A stretch of DNA of 63,803 bases, the filler included, from Parasitella parasitica NRRL 2501 (lineage: Eukaryota > Fungi > Mucoromycota), in the NCBI GenBank assembly GCA_025201805.1. It is 14 parts of 14 records of this genome, joined end to end, with 100 filler letters (N's around TTAATTAATTAA, not from the genome) between each part and the next. Parts side by side here need not be neighbours in the genome. Positions count along the whole stretch, not along the records: positions 1 to 4,747 come from MU619300.1; positions 4,848 to 6,861 come from MU619584.1; positions 6,962 to 9,279 come from MU619568.1; 11 more parts are not named here. The stretch is one strand, 5' to 3'. Positions 1 to 63,803 of the stretch are shown here, in pieces (position 1 is the first letter of the stretch; every line of letters begins with the position of its first letter). The position numbers and the translations under genes are program-made. Below the pieces are notes generated by a model, which saw only the letters and a program-made list of their open reading frames with translations, had not been told where the DNA came from and ran no database searches.

Positions 1-63
1 AAAACATCTTCATAAGCATCCCCATAAACATCTTCATAAGCATCTTGTTTTTTTGTTTATTTT

Positions 64-480
64 TGTTGAGGATACAGGTCAAATCTTAGCGGTAATGAAT
101 TATACTCTGTATAATACATCATAAAGCGAGCATGAGTAGAAATGCGTAGTAGAATGGAATGACTTTATTTAGACATGGCAAAGAGACATAAGTGGTGCCA
201 TTGAATGGCTGATCTTTATCCCAGTACAAAGTGGTGCTATCTTATGACATTTGGTTCCTGAGGTCGGTGTTAAATCCTGATGAATGTTCTTCCATCAAAG
301 CTACTAGGAACAACACTCTATCCTTTATACGTATCTATGCTTTTGTTTTACTGTTAACTCGGAAACTCTTATCCATCAAGCTCCTAGGGATTGGTTCAAG
401 GTGTACCCAATTATCCCTCATCCTAAATCATGGTTCTATTGCTGCGGCACTGTCAAATAACTATAAAACCTTCAAAATAT
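64..480 (-). mobile_element. Possible solo LTR (right boundary uncertain)
   Basis: On the minus strand there is TATAAA, then AATAAA, ending ...CCTCAACA at 64. No clear TSD or second terminus. Confidence 0.3.
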
Positions 481-575
481 ACACTAGTTTAAATCTTCAT
501 TCAATCTTGGAATAGCAAAATAAATATATTCAGTTCTAATTGTATTTTCTCTGTCTATATTTTGTTATTCAAATA

Positions 576-686
576 ATTTTGAATCGTTACCATGATAAAA
601 TTGTTTCGAAAACATTGGTGTTATATTTGTCGTGGCAACGATTTTGGCCAGAAACAAAATTGGCGAAGGCATCCGGAAAATGTCCA
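576..686 (+). repeat. Inverted ~111-bp copy of the 5' end of the 1121-2906 gene
   Basis: ATTTTGAATCGTTACCATGATAAAATTGTTTCGAAAACATTG...GAAGGCATC matches the reverse complement of 2812-2922 with scattered mismatches. Confidence 0.9.
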
Positions 687-1120
687 AAAATGACACTGGC
701 CCATGGAAATGAGGCTGTCGCAAAATTAAGAATCTTCATAAGCATCTTCATAAGCATGCATTGACAGTTTGACTGCAATTTGCACGCTATTGACAATCTG
801 GCATTCTCATTGGTGTTGGCATTCGATCGCACACCGTTTATCTCGTCTATTGTTTTACATCGTATTATTATATCCAGTCTTTTCTTTCCCTTATCATGAC
901 ATTTAGAGGACTTTAAATAAAACTCCGAGTACGCTCCCTACACAAAAAAAAAGTCTGGCTGCATTGTATTCATACGTCTGCAGAAACTCCTATACTATAT
1001 CACACGGCAGAACACATGAATATTCAAAGTTCATTGCGTACAGGAGAAATTTGTACTTGATTTGTTTTATTGACAATAATATCCACTTTGATTCGCTGCT
1101 CCATGAGAAAAATTGTTTAT

Positions 1121-2906
1121 TCATATGGCGAAGATTTGACAAACGGTGCGCGTTACTTCGGCATTTGCAGTGATGAGAGAGGGCGATATTTCATTCGCCA
1201 AATTGGTCAAAGGACGATTGAGTTGTTCATTGCCAATGATGTTGATGGTTGAGCTGTCATTGAACAGACTGAGAATCTCATAAATAATATTCCAAACTTT
1301 GCCGTTCGTCTTGCATTTTTTTTGTTGATCATCAACATAATGTCGGCTAAGGATAGCGTTTTCACCTTGTTCCCAAACAGATGCTGCGACTGCTCGAAAC
1401 AACTGGGATGCTATTTTTGCATCTGAATCCTTGTTCGTACCAGTGTTGCGGTCGGCAAGTGTCCAGATCGTAACAGGCCGCGAACACAGATCGTTTGCAA
1501 AGATGGAACATGATCGAGAAAGAAGATAAGTGGTGGTTCTGTGGAACTTGGACCGCACTTGTCGTAATTGCGCATACTCGTCAAATGGATATAATTCGCG
1601 GATGGACAGATCGTTGAATCCTCGTTGTCGCAGATCGCCATACCATTCAATAAACGATCGTCGGATAAAGATGATGGTATCTTTGCTGACACTGAACCCA
1701 TTTGTGCTGGATGGACCGACAGCTGGGGGCTGATTTTTGTCAATTCGGATGGATGATGTTATGAGGACATTCATTGTTTTCGTGCCAAGTTCAAGTTTAT
1801 GACTGTTATCTTTTTCGACAATGAACAGCTCTACATTTGGGTATTTCGTAGTTGGATGCGGTAAGGTTGTGTTTAAGGATTGATTGCGCTTGATCTTGGT
1901 TTGTTCATGATGAGCATCCAATGTGGGATATCGACTGTACACTTCTGCACAATTCACAAGCAGACCTTCACGCCTATTGACAAGAATCAGTCCCTCCATT
2001 GCACGAGCACAAACTACACGCATCCACGGACGCCGTGTCCAATCAATGTTCAATATGGTGGCGATATTTTCATCCATTTCCGTATAATCTGTTGCACAGA
2101 TACATGTCAGATGGCTGTTAGCGATCAGATGGGATAAAATGGATGCAGCAGGTCGTTGGTCGCCTGCATCCAACATTTGGAAATAACTGCGCTTCATCGG
2201 TGTGATTGCTTTGAACGCTGGAGCCTGGTCACCAAATTGTGAAGCCAAGAGGCTAGAAATGGCTGCGGAATGACCAAGCATATTGTGTTCCCTATTGTTT
2301 TCATCAAAGATCGCCATTGGGTGCAAATCGGCGAGTTCTGCAATCAGCAATTTCTTCTGCTTGTCGTCATTCGGTAAATCCATTGCACCCATTGCGGAAA
2401 GCGTCGCGTCTGAATATGTTCGTGTTTCATTGTGTGTTATGGCTGTTGATTCGAAGTGCAATGGTGGTTTACTGGGCATAAGCTCGTCAACAGGCAGGGT
2501 CACGTCGACATCTTCTGCTTCGTCTTCATCCTCGCTGTGTTCGCTCGCAGCATCATAATCTTTACTGAGTCTGAGAAACAATAACAAAAGAACAAAAACT
2601 TTTCAGATTAAGGCAAAGAACACGAAATAAAATGACTTACATTTTAAAATGTTCAGGAACATGGCAATCCAATTCTTCGAGTTCCGAGAAATAGTCGGGA
2701 CAGGAAGGGCAAACAAATACAGTCTTATCAGCATCGTCTTCATTTGAAACAAACAAATGATCTTTCACTTTCCGAACGTTGCCTTTCACACCAGCTTCAA
2801 GTTGAATATCATGAACATTTTTCAGATGCCTTCGCAAATTTTGTTTCTGGCCAAAATCACTGCCACGACAAATAAGACAGCAATGTTTTCGAAACAATTT
2901 TACCAT
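1121..2906 (-). CDS. C2H2 zinc-finger protein with putative AAG/MPG-like DNA glycosylase domain (2 exons, ~571 aa)
   Basis: Exon 2906-2641 encodes CLIC-x13-H-x4-H and CPSC..H..H fingers. A GTAAGT...CAG intron (2640-2571) joins it in frame to the 488-aa ORF. Block-wise similarity to 7374-9055. The glycosylase call rests on manual motif alignment only. Confidence 0.75.
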
Positions 2907-3049
2907 GGTAATGATTCAAAATAATCAAAAAAAAAAAAAAGCTGATAATGAGTAATTTTCTGGCTGGTGGCGAGCTGGCCTTCGAAAAAAGATGCTTGGT
3001 GCACCAACAAGTTTGGTGCACCAAAAAAAATCATTTTGAAGCAGCGACG

Positions 3050-4610
3050 AAAATCAGTTTGGTGTACTGTCCAAAATGCTTTTGGTGCATCTGCATAATA
3101 AATTTCGTGCAAAAATCAAAATGTATTTGATGCACTTTTAGTTCTTTTCTTACCACAAATATTAGCTTATTTTATGGATCAGTTTATTTTCGAAGATGGG
3201 AAAGAAAATCTCTACGATGAGCAGGGTGAATCAGTTGCTGTTCTCGCTATGGAAGTAGACGACGAACAATATCCTTTGGATAATATAACCAACTTCAGTG
3301 ACTATACGAACCTGAAGCCACCAGAAAAGCCGATCAAGAAAATCAAAGAAGATGGTTTGAAACAAGAAGGTGGAGATGCAGAACTCGAGGAACCCAAGGG
3401 AACACGGTATCGATCATACAAGAGCGAAGATAAAGCCAAGTTTTTCTTTCTCGTATACGAGAAGCAAATGAGCATCCGTGCAGCCTGCAAAATGGTCAAA
3501 ATCCCTCCCAGCACTGGCCAAAACTGGTACAAGAAGGGTGTGGAAAGTTTGGAGAACGACGAAGAGCTTTCTCACAAAAAAGTGGCCAAATCGTTTGGAA
3601 GACCACCAAAACTTTGTGAGGAGCAGAAAGAGGCTTTGATCAGCATGGTGGATGCCAAACCAGATTTAGTCTTGGAAGAAATGATGGATCAACTGAATGC
3701 TCAATTTATGGGTCTTGAAATTCGAAAGTCTGCTTTGCACGAGTCCTTGACAGAGAAATGCCAATTTTCGCTTACAAGGGCTCATTTCCACTCGGTATAG
3801 CGAAATAGTCCTGAAAAGATTGAAGAAAGATGCAATTGGGTCAAGCAATGGCAAGAAACTGACATGGATTTTTCAAGTAATTGCGTATTTATTGATGAGG
3901 CTGCATTCCATATCAACATGAAGTGCAACTATGCATGGTCGGTTAAAGGAGAGCGATCTGTTGTAAAGGTTCCCAAGACCCGAACAAAAACCACGACAAT
4001 TATCGGGGCCATAACACCCTTTGGCGTGATTAATGTTAAGGTAAAGCTTCCGAAAGTTTATGCAGCACCTTCGAAAAAAAGAAAAGCTACAGGTGGCCCT
4101 ATTCAGACTCAAGCAGATAAGGGAGGAACTGTAACTGGACATACTTCAATTTTGTCGCTAGCACCTTGGATGTGATGGATGAATATAAGGAGTTTGAAGG
4201 CCATTATTTGATAATGGATAATGCACCTATCCACAAAAACAAAGACATACAATTGTATATTGAAAGCAGAGGGTATAGATGTGTCTATATCCAACCTTAT
4301 TCCCCTGAGCTTAACCCAATCGAGCAATTTTGGTCCATTGTGAAAAGCAAACTTAAAAGAGTGGTACTTTTGGAAGAAGAAACACTGTCCACTAGAATTT
4401 CTGATGCTTGTAACAAGGTGATGATCAGCGATCTAGAAGGATTTTGCTGATACTCTGCTTTCAAGTGGGATGACTGTTTAGAAAAAAATGTAACATTAAT
4501 AAACCTACAAATTTGGTGCACAATGCACCAAACACCATTTTGATATTTGCACGAAATTTATTTTGCAGATGCACCAAAAGCATTTTGGACAGTGCACCAA
4601 ACTGCTTTTT
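3050..4610 (+). mobile_element. Tc1/IS630-type DNA transposon with ~85-bp inverted repeats
   Basis: 3050-3134 is the reverse complement of 4524-4610. Iterated (T)GGTGCA(CC) motifs lie at both ends, and the repeats enclose a transposase. Confidence 0.85.
3174..4500 (+). pseudogene. Tc1/IS630 DD34E transposase, disrupted
   Basis: HTH/GRP region, then FIDEAAF, MDNAPIH and YSPELNPIE with 34 residues between the second D and E. In-frame stops at 3798-3800 and 4448-4450, and a frameshift near 4140. Confidence 0.92.
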
Positions 4611-4747
4611 GTTAGTGATGTTTATGGGGATGCTTATGAAGATGCATATTGTAGCCAATAAAAATAAGCGATTTCAGATTATTTGTTGCGTTTTATTGGC
4701 TAATATAACGCGGCATTTTAAAAGATGCTTATGAAGATGCTTATGAA

Positions 4748-4847
4748 NNNNNNNNNNNNNNNNNNNNNNNNNNNNNNNNNNNNNNNNNNNNTTAATTAAT
4801 TAANNNNNNNNNNNNNNNNNNNNNNNNNNNNNNNNNNNNNNNNNNNN
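4748..4847. other. Artificial contig linker N..TTAATTAATTAA..N (also at ~6862, 9279, 13965, 15935, 18094, 27386, 29657, 30947, 32159, 34363, 36579, 62411)
   Basis: The same 12-mer, with stops in all frames, is centred in ~100-nt N-runs. Confidence 0.97.
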
Positions 4848-5231
4848 AATCACTGGAGAAAAAACAGTGATTCTAGTTATAGAACAATCACTGGATAAAA
4901 ACAAATAGCACTTACCACAAAATTATTATAGCACTGGTACGTTTTGCTATGAAATCACGGTAATAAACATTTATTCAAAATTATCTAAAAAACTTTCAGC
5001 AGCAATTATATATCACGTTGGTGTACGTTTCTTTTTGTTATTATAGATAGAAAAAAATCAATTTTATTTGAAAATAGGCATATATTTTTGTCTGAAAAAA
5101 TTATTGGAGTATAGAGGAACTGACACAAAAGATATTATTATTATGATAAATGTTCATAGCAGCTGTATACATATATGATGTTTTCCGCATATGACAAGGT
5201 GCTATATTTTTTAGATACTGGATTTTTCTTT

Positions 5232-5390
5232 TGAGATTACGCATACTGGTTTTCAATTACGCATCAGCTTTTTTGAGTTACGCACCAGACAAATCTCAAT
5301 TGCGAATTTTTGAATTACGCATATGAAACTTTTGAAGTACGCATTAAAAAATTCGAATTACGTACAAAAAAATCCAATTGCGTACTGGAT
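5232..5390. repeat. Iterated ~21-22-bp subterminal motif (GA/CA)ATTACGCA
   Basis: About eight degenerate copies directly downstream of the Tc1 remnant at 5411-5704. Confidence 0.7.
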
Positions 5391-5410
5391 ATTTTTATTG
5401 ATTTGACAGA

Positions 5411-5704
5411 CTTAAAGCAAGCGCTCACGGTTCAAGCACCTCTCAAAAAACGAATGGGCATGTATTATCCATCCTTCGCAGTCGCTCACTATAACCTTCT
5501 TGGCTGACTCAATAATACGGTCACTGAAATTTGATGTTACAGTGAGAGTATCACTCTCTTGATACCAGCCTTCACCTTCGACCAGAACTCCTCGATTGGG
5601 TTGAGAAAAGGAGAGTAAGGGGAAAAATAGGCTGCCTTATAACCACGAGATTCAATGAGGTTAGCTCCCTCTGGGCTCTTGTGAATTGGAGCATTGTCCA
5701 TCAC
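5411..5704 (-). pseudogene. Tc1/IS630 transposase C-terminal remnant
   Basis: Minus strand reads VMDNAPIHKSPEGANLIESRGYKAAYFSPYSPFLNPIEEFWSKVKAG. It is cut at 5705 by an LTR. Confidence 0.9.
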
Positions 5705-5892
5705 TGTTGGATCAAAAGATAATAAAAAACCAAAGGTTAACGAGATACGAAAACTAAAGATACTTTATTTAAGATCGAAATTGCATCTGCTATTCATACT
5801 TTTTACAGCTACATAAATTTATGTTGACTTATTTCGATTACTAATTGACAAGACTAATTCACAATGACAATCTACTTGACAGGGTACGATAT
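5705..5892 (-). mobile_element. Partial LTR (family shared with 21794-22235 and 31208-31641), truncated by a CACTA end
   Basis: TGTTGGATCAAAA...TTAACGAGAT...GCATCTGCTATT...ACAGGGTACGATAT recurs in all three copies. Confidence 0.75.
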
Positions 5893-6200
5893 CACTATGG
5901 CGTCGCCGATGTTCTTATTAGAATATTGATGTGCATGCACGGGAACATTCTTTAAAGCCAAAAAAAGTGCTTATCGAGCTAGGTTAAGGCGATAAATGTG
6001 CTCATGCGAGAACAAAAATTGAAACATCTCATGATCAAATTTTTATGCTCAAATGAGCACATAAATTACTAGTTTCATAGGCTTAAAATTACGCTCAAAA
6101 GGCTTGAAAAAATGTGCTCATGAAGCGAAAATGTGCCCGTAAACTCAAAAAAATGTGCTTAAAAAAGTAAAATTTGCGTACAAAAATGTAGCTTTAGCTT
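5893..6200. mobile_element. CACTA (CMC/EnSpm)-like transposon terminus with ATGTGCTC-type subrepeats
   Basis: Begins CACTATGGCGTC. Related termini at 13158 (forward) and ending at 30096 and 31167 (reverse). Confidence 0.65.
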
Positions 6201-6639
6201 TTGTTTATTTCTCAATTTTTGTAGTATGAACCAGTAATTTATTATTGCGTTAATTTCATATCGCCACATACAGTATTGTCTTGATTATGTAGCCTTTGGT
6301 TGACACAGGCAATGATGGAGAACAGTGCAAGATTAGCTATTACCCGATTCGAAATTGAAGCAGCTACTGAGGTACTGTATTTTGAGGACAATTCCGCCGA
6401 TTAAATTTTTATTTCGTGAAATCTCAAATTCAATTTCGTCAGAATTACCTTTGAAGTTCGTAATAGGGGAGGCTAGCTATACTGTAGTGCTGTATTACTC
6501 TGGATCACCTTGTTGAATACGTAAAAAAATTATGATTTAAATAATGAATCAAAAATTGATGGTGTATCCATCTTCTTCTTCACACTTTACAGTATATCGC
6601 ATACAATTTTTCAAATAAAAGTTACATACATTTTTAGCC

Positions 6640-6861
6640 ATGTCAACAAGTGAAAATTCAAACAGAAATCAAAATGTCACAGATCAAAGACATCCACACT
6701 CAAAGCGAGGGCCCTACGGGAAAACAACTCTTGAAAAGCGTACGAAAATCATTGATCAAGTACTGCAAGAAGGTTATTCACCAGCAGAGGCTGCAAAGGA
6801 GAATCGTGTTGCAGTTTCGACGGTAAATACAATGGTAGATGTCTTTATCAAAGAAGGGCGC
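6640..6861 (+). CDS. Transposase N-terminal HTH fragment (IS630/Tc1-like), cut by gap
   Basis: KRGPYGKTTLEKRTKII...SPAEAAKENRVAVSTV fits an HTH pattern. Confidence 0.6.
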
Positions 6862-7029
6862 NNNNNNNNNNNNNNNNNNNNNNNNNNNNNNNNNNNNNNN
6901 NNNNNTTAATTAATTAANNNNNNNNNNNNNNNNNNNNNNNNNNNNNNNNNNNNNNNNNNNNAAACAGTATCGTTTGTTTTTAGAAAAGGGTATTACACAA
7001 TTCAGGAAAGTAGTGTCGCATCTAAAAGG

Positions 7030-9278
7030 TATAATGTGTCCGTCCAAGCTGTCCGTTCAGCCAAAATATAAAAAACCTATAATGCGTCCGTCCATTTAGG
7101 CTGTCCGTCTATTTAGGCTGTCCAAACTGTTCGTTCAGCCAAAATATAAAGAGGCATCATGTGTCCGTCCAGTCAAACAAAAATATTGTAAAAATTCTAT
7201 TATTTCTTTATTCAACATCTGTAAGCATTTGGTGATAGAAATAGGAGAACTCTTTAAAACTTGATACTTTATTCGAAAAAATGGACGTAGTAATAAAAAT
7301 GGATGCAATGATATTTAACCAACATACCTGTTACACTGGAATGGCATACTAAAATATTTGTAACTGACTGAATCTATGTCCTTTTAATTGAAATCGAAAT
7401 TGATTTCATCACATTATTGTTCGCATTTGCAATGTAAGGGTTTAAAATAACTGCAAGTTTACACAATTCATCATTCAATACTTTGTTTTCAATTATCTTG
7501 ATTTGTTTTGATTCATCAAACAAATCAAGTATATTCTCCATGCATTCTTTTACTTTCTCACCCTTACATTGCGAAACAAGATTCTGTATCATCTTTTCTT
7601 CAACCGTGGCTGCTTCCTGGTATTTTATAACTCGAATAGCAATGTTATGAAATAGTTTTGAGGCTATTCTTCCATCAGAATATTCATCATTTTGACTATC
7701 AAAGTTGCAGTATGTCCATATTGTGTAAGGCTGCATTATATGATCATTAGTATCAGTCGAGCTTCCTCTACTGCTAAAATATGTGGAATATTGATGAAAT
7801 TTTGATCGAAGTTGCCTCAATTGGTAAAGGATATTGAATGAATAAACTTCTTGCGCTGATTCGTCTTCTGCCAATTTTTTTGCATCGTACCATGCTGTTT
7901 CGTCAATGTATATTTCAATCATCCCAGCATCTTCTCCGTTTAATACAAAGTTTGACGTTGTTGGCCCTACTTCCGGAAGTAGGTCTCTGTCAATTCTTGT
8001 GCTCGAAGTTACTAAACCATTAAATACTTTCGTTCCCACCAGCAGTTTTACGCCATCCGGATCTCTTACTGTCTTTAAACAAAGGTTTTTGTATCTAGCA
8101 TTGTTTAGTGGTAAAGAATTTGGTGGAAACATATTTTTTTTTATGTTAAATCTTTCATAATGACTGTCGATCGTTCTAAAACGTCCATATACTTCAATTG
8201 TGTTGATGAGGAGTGTTTCACCAGTCATTCTATTGACCAGTATAGCCCCTGAAAGAACACGGGTGCAGAAAAATCGCATTTGAGGCCGAAAAGCCCAGTC
8301 GTTATTTAGTAATTTGCATGTATCGTCGTCCATCTCGAAATATTTTTTTCCATTCAAATATTTATGCATGTAACTACTTGCGATTATGTTTTGAAGGCTA
8401 ATACTTCCTGAAACTTGACAATCATTAATGCTTTCTCCCAGACACTCGCATTTTCTTTTGACTGGTGAACAATGTTGGATCTGTGGTGGTTGTTTCATTC
8501 CTATAATTTTGTTTATAACATCTTTATGTGCCAGTGCATTTTCTTCGTTATTATTTGAATCAACAAATGCAAAAGGCTCCAAATCTAAAGCCCTTATTAT
8601 TTTCAAAGACGATACTTGTTCATGACGGCTTCGGTGTATTAACCCACTTGCATTTAAAATTGCATTGTTATTATTACGAAAAGTTGGGCTGGTTACTTCA
8701 ATCTGCTTTTCAGCAATTACAGGTTGTGATGAACGCGGTACTACTGTCAAACAGAGCTCCTCTTCCTCGTCAACACCATGTTTTTCCTCTTCCTTGTTGT
8801 GTATATTTCGGAGATGCTTACTGATTGACGAAGTAGTAATGTAAAGACGCGAACATAATGGGCAAATGAATTCACCATTCTCGTTTCTATCGCAAATAAT
8901 AGTCTCTACTGAAGAATTTAGCACACATTTCATAAGACCTTTAATATTTGCATACCTTTTCCTACTTGTACGTCTACCGTCTGGAGATGGTATTCATATT
9001 TATGTTTCTTGGAAGAAACTTTTTCTTCGCATTGTAAGCAATTTTCGTGAGACATTTGTTCCAAAGAAAAATGAAAAGTAAAGAAACGTGGCGTAATTCG
9101 TTTATTACTTTTCTGTGAAGGCACCTTTTTTTTATCTTGGCTTGGACGCACACATTATAGGTTTTTTTTAATTTGGCTGGACGAACACACATTTTATTTT
9201 GGACGGGCCGACAGCTTAAATGGACGGACCTATTATAGGTTTTTTATATTTTGGACGGACCCATTATGAGTTTTTTAT
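7030..9278. mobile_element. TIR-type element with GTCCGTCC-iterated inverted arms enclosing the 7374-9055 gene
   Basis: CCAAAATATAAAAAACCTATAAT..GTCCGTCCATTTA(G/A)GCTGTC at ~7061-7104 matches the reverse complement of ~9211-9254. Many GTCCGTCC copies on the left and GGACGGAC-like copies on the right. True termini are not resolved. Confidence 0.75.
7374..9055 (-). CDS. C2H2 zinc-finger protein with putative AAG/MPG-like domain (2 exons, ~544 aa), paralogue of 1121-2906
   Basis: Exon 9055-8956 (MSHENCLQC-x13-HLQTVD, a degenerate finger) is joined in frame by a GTATGC...CAG intron (8955-8909) to the 519-aa ORF, which has CPLC..H..H. Collinear blocks are shared with the first copy. Confidence 0.75.
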
Positions 9279-9379
9279 ANNNNNNNNNNNNNNNNNNNNN
9301 NNNNNNNNNNNNNNNNNNNNNNNTTAATTAATTAANNNNNNNNNNNNNNNNNNNNNNNNNNNNNNNNNNNNNNNNNNNN

Positions 9380-12025
9380 GTTTTATTTGAATAATTTCTC
9401 ATTCTGATAAATCATACACTCTTCATCCATGTCCCGCCATGCTGATATCGCTCCATTTGCCCAGTGGTTGCGTACTTATTTTACAAACTGTCATCCTGAA
9501 GGCCTTCCAACGTTCCCTCGGAGTAATACATGCATTGATTACATTTTTGGTCATTGTTCACTTGCTCCTTGGTTGGCCAACAGTCAGTTGTTGTATATGC
9601 CTAGTAGGTGGACCGATCACTGTCTTTTGACTGTTGATTTACTTCCTGCTAGTGCTAGCATTGGTCCTGGTAGTTGGCGGTTCAACCCTACACTACTTGA
9701 AGATGAAAGATTTATTGCGTTGTTAAATGCCACAGTGTCATTGTTCTTCTCCGATACTGCTGATAGTGGGTCTAGGGGTAGTGGGTCTAAGGGTGTAAAT
9801 ACTAGTCATGGTGGTAGTGGCGACCCTGAAGGCACTGTTGCTAGATGGGAATCCTTCAAGTTGTTGCTCAAGTGCTGTGCACAAAAGTACACTCGAGGCA
9901 TGAAGTCGCGGTTCAAGAACAAAGTCTTTACCTTACAACTGGAACGTATTCGGGCTCTCTCATCTAATTCTGTATCGGGTGTTCAGACTGGTGATGCTTC
10001 AATAGTAGGTCAAGCTGAAAGAGTGTCTCCTGCTTCAGGTGATTCTGAGCAGGTCAGGCAGCTTGAAGTTTTGATTGAGAATCAGATACAGAAAGAGACT
10101 AGTCAGAATATGCTTCGCTCTGCTACTCGTTGGCATGAACAGGGTGAGCGTAATAACAAGTATTTCTACCGTGTGATCAAGAAACGGCAGTCTCAACAGA
10201 CTATCCAATCCTTAAAGTGCTCTACTACTGGGGATATCTTGGTGGATGCAGCAGCTATCAACAGGGAGGCTCAAGGTTTCTACCAAAAGCTATACACTCC
10301 TGATGCTGTGGATGCTGAAGCCATCGATACTCTCCTAGGGAATATTCCTCCTGAAGTGAGTCTATCATCTTCGGATGGGGATAAGCTGACGGAGATGCCA
10401 AGTCGTGATGTTGTCTACCTTTTGCTCGCTCACTCTCCCAAGTCTAAAAGTCCTGGTCTTGATGGTCTACCTTTTGAATTGTATCAATATCTTGCTGGTG
10501 TCTCTTCTGCTTTTCTTGACTTGCTTGTGGATGTGTTGGGCGGTGCCTTTGATGGTGTGTTTCCTCCGTCGTGGCAGCAAACTAGAATGGTACTCTTGTT
10601 CAAGAAGGGTGACCCGCAGTTGCTGATCAACTGGAGACCTCTGTCCTTTATTAACAGTGATGCCAAGTTATTTACAAAGCTCATTGCTAATCGTATGAAC
10701 AAGGTCTTGCCAAAGTTGATCAATCCTTATCAAACTGGGTTTCTTCCTCATCGTCTGATCTCTGATAATGGCTGGCTAAATCAATTGCTGATGTCTCACT
10801 TACGTACTGTCGCTCCAGATTTGCCTCAAGTTGCTGTCTTATTAGATCAAGAAAAGGCTTATGACCGCGTTCACCCCGAGTATCTTCGTCTTGTTTTGCT
10901 GCGGTTTGGTTTCCCTGCTATTTTGGTATCTTGCTTGTCGTCTTTGTTCTTTGGAACAAAGATTAATGTTTCTATCAATGGTTGGCTTGGTGCTCCTGTT
11001 CCTCAGTTGAGAGGTCTTCGTCCGGGTGATCCATTGTCTCCATTACTGTTCAATTTGGCGTTTGAGCCACTTCTTCGTTCTCTGCTTGCTTGTCCTGGTC
11101 TCTCTGGTGTCACCCTCTCGCCTGTCAGTATCCCACAGAAATGGAAGCCTTCACCGGTGGAAGTTCGTGTGGATCTTGGTGATGGTTCCTGCAATCGACA
11201 ATTGGACTATGTTAGTCGTACTGGTGCTCCGTCTCCTGTCAAGATTCTAAGCTATGCTGATGATCTGGAAGTGTTCTTGTCGTCCCCAGATGAGTGGCCA
11301 GTCTTGTTGTCTCTATTGGATCTATATAGTCGAGCGTCTAACGCGAAGGTCAATCTTAGCAAGACTGTGCTGGTGTCTCTTTCTGGTAGGCCGCATTCTG
11401 CTTATGTTGCTTTGGCGCATGCTGCTGGTATCCAGTGGCATGATGCTCTCTCAAGTGATGCGGTCCGATACTTGGGTTATCCCTTGTATCATACTGATAG
11501 TCAACTGAGTGATTTTCTAACTGACTTATTGGTAAAAGTCCAAAGGCACAGTAACTTGTTGAAGCAAAGAAATCTCTCCATTCGGGGAGCTGGACTTGTG
11601 GCTAACTCGTTGCTGTTGTCCAAGGTCTATCATGTGTTGCGTGTTGTTCCTGGTGGCCCTGCTACTGAGTCGTGGGTGATGGCTCTCAAGAAAGTAGTTA
11701 GGGAGTATTTGGTGTCGTTTCGTCCTGGTGTTGCTTGGTCGACCTTGTGTCTTCCTCGCAAGTTTGGTGGTGTTGGTTTGGTGGATATAGCAGATCAGAG
11801 CTTGGCTCTGCATCTTATCTATTTGCAACGCTTGTTGCGTCCACCTTCTCATTCTAATTTTGTCACTGCTTGGTTGGTTTACGCCTTCCAAGTATACACT
11901 GGTCATAAATCTGTCTTGCCTTGGTTCTCTTTTCCAGACAAGTTCAAATTTCGTGTATCTTCTGTGCCTGTCCTTAAACATCTTAGCAATCTTCTCCTGA
12001 TAAAACTACCCAAGCTAGTTCCTTC
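9380..12025 (+). mobile_element. Non-LTR retrotransposon ORF2 (L1/Tx1-like, APE endonuclease + RT), truncated
   Basis: Motifs IDYIF, TDH, WRFN, GERNNKYF, PGLDGL, NWRPLS, DQEKAYD, GLRPGDPLSP (the Q of QGD is replaced by P), YADD, RYLG and GGVG. The 3' end is replaced by an LTR-like insert at 12026. Confidence 0.95.
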
Positions 12026-12810
12026 TGTGAAATACATTCACCATGATGATCTGCATTCCACTTCTAGATTCATCCAGTTACCTTAAATTGATATAAACTA
12101 CATATGCGCACAGATAATAAGATGTGCAATACAGATTTATACTATATAAGATATAAGCTAGAGATGGCACCATTAAGATGGATGACGCTATAGACTGATA
12201 CTTATATCTCGACACGAGCCTTAGACATTTACTAGATTTAGTATATGCTACGAGCTTATGCTATATAAGATCTATGCTTCAGATGCGTATTCCCAGTTTC
12301 TAGATACGCACTACAAGACATATACTTATATCCATAATACTAGCTACAGATACATCATGTACTACAGACTTGTACAATATGTGCAATGCTATAGATATGC
12401 TTATGACATGCTATAGACGTGCTACATATACCGATATATGCTAAGATGAATACAAAGTGATATACACTCAGACATGTACTATTAATATAGACTGGATAAG
12501 ACTATACAAGGAATGATATACGCTTATGGATCGATATTAATAATCTTCGCATAGAAGATTGATCAGGGTACTACCTCGGGTAAAGTCTATCTCCTCACTC
12601 AAATAGATTTAAGTTATCTTGAGTCTGCTGATATGTAGGTTAGCACAAAGTTAAGATGCTAGTTACGCAGTATTGTCGTACATGTTAAATTGCGAGAATA
12701 GAACATTTATCCACAGTTTAAGTATATAAAGGTTCATCTACCTGGCCAGTAGATGAACCAGAGCTTTATACACCTGTCGATTTGATAATAAAACCTATAC
12801 CTTATCAAGT
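12026..12810 (+). mobile_element. LTR-like sequence; second near-identical partial copy at 13739-13964
   Basis: Starts TGTGAAATAC. TATATAAAG at ~12723 and AATAAA at ~12787. The first ~225 bp recur at 13739. The 3' boundary is uncertain. Confidence 0.65.
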
Positions 12811-12815
12811 TGACT

Positions 12816-13135
12816 TTATTGTTTTTTTATTATAATTTTTTTCCGTGAATCCATATAGCAATTTATACCGATTCCACAAGTAGTACGCAAATGTCCTTCT
12901 CGTCCACAATGGCGACATATGACAGGAGTCGTATTCGTTGAGTTGGTAGCATTATTGAGGTAAGCATCCAAATTAAAAGGGTTCCTACCACAATTCCAAT
13001 GAGTGGACCTGATATGCCCCTCTCTACCACACAAAGGACAAGTGACAATCAATGGGGTATTTATTGAGTTCATGGCACACTCTCTGTGAGTGATTCGGCT
13101 ATGGCCCTGTCTTCCACAAAATAAACAGACAATGA
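12816..13135 (-). pseudogene. Tandem CxxCGxxGH zinc-knuckle repeats (probably TE-associated fragment)
   Basis: CPLCGREGHIRSTHWNC and CRHCGREGHLRTT. A third repeat (CLFCGRQGH) lies just upstream on the minus strand. Confidence 0.55.
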
Positions 13136-13157
13136 CTAATCAACAGTGAAATTATAT

Positions 13158-13280
13158 CACTATGGCGTCCTGGATGTTCTCGGTGAACATAAATATGCTC
13201 AAATGGGAACATTTTTAGGGTCATGGGAGCATTAATGTGCTTGCGAGACCATAAATAATTTTGGCCCAAATGTAAAAAAA
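13158..13280. mobile_element. CACTA-like terminus
   Basis: CACTATGGCGTCCTGGATGTTCTCGGTGAACATAAAT... is close to the reverse complement of 31050-31167. Confidence 0.7.
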
Positions 13281-14066
13281 GTTGAGATGGCTCATTTTTT
13301 AATTATATAATATAACTCCTGAGACATTTCAATTTTTTTTGTGCTTGTAGTAACATTTGCTACCAAATATTTGTTGAGATATTGCAAAGATCGCATCTGT
13401 TTTGAGTAAAAAAAGTTTATTTATGCTCGCACGATCATACTAATGTTCATTTGAGAGCAAAAAGTGACGAAGAAGTACCTACTTTTAACCAAAGTGTTGT
13501 TGAAGATGATAAAAAAAAAGCCGCTGGTAATAATAATGCTAGCACCAGTAGCAATACACTTGAATAAAATATATTTTTGTTTGCACATGCCTTGCTTTCA
13601 AATGTTGAGACGACCTTGTAGCTGTGCTTTTCTATTGGCTTTTTACTGCATGCTTAGCGCAAACATTGCATATTGTGATGACCGAATGCATATTTTAGCT
13701 TCTTTGTTAGCTTTTCCTTGGTCTTTTTCTTTTGTTTTTGTGAAATACATTCACCATGATGATCTGCATTCCACTTCTAGATTCATCCAGTTACCTTAAA
13801 TTGATATAAACTACATATGCGCACAGATAATAAGATGTGCAATACAGATTTATACTATATAAGATATAAGCTAGAGACGGCACCATTAGGATGGATGACG
13901 CTATAGACTGATACTTATATCTTGACACAAGCCTTAGACATTTACTAGATTTAGTATATGCTACNNNNNNNNNNNNNNNNNNNNNNNNNNNNNNNNNNNN
14001 NNNNNNNNTTAATTAATTAANNNNNNNNNNNNNNNNNNNNNNNNNNNNNNNNNNNNNNNNNNNNTA

Positions 14067-14547
14067 CAGTAGTCGCTCGATTTAAGGCTACTTTTTTTGC
14101 AAGCTTTTTTTAGCCTTATATCGAACATAGCCTTATATCGTGCATGTGACTATTACTTTTAAAACAGTCACATGTATAGTTGATACCGTACTACAGCTAT
14201 TAGATTAATTTGACACACGTCCAGTCTAATCCATTTACTTCTTTATTTTTAAAAAAGCATATTTTGGCAAACAATTATACTATGAGCATTAATCAACAAT
14301 CAAGAGAGCGTCTCACTATCGAGCCAAAGTACGAAATCTGTATGCATAATGCTCAGTTTCCAACACAACCCAAATTTAAATACCGTCAATTTACTGTAAA
14401 ATAAGGCTAAAATTTCGAAAATTTTCAGCCTTATATCGAATAAGGCTAATAAGGCTAACTCCCTGCTTAAAAAAAAATTCATAAAGAATTGTAGCCTTAC
14501 ATCGTGAATAGCCTTATATCGAACAGCCTTAAATCGAGCGGCTACTG
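14067..14547. mobile_element. MITE (Tc1/pogo-type) with TA TSD, inserted in a Fanzor gene
   Basis: TA|CAGTAGTCGCTCGATTTAAGGCT ... AGCCTTAAATCGAGCGGCTACTG|TA, with internal AGCCTTATATCG repeats. Confidence 0.92.
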
Positions 14548-15934
14548 TATAGTATTCGATTGAGGACAAGCGACGTATGTCAGTACCACCATGATAAGAG
14601 ACGAAAGGATCCCGTCTTCCCGGGTCTACAGTGCATGGACGGAAATGCTTGTTCACCTCTTCGCTTGAAAAATCATCTAACTCTAGACAGATATTGTCTT
14701 CTGGAGATGATGGAAGCACTCTTCTAGCAAATAGAACTCTGCACGTATAGCCATCAGTGTACAATCCGTTAAGAAACATTCTTCCTTTTTCTTCAGGCAA
14801 TGCTAGAAGCTTTTCACAACTATATTTTTTTTTTATCAGCAGCTTGATTCATAGATATGTGTATTAGCAGTATGTACCTTTGAATACCCAGCTTTTTGAA
14901 AGCAAAAGCTTGATAGAAGCACCTTTGTTGATGATCAAAAGAGGATTCATTGGCTTGCTTCTTTTGCTTGGCCTCTCGAAAAATTCCGGTCAGGTTCTGG
15001 GCATCAATCTTTATGAACCGCCAGTGCAATGAGGGATTTGGGAATAAACTAAAACGTCTTGGAAGCGGGGGCTTCGTTGAGTCGGCCTTGTCCTTTTGAG
15101 CAGCTTGGGTCCTGTATATATCATCGTATTTGTTGAGAATATACCGTAATGCCGGTAAAATTTTGAAGGGTTCATTGTTTAAGCTTTCTTTAGTCAGTGG
15201 AAGCGTGGACATGCGATTTTTGACCTCTAAAATCAAAGGATTTAAGAAACTTGTAAGATTACTGGCCACATCCGGATCAAATAGGGCAAGAATATCAACG
15301 GATACAGATGAAGGTTGGGAATGTGTAAGCACTTGATCGTATACGTGATTATATACCAAATTCTTGATACAGCCGATCTTCGCATCATAATTTATGTAAT
15401 TTTAGTATAACAATTTGAGAAATTGAACATGTATATTGAAGTGCTTGTTATTATATATCGTTACTTACGGGGTACTCTGTCTTCAGTGTATATATGAAGT
15501 AGTTACATATGATGTTTTCAAAGTTTTCAATATAGTAGTTGTTGTATGTTGTTGCGACAGTCTCGCATGCAGTTGAAAAAGATTGTCCATAATTCTTTAA
15601 TCCATTTTCTGAAACAAACAAGCTACCATTTGTAGTAGCAGACAAGTTAACAAAAGAGCTCGCAAGTTGATCCACATCTAGGTTCTGGCCTGCAGGTCGT
15701 TCCTTTTTCGTATCTTTGTAAGCCTGCAGAGTTGGCTTTACTTTATCTGAGCTGCCCCTAATAACTCTTGAAATAGTATACCAAAAATTTTGATCAAAGA
15801 AGTCATTCGTCAGCTTGGTTGGATGTTGCAGAATAAAATGATTTACAAATAGTTGAGCTTTGAACAAGACTTCACGGACAAAGCTTGATATGTCCTTGAC
15901 TTTTTTTAAAGCATTGGCTTTGTTTGGAGTATCA
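14548..15934 (-). pseudogene. Fanzor1 (eukaryotic TnpB, RNA-guided RuvC nuclease), N-terminal to RuvC-I part, with introns
   Basis: FKAQLFVNHFIL, RFSLFP..HWRFIKID, LYTDGYTCRVLF and RuvC-I-like TVDPGRRD, then RLSSIEYY. GT-AG introns start near 15468 and 14878. Interrupted by a MITE; the start is lost in a gap. Confidence 0.8.
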
Positions 15935-16359
15935 NNNNNNNNNNNNNNNNNNNNNNNNNNNNNNNNNNNNNNNNNNNNTTAATTAATTAANNNNNNNNNN
16001 NNNNNNNNNNNNNNNNNNNNNNNNNNNNNNNNNNTTTGTCTTCTTTGTGCGGTGCCTCGGTGGTAAGTCATATCAAAGTTCCCAGCCGTTGGCCATCCCT
16101 CAAGATCAAACCAATATCCCGGTATTCATGCCGCTCATTTGCTACTACCACACTTTCTTTTTTCCCCTTTTTATCTTTCGTTAGTGCACTGATAAGGGTT
16201 TTTGCAACTGTTTCTTTTAATTTTCTGGAATTCTAGGCTTATGCTCATATCGAGTGCCCATTGAATTCATGTAATATATTAATAAAAACAACCATTAAAC
16301 TGAGCTAGCCCGGCAACCAATTTTTTACCTAATTTGGAACATCCACTTTTTGTAAGAAA

Positions 16360-17658
16360 TTGTATAACACTTCATCCATCCATCTTGATAAAAGCTTCAT
16401 CATTGCATCCTTCGAGAAAATTAACTCATCTACCTCGTTGCCTTCAGATTCTCATCTTTCTGGCTTGAAACGGCCTATTTCGTCTCGATCTCCACCTTTA
16501 TTTGCGTTTGATCTCGTACAACAAATAAAGTCCAAAAGATCCTCAACAACATTTGGAGATCCCAAGCCCGCTCCTCCTGCCCGAATGAATCCATCAACAC
16601 CAGATATGATTGATTTCGGTGTCACTGCCCTCCCGTCTGCCTCTTCTGAGGGCGACTTGAACATTGCGTCCTTCGTTCTCGAAGTTCGCAATCGTTTGAG
16701 TCGTCTAGAGTCTGCTCATGCTGAGATCGCTCGGCTAAGAGCAGCTTTAGCAGAATCAGAGTCTGCTCGTCAGGCTCTTGAAGCTCAAATTTCTCGTCTG
16801 TCTGCTCCTTCTGCTGCACCAGCTCCACCAAAAGCCGCCTCTTTTGCTACTGTTGTTGCTGCTGCTGCTGCTCCTACCTCTGTTTCTGTCCCTGCTCTTT
16901 CTGTTCCTGCTGCTGTTGCTGGCAAAAAGAGAAAAGCGAAATCTGCTGCTCCTCCGCCCTCCATCAAAAAGGCTGCTGCCACTGTAAGTCGTTTGTTTGG
17001 CCCGCACTCTGATATGCCATCGGAATATCAGTTTGTCTATATGGGTATTGCCCGTCGTCGCCCTCTTCAGGAGATCCGTCGCACTTTACAAGGTATCAAG
17101 ATCAACAATTCCCGTGTTCTTGATATCCAGTACCCTATCCCACATGTTGTCTCCTTTCTCGTACACCAAGATTATGTATACACTTTCACCAGTGCAATGC
17201 ATTTGAAAGGTCGTGGCTGCTCTCCTCTTCTTGACTTTGATCCTTGTGATCCCAAAAATCTTTTGGATCCAAAGTATGACTCTCTCTCTCCCTCTCTTCG
17301 TGCCGAAAAAGCATTAGAGATTGAAAATCTTCGTTGTCTCCGTGCGCTGTCGTTTGTCCGTCGCTCTGTTCGTCTTTCTGTTGCTCGTTCTTTCCTCCAC
17401 TATGAAAGAATCACCCAAAAACAATTCGATGCGATTGTAGCAGAAGAATCGTCTTTGCGTGCTGCCGCTGCTCCTCCTCCTGCTCCATCTGCCACTGCTG
17501 TTCAAGATCGCTTGGCCAAGAAACAACGCCTCAGCTATCTGCGCAACCTGCTGTACTTTGATTCAGCCACTGCCAAATCTTTGGCATATACTGAATCCCC
17601 TGCTCTCTCTCCTTCTGCTGTTACTGACACAGAAATGCCAGAAATCTCTGGTGTTTGA
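16360..17658 (+). CDS. LINE ORF1 (gag-like; coiled coil + RRM-like domain), likely ATG at 16585
   Basis: Coiled coil, SFATVV, then YQFVYM..RR..EIRRTL..IKINNSRVLDIQYP...FLVHQDY, which resembles Mucorales LINE ORF1. Followed by a pyrimidine-rich spacer. Confidence 0.75.
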   Translation: MYNTSSIHLDKSFIIASFEKINSSTSLPSDSHLSGLKRPISSRSPPLFAFDLVQQIKSKRSSTTFGDPKPAPPARMNPSTPDMIDFGVTALPSASSEGDLNIASFVLEVRNRLSRLESAHAEIARLRAALAESESARQALEAQISRLSAPSAAPAPPKAASFATVVAAAAAPTSVSVPALSVPAAVAGKKRKAKSAAPPPSIKKAAATVSRLFGPHSDMPSEYQFVYMGIARRRPLQEIRRTLQGIKINNSRVLDIQYPIPHVVSFLVHQDYVYTFTSAMHLKGRGCSPLLDFDPCDPKNLLDPKYDSLSPSLRAEKALEIENLRCLRALSFVRRSVRLSVARSFLHYERITQKQFDAIVAEESSLRAAAAPPPAPSATAVQDRLAKKQRLSYLRNLLYFDSATAKSLAYTESPALSPSAVTDTEMPEISGV

Positions 17659-18193
17659 TTGTACCGTCCAAGTGTAGTTTGATCCGTTGCTCCTCTGTTT
17701 CTACCTGCTGCTGTCTCATCCATTACTCTTGTCTCGTTCGTCTTTTCTTTCTTTTCTTTTGTTTCTCTTTCTTTGGTCTCTGTTCTCCGTCCTTTTGTTA
17801 CATTTCGTATGTAATAATCTGTCTGTCTCTCCTTTTTTCTTGTTTTTTTGTGCTTTCCCTGGTTGCGTCTGGTAGTTTTGTTTGTGCTGCTGTATGCCAG
17901 TCGAGGTCTCCTCTATTGCACTGTGATCATACACGACAACTTCTCTATCAGCCCTCCTTCTTCTTTGTTTCCGTACTCCTTTTTCCTGACATTACAACTT
18001 TTTGCAAGATTATTTCTTAATAAGATTGACCACGCTTTTCCTTTTTTGGTATCATGCCGACGGTACCTGATCGGATTAGTATCTTATTTTTTTNNNNNNN
18101 NNNNNNNNNNNNNNNNNNNNNNNNNNNNNNNNNNNNNTTAATTAATTAANNNNNNNNNNNNNNNNNNNNNNNNNNNNNNNNNNNNNNNNNNNN

Positions 18194-18400
18194 CCACCTT
18201 TGCATATTTCGATTTTTCCACCTTTGCATATTTGCATTTTTCCATATTTCCATTAATCGTGCGCGAATTGCAAAACTGCAAATGTTGGAACATGCAAAAG
18301 TGGAAAAATCGAAATATGCAAAGGTGGAAAAATTGAAATATGCAATGCTGGAAAAATTGAAATATGCAGAAATGGAAATATAGAAAACTGTGAAAATGCA
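18194..18400. repeat. Inverted array of 24-bp units GCAAAGGTGGAAAAATYGAAATAT
   Basis: Reverse-orientation units at 18194-18250 face forward units at ~18294-18380. Confidence 0.8.
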
Positions 18401-19335
18401 AAAGGTAAGAAGCTGGAAAGCTTGATATGTGGAAAAAGTAGCATTTCGTTTTCGTTTTACCTTATTTATTCTTTAATCAAGAGGCATAGTAAGAATTAAG
18501 GTTTCTAATGAAATATTCTTCAAAAAGGAAATTTATAGTATGTATCTTGATTGTAGCGACTGTATTGCCTTTTCTCATGATATGATAATCTGATATTGAG
18601 TTGTATAGAGAGCATGACTGCAATAATTTATAAACCAGCATGTTATACACACCATATACATAGGGACATCAAGCTAGATCAAACTAGATTGGTTCTTACG
18701 CCGCTTGATGCATGTTGTCTTATACTATGCAGATGTCTCCAAATTTTCAATATTATTATGCAAGCTTTTTATACATATTTAAGAATAATGCTTACAGTAT
18801 TATCATTAAATAATTTAGCCCTTGAATTCGTTATACCCTGTCATTTTAATAAGAGCATATTCTTCGCTTTTATGGTTTTGTGCTTTTGTGCTTTTGTGCT
18901 TTTACGCTTTTACACCTTTATACTGTATCATTAGTATTTTACCATCTTTTACGTTTTCTTTTACAAGAACGCAAAGCATAGGTGAATCCAGATTCTCGAA
19001 CTCATAATTCTCTTTCAATATGTGCTTGTATACGTTTTGCAGACGTCCTGTGAATAGGTCTTCAACTCTTTTATCATATCAAGAGGGCAACACATGAATA
19101 CGTCTAATAATGTTGTCTAGTCTCCTTATAACTACATTTTAATTCTAAATGCAAATTCAAGGCAGGTGAATGCAAAAAAAAAAAAAAAATTGCAGCTCAA
19201 AGTATGCCTCAATATGAAAATGGCGTATTTCATACAAGAAATACCTTTATGCATGTGGCATCATTTCGTATAAAGATCTTCAAATCTCATATCTTACGGT
19301 TATTTTTCAATTTATCTTTGCAAATATCTATAAAC

Positions 19336-19628
19336 ATGTCATCTATCTCTTCTTATAATACTATTTACGGTAGCCTTATAAAAAAAAATCATCTTACTGA
19401 CATGGCATTTTCTTACTTTATGGGCCTTGAAGACAATCTTACCGCTACTGACCTCTTTTCCGATGTGAAGAAGCTAAGCATTATCGTCAAGCCTTCTTCT
19501 TCGACAATCCAAATGTCAGCTGAAGATATCTTGGTAGAGAAATATGTTTCTGTTCTCTTCCCTTCTCACCTGACAGTACGAAAATGGTCTCGGGAGCAAG
19601 TGCGGGACCTTTTCCGAATGCATTTCGT
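19336..19628 (+). CDS. Hypothetical ORF truncated by gap
   Basis: Open frame from MSSISSY into the N-run; no recognisable motif. Confidence 0.3.
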
Positions 19629-21793
19629 NNNNNNNNNNNNNNNNNNNNNNNNNNNNNNNNNNNNNNNNNNNNNNNNNNNNNNNNNNNNNNNNNNNNNNNN
19701 NNNNNNNNNNNNNNNNNNNNNNNNNNNNNNNNNNNNNNNNNNNNNNNNNNNNNNNNNNNNNNNNNNNNNNNNNNNNNNNNNNNNNNNNNNNNNNNNNNNN
19801 NNNNNNNNNNNNNNNNNNNNNNNNNNNNNNNNNNNNNNNNNNNNNNNNNNNNNNNNNNNNNNNNNNNNNNNNNNNNNNNNNNNNNNNNNNNNNNNNNNNN
19901 NNNNNNNNNNNNNNNNNNNNNNNNNNNNNNNNNNNNNNNNNNNNNNNNNNNNNNNNNNNNNNNNNNNNNNNNNNNNNNNNNNNNNNNNNNNNNNNNNNNN
20001 NNNNNNNNNNNNNNNNNNNNNNNNNNNNNNNNNNNNNNNNNNNNNNNNNNNNNNNNNNNNNNNNNNNNNNNNNNNNNNNNNNNNNNNNNNNNNNNNNNNN
20101 NNNNNNNNNNNNNNNNNNNNNNNNNNNNNNNNNNNNNNNNNNNNNNNNNNNNNNNNNNNNNNNNNNNNNNNNNNNNNNNNNNNNNNNNNNNNNNNNNNNN
20201 NNNNNNNNNNNNNNNNNNNNNNNNNNNNNNNNNNNNNNNNNNNNNNNNNNNNNNNNNNNNNNNNNNNNNNNNNNNNNNNNNNNNNNNNNNNNNNNNNNNN
20301 NNNNNNNNNNNNNNNNNNNNNNNNNNNNNNNNNNNNNNNNNNNNNNNNNNNNNNNNNNNNNNNNNNNNNNNNNNNNNNNNNNNNNNNNNNNNNNNNNNNN
20401 NNNNNNNNNNNNNNNNNNNNNNNNNNNNNNNNNNNNNNNNNNNNNNNNNNNNNNNNNNNNNNNNNNNNNNNNNNNNNNNNNNNNNNNNNNNNNNNNNNNN
20501 NNNTTTTTTTGATATATGAATATTTATATGATGATTTTATATATTTATGATATTTGTTTAATAAATCCAAGATGATGAGTCTATGATATATATTATACAA
20601 TGTATGAGTAAGTTGCATGAAAATAAAAATTAACTCTTGGCAGGAAAAGCTTGAAATGCTGCTAACCAGCCTTTAAAATGGCATTTTCTTTAATCCACAT
20701 TGCCTATATTTGATAAAGTATATCCTTTGGTTTTTCTAACACCTTCATAAAACGAAACTGACCAAGTAATTAATACGTGGAAAATATAAAAAGTAAAATA
20801 TAGATGTCGTACGTTTTGGATTGATAAAGTATAACAATAAAAATATTACATACATGTCATAATGAAGGAGAGATTGAATCCATTAATACAAAATTGATGC
20901 TTTTAAACAGGTCATTAAACAGGCCATCAAAGACATTTCTTTAATGCCTTGGAAAGAATATTTTATCATATGCACCTGAAGGTCTTCTAGATTAAAAAAG
21001 TATAGTGTGTTTATGTGTGATTATATAGAAGTTTCCTCTTTCAAGCAAATAACGTTTCAACTGAAATTATTAGGGGTTTTCTCAAAATCTCTAAATCTAT
21101 TCCAAATAAATAGGAAAGAAGTCGTTTTTATTTCAATACCTTTTCTAAAAAAGTCTCGACACTTTTCGGCATTTTGTAGATTGTTTTTCTGAATTTTATC
21201 ACGTCTCTTCACCCTTTCTGCACAACAGTCCTCAATAAATTGGAAAAAACTGTATAGCGATGATCATGCCTGTACTTATGGCGCCTAAGACAGTAATTAT
21301 TTTGGTCTTTATCGAAGGTTATCATTGATTATATGCAATTCTGATATGTTAATTTGTGATATCATCTGATAATTTTATAGATATCAATAAAAACATGGAT
21401 ATCAATGTTGTTTCCAGATAGAGGTGAGTCAACGCTAAGTTTTCCAAGTTAGATCTCGGTCCTACGGTTTTGACTTATTCTAAATTGCGAAGCTCAACTT
21501 ATCGATGAATGATCCACATTCATAACGATTAGCTGATTAAATATAGAAATAGGTCTTGCTTTGACTACTACTGTGTTATAATCTTGTTTGACAATTAAAT
21601 GTCAAACATGACCTGATTGTATTTTATAATTTATAGATTGATTTAGATAGATTTATTCTAATATAAATAGACAGCTTCTTGTCAATCAATAAATCAATAG
21701 TTTTGTATCTGGTCAACTAAGTCTTCATTACATTTTTATATTTTTATATCACATACAATCACCTGCTGTGTGCTCATTTTCAAGACCTGGCAC

Positions 21794-22235
21794 TGTTGAG
21801 ATCTGCAAGATCGAAATAAGAAAAGTATAATATAAAACGTTGAATTAACGAGATACGAAAACTTGAGATTACTTTATTAAAGATTCAACTTTGCATCTGC
21901 TATTTATACTTTTTACAACAACATAAATTTTTTGGTGACTTATTTAAAATACTAGTCGATAGTAATCGATAAGAATAATTTGCAAGCAACATCATATCCT
22001 TAACAGGGTACGATATATTATTATACTACAAGGTTATTGATCTTTGATCTGACAGTACCTTATTGTTTGTCAATCATACAGATCTGTGTTACAGATAACC
22101 TTCCTGATTTGAAACAAAGACTTTATTCTCCTGTTTCGACCAGTATAACAACACATCATTGGACAATCTCCAATCTTTAATTGAAGTACACTATCATGAT
22201 CTCCTAACCTACATTATGGCAGATCAGGCACAACA
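21794..22235 (-). mobile_element. Solo LTR
   Basis: TGTTG...CAACA ends, with TATAAATAGCAGATG and AATAAA on the minus strand. Homologous to the copies at 5705 and 31208. Confidence 0.7.
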
Positions 22236-22500
22236 AAATGCCCCAGATCAAAATGTAACCATGAACTTCAACATTTAGCCATCGGCAACAATTATATAAT
22301 CCAAAATAAGAGGCTAAATTTAGATCGACCTTCACCTCAGAACACTTTGAGACTCCAGAATAAACATGCATTCAAAACACCATTTAAAAATACGTATTAC
22401 TTGACTCTTCATAAACATCACGTGAAAATGAGTTGCCTTTTTGAGAAATAGTATATTGTAAGTTTACAAGAGAAAAAATACGCATGTATCAATACATTGT

Positions 22501-22573
22501 GGGGCTATGGCCCAATGGATAAGGCGTCTGACTACGAATCAGGAGATTCCAGGTTCGACCCCTGGTAGCCTCA
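22501..22573 (+). tRNA. tRNA-Arg (ACG)
   Basis: Acceptor stem GGGGCTA/TAGCCTC, D-loop TGG, anticodon arm TCTGA-CTACGAA-TCAGG, T-loop GTTCGA. Confidence 0.97.
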
Positions 22574-22960
22574 GTTATATTTTTCTTATTTCTAATGTAC
22601 ATTAGACGTTGGGTTTTTTCTTTCACATTAATGTTTTACCTAAATCCTTGTTACGCTATTTTATGGTTACTTGGTGGATCTGTTGATTGGTATATATGTC
22701 TCAACTCCAATGTATTGTTTTGAATTTTATCCCTTATTCATTATTTAGCCAAAATTGGACGATGATAAATCTGGCGCTTACTACTATAGTTGAATCTATC
22801 TTTACAAATTAGTCTATAAACCTCCAATAAATTTCTTAGTCTACAGTATCAATCACTACAACTAGCACTTAATGATCCATCTATGAACCCGTTGAAAAAT
22901 AATAAATATCTTTTTATTTTAACATAATCAGCTGTAATAGATATCTTCTAGTCTGGGTTG

Positions 22961-24366
22961 CTAATTTAAGGAAGTAGCTTGTTGCTGTTTACGACGTAGC
23001 AATTTGGCATCTTTGGGACCTAATTGCATACCGTCTTGGGAAAAGTCTTGCTTCCAGAGCACTTCTTGGGCAAATATATCCTTTCCAATCGCACAATTCT
23101 CTTTACAGGAATAAATAAATAATGATCCCCAATCTAGTGAGTCGACAGCAACATGATTGACACCGATAAAGTTTAACAATGTTGATAAAATTTGGAACTC
23201 AAAGGTGCGTGGTGCAAGACAGCGATCACATTCAGGTATAGATTCAGGTTTGTAGTTTGCTTGTACCCACAGTGGTTCACGTGCAGGGATATCATATTCA
23301 ACACGGTCATATCGAATGACTTGGTCAGGATTGAGTTGAATTTTTAATTGAAATTGTAAAAATGTATCATCAACTGCAACCTCGGTATCTTCTTCCTGTT
23401 CATCGCCTGCCAAAACCAATGCTCTAGAATCCGGCTGTTCTTCAGGGTTATTCTCTTTAAAAAATGCTGCTTGACTTTCCTCTTCTTCCTCATCTTTATC
23501 TTTTCCTTCGGGCTCACTAACAATCTCTTTCTCTAAAAAGACACGAGAAGCACGCAAACTATCAACTGTTTCTTGTTCGTCTGCTGTCAAAGTTTTGCTA
23601 CAAAATTCCTTATGTCTACACATATTCCAATCTGACATTTGATGTTCCCGAGAGCAATAGGCTGCTGAACCGCATTTTCCACAAAATTTTGATCCGCCTA
23701 AACCACAAATGACACATTGAGTAGGAACTTTGAAAGGTTTAGCTGTGAATTGTTTCGCTTTGTTGCTCTCATCTTCATCGTCCGAATCAACAGGAGGAGC
23801 ATAGTAAGGATTTTCACGTGGTAACTGAGATCTATAAACCTTGAAACTACCATAAAGTATTTTTAGTAGCGAAAAATTAGGTGATTTGGCACTAGCACTT
23901 CTACCTTTTGGTCCAGTCTTGCTTGACACAACCTCCATTTTTACAACAAAATACATATACAGTCCTATGAAAAGCCTCCGCGGGTTGATCTACAGGAGTA
24001 TACAACTATCAAATTGAAATTTGGTAAGAAATACAAACTTTGTAACTACAACTAATACCTGTAATAGTAAGCTCATAGGTTGTTCGCAATTACCACAGGT
24101 GACATCTTCTTTCGTCAAAATATGCTCAGGGTTTAGCCAAGCCTATATCAAATGTATGAATAAATCAATTGCTGTCAAAATACTTGAATACTTACAGGCT
24201 TTCCACCTGATTTGCTAGGGAATGTACTTGCTTTCAACGGTGTTTCGGGCTCTTCAGCGTAACCAAGTTGACAAGCAAATTTTTCATAAGACAGGGCTTC
24301 ACTAAGCTCTTTAGGGTCAAGTTCGGATACGTCGCTGTCAGTGTCGGTTGCAGGTTTGTTTGACAT
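22961..24366 (-). CDS. PDCD2: Programmed cell death protein 2 (PDCD2/Tsr4 family, MYND finger), multi-exon
   Basis: FPSKSGGKP.WL, MYND finger CVICG..CGKC...YCSREHQ..W..H..C, QVIRY, RTFEFQI and DWGSLFIYSC. Confidence 0.92.
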
Positions 24367-26506
24367 GATAGTGATTTTATTGTTAAAGATGTAAAAGAAT
24401 GTTCAAAAAAATTATTTATCTTACAAATGGATTTTTTTGGGTGGCTTTTCACATTAACTTCAACTCATGCTTCACAGTGTATAGGGCAATTACAAAAGCT
24501 CTACTAAAACCAAACTATCAGAACAATAAAAGATTATAAGATAGTGATACTTTTTAAAAAAAAAGGGGCTTCCCTGCATATTCTGCATACCCAAATATCA
24601 AGCGCTCTGAAATCGTAAGCAGTTGATGTTACAGCAGATTGAAGTTTCAACGAGACCATAAATTAATGAGGAGAAATTGTAATATGATTTCTCTTTTGTT
24701 CTAGTCATGGTTTTCTCAGGATCCTATATCTTCGTACAATCCAAAGAATTATGTTCTGATCATTTTTATTGTAAATCCCACAATGACTCGAGCGTCATGC
24801 CCCATCTCCCATTCATCAATTTCAAGTTAAGCATGATCAACTGACCTCCAACGCTGCCAACACTTCGCCAGTTGAACACTTCGCGGGCAAAGTAACTCGG
24901 TTCTTCTATACAGGCAGCGTTGCTCACTCAATCGTCATTGATATATCTCATGTTTTTGACAGAAAGCATATCTGTATATTGTTCTCTGCCACAGCAATTA
25001 AGCCATCATCTTTTCCTGTCATTCTATCATCGTGCCCTAATTCCCTTCTTCACAATGACAGTGTCATGCCTATTCTCTTTAAAGCTAAATACCAACTCAG
25101 GATTACTCCAATACCAACGTCAGTGTATCTATTTGTTTAGAAATCTCTCTAGCCTTGTTAATCATCTCTTTGCCTTCATCTGGAGACGATAATAAATCAT
25201 TCGTTAAGCTGTCTAGCTCAGTTGACTACATTTCAGAGAAACACTCCTGCCTTCGGCTTAAGGAATTTACTAAATTCTCTGTTCATCCCAATCTAACAAA
25301 ACAGTTCTTGAAATTGGACTAACGGAACGGAATTGGACCATCTCCTTTTTGTGTCTGTACCCTTATTTGCCAACGCTTCTCTTGTTTTTGTAGTTCCCCT
25401 TTCGCTAAAGTTGAGAATATTACTGTCGTCAATGTTGTACATTTGATAACATTTCTCAGCATTTGCCCTTTTTTGCAGAGGTGGGCCTCATCAACCTAAT
25501 TTCTCCACAAAATTTTGCCGAAATATGTGCAGCGCCACGGTTGCTCAACCACTATATTTTCCTTGTAACTCCAACATCTGCGCCTCTTGGTCAGACTCTT
25601 GCTCTTTGCCACTCTCTCACTCTTGCCACAACATTTAATATTGATTCCTTTGCCAAAAAATTTCTCACATGGCATTTTTACATTGTTTTTTTCCTTGCTT
25701 TTTTCCGTCCTCCTCCTGAATCCTCTGCTCTGAATTTGATGATGCACTTGATACTCCAAACCATAAAAAGAATCTAAATAGCAGATCGAGTGTCAAAATT
25801 AATTAACCTCCTCATTTAGCTCATGTTAAAAAAAAAAGCATTATTGTGAATAAAAGTATAAGTTGGAATAAAGAATTAGTTTACCAAAGCAGATTATTCT
25901 ATACTGTAGTGAGTACCAGGCTTATAGTTATCTAACTTTTGAAAGGTATATAAGATGAAAAACGAGAGATATGGATATAAAGTAGCGTTTACAATGAATT
26001 GAATATTCTAGAGTGAAATAAATGTATGTATGTTTAAGTTAAAATATAATAAATTATTCAAAAGTTAAATTATAGATGCTTAACATTACTTAATAAATGA
26101 TGGACGACTTTATGTATAGATTCGTTAATTAAGCTGATACCCATGCTACTTTAATGTTCTGCTAAAATTTTCTTGAGAGATTCAAATAAAATTAGAAAAA
26201 AAAATCTTATTATTCGATGAAAGAATGAAGTTATTGACATAAAAGGATTATATACAAATGTACGAATGTAAAAGTTAGGTTCTTAAGCAATAGATGTTGA
26301 CCAAGAGTTTAAAGTAGCAATTGGTTTCATAAAAACAATTAAGTCTAGAGAAAATGGTGCTTACTATTACATGTTTGTTTAAAAGTGTTATGATATTGTA
26401 TTTGATTTTGAGTAGCAAGATTTATTGAAAGAAAAAGTTGATCGTTATCGAAACAAAAGAAATTAAAACGTCTCACTTTATAATTTTTTAACAAAAATTA
26501 AGTTTT

Positions 26507-26579
26507 TGGAGAAGCTGGGCGTCGATCCCAGTGCCTCTCGCATGCTAAGCGAGCGCTCTTCCATTTGAGCTACATCCCC
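26507..26579 (-). tRNA. tRNA-Ala (AGC)
   Basis: The reverse complement GGGGATGTAGCTCAAATGGAAGAGCGCTCGCTTAGCATGCGAGAGGCACTGGGATCGACGCCCAGCTTCTCCA folds as a cloverleaf with G3:U70. Confidence 0.97.
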
Positions 26580-26834
26580 ACTTTTCCAATTTTTTATTAC
26601 GTTTTGACCTCAGAATTCAGGTACACGTGATATTAATATTAGACAAGGAAATCCATAGCAGTAAACAGCCAAAGCAACAACCGTCAATAGAATATACATT
26701 AAGTGTTAATATCTTAAAGTATATTCTGTTCAACTTTCAAAACGATTGATCAAGTATTTACCTGTTTTACAAAAAACCCCAAAAACACCGCAAATATTTT
26801 TTCACTCGATCATCTAGCAACCGGTAAACAGACC

Positions 26835-27385
26835 ATGGAGCCAGAACCATCCACTCTTATGTCGCAACTAGATTTGCAGACGTTAGTCATCAGTATGCAG
26901 AAGGATATTTCTGTTCACCGTACCGCCCTGGAAGAGTTGAACACTCTTAAAAGTGCCATTTTAGATCTGAAAAACAAAAATTTTTCTTTGACTCAAGAAA
27001 ATGCCAGTCTTCGTCAACAGATTGCCGATCTTACTGCTTCCCCTTCAGCTGTCAAACATAACCCAGCTTCCTTTGCAACCAATCAGCAGCCGCAGCACAG
27101 CAAGGCAGCAACTGGCACCCCCAAGACCACCTCCACTTGGACTGAAATTGTCCAGAAGAAGCACAGATCAAGAAAGATCAAAGCTCCCTCTGAGGTGACT
27201 GAAAAGCACCGTCAGGCTATTACCCGTGGCTTTAATGCCCAAGCAGACGGACCTAAGGGCTATGAATGCCTTTATATCAACCGTTCTCGCCGCTTCACCA
27301 GAACTGAAGTTCGCAACAACTTGCACCTCATCGGTGCAGAGGCATCTCGCATCATTGATGTTACCTTCCCCGCTCGCAACGTTAT
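26835..27385 (+). CDS. LINE ORF1, second family, cut by gap
   Basis: Coiled coil, TWTEIV, then GYECLYINRSRRFTRTEVRNNLHLIG...RIIDVTFPARNV, homologous to the 16360 ORF1 domain. Confidence 0.7.
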
Positions 27386-27485
27386 NNNNNNNNNNNNNNN
27401 NNNNNNNNNNNNNNNNNNNNNNNNNNNNNTTAATTAATTAANNNNNNNNNNNNNNNNNNNNNNNNNNNNNNNNNNNNNNNNNNNN

Positions 27486-29656
27486 TTTTCAGTTAGGCGG
27501 TTGATGATGATGCTTAATTGTTTTGCATGTAGTTCCATATCATCCGAATGTGTTATACAATAAACATCATCAATATATGTCAAACAAAAGGGTAAATCAC
27601 CTAGGATATCGTCGAGTAAGCGACTCCAGGCGCTGCCAATAAAAGTAATCCCGTATGGACAGGAGGCAAAGCAGTAAGCAGTATTGCGGTGCTGGAAGCT
27701 GGTTTTGACCTGATCTGACACATTTAGGGGTAGTCTCAGGTACGCGGTCGTAACGTCAATACAAGAATAGATTGCAGCACCTGTTGCTTGTTTGAAGATC
27801 TCGGAAGGCAATTTTATGCTATAATTGTCAAGACTCGAGGGCAGTAGAATACTGTTGAGTTCTCGAACGTCCAAGCATGTCCGCCAGGACATAGTACCGT
27901 CACCCTTCCTTTTTGGGGCAAATGTTACAGGATTATTCCAAGGGCTAGGAGGGGCTTTTTTAATGATGCCCTTTTCCAACCAATCTTTCACTGTTTCGTC
28001 AAATACGGGCATTAACTTCTCAGCAATTTTGTATTGACGGCGATTTCTAGTTTCGTTTGGTATCGTATCAAGCTTTATTAGAGCCAGAGGATGAGGACAT
28101 AGTTCTCTAACATCAATAGCTTGATTTCGGTTAATGGCAGGTTCAATGGCTTTCATCAGACGTGCATGCTCACTCTCCGTACCAGCGTTCGATATATTAG
28201 GTACGTATTTTTCATCGACAACGGCATCATCATACAGGATTTTATTATCATCCCAATTAAAGGCGACGCCTGCTAATGTAATGCCCAGTTTTGAGAAGAT
28301 ATCACACCCGAAGAGCGAGTGTTTATCATTTCCTAATTCCTTCATGATGAAGAAAGAATGATGCACATCACGACCATTATATTTGATATGGATGTCGTCC
28401 GTTTTACCTAATAACAGTATATTCTCATTATTTGCCAGTGTTATGTTTACATCGGGGCAAGGGTGGATGGTAATATCGTATTTATTACACAAGTGAGAAG
28501 ACAGGATGGAGATATCAGAGCCTGAATCGATCAGAGCTAGTTACCTATGTATGCCCAACAATAAGAAAGGAGATAATGGAGAATATGGATTTTGATTTAG
28601 TACGTCATCATTTGTATCGACCATTTGTCTTCTCTTGGTAGTACTGATTAGCATACTACACAAAAGATTGCCACATTTACCATTATTATCAGATGATGGG
28701 ACATCGAGGTCATTCATTGTGCTTTCATCGAGGAATTCAGCCATGTCATCGTCGTCAGTAAGAGGATTGATCTGACTCAGGATTTTCATAATATTCTGAG
28801 CGCAGTCAGTCAAATCCTGTTCGTTCACAGGATGCATATTGCTCTGCCTAGCTGTACGCACCATGTTGACACCCGCTGTTTTGGCTAAAGTGTATGGATT
28901 GTTATGGTGGGGATTAGTCAAGTGTTCGGTGAAAGACTTGCGTCTCATTGCAAACGTACCCGTGCGATTCATGTTGACAGGCTGGTCTATGCCCTTTGCA
29001 GCGTTTTGTCGTGCATTTTGAAAAGCAATGCGTTCTGGACAGAAATGACCCGGGTAGAACTTGACTTTTTCACAGTGAGTACACAGTGATCCGGTCTGAG
29101 GTGGGGCAGCAGTGTTATGTCCCTTGCGATCTATTCGCTTGAAGGGGGGCGTCTTTGCCTCATCATTAGAAGCGGCTGGTCCGACCGCCAGATTGTCAGA
29201 GCGTCCACGCTTTCTATCATTGGCGCTCTTGGTCTGTTTTTCTACCTCGACTTGGTATCGTTCTAACAGATCCCGATGCACGGAGGAAGAATGAACTTCC
29301 AAGAGTTCCATGATCGACTGCAAGTTTTCATGAGGTAAAATAGCGTCGCTATTGACGGGAGGGCTAATACTACCTAGAGCTGCCCGCATCGTGGGTAGCT
29401 TTGCTTTCAAATATGTTTTCACATACTCCTTTAATGCAGCGAAACACATGATTGCCATAAAGACAGAATCAGGTACTTGGGCTTTTGCCATCAGGATGAT
29501 AAAGCGTTGAAGGAATTCCATCAATGGTTCGTCAAACCTTTGGCGCAAGCTAATCAACTCTGAAATATAGTCGAATCTAGTGTTTGTCTCCATATATTTT
29601 TTGAGCAGTTTTGCTTTCATGTCATTCCAGGATCTGTAGGCCCTGCGATTTTGTTT
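27486..29656 (-). mobile_element. Ty3/Gypsy LTR retrotransposon internal region (gag, protease, RT)
   Basis: Gag with LRQ..DE...F and CxxC..H.C. Protease LIDSGS. RT motifs SPWNNPV, WRTCLDVRELN, PYGI and YIDD. Order PR-RT, with one in-frame TAA at 28541-28543. Confidence 0.92.
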
Positions 29657-30096
29657 NNNNNNNNNNNNNNNNNNNNNNNNNNNNNNNNNNNNNNNNNNNN
29701 TTAATTAATTAANNNNNNNNNNNNNNNNNNNNNNNNNNNNNNNNNNNNNNNNNNNNCCTTTTTTTCAGCCATTTGACTTTCGAAAGGTAAACGTGGTTAT
29801 TTTTTAATGTAAAGAACGAATCGTTCAAGAACGTTGATATAAAAAAATGAGAGTTATATGAATAACGATTATTTCCAAAGACAATTAAATAAAGAGACTA
29901 CAAGCGATTATATCACGGAGAACGTAGGGTCTTTATTAAAGATTGAAAAGGAAGCCAGGATTGCTCTGGTCCTGGTTTCTAAAAGTCTTTATACAATTCC
30001 ATTTGAATGTCAGTGTCAATATTGGAATTGAGATGAGATTCAACCTTCAATTAATAGGCGAAAACCGACAATGAGAACATCGGCGAGGCCATAGTG

Positions 30097-30544
30097 GAGC
30101 CCTAAATATAATCATCCTAGCTGCCATATCATACCAAGGTGTTGAGGATGTCACAGCAAAAATGGTCAAAGGCAGTACGAATTCAGAGCTTTTTCTTGAA
30201 CTCATAAAGCAGATCGTTGCAAGTCTGGATAGAAGTAATGCAGCCCCTCATTACTTCATTATACTCGTATACATGCCGCCGAATTGATTAAAAATTATTT
30301 TAGATATGCAACAAGGCATCATGTTCACTTTTTGCCAGCATACAGTCCATTTTTAAACCCTATTGAAGAGTGCTTCTCTAAATTGAAAGGCTTGGTCAGA
30401 AGAAAACCTGGATTGGATGCTAAAGAGCTCGTAAATTACATTGGAGAATGCAGCAAACAAATAGTTAGTGATAATTGCCAAGGTTGAGTTGATCATAGCA
30501 TCACTTTTTTTAAAAAATGCCTAGATGAAGACGAGATTTACTGA
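30097..30544 (+). pseudogene. Tc1/IS630 transposase remnant, abutting a short CACTA-like end (30073-30096)
   Basis: IILAAISYQGV...GSTNSELF and FLPAYSPFLNPIEECFSKLK, with stops and deletions. Confidence 0.85.
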
Positions 30545-31045
30545 ATATCGTACAATAAAATTCACATTTTTGTAACTTAAACTTTCACAGTTTAAAACAG
30601 TGACTATCTCAGAAAAGTTTTGATTTCTTGTTTTTGAATGAAAAATCCGGTATTTCACAATTACATGTCATATTACACAAAATATCCCTTTATTATATTG
30701 ATACAAACACAAAACAATAAACACACCTGTTTATCTTGTTACAAGCTATAATATAATATTGCCTATTGTATTATATTTAAATCTACTATCTCTGTGTAAA
30801 TACATCACACCTATCTGATACTCAATAATTATATTTGTATATGACAAAATTGTCAGGAAGATGTTTAGTGGACTCGTGCCGGAGGCAGTGCTCCAGCACA
30901 ATGCGAACAAGAAGCGGGTCTTCCGACCAACAGTGCCGGTCCGGCNNNNNNNNNNNNNNNNNNNNNNNNNNNNNNNNNNNNNNNNNNNNTTAATTAATTA
31001 ANNNNNNNNNNNNNNNNNNNNNNNNNNNNNNNNNNNNNNNNNNNN

Positions 31046-31167
31046 ACGCACATTCTGGGCAAAATCATTTATGTTCTCACAAGCACATAAATGCTCCCAT
31101 GACCCTAATAACGTTCCCATTTGAGCACATTTATGTTCATCGAGATCATCCAGGAGGCCATATAGTG
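31046..31167. mobile_element. CACTA-like terminus (reverse orientation)
   Basis: Ends ...GGCCATATAGTG; its reverse complement matches 13158-13275. Confidence 0.7.
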
Positions 31168-31207
31168 CACAGGGAAATGTTGTGCAAATGTGATATTTTA
31201 ACGTAAT

Positions 31208-31641
31208 TGTTGGATCAAAAAAGAAAATAAAAACCAAATGTTAACGAGATGCAGAAACTTAAAGATACTTTTTTTAAGATCAAAATGGCATCTGCTATTT
31301 ATACTTTTTACAGCTACATAAATTTATGGTGACTTATTAATAGATTACTAATTTTTGACAAGACTAATTTACAGTGACAATCTACTACTTGACAGGGTAC
31401 GATATGAGGTTATACAACAGGGGCTACACGTCTTTGATCTGACAGTGCCTTAACCTTTATCCTGGTGTTCAAATCTGTGTGACTTACAGGAATAACCTTC
31501 TTGATTTGAAACAGAGACTTTATTCTCCAATTTACACAAGCGTATCACACCCCATCATTGGAAGTACATTGCCATAATCTCCTGTCTATAATATTACGGC
31601 GGATCACACCTGCTGTACCCATTTTTGTGATCTGGCACAAC
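31208..31641 (-). mobile_element. Solo LTR (same family as 5705 and 21794)
   Basis: Collinear similarity with 21794-22235 along its length. Confidence 0.7.
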
Positions 31642-32259
31642 CGCATATTAGAAGATTAGCTGCTGCATCAATTTTCTATAATTAATATGTTGTTTAAGCT
31701 TTGAGTTGAACTTTAGTATTCGCAAACAAACAACGCCTATCGTTAAATGACCAAAAAAACCAGGGCGTAGCAAATAATTTTGATATTTAATGCGACAGTA
31801 ACTTACCAATACATCGACCATTTAGATTGAATTTGGAGCTGTCATTTTGAATTGATTGAGTTTTATCTGCTTTTATTATTGCATTCGTAAGCAATAGTAA
31901 TATTAAAGGTTTCGTAAAAAGAGGAGAAGAGAAAAATTGAAAATAAAAACAGTTTACATCATGGTATAATAGTAATCTACTGTAGGTCACATAACCAAAT
32001 CTTTGTAGCCAGGGAAACGTTTGCCACATTAGTTGCTGTGCATACTCACTAGCTGCACTAAATGAACGAATATAAAATGCACTGCACCAATGCTGACAAT
32101 AAACATGATGCTTTTCTTTTCGAGATGTATATCAATTTCATCTTTGTGTCAAAATACANNNNNNNNNNNNNNNNNNNNNNNNNNNNNNNNNNNNNNNNNN
32201 NNTTAATTAATTAANNNNNNNNNNNNNNNNNNNNNNNNNNNNNNNNNNNNNNNNNNNNA

Positions 32260-32433
32260 TTGAAGTGTAAAACTTGCAATATTTACTGGAATCGCGATGC
32301 CGTGGCCTCGAAGAACATGCTCACCATTGCCACATCAATTTGGTGTGGAAATGGCCGCCCCCAGGTCTTCAAGAGACATACCGCCACCTCCAATGTGGTT
32401 GTTGCTGCTCACTCCGGTGAGTCAGCAACTTAA
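32260..32433 (+). CDS. Fanzor/TnpB C-terminus (Zn-ribbon CxxC + RuvC-III), 5' part lost in gap
   Basis: Not in the ORF track. It reads LKCKTCNIYWNRDAVASKNMLTIA..IWCGNGRPQVFKR...*, and CxxC-x3-WNRD-x2-A-x2-N is the TnpB/Fanzor signature. Confidence 0.88.
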   Translation: MKCKTCNIYWNRDAVASKNMLTIATSIWCGNGRPQVFKRHTATSNVVVAAHSGESAT

Positions 32434-32480
32434 AGATATTGCAGGTAAAAAGCTGTAGCAATTCTGATTCTTCTGAAAGA
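32380..32480 (+). ncRNA. Candidate Fanzor omegaRNA scaffold
   Basis: Hairpins GCCAC/GTGGT, GTTGCTG-CTCAC-TCCG-GTGAG-T-CAGCAAC and ATTGC..GCAAT overlap the ORF 3' end, where Fanzor omegaRNAs typically lie. Boundaries are inferred. Confidence 0.5.
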
Positions 32481-32489
32481 TACTAACAT

Positions 32490-32578
32490 TGTCTCCATGT
32501 TCGTACTCATGTCCCATTTTCATCTTGTTGTCCCATTTTCGTATTCGTGACCCATTTTTGTAATCGTGTCCCAACTCA
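32490..32578. repeat. ~20-bp periodic GTCCCATTTT motif array
   Basis: Five degenerate copies just downstream of the Fanzor end. Confidence 0.7.
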
Positions 32579-32640
32579 ATTTGGAAATGACCAAAATTTA
32601 TTTTCATTGGCCCAACCTAGTTTCGTTAACTGTAGTAAAG

Positions 32641-32794
32641 TGTCACCTAAATCATCTCACATACAAATGAAAACTAAGGTAGCGATTGTTGTCGATTACT
32701 TGATTTTTTTCTTGTTGTCGACAACAAGAGAAAATTAAGGTGGTTGTCGCTAAACCGCTATCTCATTTGTATGTGAGACGATGGTTTAGGTGGC
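32641..32794. repeat. ~155-bp foldback (MITE-like hairpin)
   Basis: TGTCACCTAAATCATCTCACATACAAATGA pairs with TCATTTGTATGTGAGACGATGGTTTAGGTGGCA. Central perfect palindrome CTTGTTGTCGACAACAAG. Confidence 0.8.
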
Positions 32795-34478
32795 ATTGCT
32801 TTATTACTAGTAGTCGTTAAAGGCCTTGCTGAAGTCTTCTGGTAGGGTTGATTGTTACCGGTGTATGCATTGTTTCTCCACATCCAGAATGCATTGTAAC
32901 TAGTAGTATTCAATCCGTTGTACTTGAACGTTCGTGATACTCCTCCTATGAATTTTACATTGATGGGATATTCACCCTTATTAATATCTTTCTCCTCCCC
33001 CAATGCAATGATTTTATTAATTTATTATTATCATTTTCTTTGATCAAAACAAGTTGGATGAACCGAAAAAATGCACTTTTTTTTAGTTCTTTCATCTTTT
33101 TACAGTTTCTCCTTGTTAGGACACTTGCCAAAACATTTGGCAGAATGCTCGCTAATTCTAGTCATCAGTGTATCTTTTTCTACAATCTTTTTATGGTTTC
33201 TGAAAAAAAAAGTTCAAGTAAATGTTAAGTATTAGGGTTTCTGATAACAAATCCCCTATTTCTGATAAAAGCTGAGAAGTTTCTAAGGAAAGATGAGCCA
33301 CACCTGTTTTATCCTTTTACTATAAAGAAAGGTATACTTGTGGCATCAAAAATACTTACTTTGTAGAGATGTGTTGTGTACTAGAATTGATATTGACGTG
33401 GTATCATCTCCAGATAGATATTTTTTACAGCTTAAAAGCAAGAAATTTATCTTCATGTGTCGTTTTTGATTGATTTTCATAATCAAAAGTGCCCTGAAAA
33501 CAACAGAAATAGTATGCATTGGGAAAAAACCATATTATATATGATTTTGGTGCAATTTGAGCATGATTTTTTTTTCGATGCAAAATGACGGATTTTTTCG
33601 ATTTTTTCCTTGTATCCACACATCCAAAATCGTCGATTATGTGTTATCCTCGATTTTGACCACAAAAATGCAACTTTTTACTATAGCATATATTGGAGGA
33701 AAATGATCGTAAAAGACCGTTCTTTGGTCTGAAAGAGTGGAAATGCGCTCTGGTTAAACAAAATATTGACTTTTTCCTCTTGATCTGTTTTTGAGGTTTT
33801 CTCGACATAATTCCTTCCATGAACATACGGGGGTTATCAAAACGACACCATCGTGTAGAGCGTCCAAAAATACAGCCATTACCATAGACTGACAACCGTG
33901 GTATGAATAGTATCAGAAGATGATATCTTGCCTCAAAAGAGTAATTTGTTTTTCGAATTATCCAAATGGAGTTTCTGAAAGAACTTTTTTCTTCCTAATT
34001 TTGAATATGTTTAATCTCCGCTATCGAAGAAAAATGGTGCTTTTTTGAAGGAAGCATTAGCTTTGAGAAGCTATAGCTTACCCAATTCAAGCGAAATTTT
34101 TTTGCATCTAGTTTACCTAGATAATGTGCTTTTTGGGTTTTTAGTGGTAGTACTTGCATGCCTGTACCTGGCCTGACGATCTCACGCTCCAATTTTGAAA
34201 AATACTTTTCCGAAAAAAGTCAGAAAAGTCGCTACCTTCATTTGATTTCAAATTAAAAAATACAAAAACTTGCTCTAAACTATGCAATTATGTAATCAAA
34301 AGATGCCTTATAGTCTAATGCATTACTTTGCATTACTTGTTTTTGTGTTTGAGATCGCTAAANNNNNNNNNNNNNNNNNNNNNNNNNNNNNNNNNNNNNN
34401 NNNNNNTTAATTAATTAANNNNNNNNNNNNNNNNNNNNNNNNNNNNNNNNNNNNNNNNNNNNAATATCTATTTTAGTT

Positions 34479-34645
34479 TTGTCAAGATACTGCCAAAAAA
34501 ACAAGGTCTTTTTGCTGATTTTATAGCAAGTTGTGTGGATAATAATTAATCAAATCTTATGTCTATAAAAGTATTTAGTTATATACTTGTGGAGTTTTAT
34601 TCACAAAGTCCGTATCACGTTAAAATATTATAGCACATTTGCACC
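34479..34645 (+). repeat. Dispersed repeat, diverged copy at ~37136-37326
   Basis: TTGTC(A/G)AGATAC..., TTTTGCTGATTTT, GTGGATAAT, TGTCTATAAAAGT and TCACGTTAA occur in the same order in both. Confidence 0.75.
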
Positions 34646-35993
34646 ACAACATTTTGCTGTACATTTTATATTGATGGGAAAACGGAGATGCTCTTCAATT
34701 TGTAAAGAGAACCTATTCCAAATTATAAGAGAAAACAGAAGTTTTCTTAAGAAAGATCATACATAATTTATTACTCAATAGTTGCTTTGGCAGACTCAAA
34801 TTGAGGGACTCGATCTCTAGGAATAGGGGATGAAAGCGTTTGGTGGCATATGTAGTTTATCTGACCTTTAAAAAGAGTTTGTGTGATTACCGAGATACTT
34901 TGTGATAAATTTGGCATCAAATATGCAATCAAAAAGCTTCGAAGAAGATTTTTTTTGACAAACTGAACGATTTAGAACAAAAAATGCGCTTTTTTTTAAA
35001 ATTCAGCTGCGTGCTCAATCAAAAGCTTTGGAAGTATAGCTGTTAACTATACCATGACATATCAGCATAGAATCATCTCTCTTTTCGGAAATCAGTACTA
35101 AAAGATAAATCAGAATCTCTAAATTTTGTATAAAAAGCACAACATACCATTTAGCCGTAATATTTTCAAAATTTTACTGCTGTATGTCGTAGATTTCTCA
35201 ATTTCGCTTGTTTATATTGAGCAGTGTTGTAGAAACAAGAGAAACAACCCACATGTCAATTATATTACACCATTCGAATACTACAATGCATTCAGACTTG
35301 GCTGTCATAACTAAAAGTCTAGAGAAGAACTATGAGAGTTGAAATAACCGTTTTTCCCTGTTTGTCCTGTTTTCATCAAGTCTTCAAATTGAAATAACTT
35401 TTCATTGAAACAAGCAATTTTCAAAACACAAAAAGTATTATATTCCTTAACATCAAGGTTATCTTATTTACATAGCTTTGGTGCACCAGATTACAGTTTT
35501 TCTTTTAATTTTGTCACTTTACATTGTTTACTCGTTTGGATGCATTTACTGTGCACGCGAAAATACAGTCACTGTTAGGCGTAGCAACCCATCCCCCCCT
35601 TTTTTTTTGCTGCTTCTACTTCTGTTACTACACTATTATTATGCTACTACACTATATATACTATATATTCTTATCTTTGATTATCTACGATGCAAATGCA
35701 TGCACTTTGTGTTGATTATTGCTGGTATTACACGTTATACCTCTTTGATTTTGGGTAAAGTCTTTTTTTTCTTTAAAAACCAGTAACTATATTACTCACG
35801 TTTTCTAAACAACCATAACTAACACTCTCATACGCGTTTTTTATAGTACCTATCACAAGAAAACAATATACAAGATGGCGTGTTTCTAGTGCAGTAGTTC
35901 ATTCAGGTATTATCATTTATTATGTTTTTGTAAAAGCTTTTTTATTAACTGAAAAATCTCTTTTGCTTTACATTTAGGTTTGGTTCTCTCTTC

Positions 35994-36254
35994 GTGTCAA
36001 GTGGATGGCCTATCATTGAAACTTGACATAAGGTCTTTATCCGGGTCATACAGGAGCATGTAGGCTGCTTCTACTCATCGACTGTGCTTACCCTAGCAGT
36101 TCTTGAGATGGGCCATTTTATCCGAAGCTAGGAAGTGCGGTAAGGCATTTTTTGGCTTTTAGGGGTGGTATTCCTTGAAATTCTACCAATTTCTATTCTT
36201 GGTCGAATTTCAAGCCCCGCCTAACATCAAAACAGGGGGAAACCCTGTTTTTTT
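35994..36254 (+). ncRNA. Putative structured RNA of unknown family
   Basis: Several consecutive stems, 10-bp loop-loop complementarity, a terminal hairpin followed by a T-run, and no ORF. Confidence 0.45.
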
Positions 36255-37398
36255 GTTTTTAGGATTTTAGGGTTGACTTAGCCAAATTAATCCTGATTTT
36301 ATGAGAAAAACAGAAATGAAAAAAAAAAAAAAAAATAAACAGAATTAAAAATACATAATCATCTTCCCACTTCATTTTAGCATAGACAATCAGCATGCCA
36401 GTACTTACAAATTGAAACTTAGAGCTGGTTTACAACAAACATATAATGCTCTTTTGCTCCATTTGTTATATCAATAACATGGCAAGCTCTCACATCAGGA
36501 TCTCAGATCAGTCCTAGGGTCTTACAGAAAATCATATGGGTATAGTCATGATTTACATTATGCAGATAGACAGTAGAANNNNNNNNNNNNNNNNNNNNNN
36601 NNNNNNNNNNNNNNNNNNNNNNTTAATTAATTAANNNNNNNNNNNNNNNNNNNNNNNNNNNNNNNNNNNNNNNNNNNNACCTTGTGTATGTCTCAATATG
36701 TATCGATAGCCGGGATACTGCATAATAAAACGAACTCAAAAACCATTTATGTAAACCTTCATTTTTGGATAAAAAAGTACATACCACCAATTCAAAGATA
36801 TAACCTTTTTTCACGCTTATACCCACAATTTGCAATTGCTGCTATCTCTACAAACTATTAAGCGATGAGGATACAACTTTCAGCCAAAATATTTTCCATT
36901 TGAACTCTTCTATAGCAAAATATCCAATTCACAAATATTTTTGATCATTATTCAGATTTTGCTATATGTTTGGACGCCACACCTTCTATTCAATTTTCAG
37001 TTTTCTACTTTGGGTCAACCTTCAGGCTCATTTTAAGGTACTACGGATTTGGGGTCCAAAAATAATATACATCCTAGTACTGGTACAATAATTATACTTT
37101 TCCACGCTTTTCGAATTCGAATATCTATCACTTGGTTGTCGAGATACCGCTAAAACAAGATTTTGCTGATTTTTAGCAACTTACGTGGATAATGATTGAT
37201 CAAGATTTAGTTTCAGTACGGTATGAATAAAGATATCATGTCTTGTGTCTATAAAAGTCTCCGTTTGTGTATCTGGAGATTTATTTAGAAAGTCTTTTTC
37301 ACGTTAATATAACACTCAATTGCAACTGGTATACATTTTTTAACAAAATTAAAGGCCAAGCTACACTACGTATAAACTAGGAGGTTAATAAAATGTAT

Positions 37399-38385
37399 TT
37401 AATTAGAGTCTTCTGCAGTTTCCAGCAGTTTATTGACCAAGAACTTTTCTGATATATCCCAAAGCCGCTTCGCCATTTCTTTGTTGTCGGCTTGTTCATT
37501 AAGCACAGATCTGTTTATTGCATTATCAGCATAAAATTCCCCTTTTTCGACTTCTGGTGAGACACAACAGAAAATGCTTGTGGATGCACCTATATTCACG
37601 TATTTGAACCGAAGAATTTCCTTGAATAACGTCAAAAACCCTCTTGTACTACGGATAAACTCCCAAGCTGCGTAGAGATCAAGATGACGACCAAGATTAG
37701 AATCAACAGCACCTGGATGAACACTGGTCACTGTTATATCTACGCCTTCAGCATCAAATTTACGTTGCAGTTCTTTAGCGAAAAGAATGTTGGCGAACTT
37801 CGCTTGGCCATACGACATCATTGGAGCGTAGTAACGTTCTGCATTGAGATTAGTGAAATCGAGACCTTCTTTGGTCAAAAAATGATAGTTAGCACTAGAA
37901 CTTAGACATACTACTCGGGCACCAGGAGCACTTTGTTTTAATTTGTTCGTTAATAACTGTGTAAGGTAGAAATGGCCCATGTGATTGACTCCAAATTGCA
38001 CCTCAAAGCCATCTTTTGTAAATGACTTGGGACCAGCCATAACGCCAGCATTGTTCACAAGCAAATTAAGTGGTAAATAAAGCTCAAAAAATGCATCTGT
38101 AAATGATCTGATTGAAGATAAGTCTGATAAATCCAATTGCAATGGGACTAATTTGGCTTCGGGTACTGATTCTTTAATGATCTTGATAGCAGCATGAGCC
38201 TTTTCAAGAGTTCGACATGGAATAATGACTGTAGCTCCAGCTAAAGCAAGTACCCGTGCGGTTTCCAAGCCGATGCCAGAGTTTGAGCCAGTAACTATGG
38301 CAACTTTGCCTGTCAAGTCAGTCTTGTACAATTTTACCAGATCTTCTGCGGAAGTGTTCCATTTAATTTGAGTATTTTCAGTCAT
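37399..38385 (-). CDS. Short-chain dehydrogenase/reductase (retinol dehydrogenase/WWOX-like)
   Basis: TGSNSGIG, NNAG, YGQAK (YxxxK) and HPG; intronless, 328 aa. Confidence 0.95.
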   Translation of the reverse strand: MTENTQIKWNTSAEDLVKLYKTDLTGKVAIVTGSNSGIGLETARVLALAGATVIIPCRTLEKAHAAIKIIKESVPEAKLVPLQLDLSDLSSIRSFTDAFFELYLPLNLLVNNAGVMAGPKSFTKDGFEVQFGVNHMGHFYLTQLLTNKLKQSAPGARVVCLSSSANYHFLTKEGLDFTNLNAERYYAPMMSYGQAKFANILFAKELQRKFDAEGVDITVTSVHPGAVDSNLGRHLDLYAAWEFIRSTRGFLTLFKEILRFKYVNIGASTSIFCCVSPEVEKGEFYADNAINRSVLNEQADNKEMAKRLWDISEKFLVNKLLETAEDSN

Positions 38386-38580
38386 ACTTTTTTTTTTTTT
38401 TTTTTTTTTNNNNNNNNNNACAGCAAGAAAGGAGAAAAGAAAATCAATAATACTGGGCTGGTGCTGCTTTTAGGCATAGGCGATTTGGTGTTACATAACA
38501 AAAAGTGAAGCACTGCAGCAAGCAGACGATAATGCTCATCTTTGCATGAAATATGATTTTAATTTTATTAAAACACTACA

Positions 38581-41500
38581 TTATTTCTTATCGTTTTCGA
38601 TAGATGATGAATTCAAGCTACTTTTTTTGGTAGTCGATTTTGCACCAAGTTTTGATGTAGTAGTAAAAGTATGTGAAGAAAATGACTGTCTAGTTATCGA
38701 TGAAGATGATGAGAAGATAGATGGATTTTGAGCCGCAAAAGGCTTCTTTTCAATTAATTCTTGTGTGGGAATACTTGCATCAGCTATGATATTGTTCAAG
38801 TTGGCTTCTTGAGCTTCTAAAGTCGTGGTTTTCTTTTGAGACTTCGTAGCCGAATTTGGGCTATTCAGAGCGAATCCATTGTCCACTATCTCCTTAGTAG
38901 TGTCATTAGTTATTGTTGAACCTTCGTCAAGACCCTCCTTTGACATTTCTATGGCAAGTTCAGCTACATGAGGCTTTTCACTCGTTTCTGTGGAATGTTC
39001 AATTGTTTTATCAAGTGCTGATCGAATTTTGATTCCATCTAACGTTAAATGGGTATCTTTCACACCAACTTCAGTGCTCTCTTTCTCTTTCAGCTTCTCT
39101 TTCAGTAATCTATCCTGTTCCAATTTCTCACGTTCAGCATGCAGTTTTCTTTCTCGCTCTTGATTTGCGAGTTTATGCTTTTTTGCATAAGGATCCTCTT
39201 TGACAACAATTTCAGTGCTCAAAGTCTTGATTTCTTCAGCAACATCCTCAGAAGGTATCAAATCAGATTGATATATGGGCAGTTTGTGATTTTTATCAAA
39301 GCCAAAGTTGGCGGTGTAAGATGTGTGATCCCACATTAAACTGAACGGTTGGGGTTCTTTGGCTTCGCCGTATTGATACAGGTGAGCAGGTTTTTTGCGT
39401 GGAGCATCACTAACTTTGGGTCCACCTGTAGATTCAGGCATATCAGACGCATCATCGACTTTTTCACCAATTACTAAAGCCCTTAATCTCTTCTGCGCCT
39501 CTTGGATTACATGGTCATCATAGAAGGCTAAAAATTCCGTTGGCGAATCATCATCACTTTTTTCGTCAATAATTTCGTTCGAGTCCAAGGTAATTGGTTG
39601 TGATGAATTGATTGAATCCGCTTGATTGTTGGCGGCAGCAAAATAACGTCTCTTAAATAGCGTTCCCCGAGATAAATCCAATTCAGCTTCTAACATGGAT
39701 GCGACAGCAGCTTGAGGCTGAGCCAGCATGAGAGAAGCACGCTGCTGTTTATACCGCTCTTTTTCCAATTCGATTTCTTTGCTTAAATCCGACGATGACA
39801 TGCTACGGGCAAGAGGTGTACGAGGAGACGATTCACCAGAAGCAAGCGCACTAGGCAGATCATATTCTTCATCATCCCAAGTGGATCTAAATGCATACTT
39901 TTTCTTGGTAGTTTTACTGGTGGGAACAGATTCAAACTTCGTAGCAGTAGATGATATAGGTTCAGTGGCGATAGCAGCCTCGTCTTTTTCTAGTTGTTCT
40001 TTAGCTGTCTTGATAAGAGCTTCTTGGAGTGATTGGCGAAGAACCATACTTTCACTACGTTCCTTGAGCTTATTCAATGCATCAAAAGGATCCCATTTAC
40101 TATCAGTAGGAGGCTCGATCAGGGATTCATTCAGAGAATACTTTGTGTTATTCAAAAAGTCAGGCGTCGTAGTAAAATCGTGTTCTTCTTCTTGCTCATT
40201 AAAATAGTCATCAGCAGCAAATTCATCCGGTGTCAAGCCAATGGCGGGTGTAACAGCCGCAGACGTATAAGGCGTTTTACGGCTAAACATGGAAGATGAA
40301 GCAGCGAATAGTTTCTGGGATTGTTGAGCAGTATTGCTGTTATCAGCAGGTATAGTGAATGTCGGAGCAGTGATGATATTATCTGCTACTGCACCTGCTA
40401 TTTTTTTTGTTGGCGATGGCAACGATTTATTGATGACAATCACTGAATTACGTCTACTGTTGGACACGCTAGCTCTTCTACTGCCACTACGGCTATTTGA
40501 TCTACTTCCCGCACGGCTGTTTGCTCTGCTTCCAGAGGGGGATGGCGTGTACATGCCAGTCAAACGACTCGTAGACTTGAAATTGATGGGAATCAAATCA
40601 CGATCACTTTCTTCTTGATCGTCGTCTGCATTCAAAGAGGCAATAAATTCATCGATCCTGCTTTGAGCAGCTGGGCTCATCATGGCATCAATGGCAAACG
40701 TGGGTTGCCCATCTTGCTCTAAATGTTGATCCTCTTCTTGAGGGTGACTCAAAGATGATTCAGTGCGTTCTTTTTCTGTTGACGTTTTAGGTGGCGGTTG
40801 ACTAGAAAAAAAACAAATAAACATCATGCATCCTTCCCTGGCACCATAGGCGCTAGGTTTTTCATGAAACTTACATTATTGCATCCTCATGTTGGCTTTC
40901 GTGATGGTCAACAATAATACTTGGACTATGTGTAGGTGTTTGAGATGGCCTTGAGGGTGGCTTGTGGTGATCTCGATGGTGTTGTTCATGATGCTGTTCA
41001 TGGTGCTCATTGTAGTGTTCTTTGTGGTGTTCTTTGTGGTGTTCTTTGTGGTGCTCTTCGTGGTAGTGATGGTCGTCTACGTGGTGCTGTTGTTCTCCAG
41101 CATGATTGTCTAAAGATGACAAAGATTAGGCTAAAATTAAAGGTTTTTCTTGTACGACCGAGACCATCTGTTAACGTACCATAGGGATGTTCATCTGGTT
41201 GTTGATGGGGTTGTTCATCTTGCCAGATGCGGGTAGCAATTGGAAAGTGATCTGGCTTATTGTCCCAAGGAAAGGAAGGAGGGTGCAGGGGCTCTTGATG
41301 ATAATGTTCGTGCTGATGAATGACAGGCTCTGGCACAGCTTCGTGGTAGTGACGAATGATCGGTTCTGGCTCGGGTTCAACAGGAGGGATGAATTCATGG
41401 TGAATAGGAGGGTAAAGAGCAGTGGGAGAATATTCGTTAGGATTGTAACGAGAATACTCTGGTTTTGACATGATTTGGGGTTCAGGGCGATGCTCTGGTG

Positions 41501-43082
41501 CCACCCAACAATTCGGCTGTTCGTTTCGAGGTTGGTCCCACACGTTTCGAAAAAATGATAAATCGGGAATATCAGCTCCAAGCCTTCCTGCGTTGGGCGG
41601 TTCCTGATATGCGGGATCCCATTCAATCATAGAGTATTCCTGCTCATGGCGATTGTGGTGCTCCTCCTGGTGATGGTCGCGGTGCTCATGCTGTTGAGCG
41701 TGGTGTTCATGGTGCGTATTGCTATGCTGTTCATTTTCTCTCTAATACAGCGTATTAGGTCATCTATGTTTAGCTGCCTTCACATTTGACATACCTTTTC
41801 TTGTTCTTCCCGCGATTTCTCTTGTTCTTCCCGACGTGTAGTCTCTTCTTGGCGTCTTTGCTCCTCTTCTCGGCGTCTAGCTGCATCGTGTTCTTCTCTG
41901 CATCTAGCTTTCTCCTGTTCTTCTACCTGTCTTCTTCTTTCAGCTTCCTTAATCAGCCAGTCTGGCTGACCAATCGTAATTGATGATACTGGTGGCATCG
42001 GTTGGATCTGTCTGCGATGATCATCCAAATCGATTTCCTGATTGGCCCAAGCGTTTGGTAAACTTTCGTCAAAAGATACAATAGGGTGTGTCTGAAAACC
42101 ATTGTCAAACTTATTAGATTCCCCAGAGAGTAGGTGGTATGGCGAAGTCTAGTGTATGATGGCTAAAATTAGCCGACTTGATTAGAAACAAGTTTCAACT
42201 TACCTGGCCGTAGTATGTATCCCAAGTGTCCCACCACGCTTGAATCATATGCTTCGTACCTTCCCATGTGTTCCCTAATGGCAATACTCGGCCGTCTGCG
42301 AATCTCTGATACTTCCAAGGTTTATTTTCTCCAATAAAATGCACGATGGAGATGTTTTGGCCAAATTCATTTTGAGCAGGCGCATATCTGTTGTCATACA
42401 ATGAGTAACCCCATTCAACTTTACACGCTGTTATCCTACCCATATTGAGACGTCGGTGTGGTGTTGAATGTGAATGGCAATCTATTTGCCGGAGATGTGG
42501 GCCAAGAATCAAAGAAACTGTTCAAAAGCCCTTGATCGCCGCCTAAAGAAAAAGAAAAAGAAAAACTATGAGCACGTACGGTTGCCATCCTTGGATCATG
42601 AAACATTTACCATCAAAAGATCCTTTATCGATAGCTAGCTGACATAATCCATGGTATATCGCATCGGATGGCTCAGTAACGAACACGCCACTATTAAAGC
42701 AATCGGGCCAGCCAGCATCAGGGGCAGCAGAAAATGACGGTCTTTCGAATAATTGATCTATGTTCAGAATTGGATATGTATCAGCATCCAAAAAGACGAC
42801 TTTCTTGTATTGAGTCAATTTCCAAAGCTGTATCTTGGTGAATGTAACGTCTAATTCTGGCCTACCAAGTAATTGGAGGTTTTTGTGATCTTCAGAGCGC
42901 AGTGTATCAACTTGGATAACAGTGCAAATCTTTGACAGGATATCCTGAACTTGTCTCGAAATATTAGGTGTCACTAGACAGACAATTTCTTTCTTTGACC
43001 CAAGATCTCTTAATCTGTGGGCCAAGACAAGTGCTCCGGAAGCATAAGAATCTGTTGCGACTAGAGTCACATACGCTTCCAT
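38581..43082 (-). CDS. Glycogenin (GT8) with very long His-rich and acidic C-terminal extension, multi-exon
   Basis: MEAYVTL, FTKIQLW, FLDAD, APDAGWPDCFNSGVF, GSFDGGDQGLLN and VHFIG..KPW. Downstream exon-like ORFs continue to 38581; joining them is inferred. Confidence 0.85.
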
Positions 43083-43293
43083 TTTTGCAAAATGTGTGAA
43101 AATATGGAAAGAGGCAAGGGAAAAAGGTAAACAAATGAAAAACGAGTTTATTTTGCGGCTGTATGTTTTTGTTGTGCCACAAGATATTTTATTACTGGTT
43201 GTGTGTGAACATGTCTGTGTGTCGGTAAGGCCATGTTCAATCATCCCATCAGAGGCATCTCACCTAAGGATCTCCGCGAAATGTTTTACCTTG

Positions 43294-44200
43294 TTACAAA
43301 AGTTTCAAACCTCCGCTTACTTTATCGACCAATTCAGCAGGCCCTGTTCATATCAACGTTTAGAGGATGAGTATGCTTCAACCAATACACATCTTACCAG
43401 GTCCAACACCAAGAACTGTACGAGATCCTGGAGCAATTTGTGTACGGCCAGCATCTTGAATGGTTTGAGCAGGTAAACCAAGGCTGAGGGCAACAGCTTG
43501 CAATTCGAGTCTGGAAAACTGTTTATTAAACCACGCTATCCGTTACGAATTAAAGAACTCACAACTTGTCTTCGCTATCACATTTCAAGGCGACTTTAGC
43601 TTGGCCCGAGGTTTCCCAAGCTCTCAGTAACTATTCGCAACTATTTTGTTAGGTGTGCTAATTGAAAAATGACCCACAAAAATTGCTTACCAAAGGGTTA
43701 ACCTTTTTAGCTGCTTTATAACAAGCCAAAGTAGCATGTCCACACTATTGCACAATTATCTAGTATGGTGTTCTATCAAAAGGTGTGTTGCTATTAGCGT
43801 ACCTGAGCTGCAATTTTGCCTTTAGTCATACCCAGATCTGAGCGGACGACAAGTGTCTTGCAAATATTGCATGTTAAAATTGTGTTGACTCATCAAATAA
43901 AAGCCAAGCAACGGTTTACCAGTTTAAAGTTATCGTATTTGTTCACATCAATTTGGCCTTCGGGCAAAACATCTAATTCATCTTCGCTACCTTCGTCCTC
44001 TTCTTCCGTATGAATAGTGACCTTCTGGACAGCTGATGCATCAGACTGATGGCAAACATTGACATTAGCTGATGCTGCTGATTAAAACAACGTTGTTTGC
44101 TTACATTTTGAGAGGTATGCTTTCCAATCAGATAACCAGTAATTAAGGAGGCAATGGCAGTAATCACTGTGGCAGACACCATTATTCTCTGCTGCTTCAT
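43294..44200 (-). CDS. PTH2: Peptidyl-tRNA hydrolase 2, multi-exon
   Basis: N-terminal hydrophobic segment, then [49 protein letters not shown] and GGLKLL*. Confidence 0.93.
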
Positions 44201-45743
44201 AATGATACAAACAAAATACGTATCGAGAGATTCAGCAAACAAAAAAAAAAAAAATTGAGCCTTTACAAGCTTAAACCGTCACTAAACTGATGAAGAAGGT
44301 CTTCCTCCACATGGAATCTATTAATCGGCAATGCTTTATTCACAACCCATATGAACATTTATATTCTCTTTTTCACAAAAATGTCTGAAAAAGGCATTGG
44401 TAATTTTACAGTTTAGTTTTAGTTTTATTCAATGGCAAAACTATTTGTATAGCTTAATCATTTAGAGATGAACAATTGGAGACCTTTTACTCAGCCTATG
44501 AACTGGAAGTTAGATGCGGATCTTGTGAACCAGCTTCTATTAAATAACAAAAAAATCGTTAATCTGATTGTTCAATCTCTACTTGGTGTTTTATGTTTGG
44601 TTTTCAGTAGGTTTATTTATAGTGTATTTTTCCTCACAGAATGAAAATAATGAAAGATAAGCACAAGTAGTTGTTCCTGTTCAAAAGGAAATTAGTCAAA
44701 CTTTAGTGTTAAAATACAATCCCCTGTCAACTGATTTGATTATCTCTAGTAGCTCTAGACTAGACAAAACGGTTGATTTAGATATAAATATAAATGTAGA
44801 TTCATCTCACAAATTAATCAAATCCGATTTTTGGGCTCCAGAGTGCTTATTGTTTTCTACCTGATTCAATTAGCACAACTCTCAATAACAAATATACGGA
44901 TGCGCTTATCGCATTATGTCAATACATACCTAATCCGAACAAAATGCTCTCCTTTCCGTCCAATACTGAACGTCAAATTCCCCATTTGATTTGTGAGGTT
45001 GAATGTTTTGATAGTTAAAACCAATATACAATACATGGTATCATCAATTCAGATGAACCTTCAGCCGTATGGTTTCGAAACAATACAACAAGGGCTCGTT
45101 GCCACCCAAATGATTTCCATTCAGATATAATAACAAATGGTAAAATATCAGCTTATTTTTTATTGTTCATATATTTGCAAATTATTCCCTTTCATTAATA
45201 CGCTTTTTTGCTTGGTAGCTGGGGATTTTCATTGTACTTAACGAGGTATATGATTGAAAGAGAATTGATTCACATAGGGCAAATACAAGACACTATCAAG
45301 GCTACAATGTATACGGGACAGTGTTTGAAGAAATTGTCGTGTATTCTAGATCTGCATGAGGTTGGTTCTAAATAAATAGAGACAGCGGAAATTTAGCTTA
45401 TAAATTTTTGCAAAATAGTTCACCATGCGTACTTTCTCATGGTATATATACATGCAAGATGTTTAGAAAGTCTGATGAAAATCATGCCACTGACTTGTTC
45501 TTTGGAACAGAGTGTCTAAATAGTAAGTATTACACATATAATTTTCAGATTTCAGATCAACATTAAACTCTTTTTCGCAAGCTCTACATATCTTTTTACA
45601 ATATCAATGCTACTCGTTCTTGTTTCTCAAGTCGTGCTCAATAGTCTGCATAACTGCTAATTTTATGATGATGTGACCAGCATAATGATCTATCAAAAAT
45701 AGACCAAACGCCAAATTCACGCGCTCCCCTTTTCTCCCTCATA

Positions 45744-46758
45744 ATGTCGTCGTCGGAAATTCTTAATGGAGATGAAAATCTCTCTTCAACCAACATTGAG
45801 CTTGATGACACAGTCGAATTGAAGAAAGTGAATCATCCTGACCTTGTAGAAATCAACGATGCATTCGATAATTTGGAAATAAACCCGATGCTAAAAAGTA
45901 TTGCAGCAACAAATGAACTTAATGTTACCTGGCAAGAATTGCAGCTAATATTAGAAACACTGGTCAAAAAGGTATATTGGAATGCGCATGTGTGTCTATA
46001 CAAGATGAATGGCTCATTCTGTGGCAAAATATAGCAAGCTGCGATCATGGAGGACAAAATTATGGACAAAAATGCTAAAAAGGATGCAGAAGAATTAGCT
46101 TTAAAAATTGGCCACAGTATTAACGACCATTTGAAGTAAGCAATCAATATCCAAATCGTTTATAAATGTCTTATTTTGATGACACAGCTGTCCATTCACT
46201 ATCCAACGTTTATGTGAGCTTGTCATTGAGCCAAAGAAGTACTACAAGATGTACATCAAATATTTACGTGCAGTTGAAAAGGTAACAAAATCCAATCTTG
46301 ACGTCTAAGTGATTGCACTCACACTTCTTTAGGTTTTATTAGTAACATCATATTGGGAAGACTATGCGCACCCAATAGATAAAGACGAAACTATGGATGA
46401 GTCTTCATCAGGAGAGAATCTGCTTTCTTCATTTAACAATTGTATTGAACTTGAACCACACAACTTTGTAATCAGCGAAGAAGTGGGAGAAGGAGACAAA
46501 CACAGTAAAAATAAAGAAGAAATTATAACAGAACAGATACAGGAGGAAACCAAGAAAGAAATCAAAGAACAATTTGTAGTAGAGAGTATTCAAAGTGACT
46601 ATGACGCTGAAAAGAGGGCCAGGGACGAGAAAGACGATGAAAAGGATTCCATGAACACTTTGGAACAAGAGGATGTCGTGATTGAAAAACTTGAATACAC
46701 TACTGCTCCTAGTACACCAACAGATTTAAATGAAGATAGCAAGATGGATTTAGATTAG
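45744..46758 (+). CDS. Protein phosphatase 4 regulatory subunit 2-like, multi-exon
   Basis: PFTIQRLCELVIEPKKYY...KYLRAVEK|VLLVTS, followed by an acidic tail. Confidence 0.85.
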
Positions 46759-48225
46759 AGAGAAAGAAAGAGACATACTGTAATGACGCTGTAAATTCAT
46801 GCAATAAAAATTAGTGTATACCGTAGATATTTCGGGTGAATCAAGTAAGCTCTCGGTTCTAGTAAATTTGCTCCCCATTATCTCGGGACCATCAACAATC
46901 GATAGCAAACAAGAAAATTGTATGTTCAAAAGAAGATAGGAGATGCGCAGAAACGTTTTTTTGCCGAGATTTCTTTAGTGATAATTTTCAGATTTTAGAC
47001 CAAATTGTAACATGAATTTACTATGGGTGCCTGAAAAAAAAAATAGTTATTGACAACGATTAAGGAATGAAATTTGTTTGTTACATTTAGTTTGAGCCGA
47101 TGATCTATTGTTATTCCATTATCAAGTAATGGGGAGGTCTAAGTAGTGCTTTGTATGCATAATAATAATGCGGCATTCTATAATAAAGAGGGAAAAACAT
47201 CGCAGTTTAATGAAGTTGATGTTCCATCACTTCATGTATGCATATCAAATGTGAATAAATCACAGCATTTCATCAGGGTTGTAATTCAAGTAGATTTCAT
47301 ACATGTATAACACGAGCTACAGGCCTTTATACAAATTAACTTATCACAGACTACAGCCATGTATTATTTGTTTTTGTAAAATATGTAAGATATACGACAA
47401 ACTTGAATCTGGTGCGTGAGCAGCATTCTTGCCATATTGTAATTGAGAATATCGAGGCATATAGAATGGCATAAATTTAATTTTTTTTTTCAGGAATGAA
47501 CATACACAAGAAAGAAAATAGGAGAAACAAGTACATGTTACAGGATCTCCGTGTGCTGCATTACATTTGTGGTAGTAACTCTTTACATGTCTTTCTAACT
47601 AATGTTTTTATCATTATTATGGCACTCCTATTTCTCGTTAATATGCCTTGCCTTGATATTTTAACTTTTCTATAGTTTTTCTTGATACATATTATAGATT
47701 CACAATATTATAAGAACCTTTATATTCCAGAAGGATCAGAATATGGTCTAATATTGTCAAATTAGAATATATGTGTACCATAACAAAGCTGTACATGTCG
47801 TGAAATATCACGTCGTTTTTCCTCTCTAGAAGTAGTTGAGCAAATGCATTGAATTTGAGCCCGAAAAAGGCTTAATTAAATAAAAACTCAAGATCCACCT
47901 CTGATCTTCTTCCTCTTCCCCCTTGAGATCATGGTAATTATACATTTTGTTGGAAACAGAAGCATCAACCAGATCCCCGGAAAATATACTATATCGGTTT
48001 CTATTTTATCATCTATTTCTAGGGAGCGATTGCACACCCAAATTTGTTGTCAACTATCAGGTTGTTACATATAACATGTAAAAAGAAAAAATCAAGTAAT
48101 CTTTTAAATAAGTTGGCTGTGAATCCAATATAAAGCACTATAACACTAGTAAACAAAAGGTTAAAAGCTACAGCTTATTAATACGTAAAACTACTCCCTT
48201 TTCACAGTGTGTTTCTGTATACGCG

Positions 48226-48262
<37 letters not shown>

Positions 48263-48523
48263 GAATTATCCATTACCCCTTAACATGTCCATTTTGTATT
48301 GTTATTATTCTTGGCCCGTGCGGCTGCATAACACAAAATAATAAAAACAATAATAAGTGAAAAAGAGTTCCGATCAATCCATTCCTTGATATTCACCGTA
48401 GAGATGGATGATAATTGCATATCTCCCCTTTTTTTTTCGTTTATAAGCCTTGAATCAAAATGAATCCTCACTCTTCTTTCTCTTCCCCCTTCTCTTATTT
48501 GAAACAAGCAATTTTTTTCATAC

Positions 48524-49891
48524 ATGAACACTGCAATTCCTTTATACCATCACCATCCATACTCTGGCTATCGCTTTGAAAACACATCCAGACTATACTC
48601 ACAATCGACTCCCCCTGAAGATACCTTTGATGATGAAGATCAAATTCCATCAGTAGATGAATTTCGTGCCATTATTGATGATTATCTGAACAATCTCAGT
48701 CCTAAAAAGAGAGATAAGGCTCTAGTAGATCAGCATCGCTACTGTTTGATTCAGCAAGTCTTGAGAGACCCAAGAAATACAGCCATTTCAACTGCTCAAT
48801 TCCGTTTTTGGGTCAAGAAGATGTTTCAGCTCCAGCCAGGAACAACCGATCTCGTTTGCCATGACAACAAACCCGTTGCTATGAAGGAGCAAATTTACGA
48901 TATCTTGGTCAAAGCACATAGAGAAGCTCATCATGGTGGTAGAGATAAAACTTCTGCTTTGGTCCGAAGGCGTTTCTCTTGGATCCCGAAAGAATTAGTT
49001 GCTCGATTTGTTCGACATTGTCCCTTTTGCATTACTCGTCGTAATAGTGGCCATAGCCCCAATACTTTGATATCCAAGAACTCAAGCCCTCGTTCCAGTC
49101 GCTATTCAAGACATGGCTACTCATTTGATTCCAGCATTCCAAGTATCTGTACACCAAATTCTATTAAACAAGAAGACAGCGATTTATCATCCGGTCCTCC
49201 TTCATCTGATAGTGGCTACGAAGCAACTCCGAATTATGTAACAATGTCCACTACTTCTTCACCAAGGAGACCTTACTTTAGTTCAATGTATGATAGAGAC
49301 GAGCCTGATTTCCTGGATTGTCCTTATGATCCAACTTCATTTTCAATGAGCAACAGTTTTCGTACATCAAACACCCCATTAGCAGATCAACGCCAACAAC
49401 ACCACAATGTTATGCATCCATTGACGCATCACTCTCACCCGCAACCACAATCACCTTTATTTTACAACCAGAATTATTCTGGATATCCATTTTACAGCAC
49501 GGGTTATTATCCTAATGCATTAGGCATTACACCATGTCAAGAGAACACGCCAACCGCTACAACTACCACCTCTAATACTACTTCAACGTGTTCTACTACT
49601 ACTACTGCTACCAATTCTTCTGCCGCGGCTGTTGCCGCCGCCTCAAGCACTGCAGCAGCGGCAGCGGCAGCGGTTGCTCTAATGCGATCACCGGGTGTCA
49701 GTACAACAGACTTATTGTCACATCATCATCCAGATCATTACAGTAATAGCAATGCTACACAGCAACACCATTCCAGCAGCAACAACCATTATCACCAGCA
49801 ACAGCATCAGAGTCATCATTCGTCAGCTAGTCACTTTGCGTCCTATCAACCATTGAGCATGCCTGAGAATGCTTTTAGTACCGAAATCTAG
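48524..49891 (+). CDS. Integrase zinc-binding (H2C2) domain protein with low-complexity tail, probable transcriptional regulator
   Basis: ILVKAHREAHHGGRDKT...FSWIPKELVARFVRHCPFC. No integrase core is present. Poly-T/A/H/Q tracts follow. Confidence 0.8.
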   Translation: MNTAIPLYHHHPYSGYRFENTSRLYSQSTPPEDTFDDEDQIPSVDEFRAIIDDYLNNLSPKKRDKALVDQHRYCLIQQVLRDPRNTAISTAQFRFWVKKMFQLQPGTTDLVCHDNKPVAMKEQIYDILVKAHREAHHGGRDKTSALVRRRFSWIPKELVARFVRHCPFCITRRNSGHSPNTLISKNSSPRSSRYSRHGYSFDSSIPSICTPNSIKQEDSDLSSGPPSSDSGYEATPNYVTMSTTSSPRRPYFSSMYDRDEPDFLDCPYDPTSFSMSNSFRTSNTPLADQRQQHHNVMHPLTHHSHPQPQSPLFYNQNYSGYPFYSTGYYPNALGITPCQENTPTATTTTSNTTSTCSTTTTATNSSAAAVAAASSTAAAAAAAVALMRSPGVSTTDLLSHHHPDHYSNSNATQQHHSSSNNHYHQQQHQSHHSSASHFASYQPLSMPENAFSTEI

Positions 49892-50392
49892 TTTAACCTG
49901 AAAAATGTGTGTTCTTTATAAATCCAAACAAAACAGCAACAGAAACAACAAAAAATCAACATATATCATAATACAACCTACTCGCAAAGCAAAGTTTTTT
50001 TTATTTCTTTCTTTCCATCTCTTTGAAAATNNNNNNNNNNNNNNNNNNNNNNNNNNNNNNNNNNNNNNNNNNNNNNNNNNNNNNNNNNNNNNNNNNNNNN
50101 NNNNNNNNNNNNNNNNNNNNNNNNNNNNNNNNNNNNNNNNNNNNNNNNNNNNNNNNNNNNNNNNNNNNNNACATTTCACACATGGAAAAATGTAAATTCA
50201 ACATCAACACAATAATTACCCTCATATGCCCTCTCGATTATTTATTATGAATATATACCCGTCTGATCTCTTTTCCCCCTTGTTTCGTCTTTGACATTTA
50301 TATTCAGCGCTTTTATTTCTTGTACACATTTAATATATATATATTTACATATAAATATCAATAAAAGAGACATTTATTCCTTCTTTTTTAGG

Positions 50393-52411
50393 CTATATTA
50401 CGTTGAATGTACTAATGCAATCGATGACCCACTGTGGATCTCGGACTTGACATTGACTTAACCAACTAGGGCATTTCTTTTTATCACTGCATTTTATGAC
50501 AACGGGCTCTTGTAGGTCTAATACGTTTTCATTTTCGTCAACTGAGCTGCCACGAGCAGGAGGTTTTCTAGTCAAGATTTTCGCTCCACCAGCTCTACAT
50601 AGCTTTAGCAAATCATTCTTGTTGTGCTTCCCACTGAAATCCCCAAAGAAGTGAAAACGCAAATCTTGAAATAAGGGCTGATGTTGAGATTTCCTTGCTA
50701 GCATTGGTGCATGCGTCTTTCCAGTTAGATGATCCCCTTGAACTTCGTACTTTTCTTCTGGCTGCCATTTCTTTAATTTGGTGCTTTCAATCAACCCTGA
50801 AGAAAAAGAAGAAAAGTGAGCATCTATATTCATTTTTTCAAAAGAAAAGGGGCTCACATTTGGGTTCAACGATCCATTTGCCCTTGAGCACGCTTTGCAA
50901 ATACTTGAGTGTCCTCTTGCAAAGATGCTTTTTGTCAACGCTAGTAATAACATGCGTTACGTCGTCAAAATTCCTCATTTCGTAATGAATGACAATCTTG
51001 AGCTTTTGGTCTGCCTCATCTTTAATCTTTTCCAGCTTCTTTTCGTCTTCAGGTGTTAAACCTGTATATAGAATGTGGACCTCTCTGTGCCCTGCGCTAT
51101 TGCTTCGTCTTCTTGTGTTGGGAATGGTCAGCGTTCCGGCTACTTGCGCATCTTCTTCTTCTGCAGCCGCAGTTAGTTGATAGGGTTGTTTGTTTGACAC
51201 AGCGCTGTCATTAGGTTGCTGTTTGGTTATTCTTGGTGGGGGTGGCATTTCAGCAACTCGTTGGTTTCGGTACCTACGGCATATGCCGCATGTTTGCAAA
51301 TAAGGCTTGTTTTTATAGTGGCATTTGGTGCATTTCCACATGTTCTAGGTACCACAACTTCAGTTTGGACAATGTTCGCCTGATATGCTATACTTACACT
51401 ATCAGCATTTTCGTCCTCATTATCAGAATATACAATTTCTGGGATGATATGTCTAATTTCGTTGTTGTCTGTGGCCAACTGGGTAGATTGAGACATTGGC
51501 TCATCTAGTGTCGCAGTAGTAAAAGAAGGTAGGGCTTCACCTTCAGAACTGCCTTCTGTAGAAGCCATTGCACTGTCGCCATTTCTTTGCGATTCATCAT
51601 CTTGAGAAAATGTAAAGATATCGCCAAGAATGTTTTTGGGGTCCAGTAAGCGGGTCTTTTCGTTTCCACTTGTAGGTTTGTGATTCTGGCCTGTTGTCTG
51701 CATTTGCGCTGCAGGAGTAGTGGCAATTTGGCGGAAGCTATCATCGCACCCACTTGTATCGCTAGTCTTTGGTTTCTTTACGGTCTGAGTAGCGGTTTGA
51801 GACAAACCATCGTTAAATTCTCTCTCCAGATCATCTTCAATTGTGGCTGTGTCCTGCGTATCTACCTCAGATATTGGCCTTTTTCGATTAGATGCTGTTT
51901 GTAGCTCGTCCATCGAACTGTCATCAATTTGATACTCCTCCTCAGTTTCTGCTCTTTGTGATTCTGCTGTTTGCTGGTATGAATGATTCTTAATCATGAG
52001 TAGTTGTCGTTGGTAATCAAGAGAAACATCCAAAGGCGTAAGTGAATGGTTCAATAGCTTCGTTTTCAAGTTCTCGACATAAACAAGTATGTTCTCGAGT
52101 GTGGTGTCTGGCCGCAAGTGCTTGCTGTCGACAGGCTTTTGGCATGTTGGACAGACCGCCTCCTCTCTCAGTACTCGCTCGATGCATTTTCTATGGTTAA
52201 CCAGGTTAGACTGTGCGTAGCTGTTGCACACATTTGACTCATCTTATTACAAGCAGAATCGATGGCCGCAGTCTCCAACGATTGTTGGTTGTATAAATGA
52301 AGCATCACTAAATTACAATTAGTAGAGCGTTTCTTGGGGGTCATTGACCTCGACGTACCATATGCTACACTCTAAATACTCTTCAATCTTTAATGCGCCT
52401 TCTAGTATCAT
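50393..52411 (-). CDS. RING + RanBP2-type Zn finger + tandem BRCT protein (BRCA1/BARD1-like architecture)
   Basis: RING LECSIC..CGHRFC..C..CPTC split over short introns, WKCTKC...CGIC, and BRCT motifs VTHVI, RTLKYL and WVIDCI. The start is uncertain. Confidence 0.8.
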
Positions 52412-52810
52412 CAAATAAATGTTGACTGATTGAAAGAAACACCTTCCGCTCCATTGATGAGCACGACCCTTTTTATACACACATCGGCAAATGAACGCGA
52501 AGTCCTGCAGCCAACAACAACGGACGATCTACACGCAAATTTATGCCATTCAATAGCAGCTTTGTTCGAGCTGACGGACCCCAGTCAAGACAGTTTTATG
52601 TAGCTACTATATTCAAGCAATTAGAATGGAATGCTTTTGAACGTTAACAAAGCATCTCTATGCATTCATTATTACATTGCACTGTTGATTTGGAAGGAAA
52701 TTCAGTCACATTGCATGCTTTCCCCATATCACTTTAGGCAGGCCTTTTACAGATTCATACATGAACCCTTTCTTTTTCACTTTATAAAACATAAACAAGC
52801 AGATCTCGAA

Positions 52811-53154
52811 ATGTCCTCTATTCCATCGAGCTCCCTATCGAATGAAAATCCAGCGAGACGAATCCGAAGAAACCCTTCGATGCTAGCTTTAAACCAGCAT
52901 TCTCGAAACGCACTCTCTCGTATGCTCAAACACAGAACTTATAAAGAGGAATTACAGGCATTTTACGAAAGACAATCCGAAGGCTTGTCTTCAATTCCAA
53001 ATTATTTGAAAAATACTGTGTACGCTGAATTAGTAAAGCAACAGTGGATGATATATACAATGATCTGTAGTCCCCACAAGTTGTCTGCGAAAACGGCAAC
53101 TATCGAATCGAATGGTCGTAACAGCAACAACAACAACGGTAACAGCAGTAACAA

Positions 53155-53185
<31 letters not shown>

Positions 53186-55300
53186 GGTAGGAGCAGCAGT
53201 AGCAGCAGCAGTAATAGTAGTGGTAGTAGCAGTAGCAGCGTCAATCTTCTACTTGATCCTCCTCGTTTACATCGAAGCTACAGCACAGTTGATTTATCGC
53301 AGCAATCATATCTGCATGAAGATGACGAGCAAGTGAATCACACCAACATGATTATTGATTCCATGATAAACGACATTCATCCTGCTCCTATTGCACAAGG
53401 GAGAAGACTGCCTTCAATCAAAGAATTTGAGGATCTACAAAAGCTACTAAATGGAGATTCATTCAAGTTGTCGTTAGTGATGCAGGATCTACGTCCTCCT
53501 TCTGCTTGGGATTTAAAGGCCAAAGGCGAGCATATTGATATCAGTAGTGATAACATGCAGCTCACGTACCGAGGTGAGATTAATTTTCAATGTGTTGTCG
53601 GCAATTGCTGAAGCAAAGATGATAGGCAACGGGAAAGACGAGAGCGATGTTGCGTCTGCTCGAGCCAATTATGCAATGAGAAAGCAGTGCGGCATCTATT
53701 ATTTCGAGGTTAAAATCATTTCCAAGGGCGTGGATGGACACATTGGCATCGGGTTTTGTAGACGAATCAATAGTTTAGATAGATTTCCTGGTAAAATCAA
53801 GCATACGATATCATTTCATGAACGCAAGCTAATACACACACACACGCACACACAAAAGGATGGGAGGAGCATTCGTGGGGTTATCATGGGGAAAATGGAC
53901 ATATATTCTCGGGCCCAGGCACAGAAAAGGCATACGGGCCCAAGTACGGCACTGGAGATATTATAGGGTGTGGCATTGATTTTAGAGATATGTCCGCTTT
54001 CTATACAAAGAACGGCATCTACCTGGGCACAGCATTCAAAAAAGTAAAGGACACTGAATTGTTCCCCTTTGTCGGCTTCAAAACACCAGGGGAAAAGATT
54101 GAGGCTAATTTTGGTGCCAAACCGTTTATATTTGACATTTACCAACTTTTGGCAAACGAAAAACGAGGATTATTAAACCGCATCGCTCTTAAACCAGCAC
54201 TTACATCATCGCGATTCAAAGTTGTAAACAACTCTTTGGCAAACAACTTGGCGGATAATGTGGTAATGGAGTACTTGAGGCACAACGGATATCATAAAGC
54301 TGCAAAATCGTTGCAAAATTCCATCCTACAAAAAGGCAATACACCGTCTGTAGATAATTTGGAGCCAAAACTGGACGCAGAGGCAATACATAGACAAGGT
54401 TTGGCTGTGAAATTATTATGCAAATTCAATACTGAATCCTTTTGCTCAGAAATTCGTCAAGCTATTTTTGCAGGCAATATTGATCGTGTATTCGAGCTTT
54501 GTGACAAGCACTACCCTCAAGTATTACATGAAAACCCTATGATTTTATTCAAGTTGAAATGTCGAAAATTTATAGAGATGATCAGACAAGTGCACTTGCA
54601 GATGGAACATGCTCGTCAAGAGGAAATACCGCATGATGCAGTAAGAGAGCAAGACGATCTTCACGATACTCTTTTACACGAAGCACAAAGCCTCAAGGTG
54701 TCGGAAAACAGCTCGTCGCAATCAATTCCTCTCAAACGAAGCGCAAATTCACTACATTCATCAGATGCGCGTTATAGAAAGAAGAAGAAGCGAGTTATGA
54801 GAGAAGATTTGTCACTGTTTGAGACTGGGCTGGCTTATGGTATCGAATTGAAAAAAGCATACGCTCAAGAGTCCAAGACAAACAAAGCAGTTGAAATAGA
54901 ACTTGAGGTGAATACAGTGCAATTTTTTATTTTTTATTTTTGTATGGCCACAATGGGACACTAACGCTAGGCAAAAATAAAGTCTGCTTCTTCGATATTG
55001 GCCTATTCAGATTTATCGCATCCAAAAGTGGCTCCGTTGTTTGAAGCAAGACGAATCGAAACAGTGGCATCCGAATTGAATTCAGCCATATTAGGTAAAT
55101 ACATTCACAAACAACTCATATAGCATTGAGCGTAAACCACCATTTTAACAATAGTTTCTCTTGGAAAATACCCCAATTCGTCACTGGAACGCATTTATCG
55201 TCAAACGTGTGCAACCATTGAGGAGCTAGTGTTGTCAGGAAATGCAAAGGCGGCATTGCTCCAGCCTGAACGCGATTGCTTTAAATCCCTAGATGTGTAA
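52811..55300 (+). CDS. RanBP9/10 (GID1/Vid30)-like SPRY-LisH-CTLH-CRA protein, multi-exon
   Basis: PSAW, CGIYYFEV, IGIGF, GWE.HSWGYHG, GDIIGCG, FYTKNG, NFGAKPF, LisH YLRHNGY, CTLH LFKLKCRKFIE and CRA LNSAIL. Confidence 0.93.
53118..53239 (+). repeat. AAC/AGC/AGT trinucleotide tract (poly-Asn/Ser)
   Basis: Visible coding microsatellite. Confidence 0.9.
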
Positions 55301-55499
55301 ATTTCATGTATACTTTATCGAATCTAATTTGCCTCATATAGTTATATCCAAATCCCAACATACTAATGCTACTACCTTTCCATTATATCATTTACTGAAT
55401 AAAAACTAGTACAAGGCTCCTTATGTGGCTCCTTTCCAGGAATTTACTACAGGGCTTTAATATCTATACATGTGCTTTTTTTTTTTGCTTTGTTTTATT

Positions 55500-58400
55500 T
55501 TACAAAACCCATCCAGGTGGAGAAAATATATAGACCATATCAGAATCTTTTAAAATCAAAGAAGGAACTGGATTTGCATAGACAAAAGGCAATTCATTTC
55601 CTAATTCATCATCAGGAGCACGGAATAATCCAATTGCCAAGACTTCGTACTGTATCAACAGTGTTTTGAACAAGACTGAATAGTTGCGCCCAACAAACTC
55701 TATGGGCAATTGGATACTGGTGAGGTGAGGCGCTAAACGAGCAGCGGCACTAGCAGATGTAATTTCAGGAGTGGTGGACAAAAGATAGGCAGCAGAGCCG
55801 TCGTATAACGGTCCAGGCATGCCGCACAACGTCTTGATAATAGATACAATATCAGGCTTATAGTATGTTTGACTGAGCAATACGTTGCTGATAAGACTGT
55901 CTGCAACAACATCGCCTGCTGCATAGGCTGGTGTGTAAAATACATCAATTTCCTCAGCTACGTCTTTTCCTTGCAACAGATGCATGAATTTAATGTTGGA
56001 TTTTTCAACTAGTGTGTATAAGTGATAATCCTAATAACATACGTGTTATAAACTTACTTAGGTTCACAATCGTATAAGCATCATTGGGTCTTTCTTGCAA
56101 CAACAGGTCAAGGATATGGCTTGCCATGCTATTAAATATATTCATATGACGAGCGCAAATTTAGATTTCCAATGTTTCCACGTGTATCTATCGTATGCAA
56201 ACTTACACAGCGGGACTATCTGAATTGCGCTCATATTGGTCCAAGCATTCCTTCTCACTACATGATACGTAATTTTCGCGAGCATGAGTATATAATTTTC
56301 TATTCAAGACATGTAATTCTATGTTAAAATCACCTCATTACAACAACTTGCTTGGCCCTTTTCGCACCAGCTCGAAGAAGATCATCTGGATGTCTACAAT
56401 TTCCCTGTATATTAATGTAAACAGTGCAAAAGTCCTATTACTTGCATATGTTGATACATACCTCCATAAAATATACCTTTGGAAAACTACTGATCAGTTC
56501 GAATATCTTTGGCGAAGGCTCCTTTGAACATAACAATACAATGTCCTGCAGCTCGTCTGCCTTGATGTTGGGCGATCTAAGGTTGTAGATAAACTTGAAC
56601 ATGTTGATTACTTCCCGATGCAAACAAACAAGCACATGATTGCTCATCCCATCAGTGTCTTGTATAATAACATCTTCCAATCGAGCAGGCGTATCCAACA
56701 GGTAGCAAAGAGGCAATGACGTGTCTTCCTCAATCTTTTCAGTCCCTGGCGATGATTTACCTATTCGCTTGATCAATGCTCGGCTGCCGGATAGGAGTGC
56801 ATGGCGCTTTGAAGGCAGCTTGGAAACACTGTATGATTGATTTGTAGAGACATTGTTAGCGCTTCGTTGCGACTTGTAAGATCTGCAAGTACTAGTGGAC
56901 GATGAAGAAGGATTTCGGTTAAAAGCGGCTGCTAACAGATTGTGTGTGGACTGTTGCAAGATTGTTGCTTCGCTAGCTTTGGATCCTTTAGGAATGCGTT
57001 GATCTTTGGTAGATCTGCTGGTGTTGACGGCGCTGTTAGGTTGTACATCATTACACATCGTGAATTGATTTGGGTTTGGCTTGGGCTGAATTACGTGCAG
57101 GCCTTTTGTTAGAATTCTAGTATTATGCAAGTAACATGCACACTCACCAGAGTTTGGATGTCCTGAATTTCTTTGGGCCCTTCTGCTATATAGACGCATT
57201 CATCTTTTGGTTTAATCTTGTACGAATTGCTAGGATTCAACAGTATCTCATAATCATTTTTTTCGGGCATAAATGTCTTGATCGCAAACAGGATGACCTG
57301 GGCTTCTTCAAACAGAAACTACACGTAAACATGTATATGTACTTGTCAGCTATGAGTAGTTAAATTAGCTTTAGTTCATGTACCAATGCTGCTTGTCCAA
57401 ATGTGAGATCCAGTATACAATGCGGTGCTTTGCCAGTGTAGATCTCATTGCATGAGCCATCATCTACGTACGCATGAATAAATATATTGTGTGTAAACAC
57501 ATATTTGTACAATACTCACCAAACTGAGCTTGCCATCCTTCATCGTACTGATTTATGGGCTGCCTTTGATGCAGTAGATTTGTCAGTAACGTTGATGCAC
57601 CTCGACAACGGCAATTCATGGCCAATAAATATTGCTTAAATTCACGCACGCAAATGATCTCTTTGGCAACTTTTTGATATACGGCTGTGCTAGGCGACAA
57701 ATTGTATGTGTAGATGGGGACATTATGGGTGACTGTATGACAATACAGAGACCATAGTCGAACTGTGTTTCTTTCGTCTTCTTTGGACGGCTCAGAGGCG
57801 TTCTGGTCTATTTTGTATGATGTTCAGTTCAAACATTTATCAATCATCAAACATTAAAAACAAAAAAAAAAAAAAAACTTGCCAGAAATGGTAAAAATTG
57901 CTTCAGCGTATCTTGCTTCCTAAACACTGACCATTAGATGCTACAGACTTTATAAAACCAAAACCAAAAACTTACTACTCTCAGCAATGTCTTTTCATCC
58001 TTCAAACAAAATGGTTTAAGCTCATGTAATGCTTACATATACACGAGAAAATGCAACTTACCAAGACAGAGCCATGAAGAAACTGAACTCTGTGACCCCA
58101 AATCGAGTTTCTCTCCATCATTTTCAGCTGCTCAGTGGGTCGGTTGATATCAAGAAAGACTACGCTTAGATGATATTCTGTATTTTCCGTGTTCAAGAAT
58201 CCATCCAAAATCTCGACAACCTGGTCTGGTGTAAAGGAACCAACAATCAAGATGAAAGGGGTTGTGCTGCTTCTACTAACATGTCCCTCACCCTCTATAA
58301 ATTGCACCTTTGTGTTGGTGATACCATGTCCATACACTGCATATCAAATATCAACATCAACACATTACCTTTTCGTTTTCTTAGTGTATCTGACACATCA

Positions 58401-60032
58401 GTTACTAAACCGGGAAGGACAGACAAAGCAATGATGATTAGCAACATCATTACAATTCGACTAGCTTGCGTATTTGGTGTAATATCTATACATCATATCA
58501 ACAAGAAATGGGTGTGTTACTAAAAATTAGTGCGTCTAATCAATTATTCTACTAACCACCGTAACCGACAGTAGATAGCGTAACCATGACAACGTACAGT
58601 GATTCTAAAATAGTATAATTATGTGTACCAAATGTCACTTCAGTGTATTGAAAAGCGCATGTTCCCGTAAACAACAGCACAATCAACGTCGATGTCAAAT
58701 TGATTAGTTTTGTCCTTAGGGGATCAACAGGCTTATCTACGTGGATGTTTTAGTATATATCTGAATAGTTACACATTCCTCAAATATTTTCATGTACCCG
58801 TCAATTGCAAATTGATTTTTATCTTCATAACGCTCTTGATTCTGAGGAGCAAGACCCAGCTTCGAATGAAATAGGGCACGTAAAGATATTGGCCGTGACG
58901 CATGGAAATAGATATCATGAACGGAATTGTTGTCAACATTTCAATTAAGCACCGAAAACTGAATAATACGGATGTCGGATGCTTGGAAATGAAAAATCCT
59001 GAAAAAAAAAACAAAAAAATGGATCAATAATGCGTTTCATAGCATAAATAAATTATATACTTTACTAATGACGAATGAGCCTAGATCCCAGTAGGACAAA
59101 GCGAGACAAACGAGCCTATGTATATGTTAATACTAGCATTCTCTTATCTCGACGCTATATGCAGCAACACACGCTACCATAAATCATACGATCTCCATTT
59201 AAACAGCCAAAATGGATCTAGGTCAACATCTGCTTCTTGCTTCATTTCAACTAGATATGCAAGGCAGAATAACAAATCGACCAACAAGTCCAAGTGAACA
59301 AACAAAATAATCGTCTTTTTTGCAAATAGTAAATCTCGGATAAACACAGCAAGTACATTATTCTCTAGAAATGCTTTGACATGGCCTAGAAACGACTTCT
59401 TGTGGACATGATGTCTATAAGATCAGAATAATACGATTGCTTAGAGAAGCTGCGTACGTATAGATCGCATTGTCCTTTACCGAGCTTTTCGCTTTTCCAC
59501 TCTGTAATTGGCACGTACAGTGCTCAAATTGATCTGTGGTTGTTGACGCATAAACAATTGCTCCAAAGAACTGTTGTTTTGTAATGATTTCTTGACCTCT
59601 GTAGCACTATGCGTGAAATGAATTGAGTTATATGCTAATAGTATAGAGACACGGCGATCGTTACTTTGGATCAAGAGCAGGTAGAACCAAGTCAGTAGCT
59701 CGAAGATCGTCATCGGAATCAGAATGTCGTTTTTTACTACTGCCAGAACTACCATGATGCAACATGGAAGAAAGTCGACTCGTTATTTTTGGCCTGCTCT
59801 TCCGGCAGAAATGTCGTTGTTCCATCCTACGTTTCTTTCTCTTCTTGATGCTGCTGTGGCTACTGCTCCCCCCTTCTTCTTCCTCGGGATCGCTAGGTGA
59901 AGATTCGTCACTTGAATGTGTAGTTGTGGCTTTAATTGTGCCATATCTGGAATTGCTACCTTCTATACATAGGCTATTCTCTTCATCCACCGTCGTCTTT
60001 TGAGCTTTCTTTTTCAAAGAGAAAAACAGCAT
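55500..60032 (-). CDS. BK/Slo-family (calcium-activated) potassium channel, multi-exon
   Basis: Pore motif TLSTVGYG at ~58560-58582, TM helices, RCK motifs (LLAMNC.C.GASTLLTNL, HVLVC, YAAGDV), and GLFR / PFVYANP. Confidence 0.9.
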
Positions 60033-61239
60033 TTCAGCTATTTTTTATGTCTGTTCGTGGACTAGGAAGAAAGAAAGAAAGGAAGGAAAGAAGAAAGAAA
60101 AAGGTAGATGTATGAGAAGATAAAAACAAGGGATTCTATACACAAGATAGGTATACACTTGTAAAGGGTCCTAAAAAAAGAAAATATCTCATGTGCGTGA
60201 ATGTTTTACACCTCAAGAGATCTGTCTAGATAAGTGTATTACAACAAGTGGCTTTAACGTCACACGGCAAACATCATTATTATGCGATCCTGTAGACAAT
60301 TATAATGAGGCAATTAGCATTAAATCACTCGTTGTACAGGCACATTGAATGTATCATACCTTTTATAATACAATATATCATGAACGTAAACATTACTCGA
60401 GATAGTATATATTGTTGCCATTGTTCGGCAAAGCTGGATTTCATTATAGAAGGCAGGGAGCATCTCCCAATCTTGAGAAAACCCCCTTTTCAAAACACAT
60501 TGACTGGGCTCATTGTGTTCCTATGATCATATAGTATTTCGACTTCCAACGAATTGGATTATCAATTCAGAATATACTTACTGATTACAGTAAATGCATA
60601 CATGTGCTTCAGTAAATTACACATTTGAAAGAGAATATAACGAATGTGGTTCAGCAAATCTTGAACAATGATAGAGCAAACGGAGGCTTTCAAGTGTAAG
60701 CCCTTCTTTTTTTTTTTGTGTGTTGACATCAGTCCTTCACAATGATTTGCATATATCAAGGTATTGTTCACAAATATACTCAAGTTATTATGCTTTATTT
60801 TAGAAAAATCATCATACAACGCGTTTACATTCTACGAAATATCAGCGGATCCTTCAAAAATACAATATAATCTGACATTAGTAACAATGAAACCGTTCAT
60901 CCACTGTTTGCCCCATATATATGCTGTTCAGTACTTGATAGTCTAATATTTATTTTATTTTTAGGGTCAAAGAAAGATTTTCATGGTGAAAACTAACTAC
61001 TATATAGCATCTAATTATACAATTAGATCAGGTGTACATAATCTATAACATGTATGCCTGAAATTGCTCCCCCCCCCCTAATCTTTCTTAATGCGTATGT
61101 AGGATCTCTTATGAATATACCAGTTTGCTCGCTCCTAAAAAGTTCGAACAACAGGAAAAACTGCAGAAAAGAACAGGCAAATAACAGTTTATAGTTAAAG
61201 ATATTTATTGGAATTGACAATGCATTACAATTAATACGA

Positions 61240-61642
61240 TTATTCCTCGCTAGCAGCAGCGGGCTTCTTTTCGTCACCAGTAGCACGAGCTAATGTAGAA
61301 TACAGAATGAGCATACAAACATTACAATACACGCAAAAGAATCACAACTTACTATAGATGACTTGAGAGTGATGGCGAGAGACAGCCTTGATCAAACCTT
61401 GAGCCTCGAGCTCACGGATGGCAATACGAGCCAAAGAACCGTTCAGCTTGAGACGGTCAACCAAAACTGATTGGGAAATGAGCTTATAGGTGGGAACTTC
61501 CTTGAACAAACGGTCATAGGTAGGCTTATCGAGGATAACCATGTTGTTGGACTTGTCCTTGACCTTCTTAGCAGACCACTTCTTCTTGGCCTTCTTTCCA
61601 CCAGATGATGAGCTAGGCTTAGCGGCAACGTCTTTTTTAGCC
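61240..61642 (-). CDS. RPS25: 40S ribosomal protein S25 (eS25); start codon exon upstream and unresolved
   Basis: [38 protein letters not shown] and HHSQVIY, then an intron and a final exon ending ..[15 protein letters not shown]. Confidence 0.95.
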
Positions 61643-63011
61643 TAAAGATCATTTGAAATGTTAATGCCTAGTTTTGTAATACGAAAACGGGTCCAACATG
61701 GCTCTCCATCCCTCTCCATCTCATGTAATGCACACGTTGTTATCCAGGTTAAATTGATGAACGTTGTAAAGTAGTGCTAAACGATGGTCGCTTTGATACG
61801 GATGTTTTATCTTTACTAACAAGTTGTATTAATGGGCTGATGGATGGATGGAATCGTACTCCATCCAATTATCTAATGTTGATGATCCATCCACACCAAA
61901 CATCGATTTGCCATACATCTTTTATTATTTCCAACTAATTATCCTTGCTCTGGGAGATGCTGTGGTATTGAATTGAGGTTTTTTGAGCCATGTTTACCCC
62001 CATGTATATGGTGAAATACGAACCATATTGGATTAGAGGAGGAACAAACTGTGGCCAGCAAATTTCATCTTCTTGTAATCAGTGCGGAGCTCAACACACT
62101 AACAATGTTTTACTGGGCAATATGATTCCGGTTTGGACGTCTTTACTTTCCATTTACAGATCAGTCTTTCAATAGGTCCGGTAGCTTCAGTTACTTGTGC
62201 AACTTGATGTAGTAAGTTACCAGTTGCAGTATTTAATCCTGTAAAAAATCAAAATGTTGCCGAAGCGAAGGCTGGAAATGTGGTAAATGCTCTCAGAGCC
62301 ACGCTTTATTTTTCATATATATAGTAATAATAAATTTGAATCCCTTTCTTCCCTATATCTTTCAATGCTGCTATGTGATAATATATAATTCAATTTTTTT
62401 TTTTTTTTTTNNNNNNNNNNNNNNNNNNNNNNNNNNNNNNNNNNNNNNNNNNNNTTAATTAATTAANNNNNNNNNNNNNNNNNNNNNNNNNNNNNNNNNN
62501 NNNNNNNNNNGTTGGTTTGGTAAAATTTATTGGTAGCAGAACCAAATTCTCAGTCATAGCACCATCTCATGTATTTGAGGCTGATATGTCAGTAGATGCT
62601 GGCAACATCGTTAATTTATAGCTTACCTTATTTCTTTCTGTAAATAAAAAAAACAGAAGATACGCTGTATGATTTTTTTTTTGTTTTTTATACGAGCTGA
62701 GGCTAATTATCACTGTCACCATTAGACCATCTTAAGATGCACATGTGCATAATACTTCCATTTAATAAAATTACAATTGATATATCTCGACAATGAGAGG
62801 TCGCCATGACTCCAAATTAACTCGTATATTCTTTAAATTACCTAAGCTATCACAACCAGTGCTTATATTGCAATCTAGTTACTTTGATAAGTTACGTTAA
62901 AAACCTTGATCATCTTGCTATGCACATTTGAACAGCTTAATGTGCCCATTTTTTTTTATTATGCCCATTTGTGCATATTATTATACCCATGGGAATACTA
63001 CTTCGGCCGTA

Positions 63012-63803
63012 GTGCGTAGCACTGGTGCTCCCGCTCCTGTCAAGATACTCAGCTATGCGGATGATTTAGAGGTGTTTTTGTCTTCCCCAGATGAGTGGCC
63101 AGTCTTGTTGTCTCTATTGGATGCAGTATGTATGGCCGAGCGTCTAACGCGAAGGTCAATCTTAGCAAGACTGTGCTGGTGTCTCTTTCTGGTAGGCCGC
63201 ATTCCGCTTGGGTTGCTTTGGCGCATGCTGCTGGTATCCAGTGGCATGATGCTCTCTCTTGTGGTGCGGTCGGATACTTGGGTTATCCCTTGTATCATAC
63301 TGATAGTCAACTGAGTGATTTTCTAAATGACTTATTAGTAAAGGTCCAAAGGCACTGCAACTTGTTGAAGCAAAGAAATCTCTCCATTCGGGGAGCTGTG
63401 TTGTGCCAGAAAGGCATGAGATTAAGCAATTATTAGATTGGTAATTCTTTGTATACAATGACAAGGAATAAGCTATTAATGTACAGTAGAACATGTAATA
63501 AACTTGGTATTACATACCAAGTTCAATGTTTAACCATGATGACAAATAGTGTTACAAGTAAGAGATATAATCTAGTATAAAAAGATGGCATTTTCTTATC
63601 AATAAAGTCATTAGTTTTTGTGTCTGATTTTATTTTTATAAAGTTATACATTTTTTTGAGCAGATCATATTTATATATCCTCTGCGCATAACAAGCTGAA
63701 CTTGTGGCTAACTCGTTGCTGTTGTCCAAGGTCTATCATGTGTTGCGTGTTGTTCCTGGTGGCCCTGCTACTGAGTCGTGGGTGATGGCTCTCAAGAAAG
63801 TAG
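63012..63803 (+). pseudogene. Second degenerate copy of the LINE RT region (matches ~11215-11700)
   Basis: Near-identical nucleotide sequence (GTCAAGAT..AGCTATGC.GATGAT), with a frameshift and an LTR insertion. Confidence 0.92.
63399..63693. mobile_element. 295-bp solo LTR with 5-bp TSD AGCTG
   Basis: AGCTG|TGTTGTGC...GCATAACA|AGCTG. The empty site GGGAGCTGGACTTG is seen in the copy at ~11586. Confidence 0.93.

Follow-up and report, generated by a model that had tools for sequence, protein, structure and literature searches.

A zinc-finger protein family with a predicted AAG fold, carried by probably mobile inverted-repeat elements of early-diverging fungi

Introduction

The AAG fold is that of a compact housekeeping repair enzyme, and the fold of the PabI-family restriction glycosylases is a different one. 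AAG acts on purines (PMC12347255). Several described systems resemble in part the family considered here. Transposase-less terminal-inverted-repeat (TIR) elements of Rhizopus, Phycomyces and Mucor carry Fanzor1 (PMC3627910), an accessory DNA-acting enzyme that is the sole gene of its element, as in our family and in the same fungi; it is kept under selection and has passed between hosts, as our family apparently has too. However, Fanzor1/TnpB is a RuvC nuclease with a guide RNA, whereas our family has a predicted glycosylase fold and putative targeting by protein fingers. TET/JBP likewise places a base-modifying enzyme on fungal DNA transposons, but it is described from Basidiomycota and Ascomycota, beside a transposase and lacking terminal repeats of its own, and its fold and chemistry differ from those of the family (PMC12730594). 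The PabI family provides sequence-directed base excision in mobile systems, an activity that our family may share, although PabI enzymes, unlike ours, are prokaryotic and paired with a methyltransferase (PMC10273834). Pfam searches matched neither a RuvC nor a 2OG-Fe dioxygenase domain in the family, whose core is AAG-like.

Here we analyse a stretch of 63,803 nucleotides (the window) from Parasitella parasitica NRRL 2501, in which an earlier note had proposed a divergent AAG-like glycosylase carried in inverted-repeat elements. We are highly confident that an AAG fold here sits in a mobile TIR unit; the predicted fold and the TIR units of that interpretation are supported, while sequence profiles reveal no kinship with AAG.

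Results

Short contigs strung together with N-linkers make up the window. Gene 1 lies on the contig at 1-4747 and gene 2 on that at 6962-9279, so the two genes, which the earlier note had placed within 1121..9055 and which are real, are not neighbours. Both are on the minus strand and are indeed the diverged paralogues, with the motifs, that had been quoted. Gene 1 runs from an ATG at 2906 to a stop at 1121 (571 aa), gene 2 from an ATG at 9055 to a stop at 7374 (543 aa), and their proteins are 35% identical over 475 aa (BLASTP, E 1e-77); the gene 2 product is identical to P0001, which comes from a contig of 2318 bp and carries the NCBI label Parasitella parasitica. Exon 1 of gene 1 (2641-2906) holds two C2H2-type zinc fingers, and exon 2 (1121-2570) encodes an acidic linker, a helical segment, the AAG-fold core (about 1340-2110) and a C-terminal helical domain. 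In gene 2 the first finger lies in exon 1 (8956-9055, placed by the P0001 N-terminus), and exon 2 (7374-8905) holds the second finger, the core (7671-8363) and the C-terminal helical domain. The N-terminal fingers claimed for both genes are present but weak, their Pfam matches (zf-C2H2_4, E 1.3e-5 for the gene 1 exon and 0.045) both falling below threshold, and a Pfam scan of the two cores came back empty.

Each gene has one GT-AG intron, of 70 nt in gene 1 (2571-2640) and 50 nt in gene 2 (8906-8955). Contigs of run X7 lack both introns, the gene 1 joint being 2570-2641, and the joints are seen in no other run compared. As we guess X7 to be RNA, none of the listed runs being recorded as such, both genes are likely transcribed and spliced. 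A further diverged paralogue of 2190-2534 occurs as partial contigs in X1 and at a depth of about 230 in X7.

Structure prediction gives the core an AAG fold over the whole domain, with Foldseek E-values all above 1e-3 and TM-scores of 0.3-0.38. Sequence comparison tells a different story: there was no match to Pfam Pur_DNA_glyco and none in a PDB sequence search, and an hhalign comparison with 54 bacterial AAGs, run both locally and globally beside reversed and 100 block-shuffled controls, gave 0.2%, within the range of the shuffles (real score 13.2, shuffle maximum 18.9). The proposed divergent AAG-fold enzyme survives, then, as a predicted fold and not as a profile relative. Compared with AAG/MPG (Pfam PF02245; PDB 1ewn, 3qi5), to which it is about 10% identical with no Pfam or profile match, the family retains the ExY and His at equal spacing, so that E271, Y273 and H282 would correspond to AAG Glu125, Tyr127 and His136, equivalences assigned by order and spacing and not by superposition. 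The predicted Glu125 equivalent is encoded, on the minus strand, at 8193-8195 in gene 2 (Glu271) and, judging from sequence and conservation, in the motif N-C-A-E-V-Y at 1943-1945 in gene 1. By the same order-and-spacing comparison, Tyr162 and Arg182 of AAG have no clear counterpart: the Tyr162/Tyr159 region shows no conserved aromatic at the tip of the hairpin turn, and the likely Arg182 register holds T or S, with the invariant R275 and R337 nearby. Unlike AAG/MPG, the family has its own invariant N268, R275, E284, S334, R337, D339, QLRQ and R413, adds zinc fingers and a helical tail of about 100 aa, and is multi-copy and, very probably, mobile.

The top structural matches in BFVD are uncharacterised giant-virus proteins from Catovirus (A0A1V0SB56; E 1.9e-3, prob 0.99) and Hyperionvirus (A0A3G5A9Y1; E 7.2e-3, prob 0.97), over 127-141 aligned columns at TM about 0.3. 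They are possible AAG-fold proteins of giant viruses, probably of plain AAG size, and a lead for the family's origin only. ESM Atlas features for gene 1 led to HEAT-repeat clusters, which we rejected as unrelated, with low shared counts; a homodimer prediction made without an alignment, its own fold uncertain, scored 0.00.

A sequence search yielded 13 relatives among 6287 candidates and a profile search 52 among 7995, while among 1.84 billion representatives 1381 clusters matched at E<=1e-3 (150 of them listed), 923 at 1e-10 and 373 at 1e-30. Members with an organism name belong to Mucorales, Umbelopsidales and Mortierellales, and Syncephalis has the family as well; 17 of 20 divergent clusters looked up carried an organism name, all of them fungi of these early-diverging groups. 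Of 193 proteins, 136 cover the core, and conservation was counted over these; the alignment includes the gene 1 core. Mean pairwise identity across those 136 cores is 38%, yet E271 is kept in 135 and Y273 in 133, bearing out the expectation that homologues retain ExY, and R275 is kept in 127, D280 in 132, H282 in 130, R337 in 129 and D339 in 131. Pattern-seeded searches, which distant forms may escape, found no relatives among 98 matches in viral contigs or 26 in prokaryote genomes; a weak search for long fusions (1144-3265 aa) found none, and no Pur_DNA_glyco match was found in 13 family members or in 21 further proteins. The family is real and apparently undescribed, as had been suspected: open full-text searches aimed at it and at AAG-like folds in transposons turned up no description of it. 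Some gene models fuse a family member to adjacent mobile DNA, namely a Tc1 DDE transposase (P0196), a weak Exo_endo_phos piece (P0028) or a possibly Fanzor-like N-terminus (P0026).

We now turn to the inverted ends. CATCTTCATAAGCATC and TATAATGYGTCCGTCCA have 6 matches each, all around gene 1 and gene 2, and 0 of 100 shuffles reach these counts. Element 1 spans 727-4648 and is bounded by inverted repeats of a 12-bp unit starting with TA: the repeat downstream of gene 1 (727-758, plus strand, 2.6 units) aligns with the 3' end of locus L002, and the outer 21 nt of the upstream repeat (4617-4648, minus strand, ending in TA) match the 5' end of L002 exactly. Nested within, upstream of gene 1, lies a Tc1/IS630-type element (3047-4612, plus strand; 89-bp inverted arms 3047-3134 and 4524-4612), at about 10 times gene-body depth in X1, with a DDE ORF (3174-4450, DDE_3 E 2.8e-17) broken by one stop and one frameshift. 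L002 is a whole metagenome contig of 2070 bp, 93% identical to element 1 without the Tc1; the family gene, with one frameshift, is its sole gene, and its ends are 22-bp perfect TIRs. The earlier note had reported inverted arms around the genes and no DDE motif. The inverted ends are real, but the 127-bp arm (560-686/2812-2938) was rejected as a TIR, since it belongs to the broken 5' part of a further copy of the gene; the family protein indeed has no DDE domain, but the pseudogene inside element 1 had gone unmentioned.

Positions 1-686 hold a second member of the element-1 family, truncated and oppositely oriented, with its 5' terminal repeat at 1-46 (plus strand; 28 bp identical to 4617-4644, inverted) and a broken 5' fragment of a gene-1 relative at 560-686 (plus strand, opposite orientation, 87% identical), interrupted from about 64-75 to 560 by a very-high-depth repeat. 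This repeat starts near TA-CAGG at 73-78, has depths of 29,000-48,000 against 156 for single copy in X1, and occurs in the RNA-like X7 too; a Tc1-type MITE with a few hundred copies is the probable identity. A further copy of the element-1 terminal repeat stands at the contig end (4722-4747, minus strand), and between the two terminal-repeat copies at that end there lies a 12-bp inverted repeat (TAGCCAATAAAA, 4653-4703). We did not count the X18 joint 2980-4720 as an empty Tc1 site, since its short side has 23 letters, and do not read the lack of gene-1 cover in X17 as absence of the gene.

Element 2 has ends unrelated to those of element 1, with three repeats per side, inverted, at roughly 50-75-bp spacing. 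Its left arm (7030-7171, plus strand) consists of three TATAAT(N)GTCCGTCCA-type subterminal repeats, the contig of a second copy diverging near 7030-7039; its right arm (9143-9279, minus strand) holds the inverted subterminal repeats, 75% alike to the left arm over 117 bp, with the true end past the contig end. A 30.5-kb contig with half the depth of the gene body forms the left flank in 3 of 3 DNA runs, and variant contigs have half depth too, a sign that the element is present twice. Indexed words of gene 2 are absent in 9 of 23 runs, two of which share samples with holders, so we do not read this as absence.

The genes are the only ones between the inverted ends of their elements, which are likely mobile and about 2-2.5 kb long. 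Dispersed near-identical copies, as expected of a TIR transposon, are present: Cokeromyces and Phycomyces nitens each have two contigs that encode identical proteins, a third copy stands at 99.8%, and a pair of R. delemar loci shares 98% identity. Depth in the end bins is 20-30 times that of single-copy sequence, summed contig depth being a rough guide and not a copy number. Copies from R. arrhizus, R. microsporus and Apophysomyces agree at about 90%, those from R. delemar and Phycomyces at 92% over 190 aa, and those from M. circinelloides and R. microsporus at 89%; paralogues inside one genome are about 35% alike, and the tree (42 rows, none left out, midpoint root) places four copies from R. 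microsporus in as many starred clades. From such sequence comparisons we read the near-identical copies across genera as horizontal spread. Against decayed copies dN/dS is 0.64 and 0.43. The neighbours differ among L001, L004, L008 and L010, with none shared. Of the marks of transposition that the earlier note named, TIRs and many copies are found, whereas no target-site duplication beyond TA appears at the element ends and no empty site in the runs compared for gene 1 and gene 2; the TA at both ends could be such a duplication or part of the TIR. Both ends are present in 1 of 10 loci (L002), which alone shows TIRs, the other 9 being cut or decayed.

Could these instead be host genes, repair enzymes or DNA-binding regulators with a possibly non-catalytic fold, that arose by ordinary duplication and lie among transposons by chance? 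We think this improbable. Three Sporodiniella proteins with consecutive accessions (P0137, P0125, P0099) are adjacent diverged paralogues, 34-40% identical, and in Apophysomyces a family gene has been segmentally duplicated together with a host gene; these show that some copies do behave as host genes, and it fits that both window genes are intact and likely spliced and that several copies lie on megabase contigs. However, such an origin accounts poorly for the TIR-bounded single-gene contig L002, and for near-identical copies with a patchy spread over genera, the many that are broken and the lack of shared neighbours. Two of the Sporodiniella trio read E-A-Y-G and E-T-Y-G, nearer the AAG motif and without R275 and E284; from their sequences they are possibly domesticated.

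What moves the elements? Tc1-type DDE genes adjoin the family gene in element 1, in the decayed L003 and in R. arrhizus, where the contact consists of consecutive accessions and fused gene models. No Tc1 match was found close upstream in gene 2, L002 or L004-L010 (in L010 there is one 4.5 kb away). Element 1's Tc1 has its own arms, is broken and looks nested, and the element ends are unlike local Tc1 ends (CAGT/CAGG). TA ends are, on the other hand, typical of Tc1/mariner. Since Tc1 is abundant in these genomes (PMC5751038), nesting may explain the contacts with DDE genes.

It is also conceivable that the protein moves its own element, the fingers binding the subterminal repeats, the AAG-fold core cutting at the element ends or the target through base excision, or through chemistry derived from it, and host repair finishing the reaction. 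We regard this as unlikely, though well worth weighing, and hold the same of its consequence, a new class of eukaryotic DNA transposon whose sole enzyme would be a finger-guided AAG-fold glycosylase derivative, without a DDE, tyrosine, serine or HUH domain. Such a role would suit the single gene between TIRs in L002 and element 2, the separate end repeats of each lineage, the lack of a DDE partner alongside most copies, and the near-invariant catalytic-type residues over hundreds of clusters, which together with cross-genus transfer are transposase-like. End bins far deeper than gene bodies, as short derivatives would give (with summed depth again a rough guide), agree with it, as does, weakly, the absence of long fusions. 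We know of no AAG-fold chemistry that joins DNA, however, and the TA ends suit Tc1/mariner. The abundance of Tc1 in these genomes (PMC5751038) and the occurrence in the same fungi of transposase-less TIR elements with an accessory enzyme (PMC3627910) likewise count against it. The unusual mobilisation factor of the earlier note is favoured by the single gene between TIRs and disfavoured by the TA ends and abundant Tc1, and we hold mobilisation in trans to be about twice as likely.

The window holds other mobile DNA. Tc1/IS630 fragments with tandem-repeat arms and a common 190-bp end lie at 5229-5892, 6640-6861, 21822-22150, 30269-30529 and 31208-31547, and a LINE-type reverse transcriptase ORF (RVT_1 E 2.7e-27) lies at 9411-12086, with a 95% identical fragment at 62910-63803. 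Long ORFs at 38584-40875 (764 aa), 16333-17655 (441 aa) and 51230-52243 (338 aa) have no Pfam match at E 1e-4.

Discussion

Starting from the observed genes, inverted ends, multiple copies and conserved Glu, Tyr and His, the account we favour is that trans-mobilised TIR elements carry a finger-guided purine DNA glycosylase that aids their spread or persistence, though we hold the whole chain only tentatively and somewhat doubtfully. Host Tc1-type DDE transposases would probably move the elements. A water molecule activated by Glu271 would break the N-glycosidic bond, and Tyr273 and His282 would line the pocket for the base, as their counterparts do in AAG. The fingers, rather than a Tyr162 wedge scanning for damage, would choose the site, be it the element ends, the empty donor site or the target, and the excised base would be a purine, plausibly adenine in the TA-rich ends. 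Host AP endonucleases could then turn the abasic lesion into a nick or break, and repair from the element-bearing copy would give the enzyme a homing-like role, by analogy with TnpB/Fanzor. Conservation of catalytic-type residues in a horizontally spreading unit suggests that the element benefits from the predicted enzyme activity.

In another account, put forward in the earlier note, the enzyme is anti-silencing cargo: the fingers would bring it to the element, where it would take out a modified base, either 5mC or a derivative that is oxidised or alkylated, in the manner of TET/JBP. TET/JBP dioxygenases that ride many fungal DNA transposon lineages offer a precedent, although their genes lack terminal repeats of their own (PMC12730594), which the family genes have. 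In Phycomyces 5mC marks and represses transposons and goes with silent repeats (PMC11258239), and CpG is not depleted in the two genes (observed/expected 1.04 and 0.92), whereas the Tc1 stands at 0.63 and the remainder of the window at 0.74 (raw values, coding constraint included). But the AAG substrate is a purine (PMC12347255), there is little 5mC in Mucor and in Mucoromycota generally, and in Mucorales 6mA accompanies active genes (PMC11258239); Mucor and Rhizopus nevertheless conserve the family. De-silencing by base removal is for these reasons the weaker option, and we consider it rather unlikely.

Less probable than any of these would be a selfish genotoxin, with the enzyme damaging element-free nuclei or partners in heterokaryons, mating or mycoparasitic fusion. 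These fungi are multinucleate and Parasitella fuses with its hosts. Base-excision restriction enzymes do exist (PMC10273834), but our elements have no antidote or modification gene and the sequences show no visible secretion signal.

Small elements and a named predicted catalytic residue make the cargo and mobiliser readings directly testable. If it is true that the protein is the mobiliser, transposition would gain a new chemistry. A finger-guided base-excision enzyme that occurs in nature, as predicted here, may be of use in base editing. More generally, an AAG fold hidden from sequence search is predicted in hundreds of protein clusters of early-diverging fungi, joined to zinc fingers and carried between genera in mobile DNA; even as cargo, it would join Fanzor and TET/JBP as a DNA enzyme of a new kind among those borne by transposons.

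Follow-up and report, generated by a model that had tools for sequence, protein, structure and literature searches.

Likely Non-Autonomous TIR DNA Transposons of Parasitella parasitica Carrying a Glycosylase-Like Zinc-Finger Gene

Introduction

In Mucorales, Fanzor1 elements without a transposase (ROr-4, PBl-3, MCi-4) that possess MuDR-like TIRs have been described (PMC3627910), and the two elements of Parasitella parasitica NRRL 2501 (assembly GCA_025201805.1) reported here resemble them in being likely transposase-less TIR elements from the same order with one gene for a nucleic-acid enzyme, while differing in the cargo itself, which is an RNA-guided nuclease there and a predicted glycosylase here. 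DNA-modifying cargo, proposed to counter silencing, is also found in several lineages of fungal DNA transposons encoding TET/JBP proteins, whose TET gene, unlike the genes considered here, sits beside a transposase, has no ends of its own, and relies on another chemistry (PMC12730594, in the main text of which the word “Mucor” does not appear). The VANDAL/VANC system of Arabidopsis likewise combines an element-encoded protein with short iterated motifs that differ between families, although VANC binding and the accompanying 5mC loss are experimental results (PMC5735166), whereas the elements presented here have no transposase, and element 1 showed no majority-methylated cytosine in one library (run X17). 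As for the protein per se, human AAG/MPG (PF02245) is comparable in the predicted fold of residues 221-435, in a Glu followed by a Tyr (+2) and a His (+11), and in the spacing of a further Tyr (+34); unlike AAG/MPG, the protein here has no Pfam/profile match, shows neither the Tyr162 hairpin nor Arg182 in any evident form, and possesses as extra parts two fingers plus a small alpha/beta and a helical C-terminal domain, its gene being multi-copy and set between inverted arms.

No report of early-diverging fungi whose transposons hold a gene for an AAG-fold glycosylase was found by title or start of abstract in a literature collection without most subscription papers and Repbase, and the arms may already be recorded in Repbase or in the supplements of PMC3627910 and PMC5751038.

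Results

Inverted Arms of the Two Elements

The window, i.e., the whole 63,803-nt stretch of DNA that was analyzed, consists of short contigs strung together by artificial N44-TTAATTAATTAA-N44 linkers, with gene 1 and gene 2 on separate contigs (1-4747 and 6962-9279); because linkers separate these contigs, the two copies being neighbours was ruled out as a fact shown by the assembly.

That copy 2 lies between arms of iterated units, as the initial annotation had it, was borne out. The left arm, on the 3' side of the gene (7024-7176, + strand), has five inward-facing TCCGTCCA-type units (at most one mismatch) at 7039, 7052, 7087, 7104, and 7164 (span 7039-7171), and the right arm, on the promoter side (9126-9279, - strand), has five at 9143, 9178, 9200, 9221, and 9252 (span 9143-9259), the observed arm statistic of 5 comparing with a maximum of 1 when the contig was shuffled 300 times. 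Of the arm pairs, the best spans 45 nt at 93% (7061-7105/9210-9254). A 31-bp tandem unit comes last in the right arm, at the contig end, and the outer end of the left arm is cut at the junction with a piece of a different repeated element (6962-7027, no strand assigned) that abuts or interrupts it and shows loose ends in runs X1 and X8; the loose ends of the left arm itself lie at 7002-7027, and run X12 has further units outward of the 7024-7027 junction.

For copy 1, the bracketing by an iterated motif held in part. Perfect CATCTTCATAAG units number five in the window, all of them on contig 1 (at 5, 29, and 743 on the + strand; at 4633 and 4728 on the - strand), while the whole-window count of 18 with two mismatches is borderline, being reached by 4 of 100 shuffles. 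Units do stand on both sides of the gene, i.e., as a left arm of 2.6 CATCTTCATAAG units (727-757, +) and as a right arm split into a stub (2988-2997, -) and a longer piece (4617-4747, -) by a Tc1/IS630-type element (2998-4616, +, ends approximate), which was inserted later and has its own inverted TGCACCA arms (77 nt) and a broken DDE_3 transposase (3102-4450). Since a contig of run X8 joins 2987 to 4639 and thereby skips the Tc1 element (an empty site), the CATCTTCATAAG arm belongs with gene 1, and the candidate reading of these arms as a property of the Tc1 transposase was ruled out. What may not belong to this copy is the CATCTTCATAAG array at 5-45 (+), which is separated from gene 1 by a MITE-like insertion of very high depth (64-570, no strand assigned; no TIR found in it, loose ends at 64 and 570) and by an inverted, degenerate copy of the gene 1 start (560-686, +, 87%), and which therefore may belong to a second copy, a truncated one, as its promoter-side end. 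The summed depth of the 64-570 insertion, also present in run X7, is ~29,000-49,000 in X1 versus 156 (~200-300x single copy). Copies 1 and 2 had been described as having the same architecture, which is not so as assembled, with the Tc1 element splitting the right arm of copy 1 and the 5-45 array adjoining the insertion and the inverted fragment.

The inverted arms around both genes are real, and inverted arms around an element are what a TIR transposon is recognized by. The right arms of both elements run into contig ends, and no true terminus or TSD was seen for element 1 or 2, whose ends are either contig ends or repeat junctions. The heptamer TGTCGCA is found directly outside the left arm of both elements (716-722 and 7014-7020); with eight copies in the window, this is possibly chance.

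In run X1, where ~150 corresponds to single-copy DNA, the summed contig depth reaches 4981 at 9224-9279 versus ~150-300 elsewhere, and the bins with element 1 arms, which also touch neighbouring repeats, show 3151 and 3894 versus 156 for the gene. Such depth is no copy number and may reflect many more elements or long tandem runs beyond the contig end.

Structure of the Two Genes

The only long ORF between the arms is the zinc-finger glycosylase-like gene. Gene 2 (- strand) comprises exon 1 (8956-9055), which holds finger 1 (8987-9040; C6-C9-H18-H23, with a shortened helix), a 50-nt GT..AG intron (8906-8955), and exon 2 (7374-8905), which encodes finger 2 (8799-8864), a disordered linker, a small alpha/beta domain, the AAG/MPG-fold core (7701-8345, -, residues 221-435, with the motif E271-x-Y273-x8-H282), and a helical C-terminal domain; its spliced product of 543 aa is intact and identical to P0001, a hypothetical protein from Parasitella parasitica. 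Gene 1 (- strand) has an exon 1 (2641-2906) encoding finger 1 (helix Q-K-Q-N-L-R-R), a basic linker, and an acidic finger 2, a 70-nt GT..AG intron (2571-2640), and an exon 2 (1121-2570), giving a spliced product of 571 aa with no internal stop, an open frame by which the possibility that gene 1 is frameshifted was ruled out. Both introns are skipped by contigs of run X7, that of gene 2 between ends CT..AC and that of gene 1 by record 19 with 0 other differences, while the other compared runs keep them, the joint of gene 2 being absent from three DNA runs; X7 is presumed to be an RNA run, and among the runs with the gene none is recorded as RNA. The two genes share 35% identity over 475 columns.

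A Predicted AAG-Type Core

The “glycosylase-like” label given to these genes holds at the level of predicted fold and motif, owing to the AAG-fold matches and the E-x-Y/F-x8-H motif, and was not borne out by sequence profiles. The predicted model has a pLDDT of 90 at full length and of 96 for the core alone. When the core was compared to 48,161 chains with VIA-align, human AAG (1ewn) came first (Z 10.4, rmsd 4.0 A, 168/200 residues aligned, 11% identity), followed by a second AAG match (7xfh, Z 9.5), with formyltransferase domains as the next fold at Z <=3.7; AAG was also matched with the full-length model (Z 9.2), and the top nine Foldseek rows were all AAG chains, at E values of only 0.0056-0.046 and a TM of ~0.3. 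The predicted model thus places the core in the AAG fold (formyltransferase C-terminal-domain-like barrel), and we consider an AAG-type fold very likely. Two uncharacterised giant-virus proteins (BFVD A0A1V0SB56 and A0A3G5A9Y1) match the core model as well, at E ~0.005.

Sequence searches, on the other hand, gave no PF02245 match for either gene, nor among the 25 families listed, of 36, for 21 members, and the core falls into no family of Pfam, NCBIfam, or PADLOC; AAG was not found by the PDB sequence search, and an Atlas search returned weak zinc-finger leads only (<0.9). An hhalign comparison with 78 bacterial/archaeal MPG sequences was not significant (probability 0.12, E 0.46) and still set E271 against the Glu, Y273 against the Tyr, and H282 against the His of the MPGs. 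These three would correspond to Glu125, Tyr127, and His136, which are active-site residues of AAG (PMC12347255 and PMC13299579). The E-x-Y/F-x8-H motif is present in 119/126 family rows (9/135 rows being gapped there) and in 74/78 MPGs; as the latter were length-filtered from 120 loci fetched with an MPG motif (4/4 of those checked being PF02245), only the His of the three residues had not been pre-selected in them. Glu271 is found in 128/128 rows with a residue at that position, Tyr273 in 120/126, and His282 in 123/129. A conserved Tyr at +34 from the Glu matches AAG Tyr159 in spacing only, and no equivalents of AAG Tyr162 and Arg182 were found by spacing (no Tyr at +37, no Arg at +57 to +59), although conserved Arg residues at +4, +66, and residue 413 could stand in for the Arg182/Tyr162 set. 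It seems reasonably likely, going by the model and the conserved motif, that the family protein is an active glycosylase.

Other Repeats in the Window

Iterated arms are not confined to the two elements. The Tc1 element, with its HTH transposase and no fingers, has nine TGCACCA units, and a complete-looking, non-coding MITE of 485 bp (14065-14549) has ten AGCCTTA units, TA-CAGT ends, and a 25-nt TIR (96%), which makes iterated, family-specific arms ordinary here and in no need of fingers. Beyond the MITE, interrupted frames at 14549-15934 (-), with no Pfam or PDB sequence match, contain a DPG motif that we presume to recall a putative Fanzor1 RuvC start. A patchwork of transposon remnants (4848-6861) includes TACGCA units (5229-5385), a DDE_3 fragment (5546-5704, -), and an HTH start (6640-6861). 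Fold-back-like inverted arrays of a 24-bp unit are seen at a contig start (18194-18386), a non-LTR reverse transcriptase frame at 9411-12086 (+), and gag, protease, and RT pieces of an LTR retrotransposon at 27434-29704 (-).

Copies and Family Distribution

That arms and gene go together is supported by the empty site of the Tc1 element in X8 and by run X1, in which a second, variant copy (depth ~150-180, beside shared pieces at 292) extends through gene 2 into the right arm. P0004, a decayed copy with 94% identity, is found on a 94,649-bp contig from a source bearing the same species name, and gene 2 occurs at ~92% DNA identity in runs with two other organism labels (in X8, with 153 differences over 7161-9123), as does gene 1 in X8 at ~95%. 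In X8 and X12, agreement of gene 2 with the window ends at 9123, just inside the right arm, and a shared piece of 133-137 nt comes next; gene and right arm are thus not directly joined there, which counts against the reading we prefer. Taking both sides together, the gene probably moves with its arms.

The proteins belong to an unannotated family of early-diverging fungi that is old and wide, with 440 representatives (clusters at <50% identity) at E<=1e-10, the best 150 of which were listed, and 125 at E<=1e-30. Of 30 representatives looked up, 25 have a species name, all from Mucorales, Umbelopsis, Mortierellales, or Syncephalis, and two of the other five have cluster members named from those same groups. 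The core is 79-86% identical in Rhizopus, Benjaminiella, and Pilaira, compared with 35% identity between both genes of the window. The member from Syncephalis fuscata (P0042), a parasite of Mucorales, is outside Mucoromycota and groups near gene 1 with modest support (87/79). Family proteins were found in 0/37 candidates from viral contigs and 0/34 from prokaryotes, and a metagenome scan yielded one locus from 43 candidates (L001), a decayed fragment without arms; at L001:1-250, what by eye is the C-terminus of a Tc1-like transposase stands in place of the first exon of the decayed family gene. A synonymous/non-synonymous count of 7/15, from 22 coding sites within 40 of 215 difference rows, was set aside because the subset is too biased, and so were nine runs scoring 0.00 of the search words, which are no evidence of absence since one of them shares its sample with a positive run.

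Discussion

The two elements are likely non-autonomous TIR DNA transposons with glycosylase-like cargo. The fuller reading, to which we assign a probability of about 0.5, is that such elements are moved in trans and carry a gene for what is probably a purine glycosylase, held loosely to DNA by a single finger. Each gene would be the passenger of a cut-and-paste transposon unable to move by itself, placed between inverted arms of that transposon's own short repeat, and these arms would be bound by a family-specific transposase supplied from elsewhere; we propose that the arm motifs differ because the elements come from different transposon families, rather than because fingers have evolved to read them. 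The AAG-fold protein would flip a modified or damaged purine out of the DNA and excise it, with Glu271 activating water as Glu125 does in AAG, and one finger plus the basic linker would keep the enzyme on DNA at low specificity. Host base-excision repair would presumably take over the abasic site. What the element would gain from such an enzyme is the weakest step of this explanation.

The initial annotation had also considered the arms to be ordinary transposase-binding subterminal repeats, an option that fits better than recognition by the fingers, as the finger-less Tc1 element and the MITE carry like arms. No transposase with either arm motif was found in the window, and scans of viral contigs for the two motifs gave four single matches for one and zero for the other; as no transposase with these arms was found, the arm-binding transposase stays an inference. 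We nevertheless think it likely that a transposase reads the arms and that the fingers are not their main readers.

A different origin of the genes would be an expanded host family, serving repair or defence against foreign nuclei/elements, whose members are occasionally captured between transposon ends in Pack-MULE fashion. The age and width of the family, from Mucorales and Umbelopsis to Mortierellales and Syncephalis, its strongly conserved motif, the five divergent paralogues of Gongronella among the looked-up representatives, and the lack of a direct right arm in X8 and X12 would all suit such a family, as would the three near-identical family genes of Apophysomyces, which lie on one contig with close locus tags, fit tandem duplication, and to that extent speak against the passenger reading. 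Both genes of the window, however, stand between arms, whose motif differs from one to the other, fragmentary or decayed members are numerous in the family (P0004, L001), and near-identical copies are seen across genera, which makes occasional capture of a host gene rather doubtful.

The proposal that the arms are cognate, VANC-like sites of the fingers did not fare well. According to it, the fingers would bind the arm units of their own element and so deliver the glycosylase to them, where it would remove a silencing mark or nick the ends, and in its favour, fingers and arm motif do both differ between elements 1 and 2 (two elements only). Each protein has two C2H2-type fingers N-terminal to the core, while a multi-finger array that reads DNA has at least three canonical fingers joined by short, conserved linkers; of the two present, one is atypical in each protein, finger 2 of gene 1 being acidic (E-L-E-E-L-D-C) and finger 1 of gene 2 lacking four residues, so that one plausible DNA-reading finger per protein is left. 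Finger 1 of gene 1 (Q, N, and R at -1, +3, and +6) presumably reads GAA under the C2H2 code, and GAA does lie inside each perfect CATCTTCATAAG unit, yet it is a common triplet; finger 2 of gene 2 (helix T-T-S-S-I-S-K) would, by the same code, read GTT, yet the arms of element 2 hold 19 GTC versus 9 GTT. One finger reads 3-4 bases, too short for a family-specific 8-12-mer unless avidity helps, and iterated sites could indeed compensate for one weak finger; arms of the same kind on finger-less elements weigh against their being there for fingers. On a core tree of 47 rows (both genes together with A4-set family members that are at least 480 aa long and have few gaps), at least three changes are needed for the two finger types, which were assigned to 31 rows by eye. 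This suggests swapping of the finger module relative to the core, a point for self-targeting that has no bearing on what the targets are.

Nor does methylation lend itself to a VANC-like role. In run X17, which looks like a bisulfite-converted library, nearly all differences from contig 1 are C>T (323) or G>A (72); in 5/5 listed pieces of element 1, the differences are as many as the C (or G) count (e.g., 187/187 over 944-1964, including 47 CpG), and in 3/3 pieces of the Tc1 family they equal or slightly exceed it. This single library, its conversion inferred, gives the consensus (majority) state only and covers gene 1 with the left arm of its element, plus the Tc1 family, element 2 being outside it; within these X17 pieces, neither element 1 nor the multi-copy Tc1 family, itself without a glycosylase, showed a majority-methylated cytosine. 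Host 5mC on transposons that is removed by the element's protein, as in a VANC-like system, is thus not what X17 shows (one library, majority state), and the 5mC-based analogy is weakened accordingly. The targets of VANC are tandem repeats that differ between families, a likeness in favour of self-targeting (PMC5735166), but the substrates of AAG are mainly alkylated purines (PMC12347255), Mucoromycota mostly have little 5mC, Phycomyces excepted, and 6mA in Mucorales marks active genes (PMC11258239). Self-targeting through the fingers is therefore unlikely in our view, and the same low odds apply to the broader notion that the family, widespread in fungi, consists of base-excision enzymes naturally guided by fingers, a swappable finger module directing each to the arms of its own element to erase a methylated base or nick the ends, so that they would act as transposon-borne, self-targeting epigenetic editors.

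An AAG fold with altered catalysis, able to bind DNA or a modified base but not to cut, in the manner of a reader or chromatin factor, might be surmised from the distance to AAG (rmsd 4.0 A, 11% identity), the Tyr162 wedge and Arg182 not being evident, and the extra domains, but the invariance of Glu271 and the near-invariance of Tyr273 and His282 (120/126 and 123/129) make it quite improbable. Least probable is that the protein mobilises its own element, its fingers binding the arms and abasic nicks made by the glycosylase starting excision or copying: the absence of any other long ORF between the arms, the combination of DNA binding and catalysis in a layout resembling a transposase, and no fused transposase or other longer fused form among the longer proteins (a weak search) speak for it, whereas no RNase H/DDE, HUH, or recombinase fold is found among the structure matches, and a monofunctional glycosylase has no strand-transfer step. 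TIR elements with cargo and without transposase are, moreover, known in Mucorales (PMC3627910).

The notable part of these elements is the cargo protein family and not the pairing of arms and fingers: TET dioxygenases and Fanzor nucleases are known transposon cargo, to which a glycosylase with zinc fingers and an AAG fold would add another class. Very divergent AAG-fold enzymes with small DNA-binding modules may suit as starting points for glycosylase base editors. For early-diverging fungi, whose 6mA/5mC patterns are unusual, a base-excision enzyme that is mobile would allow the removal of marks to be tested directly.

Follow-up and report, generated by a model that had tools for sequence, protein, structure and literature searches.

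The stretch of DNA analysed here (the window, 63,803 nt) consists of 17 short pieces of a fragmented fungal assembly separated by N linkers, and adjoining contigs in it have no physical linkage. Positions 14065-15934 are one entire contig of 1.87 kb. Three frames on its minus strand bear the motifs FSLFP..FIKID, TDG, and DPGRRD, as read in the initial annotation, and the Fanzor1 part of the contig corresponds to residues 126-540 of about 821 in the model of a sibling gene. The frames tile a profile of relatives colinearly and without overlap (120-259, 260-429, and 431-520 of 744, with E values of 1e-49 to 1e-74); the profile was built from close relatives, and the tiling demonstrates colinearity, not family identity. 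The contig starts inside the gene and ends at the far TA of an inserted inverted-repeat element (MITE), so the 3' half of the broken copy is absent from it, and the RuvC-II glutamate, zinc finger/TNB, and RuvC-III aspartate are not found there. Coordinates of all features are given in Table 1.

Joining of the three frames through GT-AG introns, as proposed in the initial annotation, holds for the intron at 14877-14820, but the intron starting at 15468 ends in AT. The acceptor AG at 15387 is present in the uninterrupted sibling L001 and in the covering contig in each of three sequencing runs (X1, X3, X15). Splicing to the in-frame AG nine nt downstream gives an open join of 412 codons without stop, with three residues lost. 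The insertion point of the MITE is 25 codons past the RuvC-I aspartate. The Fanzor frame continues for 82 codons into the MITE and then meets a stop, so no open frame through D-E-D exists in the broken copy. The insertion would take RuvC-II, the zinc finger, and RuvC-III out of frame, and no nuclease would be expected from this copy. The knock-out by insertion rests on one junction, and the same copy also has the altered splice acceptor. With high confidence, the locus is a broken and probably dead Fanzor1 gene with introns, from a Mucor flavus-like fungus, into which an unrelated inverted-repeat element of 481 bp has inserted. It is one of the copies of a multicopy family, and the intact copies are predicted to encode RNA-guided DNA nucleases.

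Table 1. Features of the broken Fanzor1 copy, the inserted element, and the 3' end of a same-family copy, in window coordinates.
Feature	Position	Strand	Basis
Fanzor1 exon, truncated by contig end; residues 126-280 of sibling model	15469..15934	-	sibling alignment, profile
Intron, 82 nt; donor GT, acceptor AT (AG in siblings); alternative in-frame AG at 15379-15378	15387..15468	-	
Fanzor1 exon bearing FSLFP..FIKID	14878..15386	-	homologues, profile
Canonical GT-AG intron, 58 nt; position shared with L001	14820..14877	-	
Fanzor1 exon interrupted at TA 14549-14548, after IEYY; includes TDG (WED) and the DPG of RuvC-I (Asp codon 14626-14624)	14548..14819	-	
Non-autonomous inverted-repeat element (MITE), 481 bp, between two TAs; TIRs 14067-14089 and 14525-14547; also has subterminal repeats	14067..14547	.	
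Possible remnant of pogo/CENP-B-like transposase N-terminus	14282..14401	+	score 0.88, lead only
Last codons of same-family Fanzor1: zinc-finger end, RuvC-III NRD, stop; other contig, may be a different copy	32260..32433	+	95% to L001 over 118 nt
Two hairpins over last 17 codons, then 5-mer complementary to element end and TA; candidate 5' part of omegaRNA	32378..32444	+	
Putative spliceosomal intron, 176 nt, containing subterminal repeats	32445..32620	+	
Element right end and TA; flank beyond would give the guide	32621..32634	+	

The TIRs of the inserted element are 23 nt long with one mismatch, and none of 100 shuffles gave two matches. An empty site running on into the next Fanzor codons was found in L001 and in three of the four sequencing runs, the fourth being an RNA run (X24) without reads on this stretch. 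The TA-flanked 481-bp MITE placed at IEYY by the initial annotation is supported by its TIRs and the empty site, with only one of its junctions assembled. Other flanks at 14067, 14549, and 14550 in runs X1 and X15 indicate multiple genomic copies of the MITE, and a longer form diverges at 14361 (runs X1 and X3). It is improbable that the junction is a MITE-bordered deletion, a rearrangement, or an assembly join between two repeats instead of a clean insertion. The contig does halt at the far TA of the MITE, and no contig from other runs spans the MITE-Fanzor junction among the 24 of 450 pieces listed, but an end at this TA is what a multicopy MITE would give. The break sits exactly on the TA of the empty site with the TIR start as the next base, and the two bases common to both repeats would be too few for overlap joining.

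A 38-residue stretch of the MITE resembles CENP-B N-termini (CENP-B_N look-alikes at only 0.85-0.88); Pfam and homologue searches returned no match for it. The element is similar to MITEs of pogo/Tigger type in TA duplication, short TIRs, and this possible CENP-B-like remnant, but differs from them in that no pogo-type DDE domain is visible, and the assignment is a lead.

Other elements were seen in the window. Pieces of a Tc1-like transposase (HTH and DDE_3 below the cut-off, with a stop in between) lie at 3102-4172, a LINE reverse transcriptase ORF at 9411-12083, and a second RT-like fragment at 62910-63311. A 229-nt direct repeat, 98% identical, follows the LINE ORF (12023-12251 and 13736-13964). 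The 441-codon ORF at 16333-17655, with no Pfam match, is presumably LINE ORF1. Gag and RT of an LTR retrotransposon were identified at 27488-29656, and an array of inverted 8/24-nt repeats at the beginning of a contig (18194-18412) is perhaps the end of a foldback element.

Uninterrupted copies were recognized outside the window. In a metagenome scan, 208 candidate stretches were reduced to two loci, L001 and L002, of which L002 was rejected as too distant to be a usable sibling. L001 is 97.3% identical to the window copy over 1390 nt and lacks the MITE. In its model, six exons are separated by five GT-AG introns and the frame stays open for 803 codons; D515, E732, and D777 are present, as are two CxxC pairs. 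The source contig comes from a low-coverage metagenome and breaks off about 18 codons before the stop. The model is 79% identical to an independently annotated 821-aa Mucor saturninus protein (P0049), with two 1-residue gaps. The expectation of intact siblings was therefore confirmed by an open gene with the full D-E-D triad. Between the window copy and L001 there are 18 synonymous and 10 non-synonymous changes (dN/dS 0.16; Fisher p 2.5e-6), so the family has been under purifying selection and the break in this copy is probably recent. Neutral decay was rejected as a measure of age, the coding differences being mostly synonymous.

In run X1 the uninterrupted gene is on one 2997-nt contig with a depth of 669, whereas alleles of a unique stretch nearby have a depth of about 32. 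This roughly 20-fold ratio is an indication of a multicopy family, and a rough one, depth not being copy number. A long lysine/arginine-rich insertion in RuvC (L001 2560-2680) is family-wide and is possibly a nuclear signal or the counterpart of the FRI domain. An N-terminal CxxC..H..C motif (L001 657-830), kept in relatives, is possibly a zinc knuckle; it is not described for SpuFz1 in the published passages covered. Many annotated relatives (P0001-P0022) skip exons, e.g., the TDG or RuvC-II exon, so that intact Fanzors are concealed by annotation.

Fanzor1 membership comes via the relatives, because the window's own fragments gave no significant match in Pfam and PDB searches. All 22 matches of the middle exon (395 candidates) are Mucorales proteins, the best three being from Mucor flavus (94-95%), and a search with a full-length relative gave 1190 cluster representatives with E values of 0.001 or lower. 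The identity put forward in the initial annotation, and the profile search suggested as its check, gave a positive result at this level. Pfam Cas12f1-like_TNB (PF07282) was above the cut-off in five out of five full-length relatives (E 9e-8 for P0049). The family profile matched SpuFz1 (E 6e-14), and no other match fell below E 0.4. The bilobed Fanzor1 fold was recovered in Foldseek, where 7/7 significant matches (E < 0.001) of the P0049 AlphaFold model were SpuFz1, PpFz1, and GtFz1, with TM-scores of only 0.34-0.43. The model is of modest quality (mean pLDDT 65, 24 sequences), with RuvC poorly resolved and pLDDT under 50 in long stretches.

DPG, TDG, and a late glutamate are given as marks of Fanzor1 by Yoon 2023 (PMC10711439). 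The RuvC-I DPG and the TDG in WED are present in both the window copy and L001. The rearranged RuvC-II glutamate, about six residues ahead of the zinc finger, is E732 in L001 (first Cys 739), with the same arrangement in P0049, P0052, and P0053, and the zinc finger/TNB and RuvC-III aspartate were identified in L001 and at window 32260-32433. Protein P0061 (KAG2202060.1) shares 43% identity with the L001 model, and both are inside a 23-row group with support of 100 in a tree computed by a quick method from 29 chosen rows, no characterised Fanzor included. The genes represent a young, selected, multicopy Fanzor1 subfamily with L001 and Mucor saturninus KAG2205386.1 and KAG2193292.1 as full-length members.

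The right end of the Fanzor element was mapped on the other contig to TA 32633-32634 by loose ends in run X15, behind 32634 in five contigs and behind 32635 in two, and bins 32649-32726 have zero depth in all four runs. Neither a left TIR nor a transposase of the Fanzor element was found in the window or L001. The last 60-130 bases of 32259-32634 are much deeper than the gene in other runs, suggesting many gene-less elements that share this end. Another high-copy repeat with many flanks (runs X1, X2, and X6) was seen at 33156-33400.

The two hairpins over the last 17 codons have a folding z of -5.9. Read in the +1 frame, their DNA encodes PPPPMWLLL, the C-terminal sequence of a 49%-identical relative (P0023); the DNA has been kept despite the frame shift, as expected of an RNA. 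In Rfam there were three matches, all below the gathering score. Eleven bases past the stop is a donor, which reads GTAAA in the window and GTAAG in contigs of three runs (X1, X2, X15). Only two of the 191 five-mers of the 3' region can pair with the element end and TA, and one of them is directly 5' of this donor. Two AGs occur from 32460 to the end, and a GT donor and a YAG acceptor (AG at 32620) are both present. When the donor is joined to the AG at 32620, an 81-nt RNA with three hairpins results, the last of which is a 7-bp stem closed by TA. Pair probabilities in this terminal stem are 0.64-1.0, compared with 0.01 in the unspliced RNA. The z of -5.2 for the joined RNA is not counted for splicing, as the two 5' hairpins already reach the above value without it. 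By eye, the same donor/acceptor layout is found in six published Mucorales elements; SPu-1 has a comparable terminal stem, but no spacer.

On these grounds it is about as likely as not that the omegaRNA is assembled by removal of the 176-nt intron. The scaffold would then be fused to the terminal bases of the element and TA, yielding an RNA of about 80 nt with three hairpins and, behind them, a guide supplied by the flank, and this would apply to Mucorales Fanzor1 generally. Under such splicing, the PpFz1 omegaRNA mapped in yeast would be the unspliced form. An unspliced omegaRNA that ends about 175 nt inside the element, with the natural guide fixed and element-encoded, is rather unlikely. 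The PpFz1 omegaRNA from yeast reads through the donor-like motif (PMC11423790); counted by eye, its counterpart in ROr-1 stops about 140 nt short of the element end. Bases 32439-32458 can form a third hairpin that would hide the donor, a fold compatible with two majority changes seen in other runs; the sequence is constant to at least 32545 in the collapsed X1 contig. Also, no branch-point match was found near acceptor 32620, although two of the five coding introns likewise have none. Against a fixed guide, no target for one was found in the window or L001, and the acceptor and complementary arm at the right end of six other elements would be left unexplained. Moreover, yeast may fail to splice a foreign intron.

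It is similarly doubtful that, as in other Fanzors, a single long unspliced omegaRNA, here of about 270 nt, starts at the coding end, spans the right end, and extends into the flank. TIR and TSD are reported within Fanzor1 RNAs (PMC10711439), and omegaRNA lengths are given as 75 to 150 nt in Fz1 (PMC11423790) and about 200 nt in ApmFz (PMC10530073). However, the fold of 32500-32634 does not surpass that of shuffled sequences (z +0.7), and the weak pairing of the two arms in the unspliced fold is also unfavourable to such an RNA.

If the guide is indeed assembled by splicing, the element end would be freed from RNA constraints, and a eukaryotic RNA-guided nuclease would need the host spliceosome for its guide. 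Screens in which genomic 3' ends were cloned into yeast or cell-free systems may then have used the wrong RNA for such enzymes, and for PpFz1 both the native scaffold and the TAM logic would deserve re-examination. The broken copy is of little weight itself; it points to intact subfamily members and a defined candidate scaffold.

Intact copies would reside in a TA-duplicating cut-and-paste transposon, likely mobilised by a TA-duplicating transposase in cis or in trans. The spliced mRNA would be translated into a protein of about 821 residues, and this protein would bind the omegaRNA from the element 3' end, with the guide taken from flanking DNA. The nuclease would cut the empty site left by excision, and repair would copy the element back, which is the TnpB/Fanzor model discussed by Saito 2023 (PMC10432273).

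As a locus, the broken copy is ordinary: both Mucorales Fanzor1 and Fanzors with introns have been published, and Saito 2023 already lists one member of the clade as Fz1. The novelty of intact siblings as programmable nucleases was overstated in the initial annotation, the clade being already listed (KAG2202060.1), multi-exon Mucorales Fanzor1 described in 2013, and PpFz1 characterised. Bao and Jurka 2013 (PMC3627910) described 17 Fanzor1 families from three Mucorales, with 2-4 exons per family. Jiang 2023 (PMC10530073) reported intron gain in Fanzors and assayed an intron-containing algal Fanzor1, with no detectable cleavage. The supplementary table of Saito 2023 (PMC10432273) lists as Fz1 KAG2202060.1 (Mucor saturninus), of the same Mucorales clade as the L001 model, and CEG80323.1 (Rhizopus microsporus), which by eye resembles the sister group. 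The 79-98% identical subfamily was not found by accession or name in this table, of which 13 of 30 Rhizopus rows were covered. The literature searched contained no published biochemical test of the KAG2202060.1 clade, and no paper on the 79-98% subfamily or on a spliced omegaRNA, most subscription papers and some supplements lying outside the search. Spliced Fanzor guides are absent from the 12 of 39 passages covered of a 2026 review (PMC13565253).

SpuFz1 of Spizellomyces punctatus (PDB 8GKH, 9CEU-9CEZ; PMC10432273) is the best match in both sequence and fold, and has in common with the family DPG, the late glutamate, the zinc finger, and NRD; its element is TA-flanked, as is the right end mapped here. 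Its omegaRNA, as reported, ends in a stem that includes the TIR end and TA, and a similar stem is predicted here. It is, however, only about 15% identical and is a single-exon gene for 633-638 aa, compared with about 821 aa and five coding introns here, and the basic insertion in RuvC is a feature of the present family and not of SpuFz1. The SpuFz1 omegaRNA is also contiguous and 3' of the stop, whereas the candidate hairpins here overlap the coding end and a 176-nt spacer precedes the element end. PpFz1 from Parasitella parasitica (PDB 9CF0, 9CF1; Xu 2024, PMC11423790) is a characterised Mucorales Fanzor1. Together with ROr-1/-2/-3, PBl-1/-2, and MCi-1 (PMC11423790, PMC3627910), it resembles the family in being a multi-exon Mucorales Fanzor1 with mostly TA duplication and in having a donor-like motif in the omegaRNA region. 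PpFz1 differs in giving no sequence match, only a fold match at 13-14% identity. IStrons (group I intron and TnpB; reviewed in PMC13565253) likewise combine splicing and a guide RNA on one transposon transcript. In IStrons, however, the ribozyme cuts out the entire element, in competition with the guide, whereas here a spliceosomal intron in the guide precursor would build the guide.

Follow-up and report, generated by a model that had tools for sequence, protein, structure and literature searches.

Splicing probably joins a hairpin in the last codons of a Fanzor1 gene to the tip of its transposon in Parasitella parasitica

Introduction

Where does a Fanzor1 nuclease obtain its guide when the structured RNA at the end of its gene lies well inside the transposon that carries it? 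In Fanzor1 systems, the end of the terminal inverted repeat (TIR) and the target-site duplication (TSD) are described as lying within the omegaRNA scaffold, which has a terminal stem, and the RNA extends about 15 nt beyond the TSD (Yoon 2023; Saito 2023, PMC10432273; review PMC13565253). The first stem-loop has 7 bp, and in both SpuFz1 and PpFz1 a further stem precedes the guide (Xu 2024, PMC11423790). How Fanzor1 could join transposons whose long ends must stay fixed for the transposase is treated as an open question (Yoon 2023; PMC13565253).

We analyzed a stretch of 63,803 nucleotides (hereafter the window) from P. parasitica NRRL 2501 (GCA_025201805.1), which consists of 17 pieces with 13 spacers and three gaps between them. 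A preliminary description of this DNA had placed a Fanzor C-terminus at the start of one contig, overlapped by a candidate omegaRNA whose scaffold would end near position 32478 and be followed by the guide. Our results suggest another arrangement. The locus appears to be the right end of a Fanzor1-carrying, TA-ending transposon at which splicing joins the hairpin in the last codons to the element's tip, the TA, and the flank, and the joined RNA is likely the omegaRNA; we consider this reading probable.

Results

A Fanzor1 C-terminus of a young Mucor-type family

The last coding stretch of the gene (32259–32433, + strand) contains the second CxxC half of the zinc finger, the RuvC-III motif WNRD, and a conserved tail. 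It opens a contig of 2,104 bp directly behind an N spacer, so that its 5' side is cut off by the contig start. The frame at 32260–32433 encodes 57 residues (LKCKTC..WNRD..ASKN..RP.VFKR) and closes with the stop codon TAA at 32431–32433. This 57-residue query matched SpuFz1 in the PDB (E 1.2e-4), as well as 7 of 24 candidate proteins at 75–96% identity, all seven from Mucor or Parasitella. A profile built from 12 members of the family retrieved SpuFz1 as its best solved-structure match (E 2.4e-19, the next match being at 0.034), with an alignment that spans RuvC-I, the shifted Glu, the zinc finger, and WNRD. Pfam returned a sub-threshold match to PF07282 alone (15.6 bits, 26.3 being required). 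The frame, the SpuFz1 match, and the homologues therefore agree on the Fanzor C-terminus ending at TAA 32433 that had been described previously, and on sequence grounds the fragment is a Fanzor1 rather than a Fanzor2 or TnpB.

Scanning 589 metagenome stretches yielded a single related locus (L001), which stops short of the hairpin described below. It matches the window at 97.3% over 1,390 bp (14548–15934) and at 94.9% over 32259–32376. The first of these regions is the 5' and middle part of a same-family Fanzor1 gene on the − strand of another contig. Because L001 matches both regions, the kinship between the fragment and the 14.5–15.9 kb piece, which had been left open, can be settled: as judged from these alignments, both belong to one young Mucor-type Fanzor1 family. 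L001 is a nearly whole gene, with 803 stop-free codons after removal of five GT-AG introns (58–85 nt), and its catalytic motifs are all in place (DPG, NEFKTSK, CNNC, CKTC, and WNRD). The RuvC-I motif reads TVDPG both in L001 and in the 14.6-kb piece of the window, neither of which shares a contig with the 32259 fragment. The catalytic Glu, some six residues ahead of the C4 zinc finger, the zinc finger itself, and the RD motif are read as NEFKTSK-CNNC..CKTC..WNRD in L001, of which the window fragment carries CKTC and WNRD; a TDG motif is also present in L001. No relatives were found in the viral (0 of 11 stretches) or prokaryote (0 of 39 stretches) collections, and the end motif of the element had no match in either.

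Two further observations concern these gene copies. The copy at 14548–15934 is split at a TA, within its RuvC coding sequence, by a 481-bp insert (14067–14547) that has inverted ends and is bounded by TA at either side. In L001 the insertion site is empty, and the insert and the Fanzor element do not share the same ends. In addition, L001 (2521–2790) and the homologue P0003 present a long basic stretch rich in Arg and Lys between RuvC-I and RuvC-II, which may be the counterpart of the FRI insertion of PpFz1, or may represent nuclear-import signals.

A conserved hairpin in the last codons

The main hairpin (32401–32429, + strand) is predicted to fold into a 7-bp lower stem, one bulge, and a 5-bp upper stem, its 12 pairs having pair probabilities of at least 0.9. 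The predicted lower stem (32401–32407 with 32423–32429) equals in length the 7-bp first stem-loop of Fanzor1 RNAs, and the hairpin is our candidate for omegaRNA stem-loop 1. A small 5-bp hairpin lies ahead of it (32383–32399, + strand) and is of uncertain membership in the mature RNA. The folding of 32260–32500 gave a z score of −3.35 and that of 32380–32480 a z score of −3.03, with 1 of 200 shuffles as good in each case. Thus, both the strong hairpin noted previously and the weaker stems on its two sides reappear in the predicted fold. Rfam returned nothing at gathering score, and none of its four weak matches falls within 32380–32444.

We then compared the tails of the homologues, counting the 17 of 40 that have a C-terminal tail and leaving out the 23 that lack it. 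The tail matches the frame of the window in 14 of the 17 and has no clear match in two. In the remaining one, P0009, it is found in the +1 frame (score 60 vs 21; 0 of 1000 shuffles), the RuvC region of this protein being 50% identical. A tail that is shifted in frame and yet kept indicates selection on nucleotides, and this points to conservation of the tail at the nucleotide level. The amino-acid changes of P0006, P0011, and P0026 force a swap from U-A to C-G at 32402/32428, and the next codon change in the same tails breaks the pair 32405/32425 in the same register. Two stem changes were seen in run X22, one of which keeps its pair as G-U (32405) while the other breaks it (32424), so that covariation in the stem is mixed overall.

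The element continues to 32632

The end of the element was located using four DNA runs with four organism labels, compared over 32259–33200. Their contigs go on from the gene tail past 32478 into a repeat-rich stretch, and in all four runs contigs depart from the window sequence behind 32634, each with different letters. The right end of the element is therefore CTG at 32632, followed by TA, in all four runs, a TA being characteristic of Mariner-type elements (Bao and Jurka 2013, PMC3627910), and the sequence up to 32632 lies within the element and is common to the strains. Such a CTG-TA end with variable flanks suggests that the TA is probably a target-site duplication, as read from this one end, and it is possible that some of the loose ends at 32634 belong to other elements sharing the repeat. 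A probable TIR of about 120 bp (32510–32632, no strand assigned) is delimited by loose ends before 32509–32514 and behind 32634, and its depth is higher; the contig depths (59–2,400 in the tail and several-fold higher at the end) were not taken as copy numbers. Subterminal direct repeats with a 19-bp period (32495–32589, + strand) are probably binding sites of the transposase.

The hairpin thus lies about 200 nt inside the element, and a contiguous RNA ending near 32478–32500 therefore cannot take its guide from the flank. The scaffold end near 32478 with the guide following, as proposed earlier, is contradicted by an element that runs to 32632 and a flank that starts at 32635; nor does 32478 mark the edge between scaffold and flank, since the sequence around it (32445–32620) is absent from the probable-RNA contigs presented below. 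A boundary near 32458–32478 would be compatible only with an RNA that stays unspliced and carries a fixed internal guide. The earlier proposal of an omegaRNA overlapping the end of the ORF consequently survives in part: a conserved structured RNA over the last codons is retained and a contiguous scaffold reaching into the flank is not.

Other repeats were noted around this locus and along the window. The flank at 32641–32795 is a long imperfect palindrome with nested inverted arms, partly present in X5 and X1. It seems that the element inserted at the border of a hairpin or MITE-like repeat; the guide of this copy might therefore match other copies of the repeat. Three pieces with the motif YSP.LNPIE, which we take to be IS630/Tc1-mariner-like transposases, lie at about 4217–4330 (+), 5617–5700 (−), and 30075–30487 (+), and none of the three adjoins the end sequence of the Fanzor element. 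Pieces of gag, protease, and reverse-transcriptase frames with a YIDD motif (27486–29656, − strand) presumably derive from an LTR-like retrotransposon, and a 441-codon open frame rich in Ala, Pro, and Ser (16333–17658, + strand) presumably resembles a non-LTR ORF1-like gene. Similar T-rich stretches near 10–12 kb, 41–42 kb, and 51–52 kb suggest, by their composition skew, further copies.

A probable 176-nt intron between the hairpin and the tip

The sequence between the hairpin and the tip of the element presents the signals of an intron (32445–32620, + strand, 176 nt) that begins 11 nt behind the stop codon. The upstream exon ends with TGCAG (32440–32444, + strand). The 5' donor is GTAAAA (32445–32450, + strand) in the window, and all four of the other DNA runs have G at 32449 (GTAAG). 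With A at +5 the donor of this copy is weaker, yet three of the five L001 introns also lack G at +5. The sequence TACTAAC (32481–32487, + strand) is the predicted branch point, 133 nt ahead of the acceptor. No AG occurs from 32488 to 32618, and the next AG is the acceptor at 32619–32620; the lack of AG over this stretch weighs modestly in favor of the intron (P 0.012 by shuffling), 6 of the 3,269 gaps free of AG on the + strand being longer. The first 55 nt resemble a normal short intron of the Fanzor gene, with the branch motif at nt 39, but 138 nt separate this motif from the intron end, compared to 15–29 nt in the five coding introns of L001. The end of the element may thus have been inserted between the branch point and the acceptor.

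We searched for the joined form in four RNA or probable-RNA runs: X15, X16, X21 (0 reads), and X22 (34 reads). The RNA status of X15 and X16 is a guess, for which reason we refer to them as probable-RNA runs, and their contigs show neither RNA ends nor strand. The junction from 32444 to 32621 had been predicted beforehand from the sequence, and it was then found to the base in contigs of both X15 and X16. These contigs align with 32259–32444 and continue with the 14 letters of 32621–32634 (with C at 32627). The X16 contig (2,146 nt) extends 589 nt further into a flank unlike that of the window, and the X15 contig ends right behind the TA, which is what a branching into several copies would produce. 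Positions 32454–32498 are uncovered in the contigs of both runs. The 34 reads of X22 gave no listed joint; their depth steps fit three of five reads stopping at 32444 and two continuing unspliced, a pattern that other read ends could explain too. Three of the four DNA runs have a contig that bridges 32444 with at least 31 letters on each side, and the 32444/32621 joint is absent from the six listed joints and from the 24 listed of 52 loose ends in the DNA runs. With its GT donor, branch motif, and AG acceptor, the segment is likely a U2-type spliceosomal intron that is absent in the probable-RNA contigs of two strains. Spliceosomal cleavage limited to its first step, as in fungal telomerase RNA, was considered in view of the distant acceptor and dropped because joined exons were seen. 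Lying only 11 nt beyond the stop codon, the junction would escape nonsense-mediated decay under the 50-nt rule.

The spliced RNA as the predicted omegaRNA

Joining the two exons yields, for 32395–32634, an RNA of 64 nt that is predicted to fold into the main hairpin and, after a linker of 10 nt, a second stem of 7 bp closing on the TA. The 5' arm of this predicted stem-loop 2 is the upstream TGCAG, and its 3' arm is formed by the downstream exon part (32621–32634, + strand), i.e., the last 12 nt of the element and the TA. The spliced 64-mer folds with a z score of −5.2 (0 of 200 shuffles as good), compared to −3.0 (2 of 200) for an unspliced 84-mer, whose second stem is weaker. The latter stem closes on an internal CTGTA (32453–32457) and taken alone has a z score of −0.7 (41 of 200). 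This internal CTGTA could be an older element end, giving a fixed guide. The junction stem itself comes partly free because the CAG of the donor is complementary to the terminal CTG of the element: a stem of equal stability arises at 6 of the 71 other sites with CAG-GT and at 7 of the 341 with AG-GT in the window (2–8% of control donors), such that the junction stem exceeds chance modestly.

Only the spliced form is predicted to end like a Fanzor1 omegaRNA, with the tip of the TIR and the TSD in the closing stem and a guide from the variable flank behind it. In contrast to a scaffold forming one unbroken stretch at the element end, the predicted scaffold is split by the 176-nt intron. The predicted guide of this copy (32635–32649, + strand) has its length set by analogy to the 14–15 nt of SpuFz1 and lies in flank that differs between copies. 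Within the 64-kb window, every potential target of either candidate guide has 3 or more mismatches in 15. Based on these folds and contigs, the spliced RNA is likely the omegaRNA.

Discussion

Two published omegaRNAs of Parasitella, ID 58 (PpFz1) and ID 59, offer a comparison; they are the sole rows with TGCAGGTAA in the table of Saito 2023 (PMC10432273) as consulted. Both have a 7-bp first stem and, directly behind this hairpin, TGCAG-GTAAG (ID 58 as read through the target oligo of Xu 2024, PMC11423790; ID 59 from the Saito table). By eye, both present a CTAA(T) motif at nt 37 of the putative intron, compared to nt 39 in the 32445 intron, followed by a pyrimidine run, and their 'guides' are alike across the two loci. 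These Mucorales RNAs were defined in Saccharomyces cerevisiae and are unspliced, with the TAM given as 'N.A.' in 2023 (Saito 2023, PMC10432273). PpFz1 was later found to cut DNA in vitro with an ATN TAM and the unspliced RNA (Xu 2024, PMC11423790); splicing is therefore dispensable for activity there. PpFz1 differs from our family in belonging to another protein subfamily, and it did not match in our structure searches, though the PDB copy used may not contain it. As their sequences read, the RNAs of ID 58 and ID 59 may be intron-retained forms. A wider reading would be that, in Mucorales, the guide of Fanzor1 transposons is assembled by the host spliceosome. The scaffold would be split by an intron that distant families have in common, splicing would give a guide programmed by the flank and retention a fixed internal guide, and splicing would set the target; the published PpFz1 omegaRNA and cryo-EM structure would then represent a yeast-made, intron-retained form in which intron sequence was taken for the guide. 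We regard this generalization as a tentative proposal, somewhat short of an even chance.

It is unlikely, in our estimate, that the working omegaRNA is instead the unspliced one, with stem-loop 2 on the internal CTGTA, a fixed intron-derived guide, and splicing that serves the mRNA only or acts as an off-switch of the guide as in IStrons. The unspliced RNA is indeed predicted to form a second stem from the same 5' arm, a yeast-made RNA of this kind supports binding and cutting by PpFz1 (Xu 2024, PMC11423790), two X22 reads seem to continue unspliced, and in IStrons splicing and guide function are mutually exclusive (PMC10690162). A fixed internal guide, however, is unable to mark empty insertion sites, and it has no close target in the window; its stem taken alone is no better than shuffles, X15 and X16 show only the spliced form, and yeast may simply leave this intron unspliced. 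The donor and branch motif recur at the same place behind stem-loop 1 at two distant Parasitella loci with protein-bound RNAs, and the junction coincides with the point at which the Fanzor1 layout requires the tip of the element. Together with a tail kept at the nucleotide level, these observations make it improbable that we are dealing with an ordinary 3'-UTR intron of a read-through mRNA, with a junction stem that follows incidentally from the splice and TIR consensus sequences and an omegaRNA made otherwise or lost, even if the gene has five other introns and some control donors give an equal stem.

We see very little chance that the joined form is DNA, i.e., that deleted or retro-copied copies of the element exist and that X15 and X16 are DNA or carry DNA. 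Their RNA label is a guess, rare variants are dropped from DNA contigs and 24 of the 52 loose ends are listed, and the DNA and RNA runs come from different samples. The part that is absent, however, starts with GT, ends with AG, contains TACTAAC, and is identical in two organisms; the DNA runs X1 and X3, with the same organism labels, cross 32444 unbroken, and a copy without most of its end could hardly transpose.

If the spliced RNA is the omegaRNA, the element could work as follows. The Fanzor mRNA would read through the element end into host DNA, and the spliceosome would remove the repeat-rich end from this read-through mRNA. Fanzor would then capture the 3' part, which would be trimmed to a scaffold of about 65–80 nt and a flank guide of about 15 nt. 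The complex would cut empty sites, made up of the flank and a motif whose last letters are TA, and repair on the template of a filled copy would help the element return once a transposase encoded elsewhere had excised it by cut-and-paste. Thanks to the intron, the DNA could retain a long repeat-rich end for the transposase and the RNA a compact scaffold. This scheme resembles the 'restorative homing' model, which was demonstrated for TnpB, not for the Fanzor element at 32632 (review PMC13565253).

The element at 32632 resembles Spu-1 of Spizellomyces punctatus, in which SpuFz1 lies in an inverted-repeat element with its own transposase not in view, the scaffold includes the right end, and the guide comes from the variable flank (PMC10432273). 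The scaffold of SpuFz1 is, however, an unbroken 75 nt between the stop codon and a 30-nt repeat (PMC10432273), whereas at 32401–32632 about 200 nt separate the hairpin from the end, the scaffold overlaps the ORF, and the intron closes the gap. In IStrons, one transposon end likewise serves as DNA end, intron, and omegaRNA (Zedaveinyte et al., PMC10690162). There, self-splicing by a bacterial group I intron takes out the element as a whole, in competition with the omegaRNA (PMC10690162), whereas the 32445 intron is of spliceosomal type and internal to the element, and the omegaRNA would arise through its excision. The 32445 intron shows no Rfam group I match and has GT-AG ends. Fanzor1 elements borne by mariner have TA duplications, and ten MCi families of Fanzor1 are listed in Mucor circinelloides (Bao and Jurka 2013, PMC3627910). 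MCi-2, -4, and -5 differ by their 6–12-bp duplications, and no RNA is described in the part of that paper treating these families (PMC3627910); the element at 32632 may belong to the remaining seven.

The literature searches, which covered few subscription papers, yielded nothing on a spliced omegaRNA of Fanzor; the word 'intron' has 0 occurrences in the main texts of Saito 2023, Yoon 2023, and Xu 2024, and the introns of Fanzor genes are treated in Jiang 2023. The nearest concept in the literature found is the IStron, where splicing opposes the guide (PMC10690162 as consulted). The guide layout of Fanzor1 is itself already known, and what would be new is an omegaRNA scaffold split by an intron. 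If true, this would be an RNA-guided nuclease with a guide RNA assembled by mRNA-type splicing. OmegaRNAs mapped by yeast expression or by contiguous conservation may then be wrong for intron-rich hosts, PpFz1 included, and the spliced form provides a compact natural scaffold and a boundary that are directly testable. Finally, a guide built by splicing would offer an answer to how Fanzor1 joined transposons with fixed long ends.
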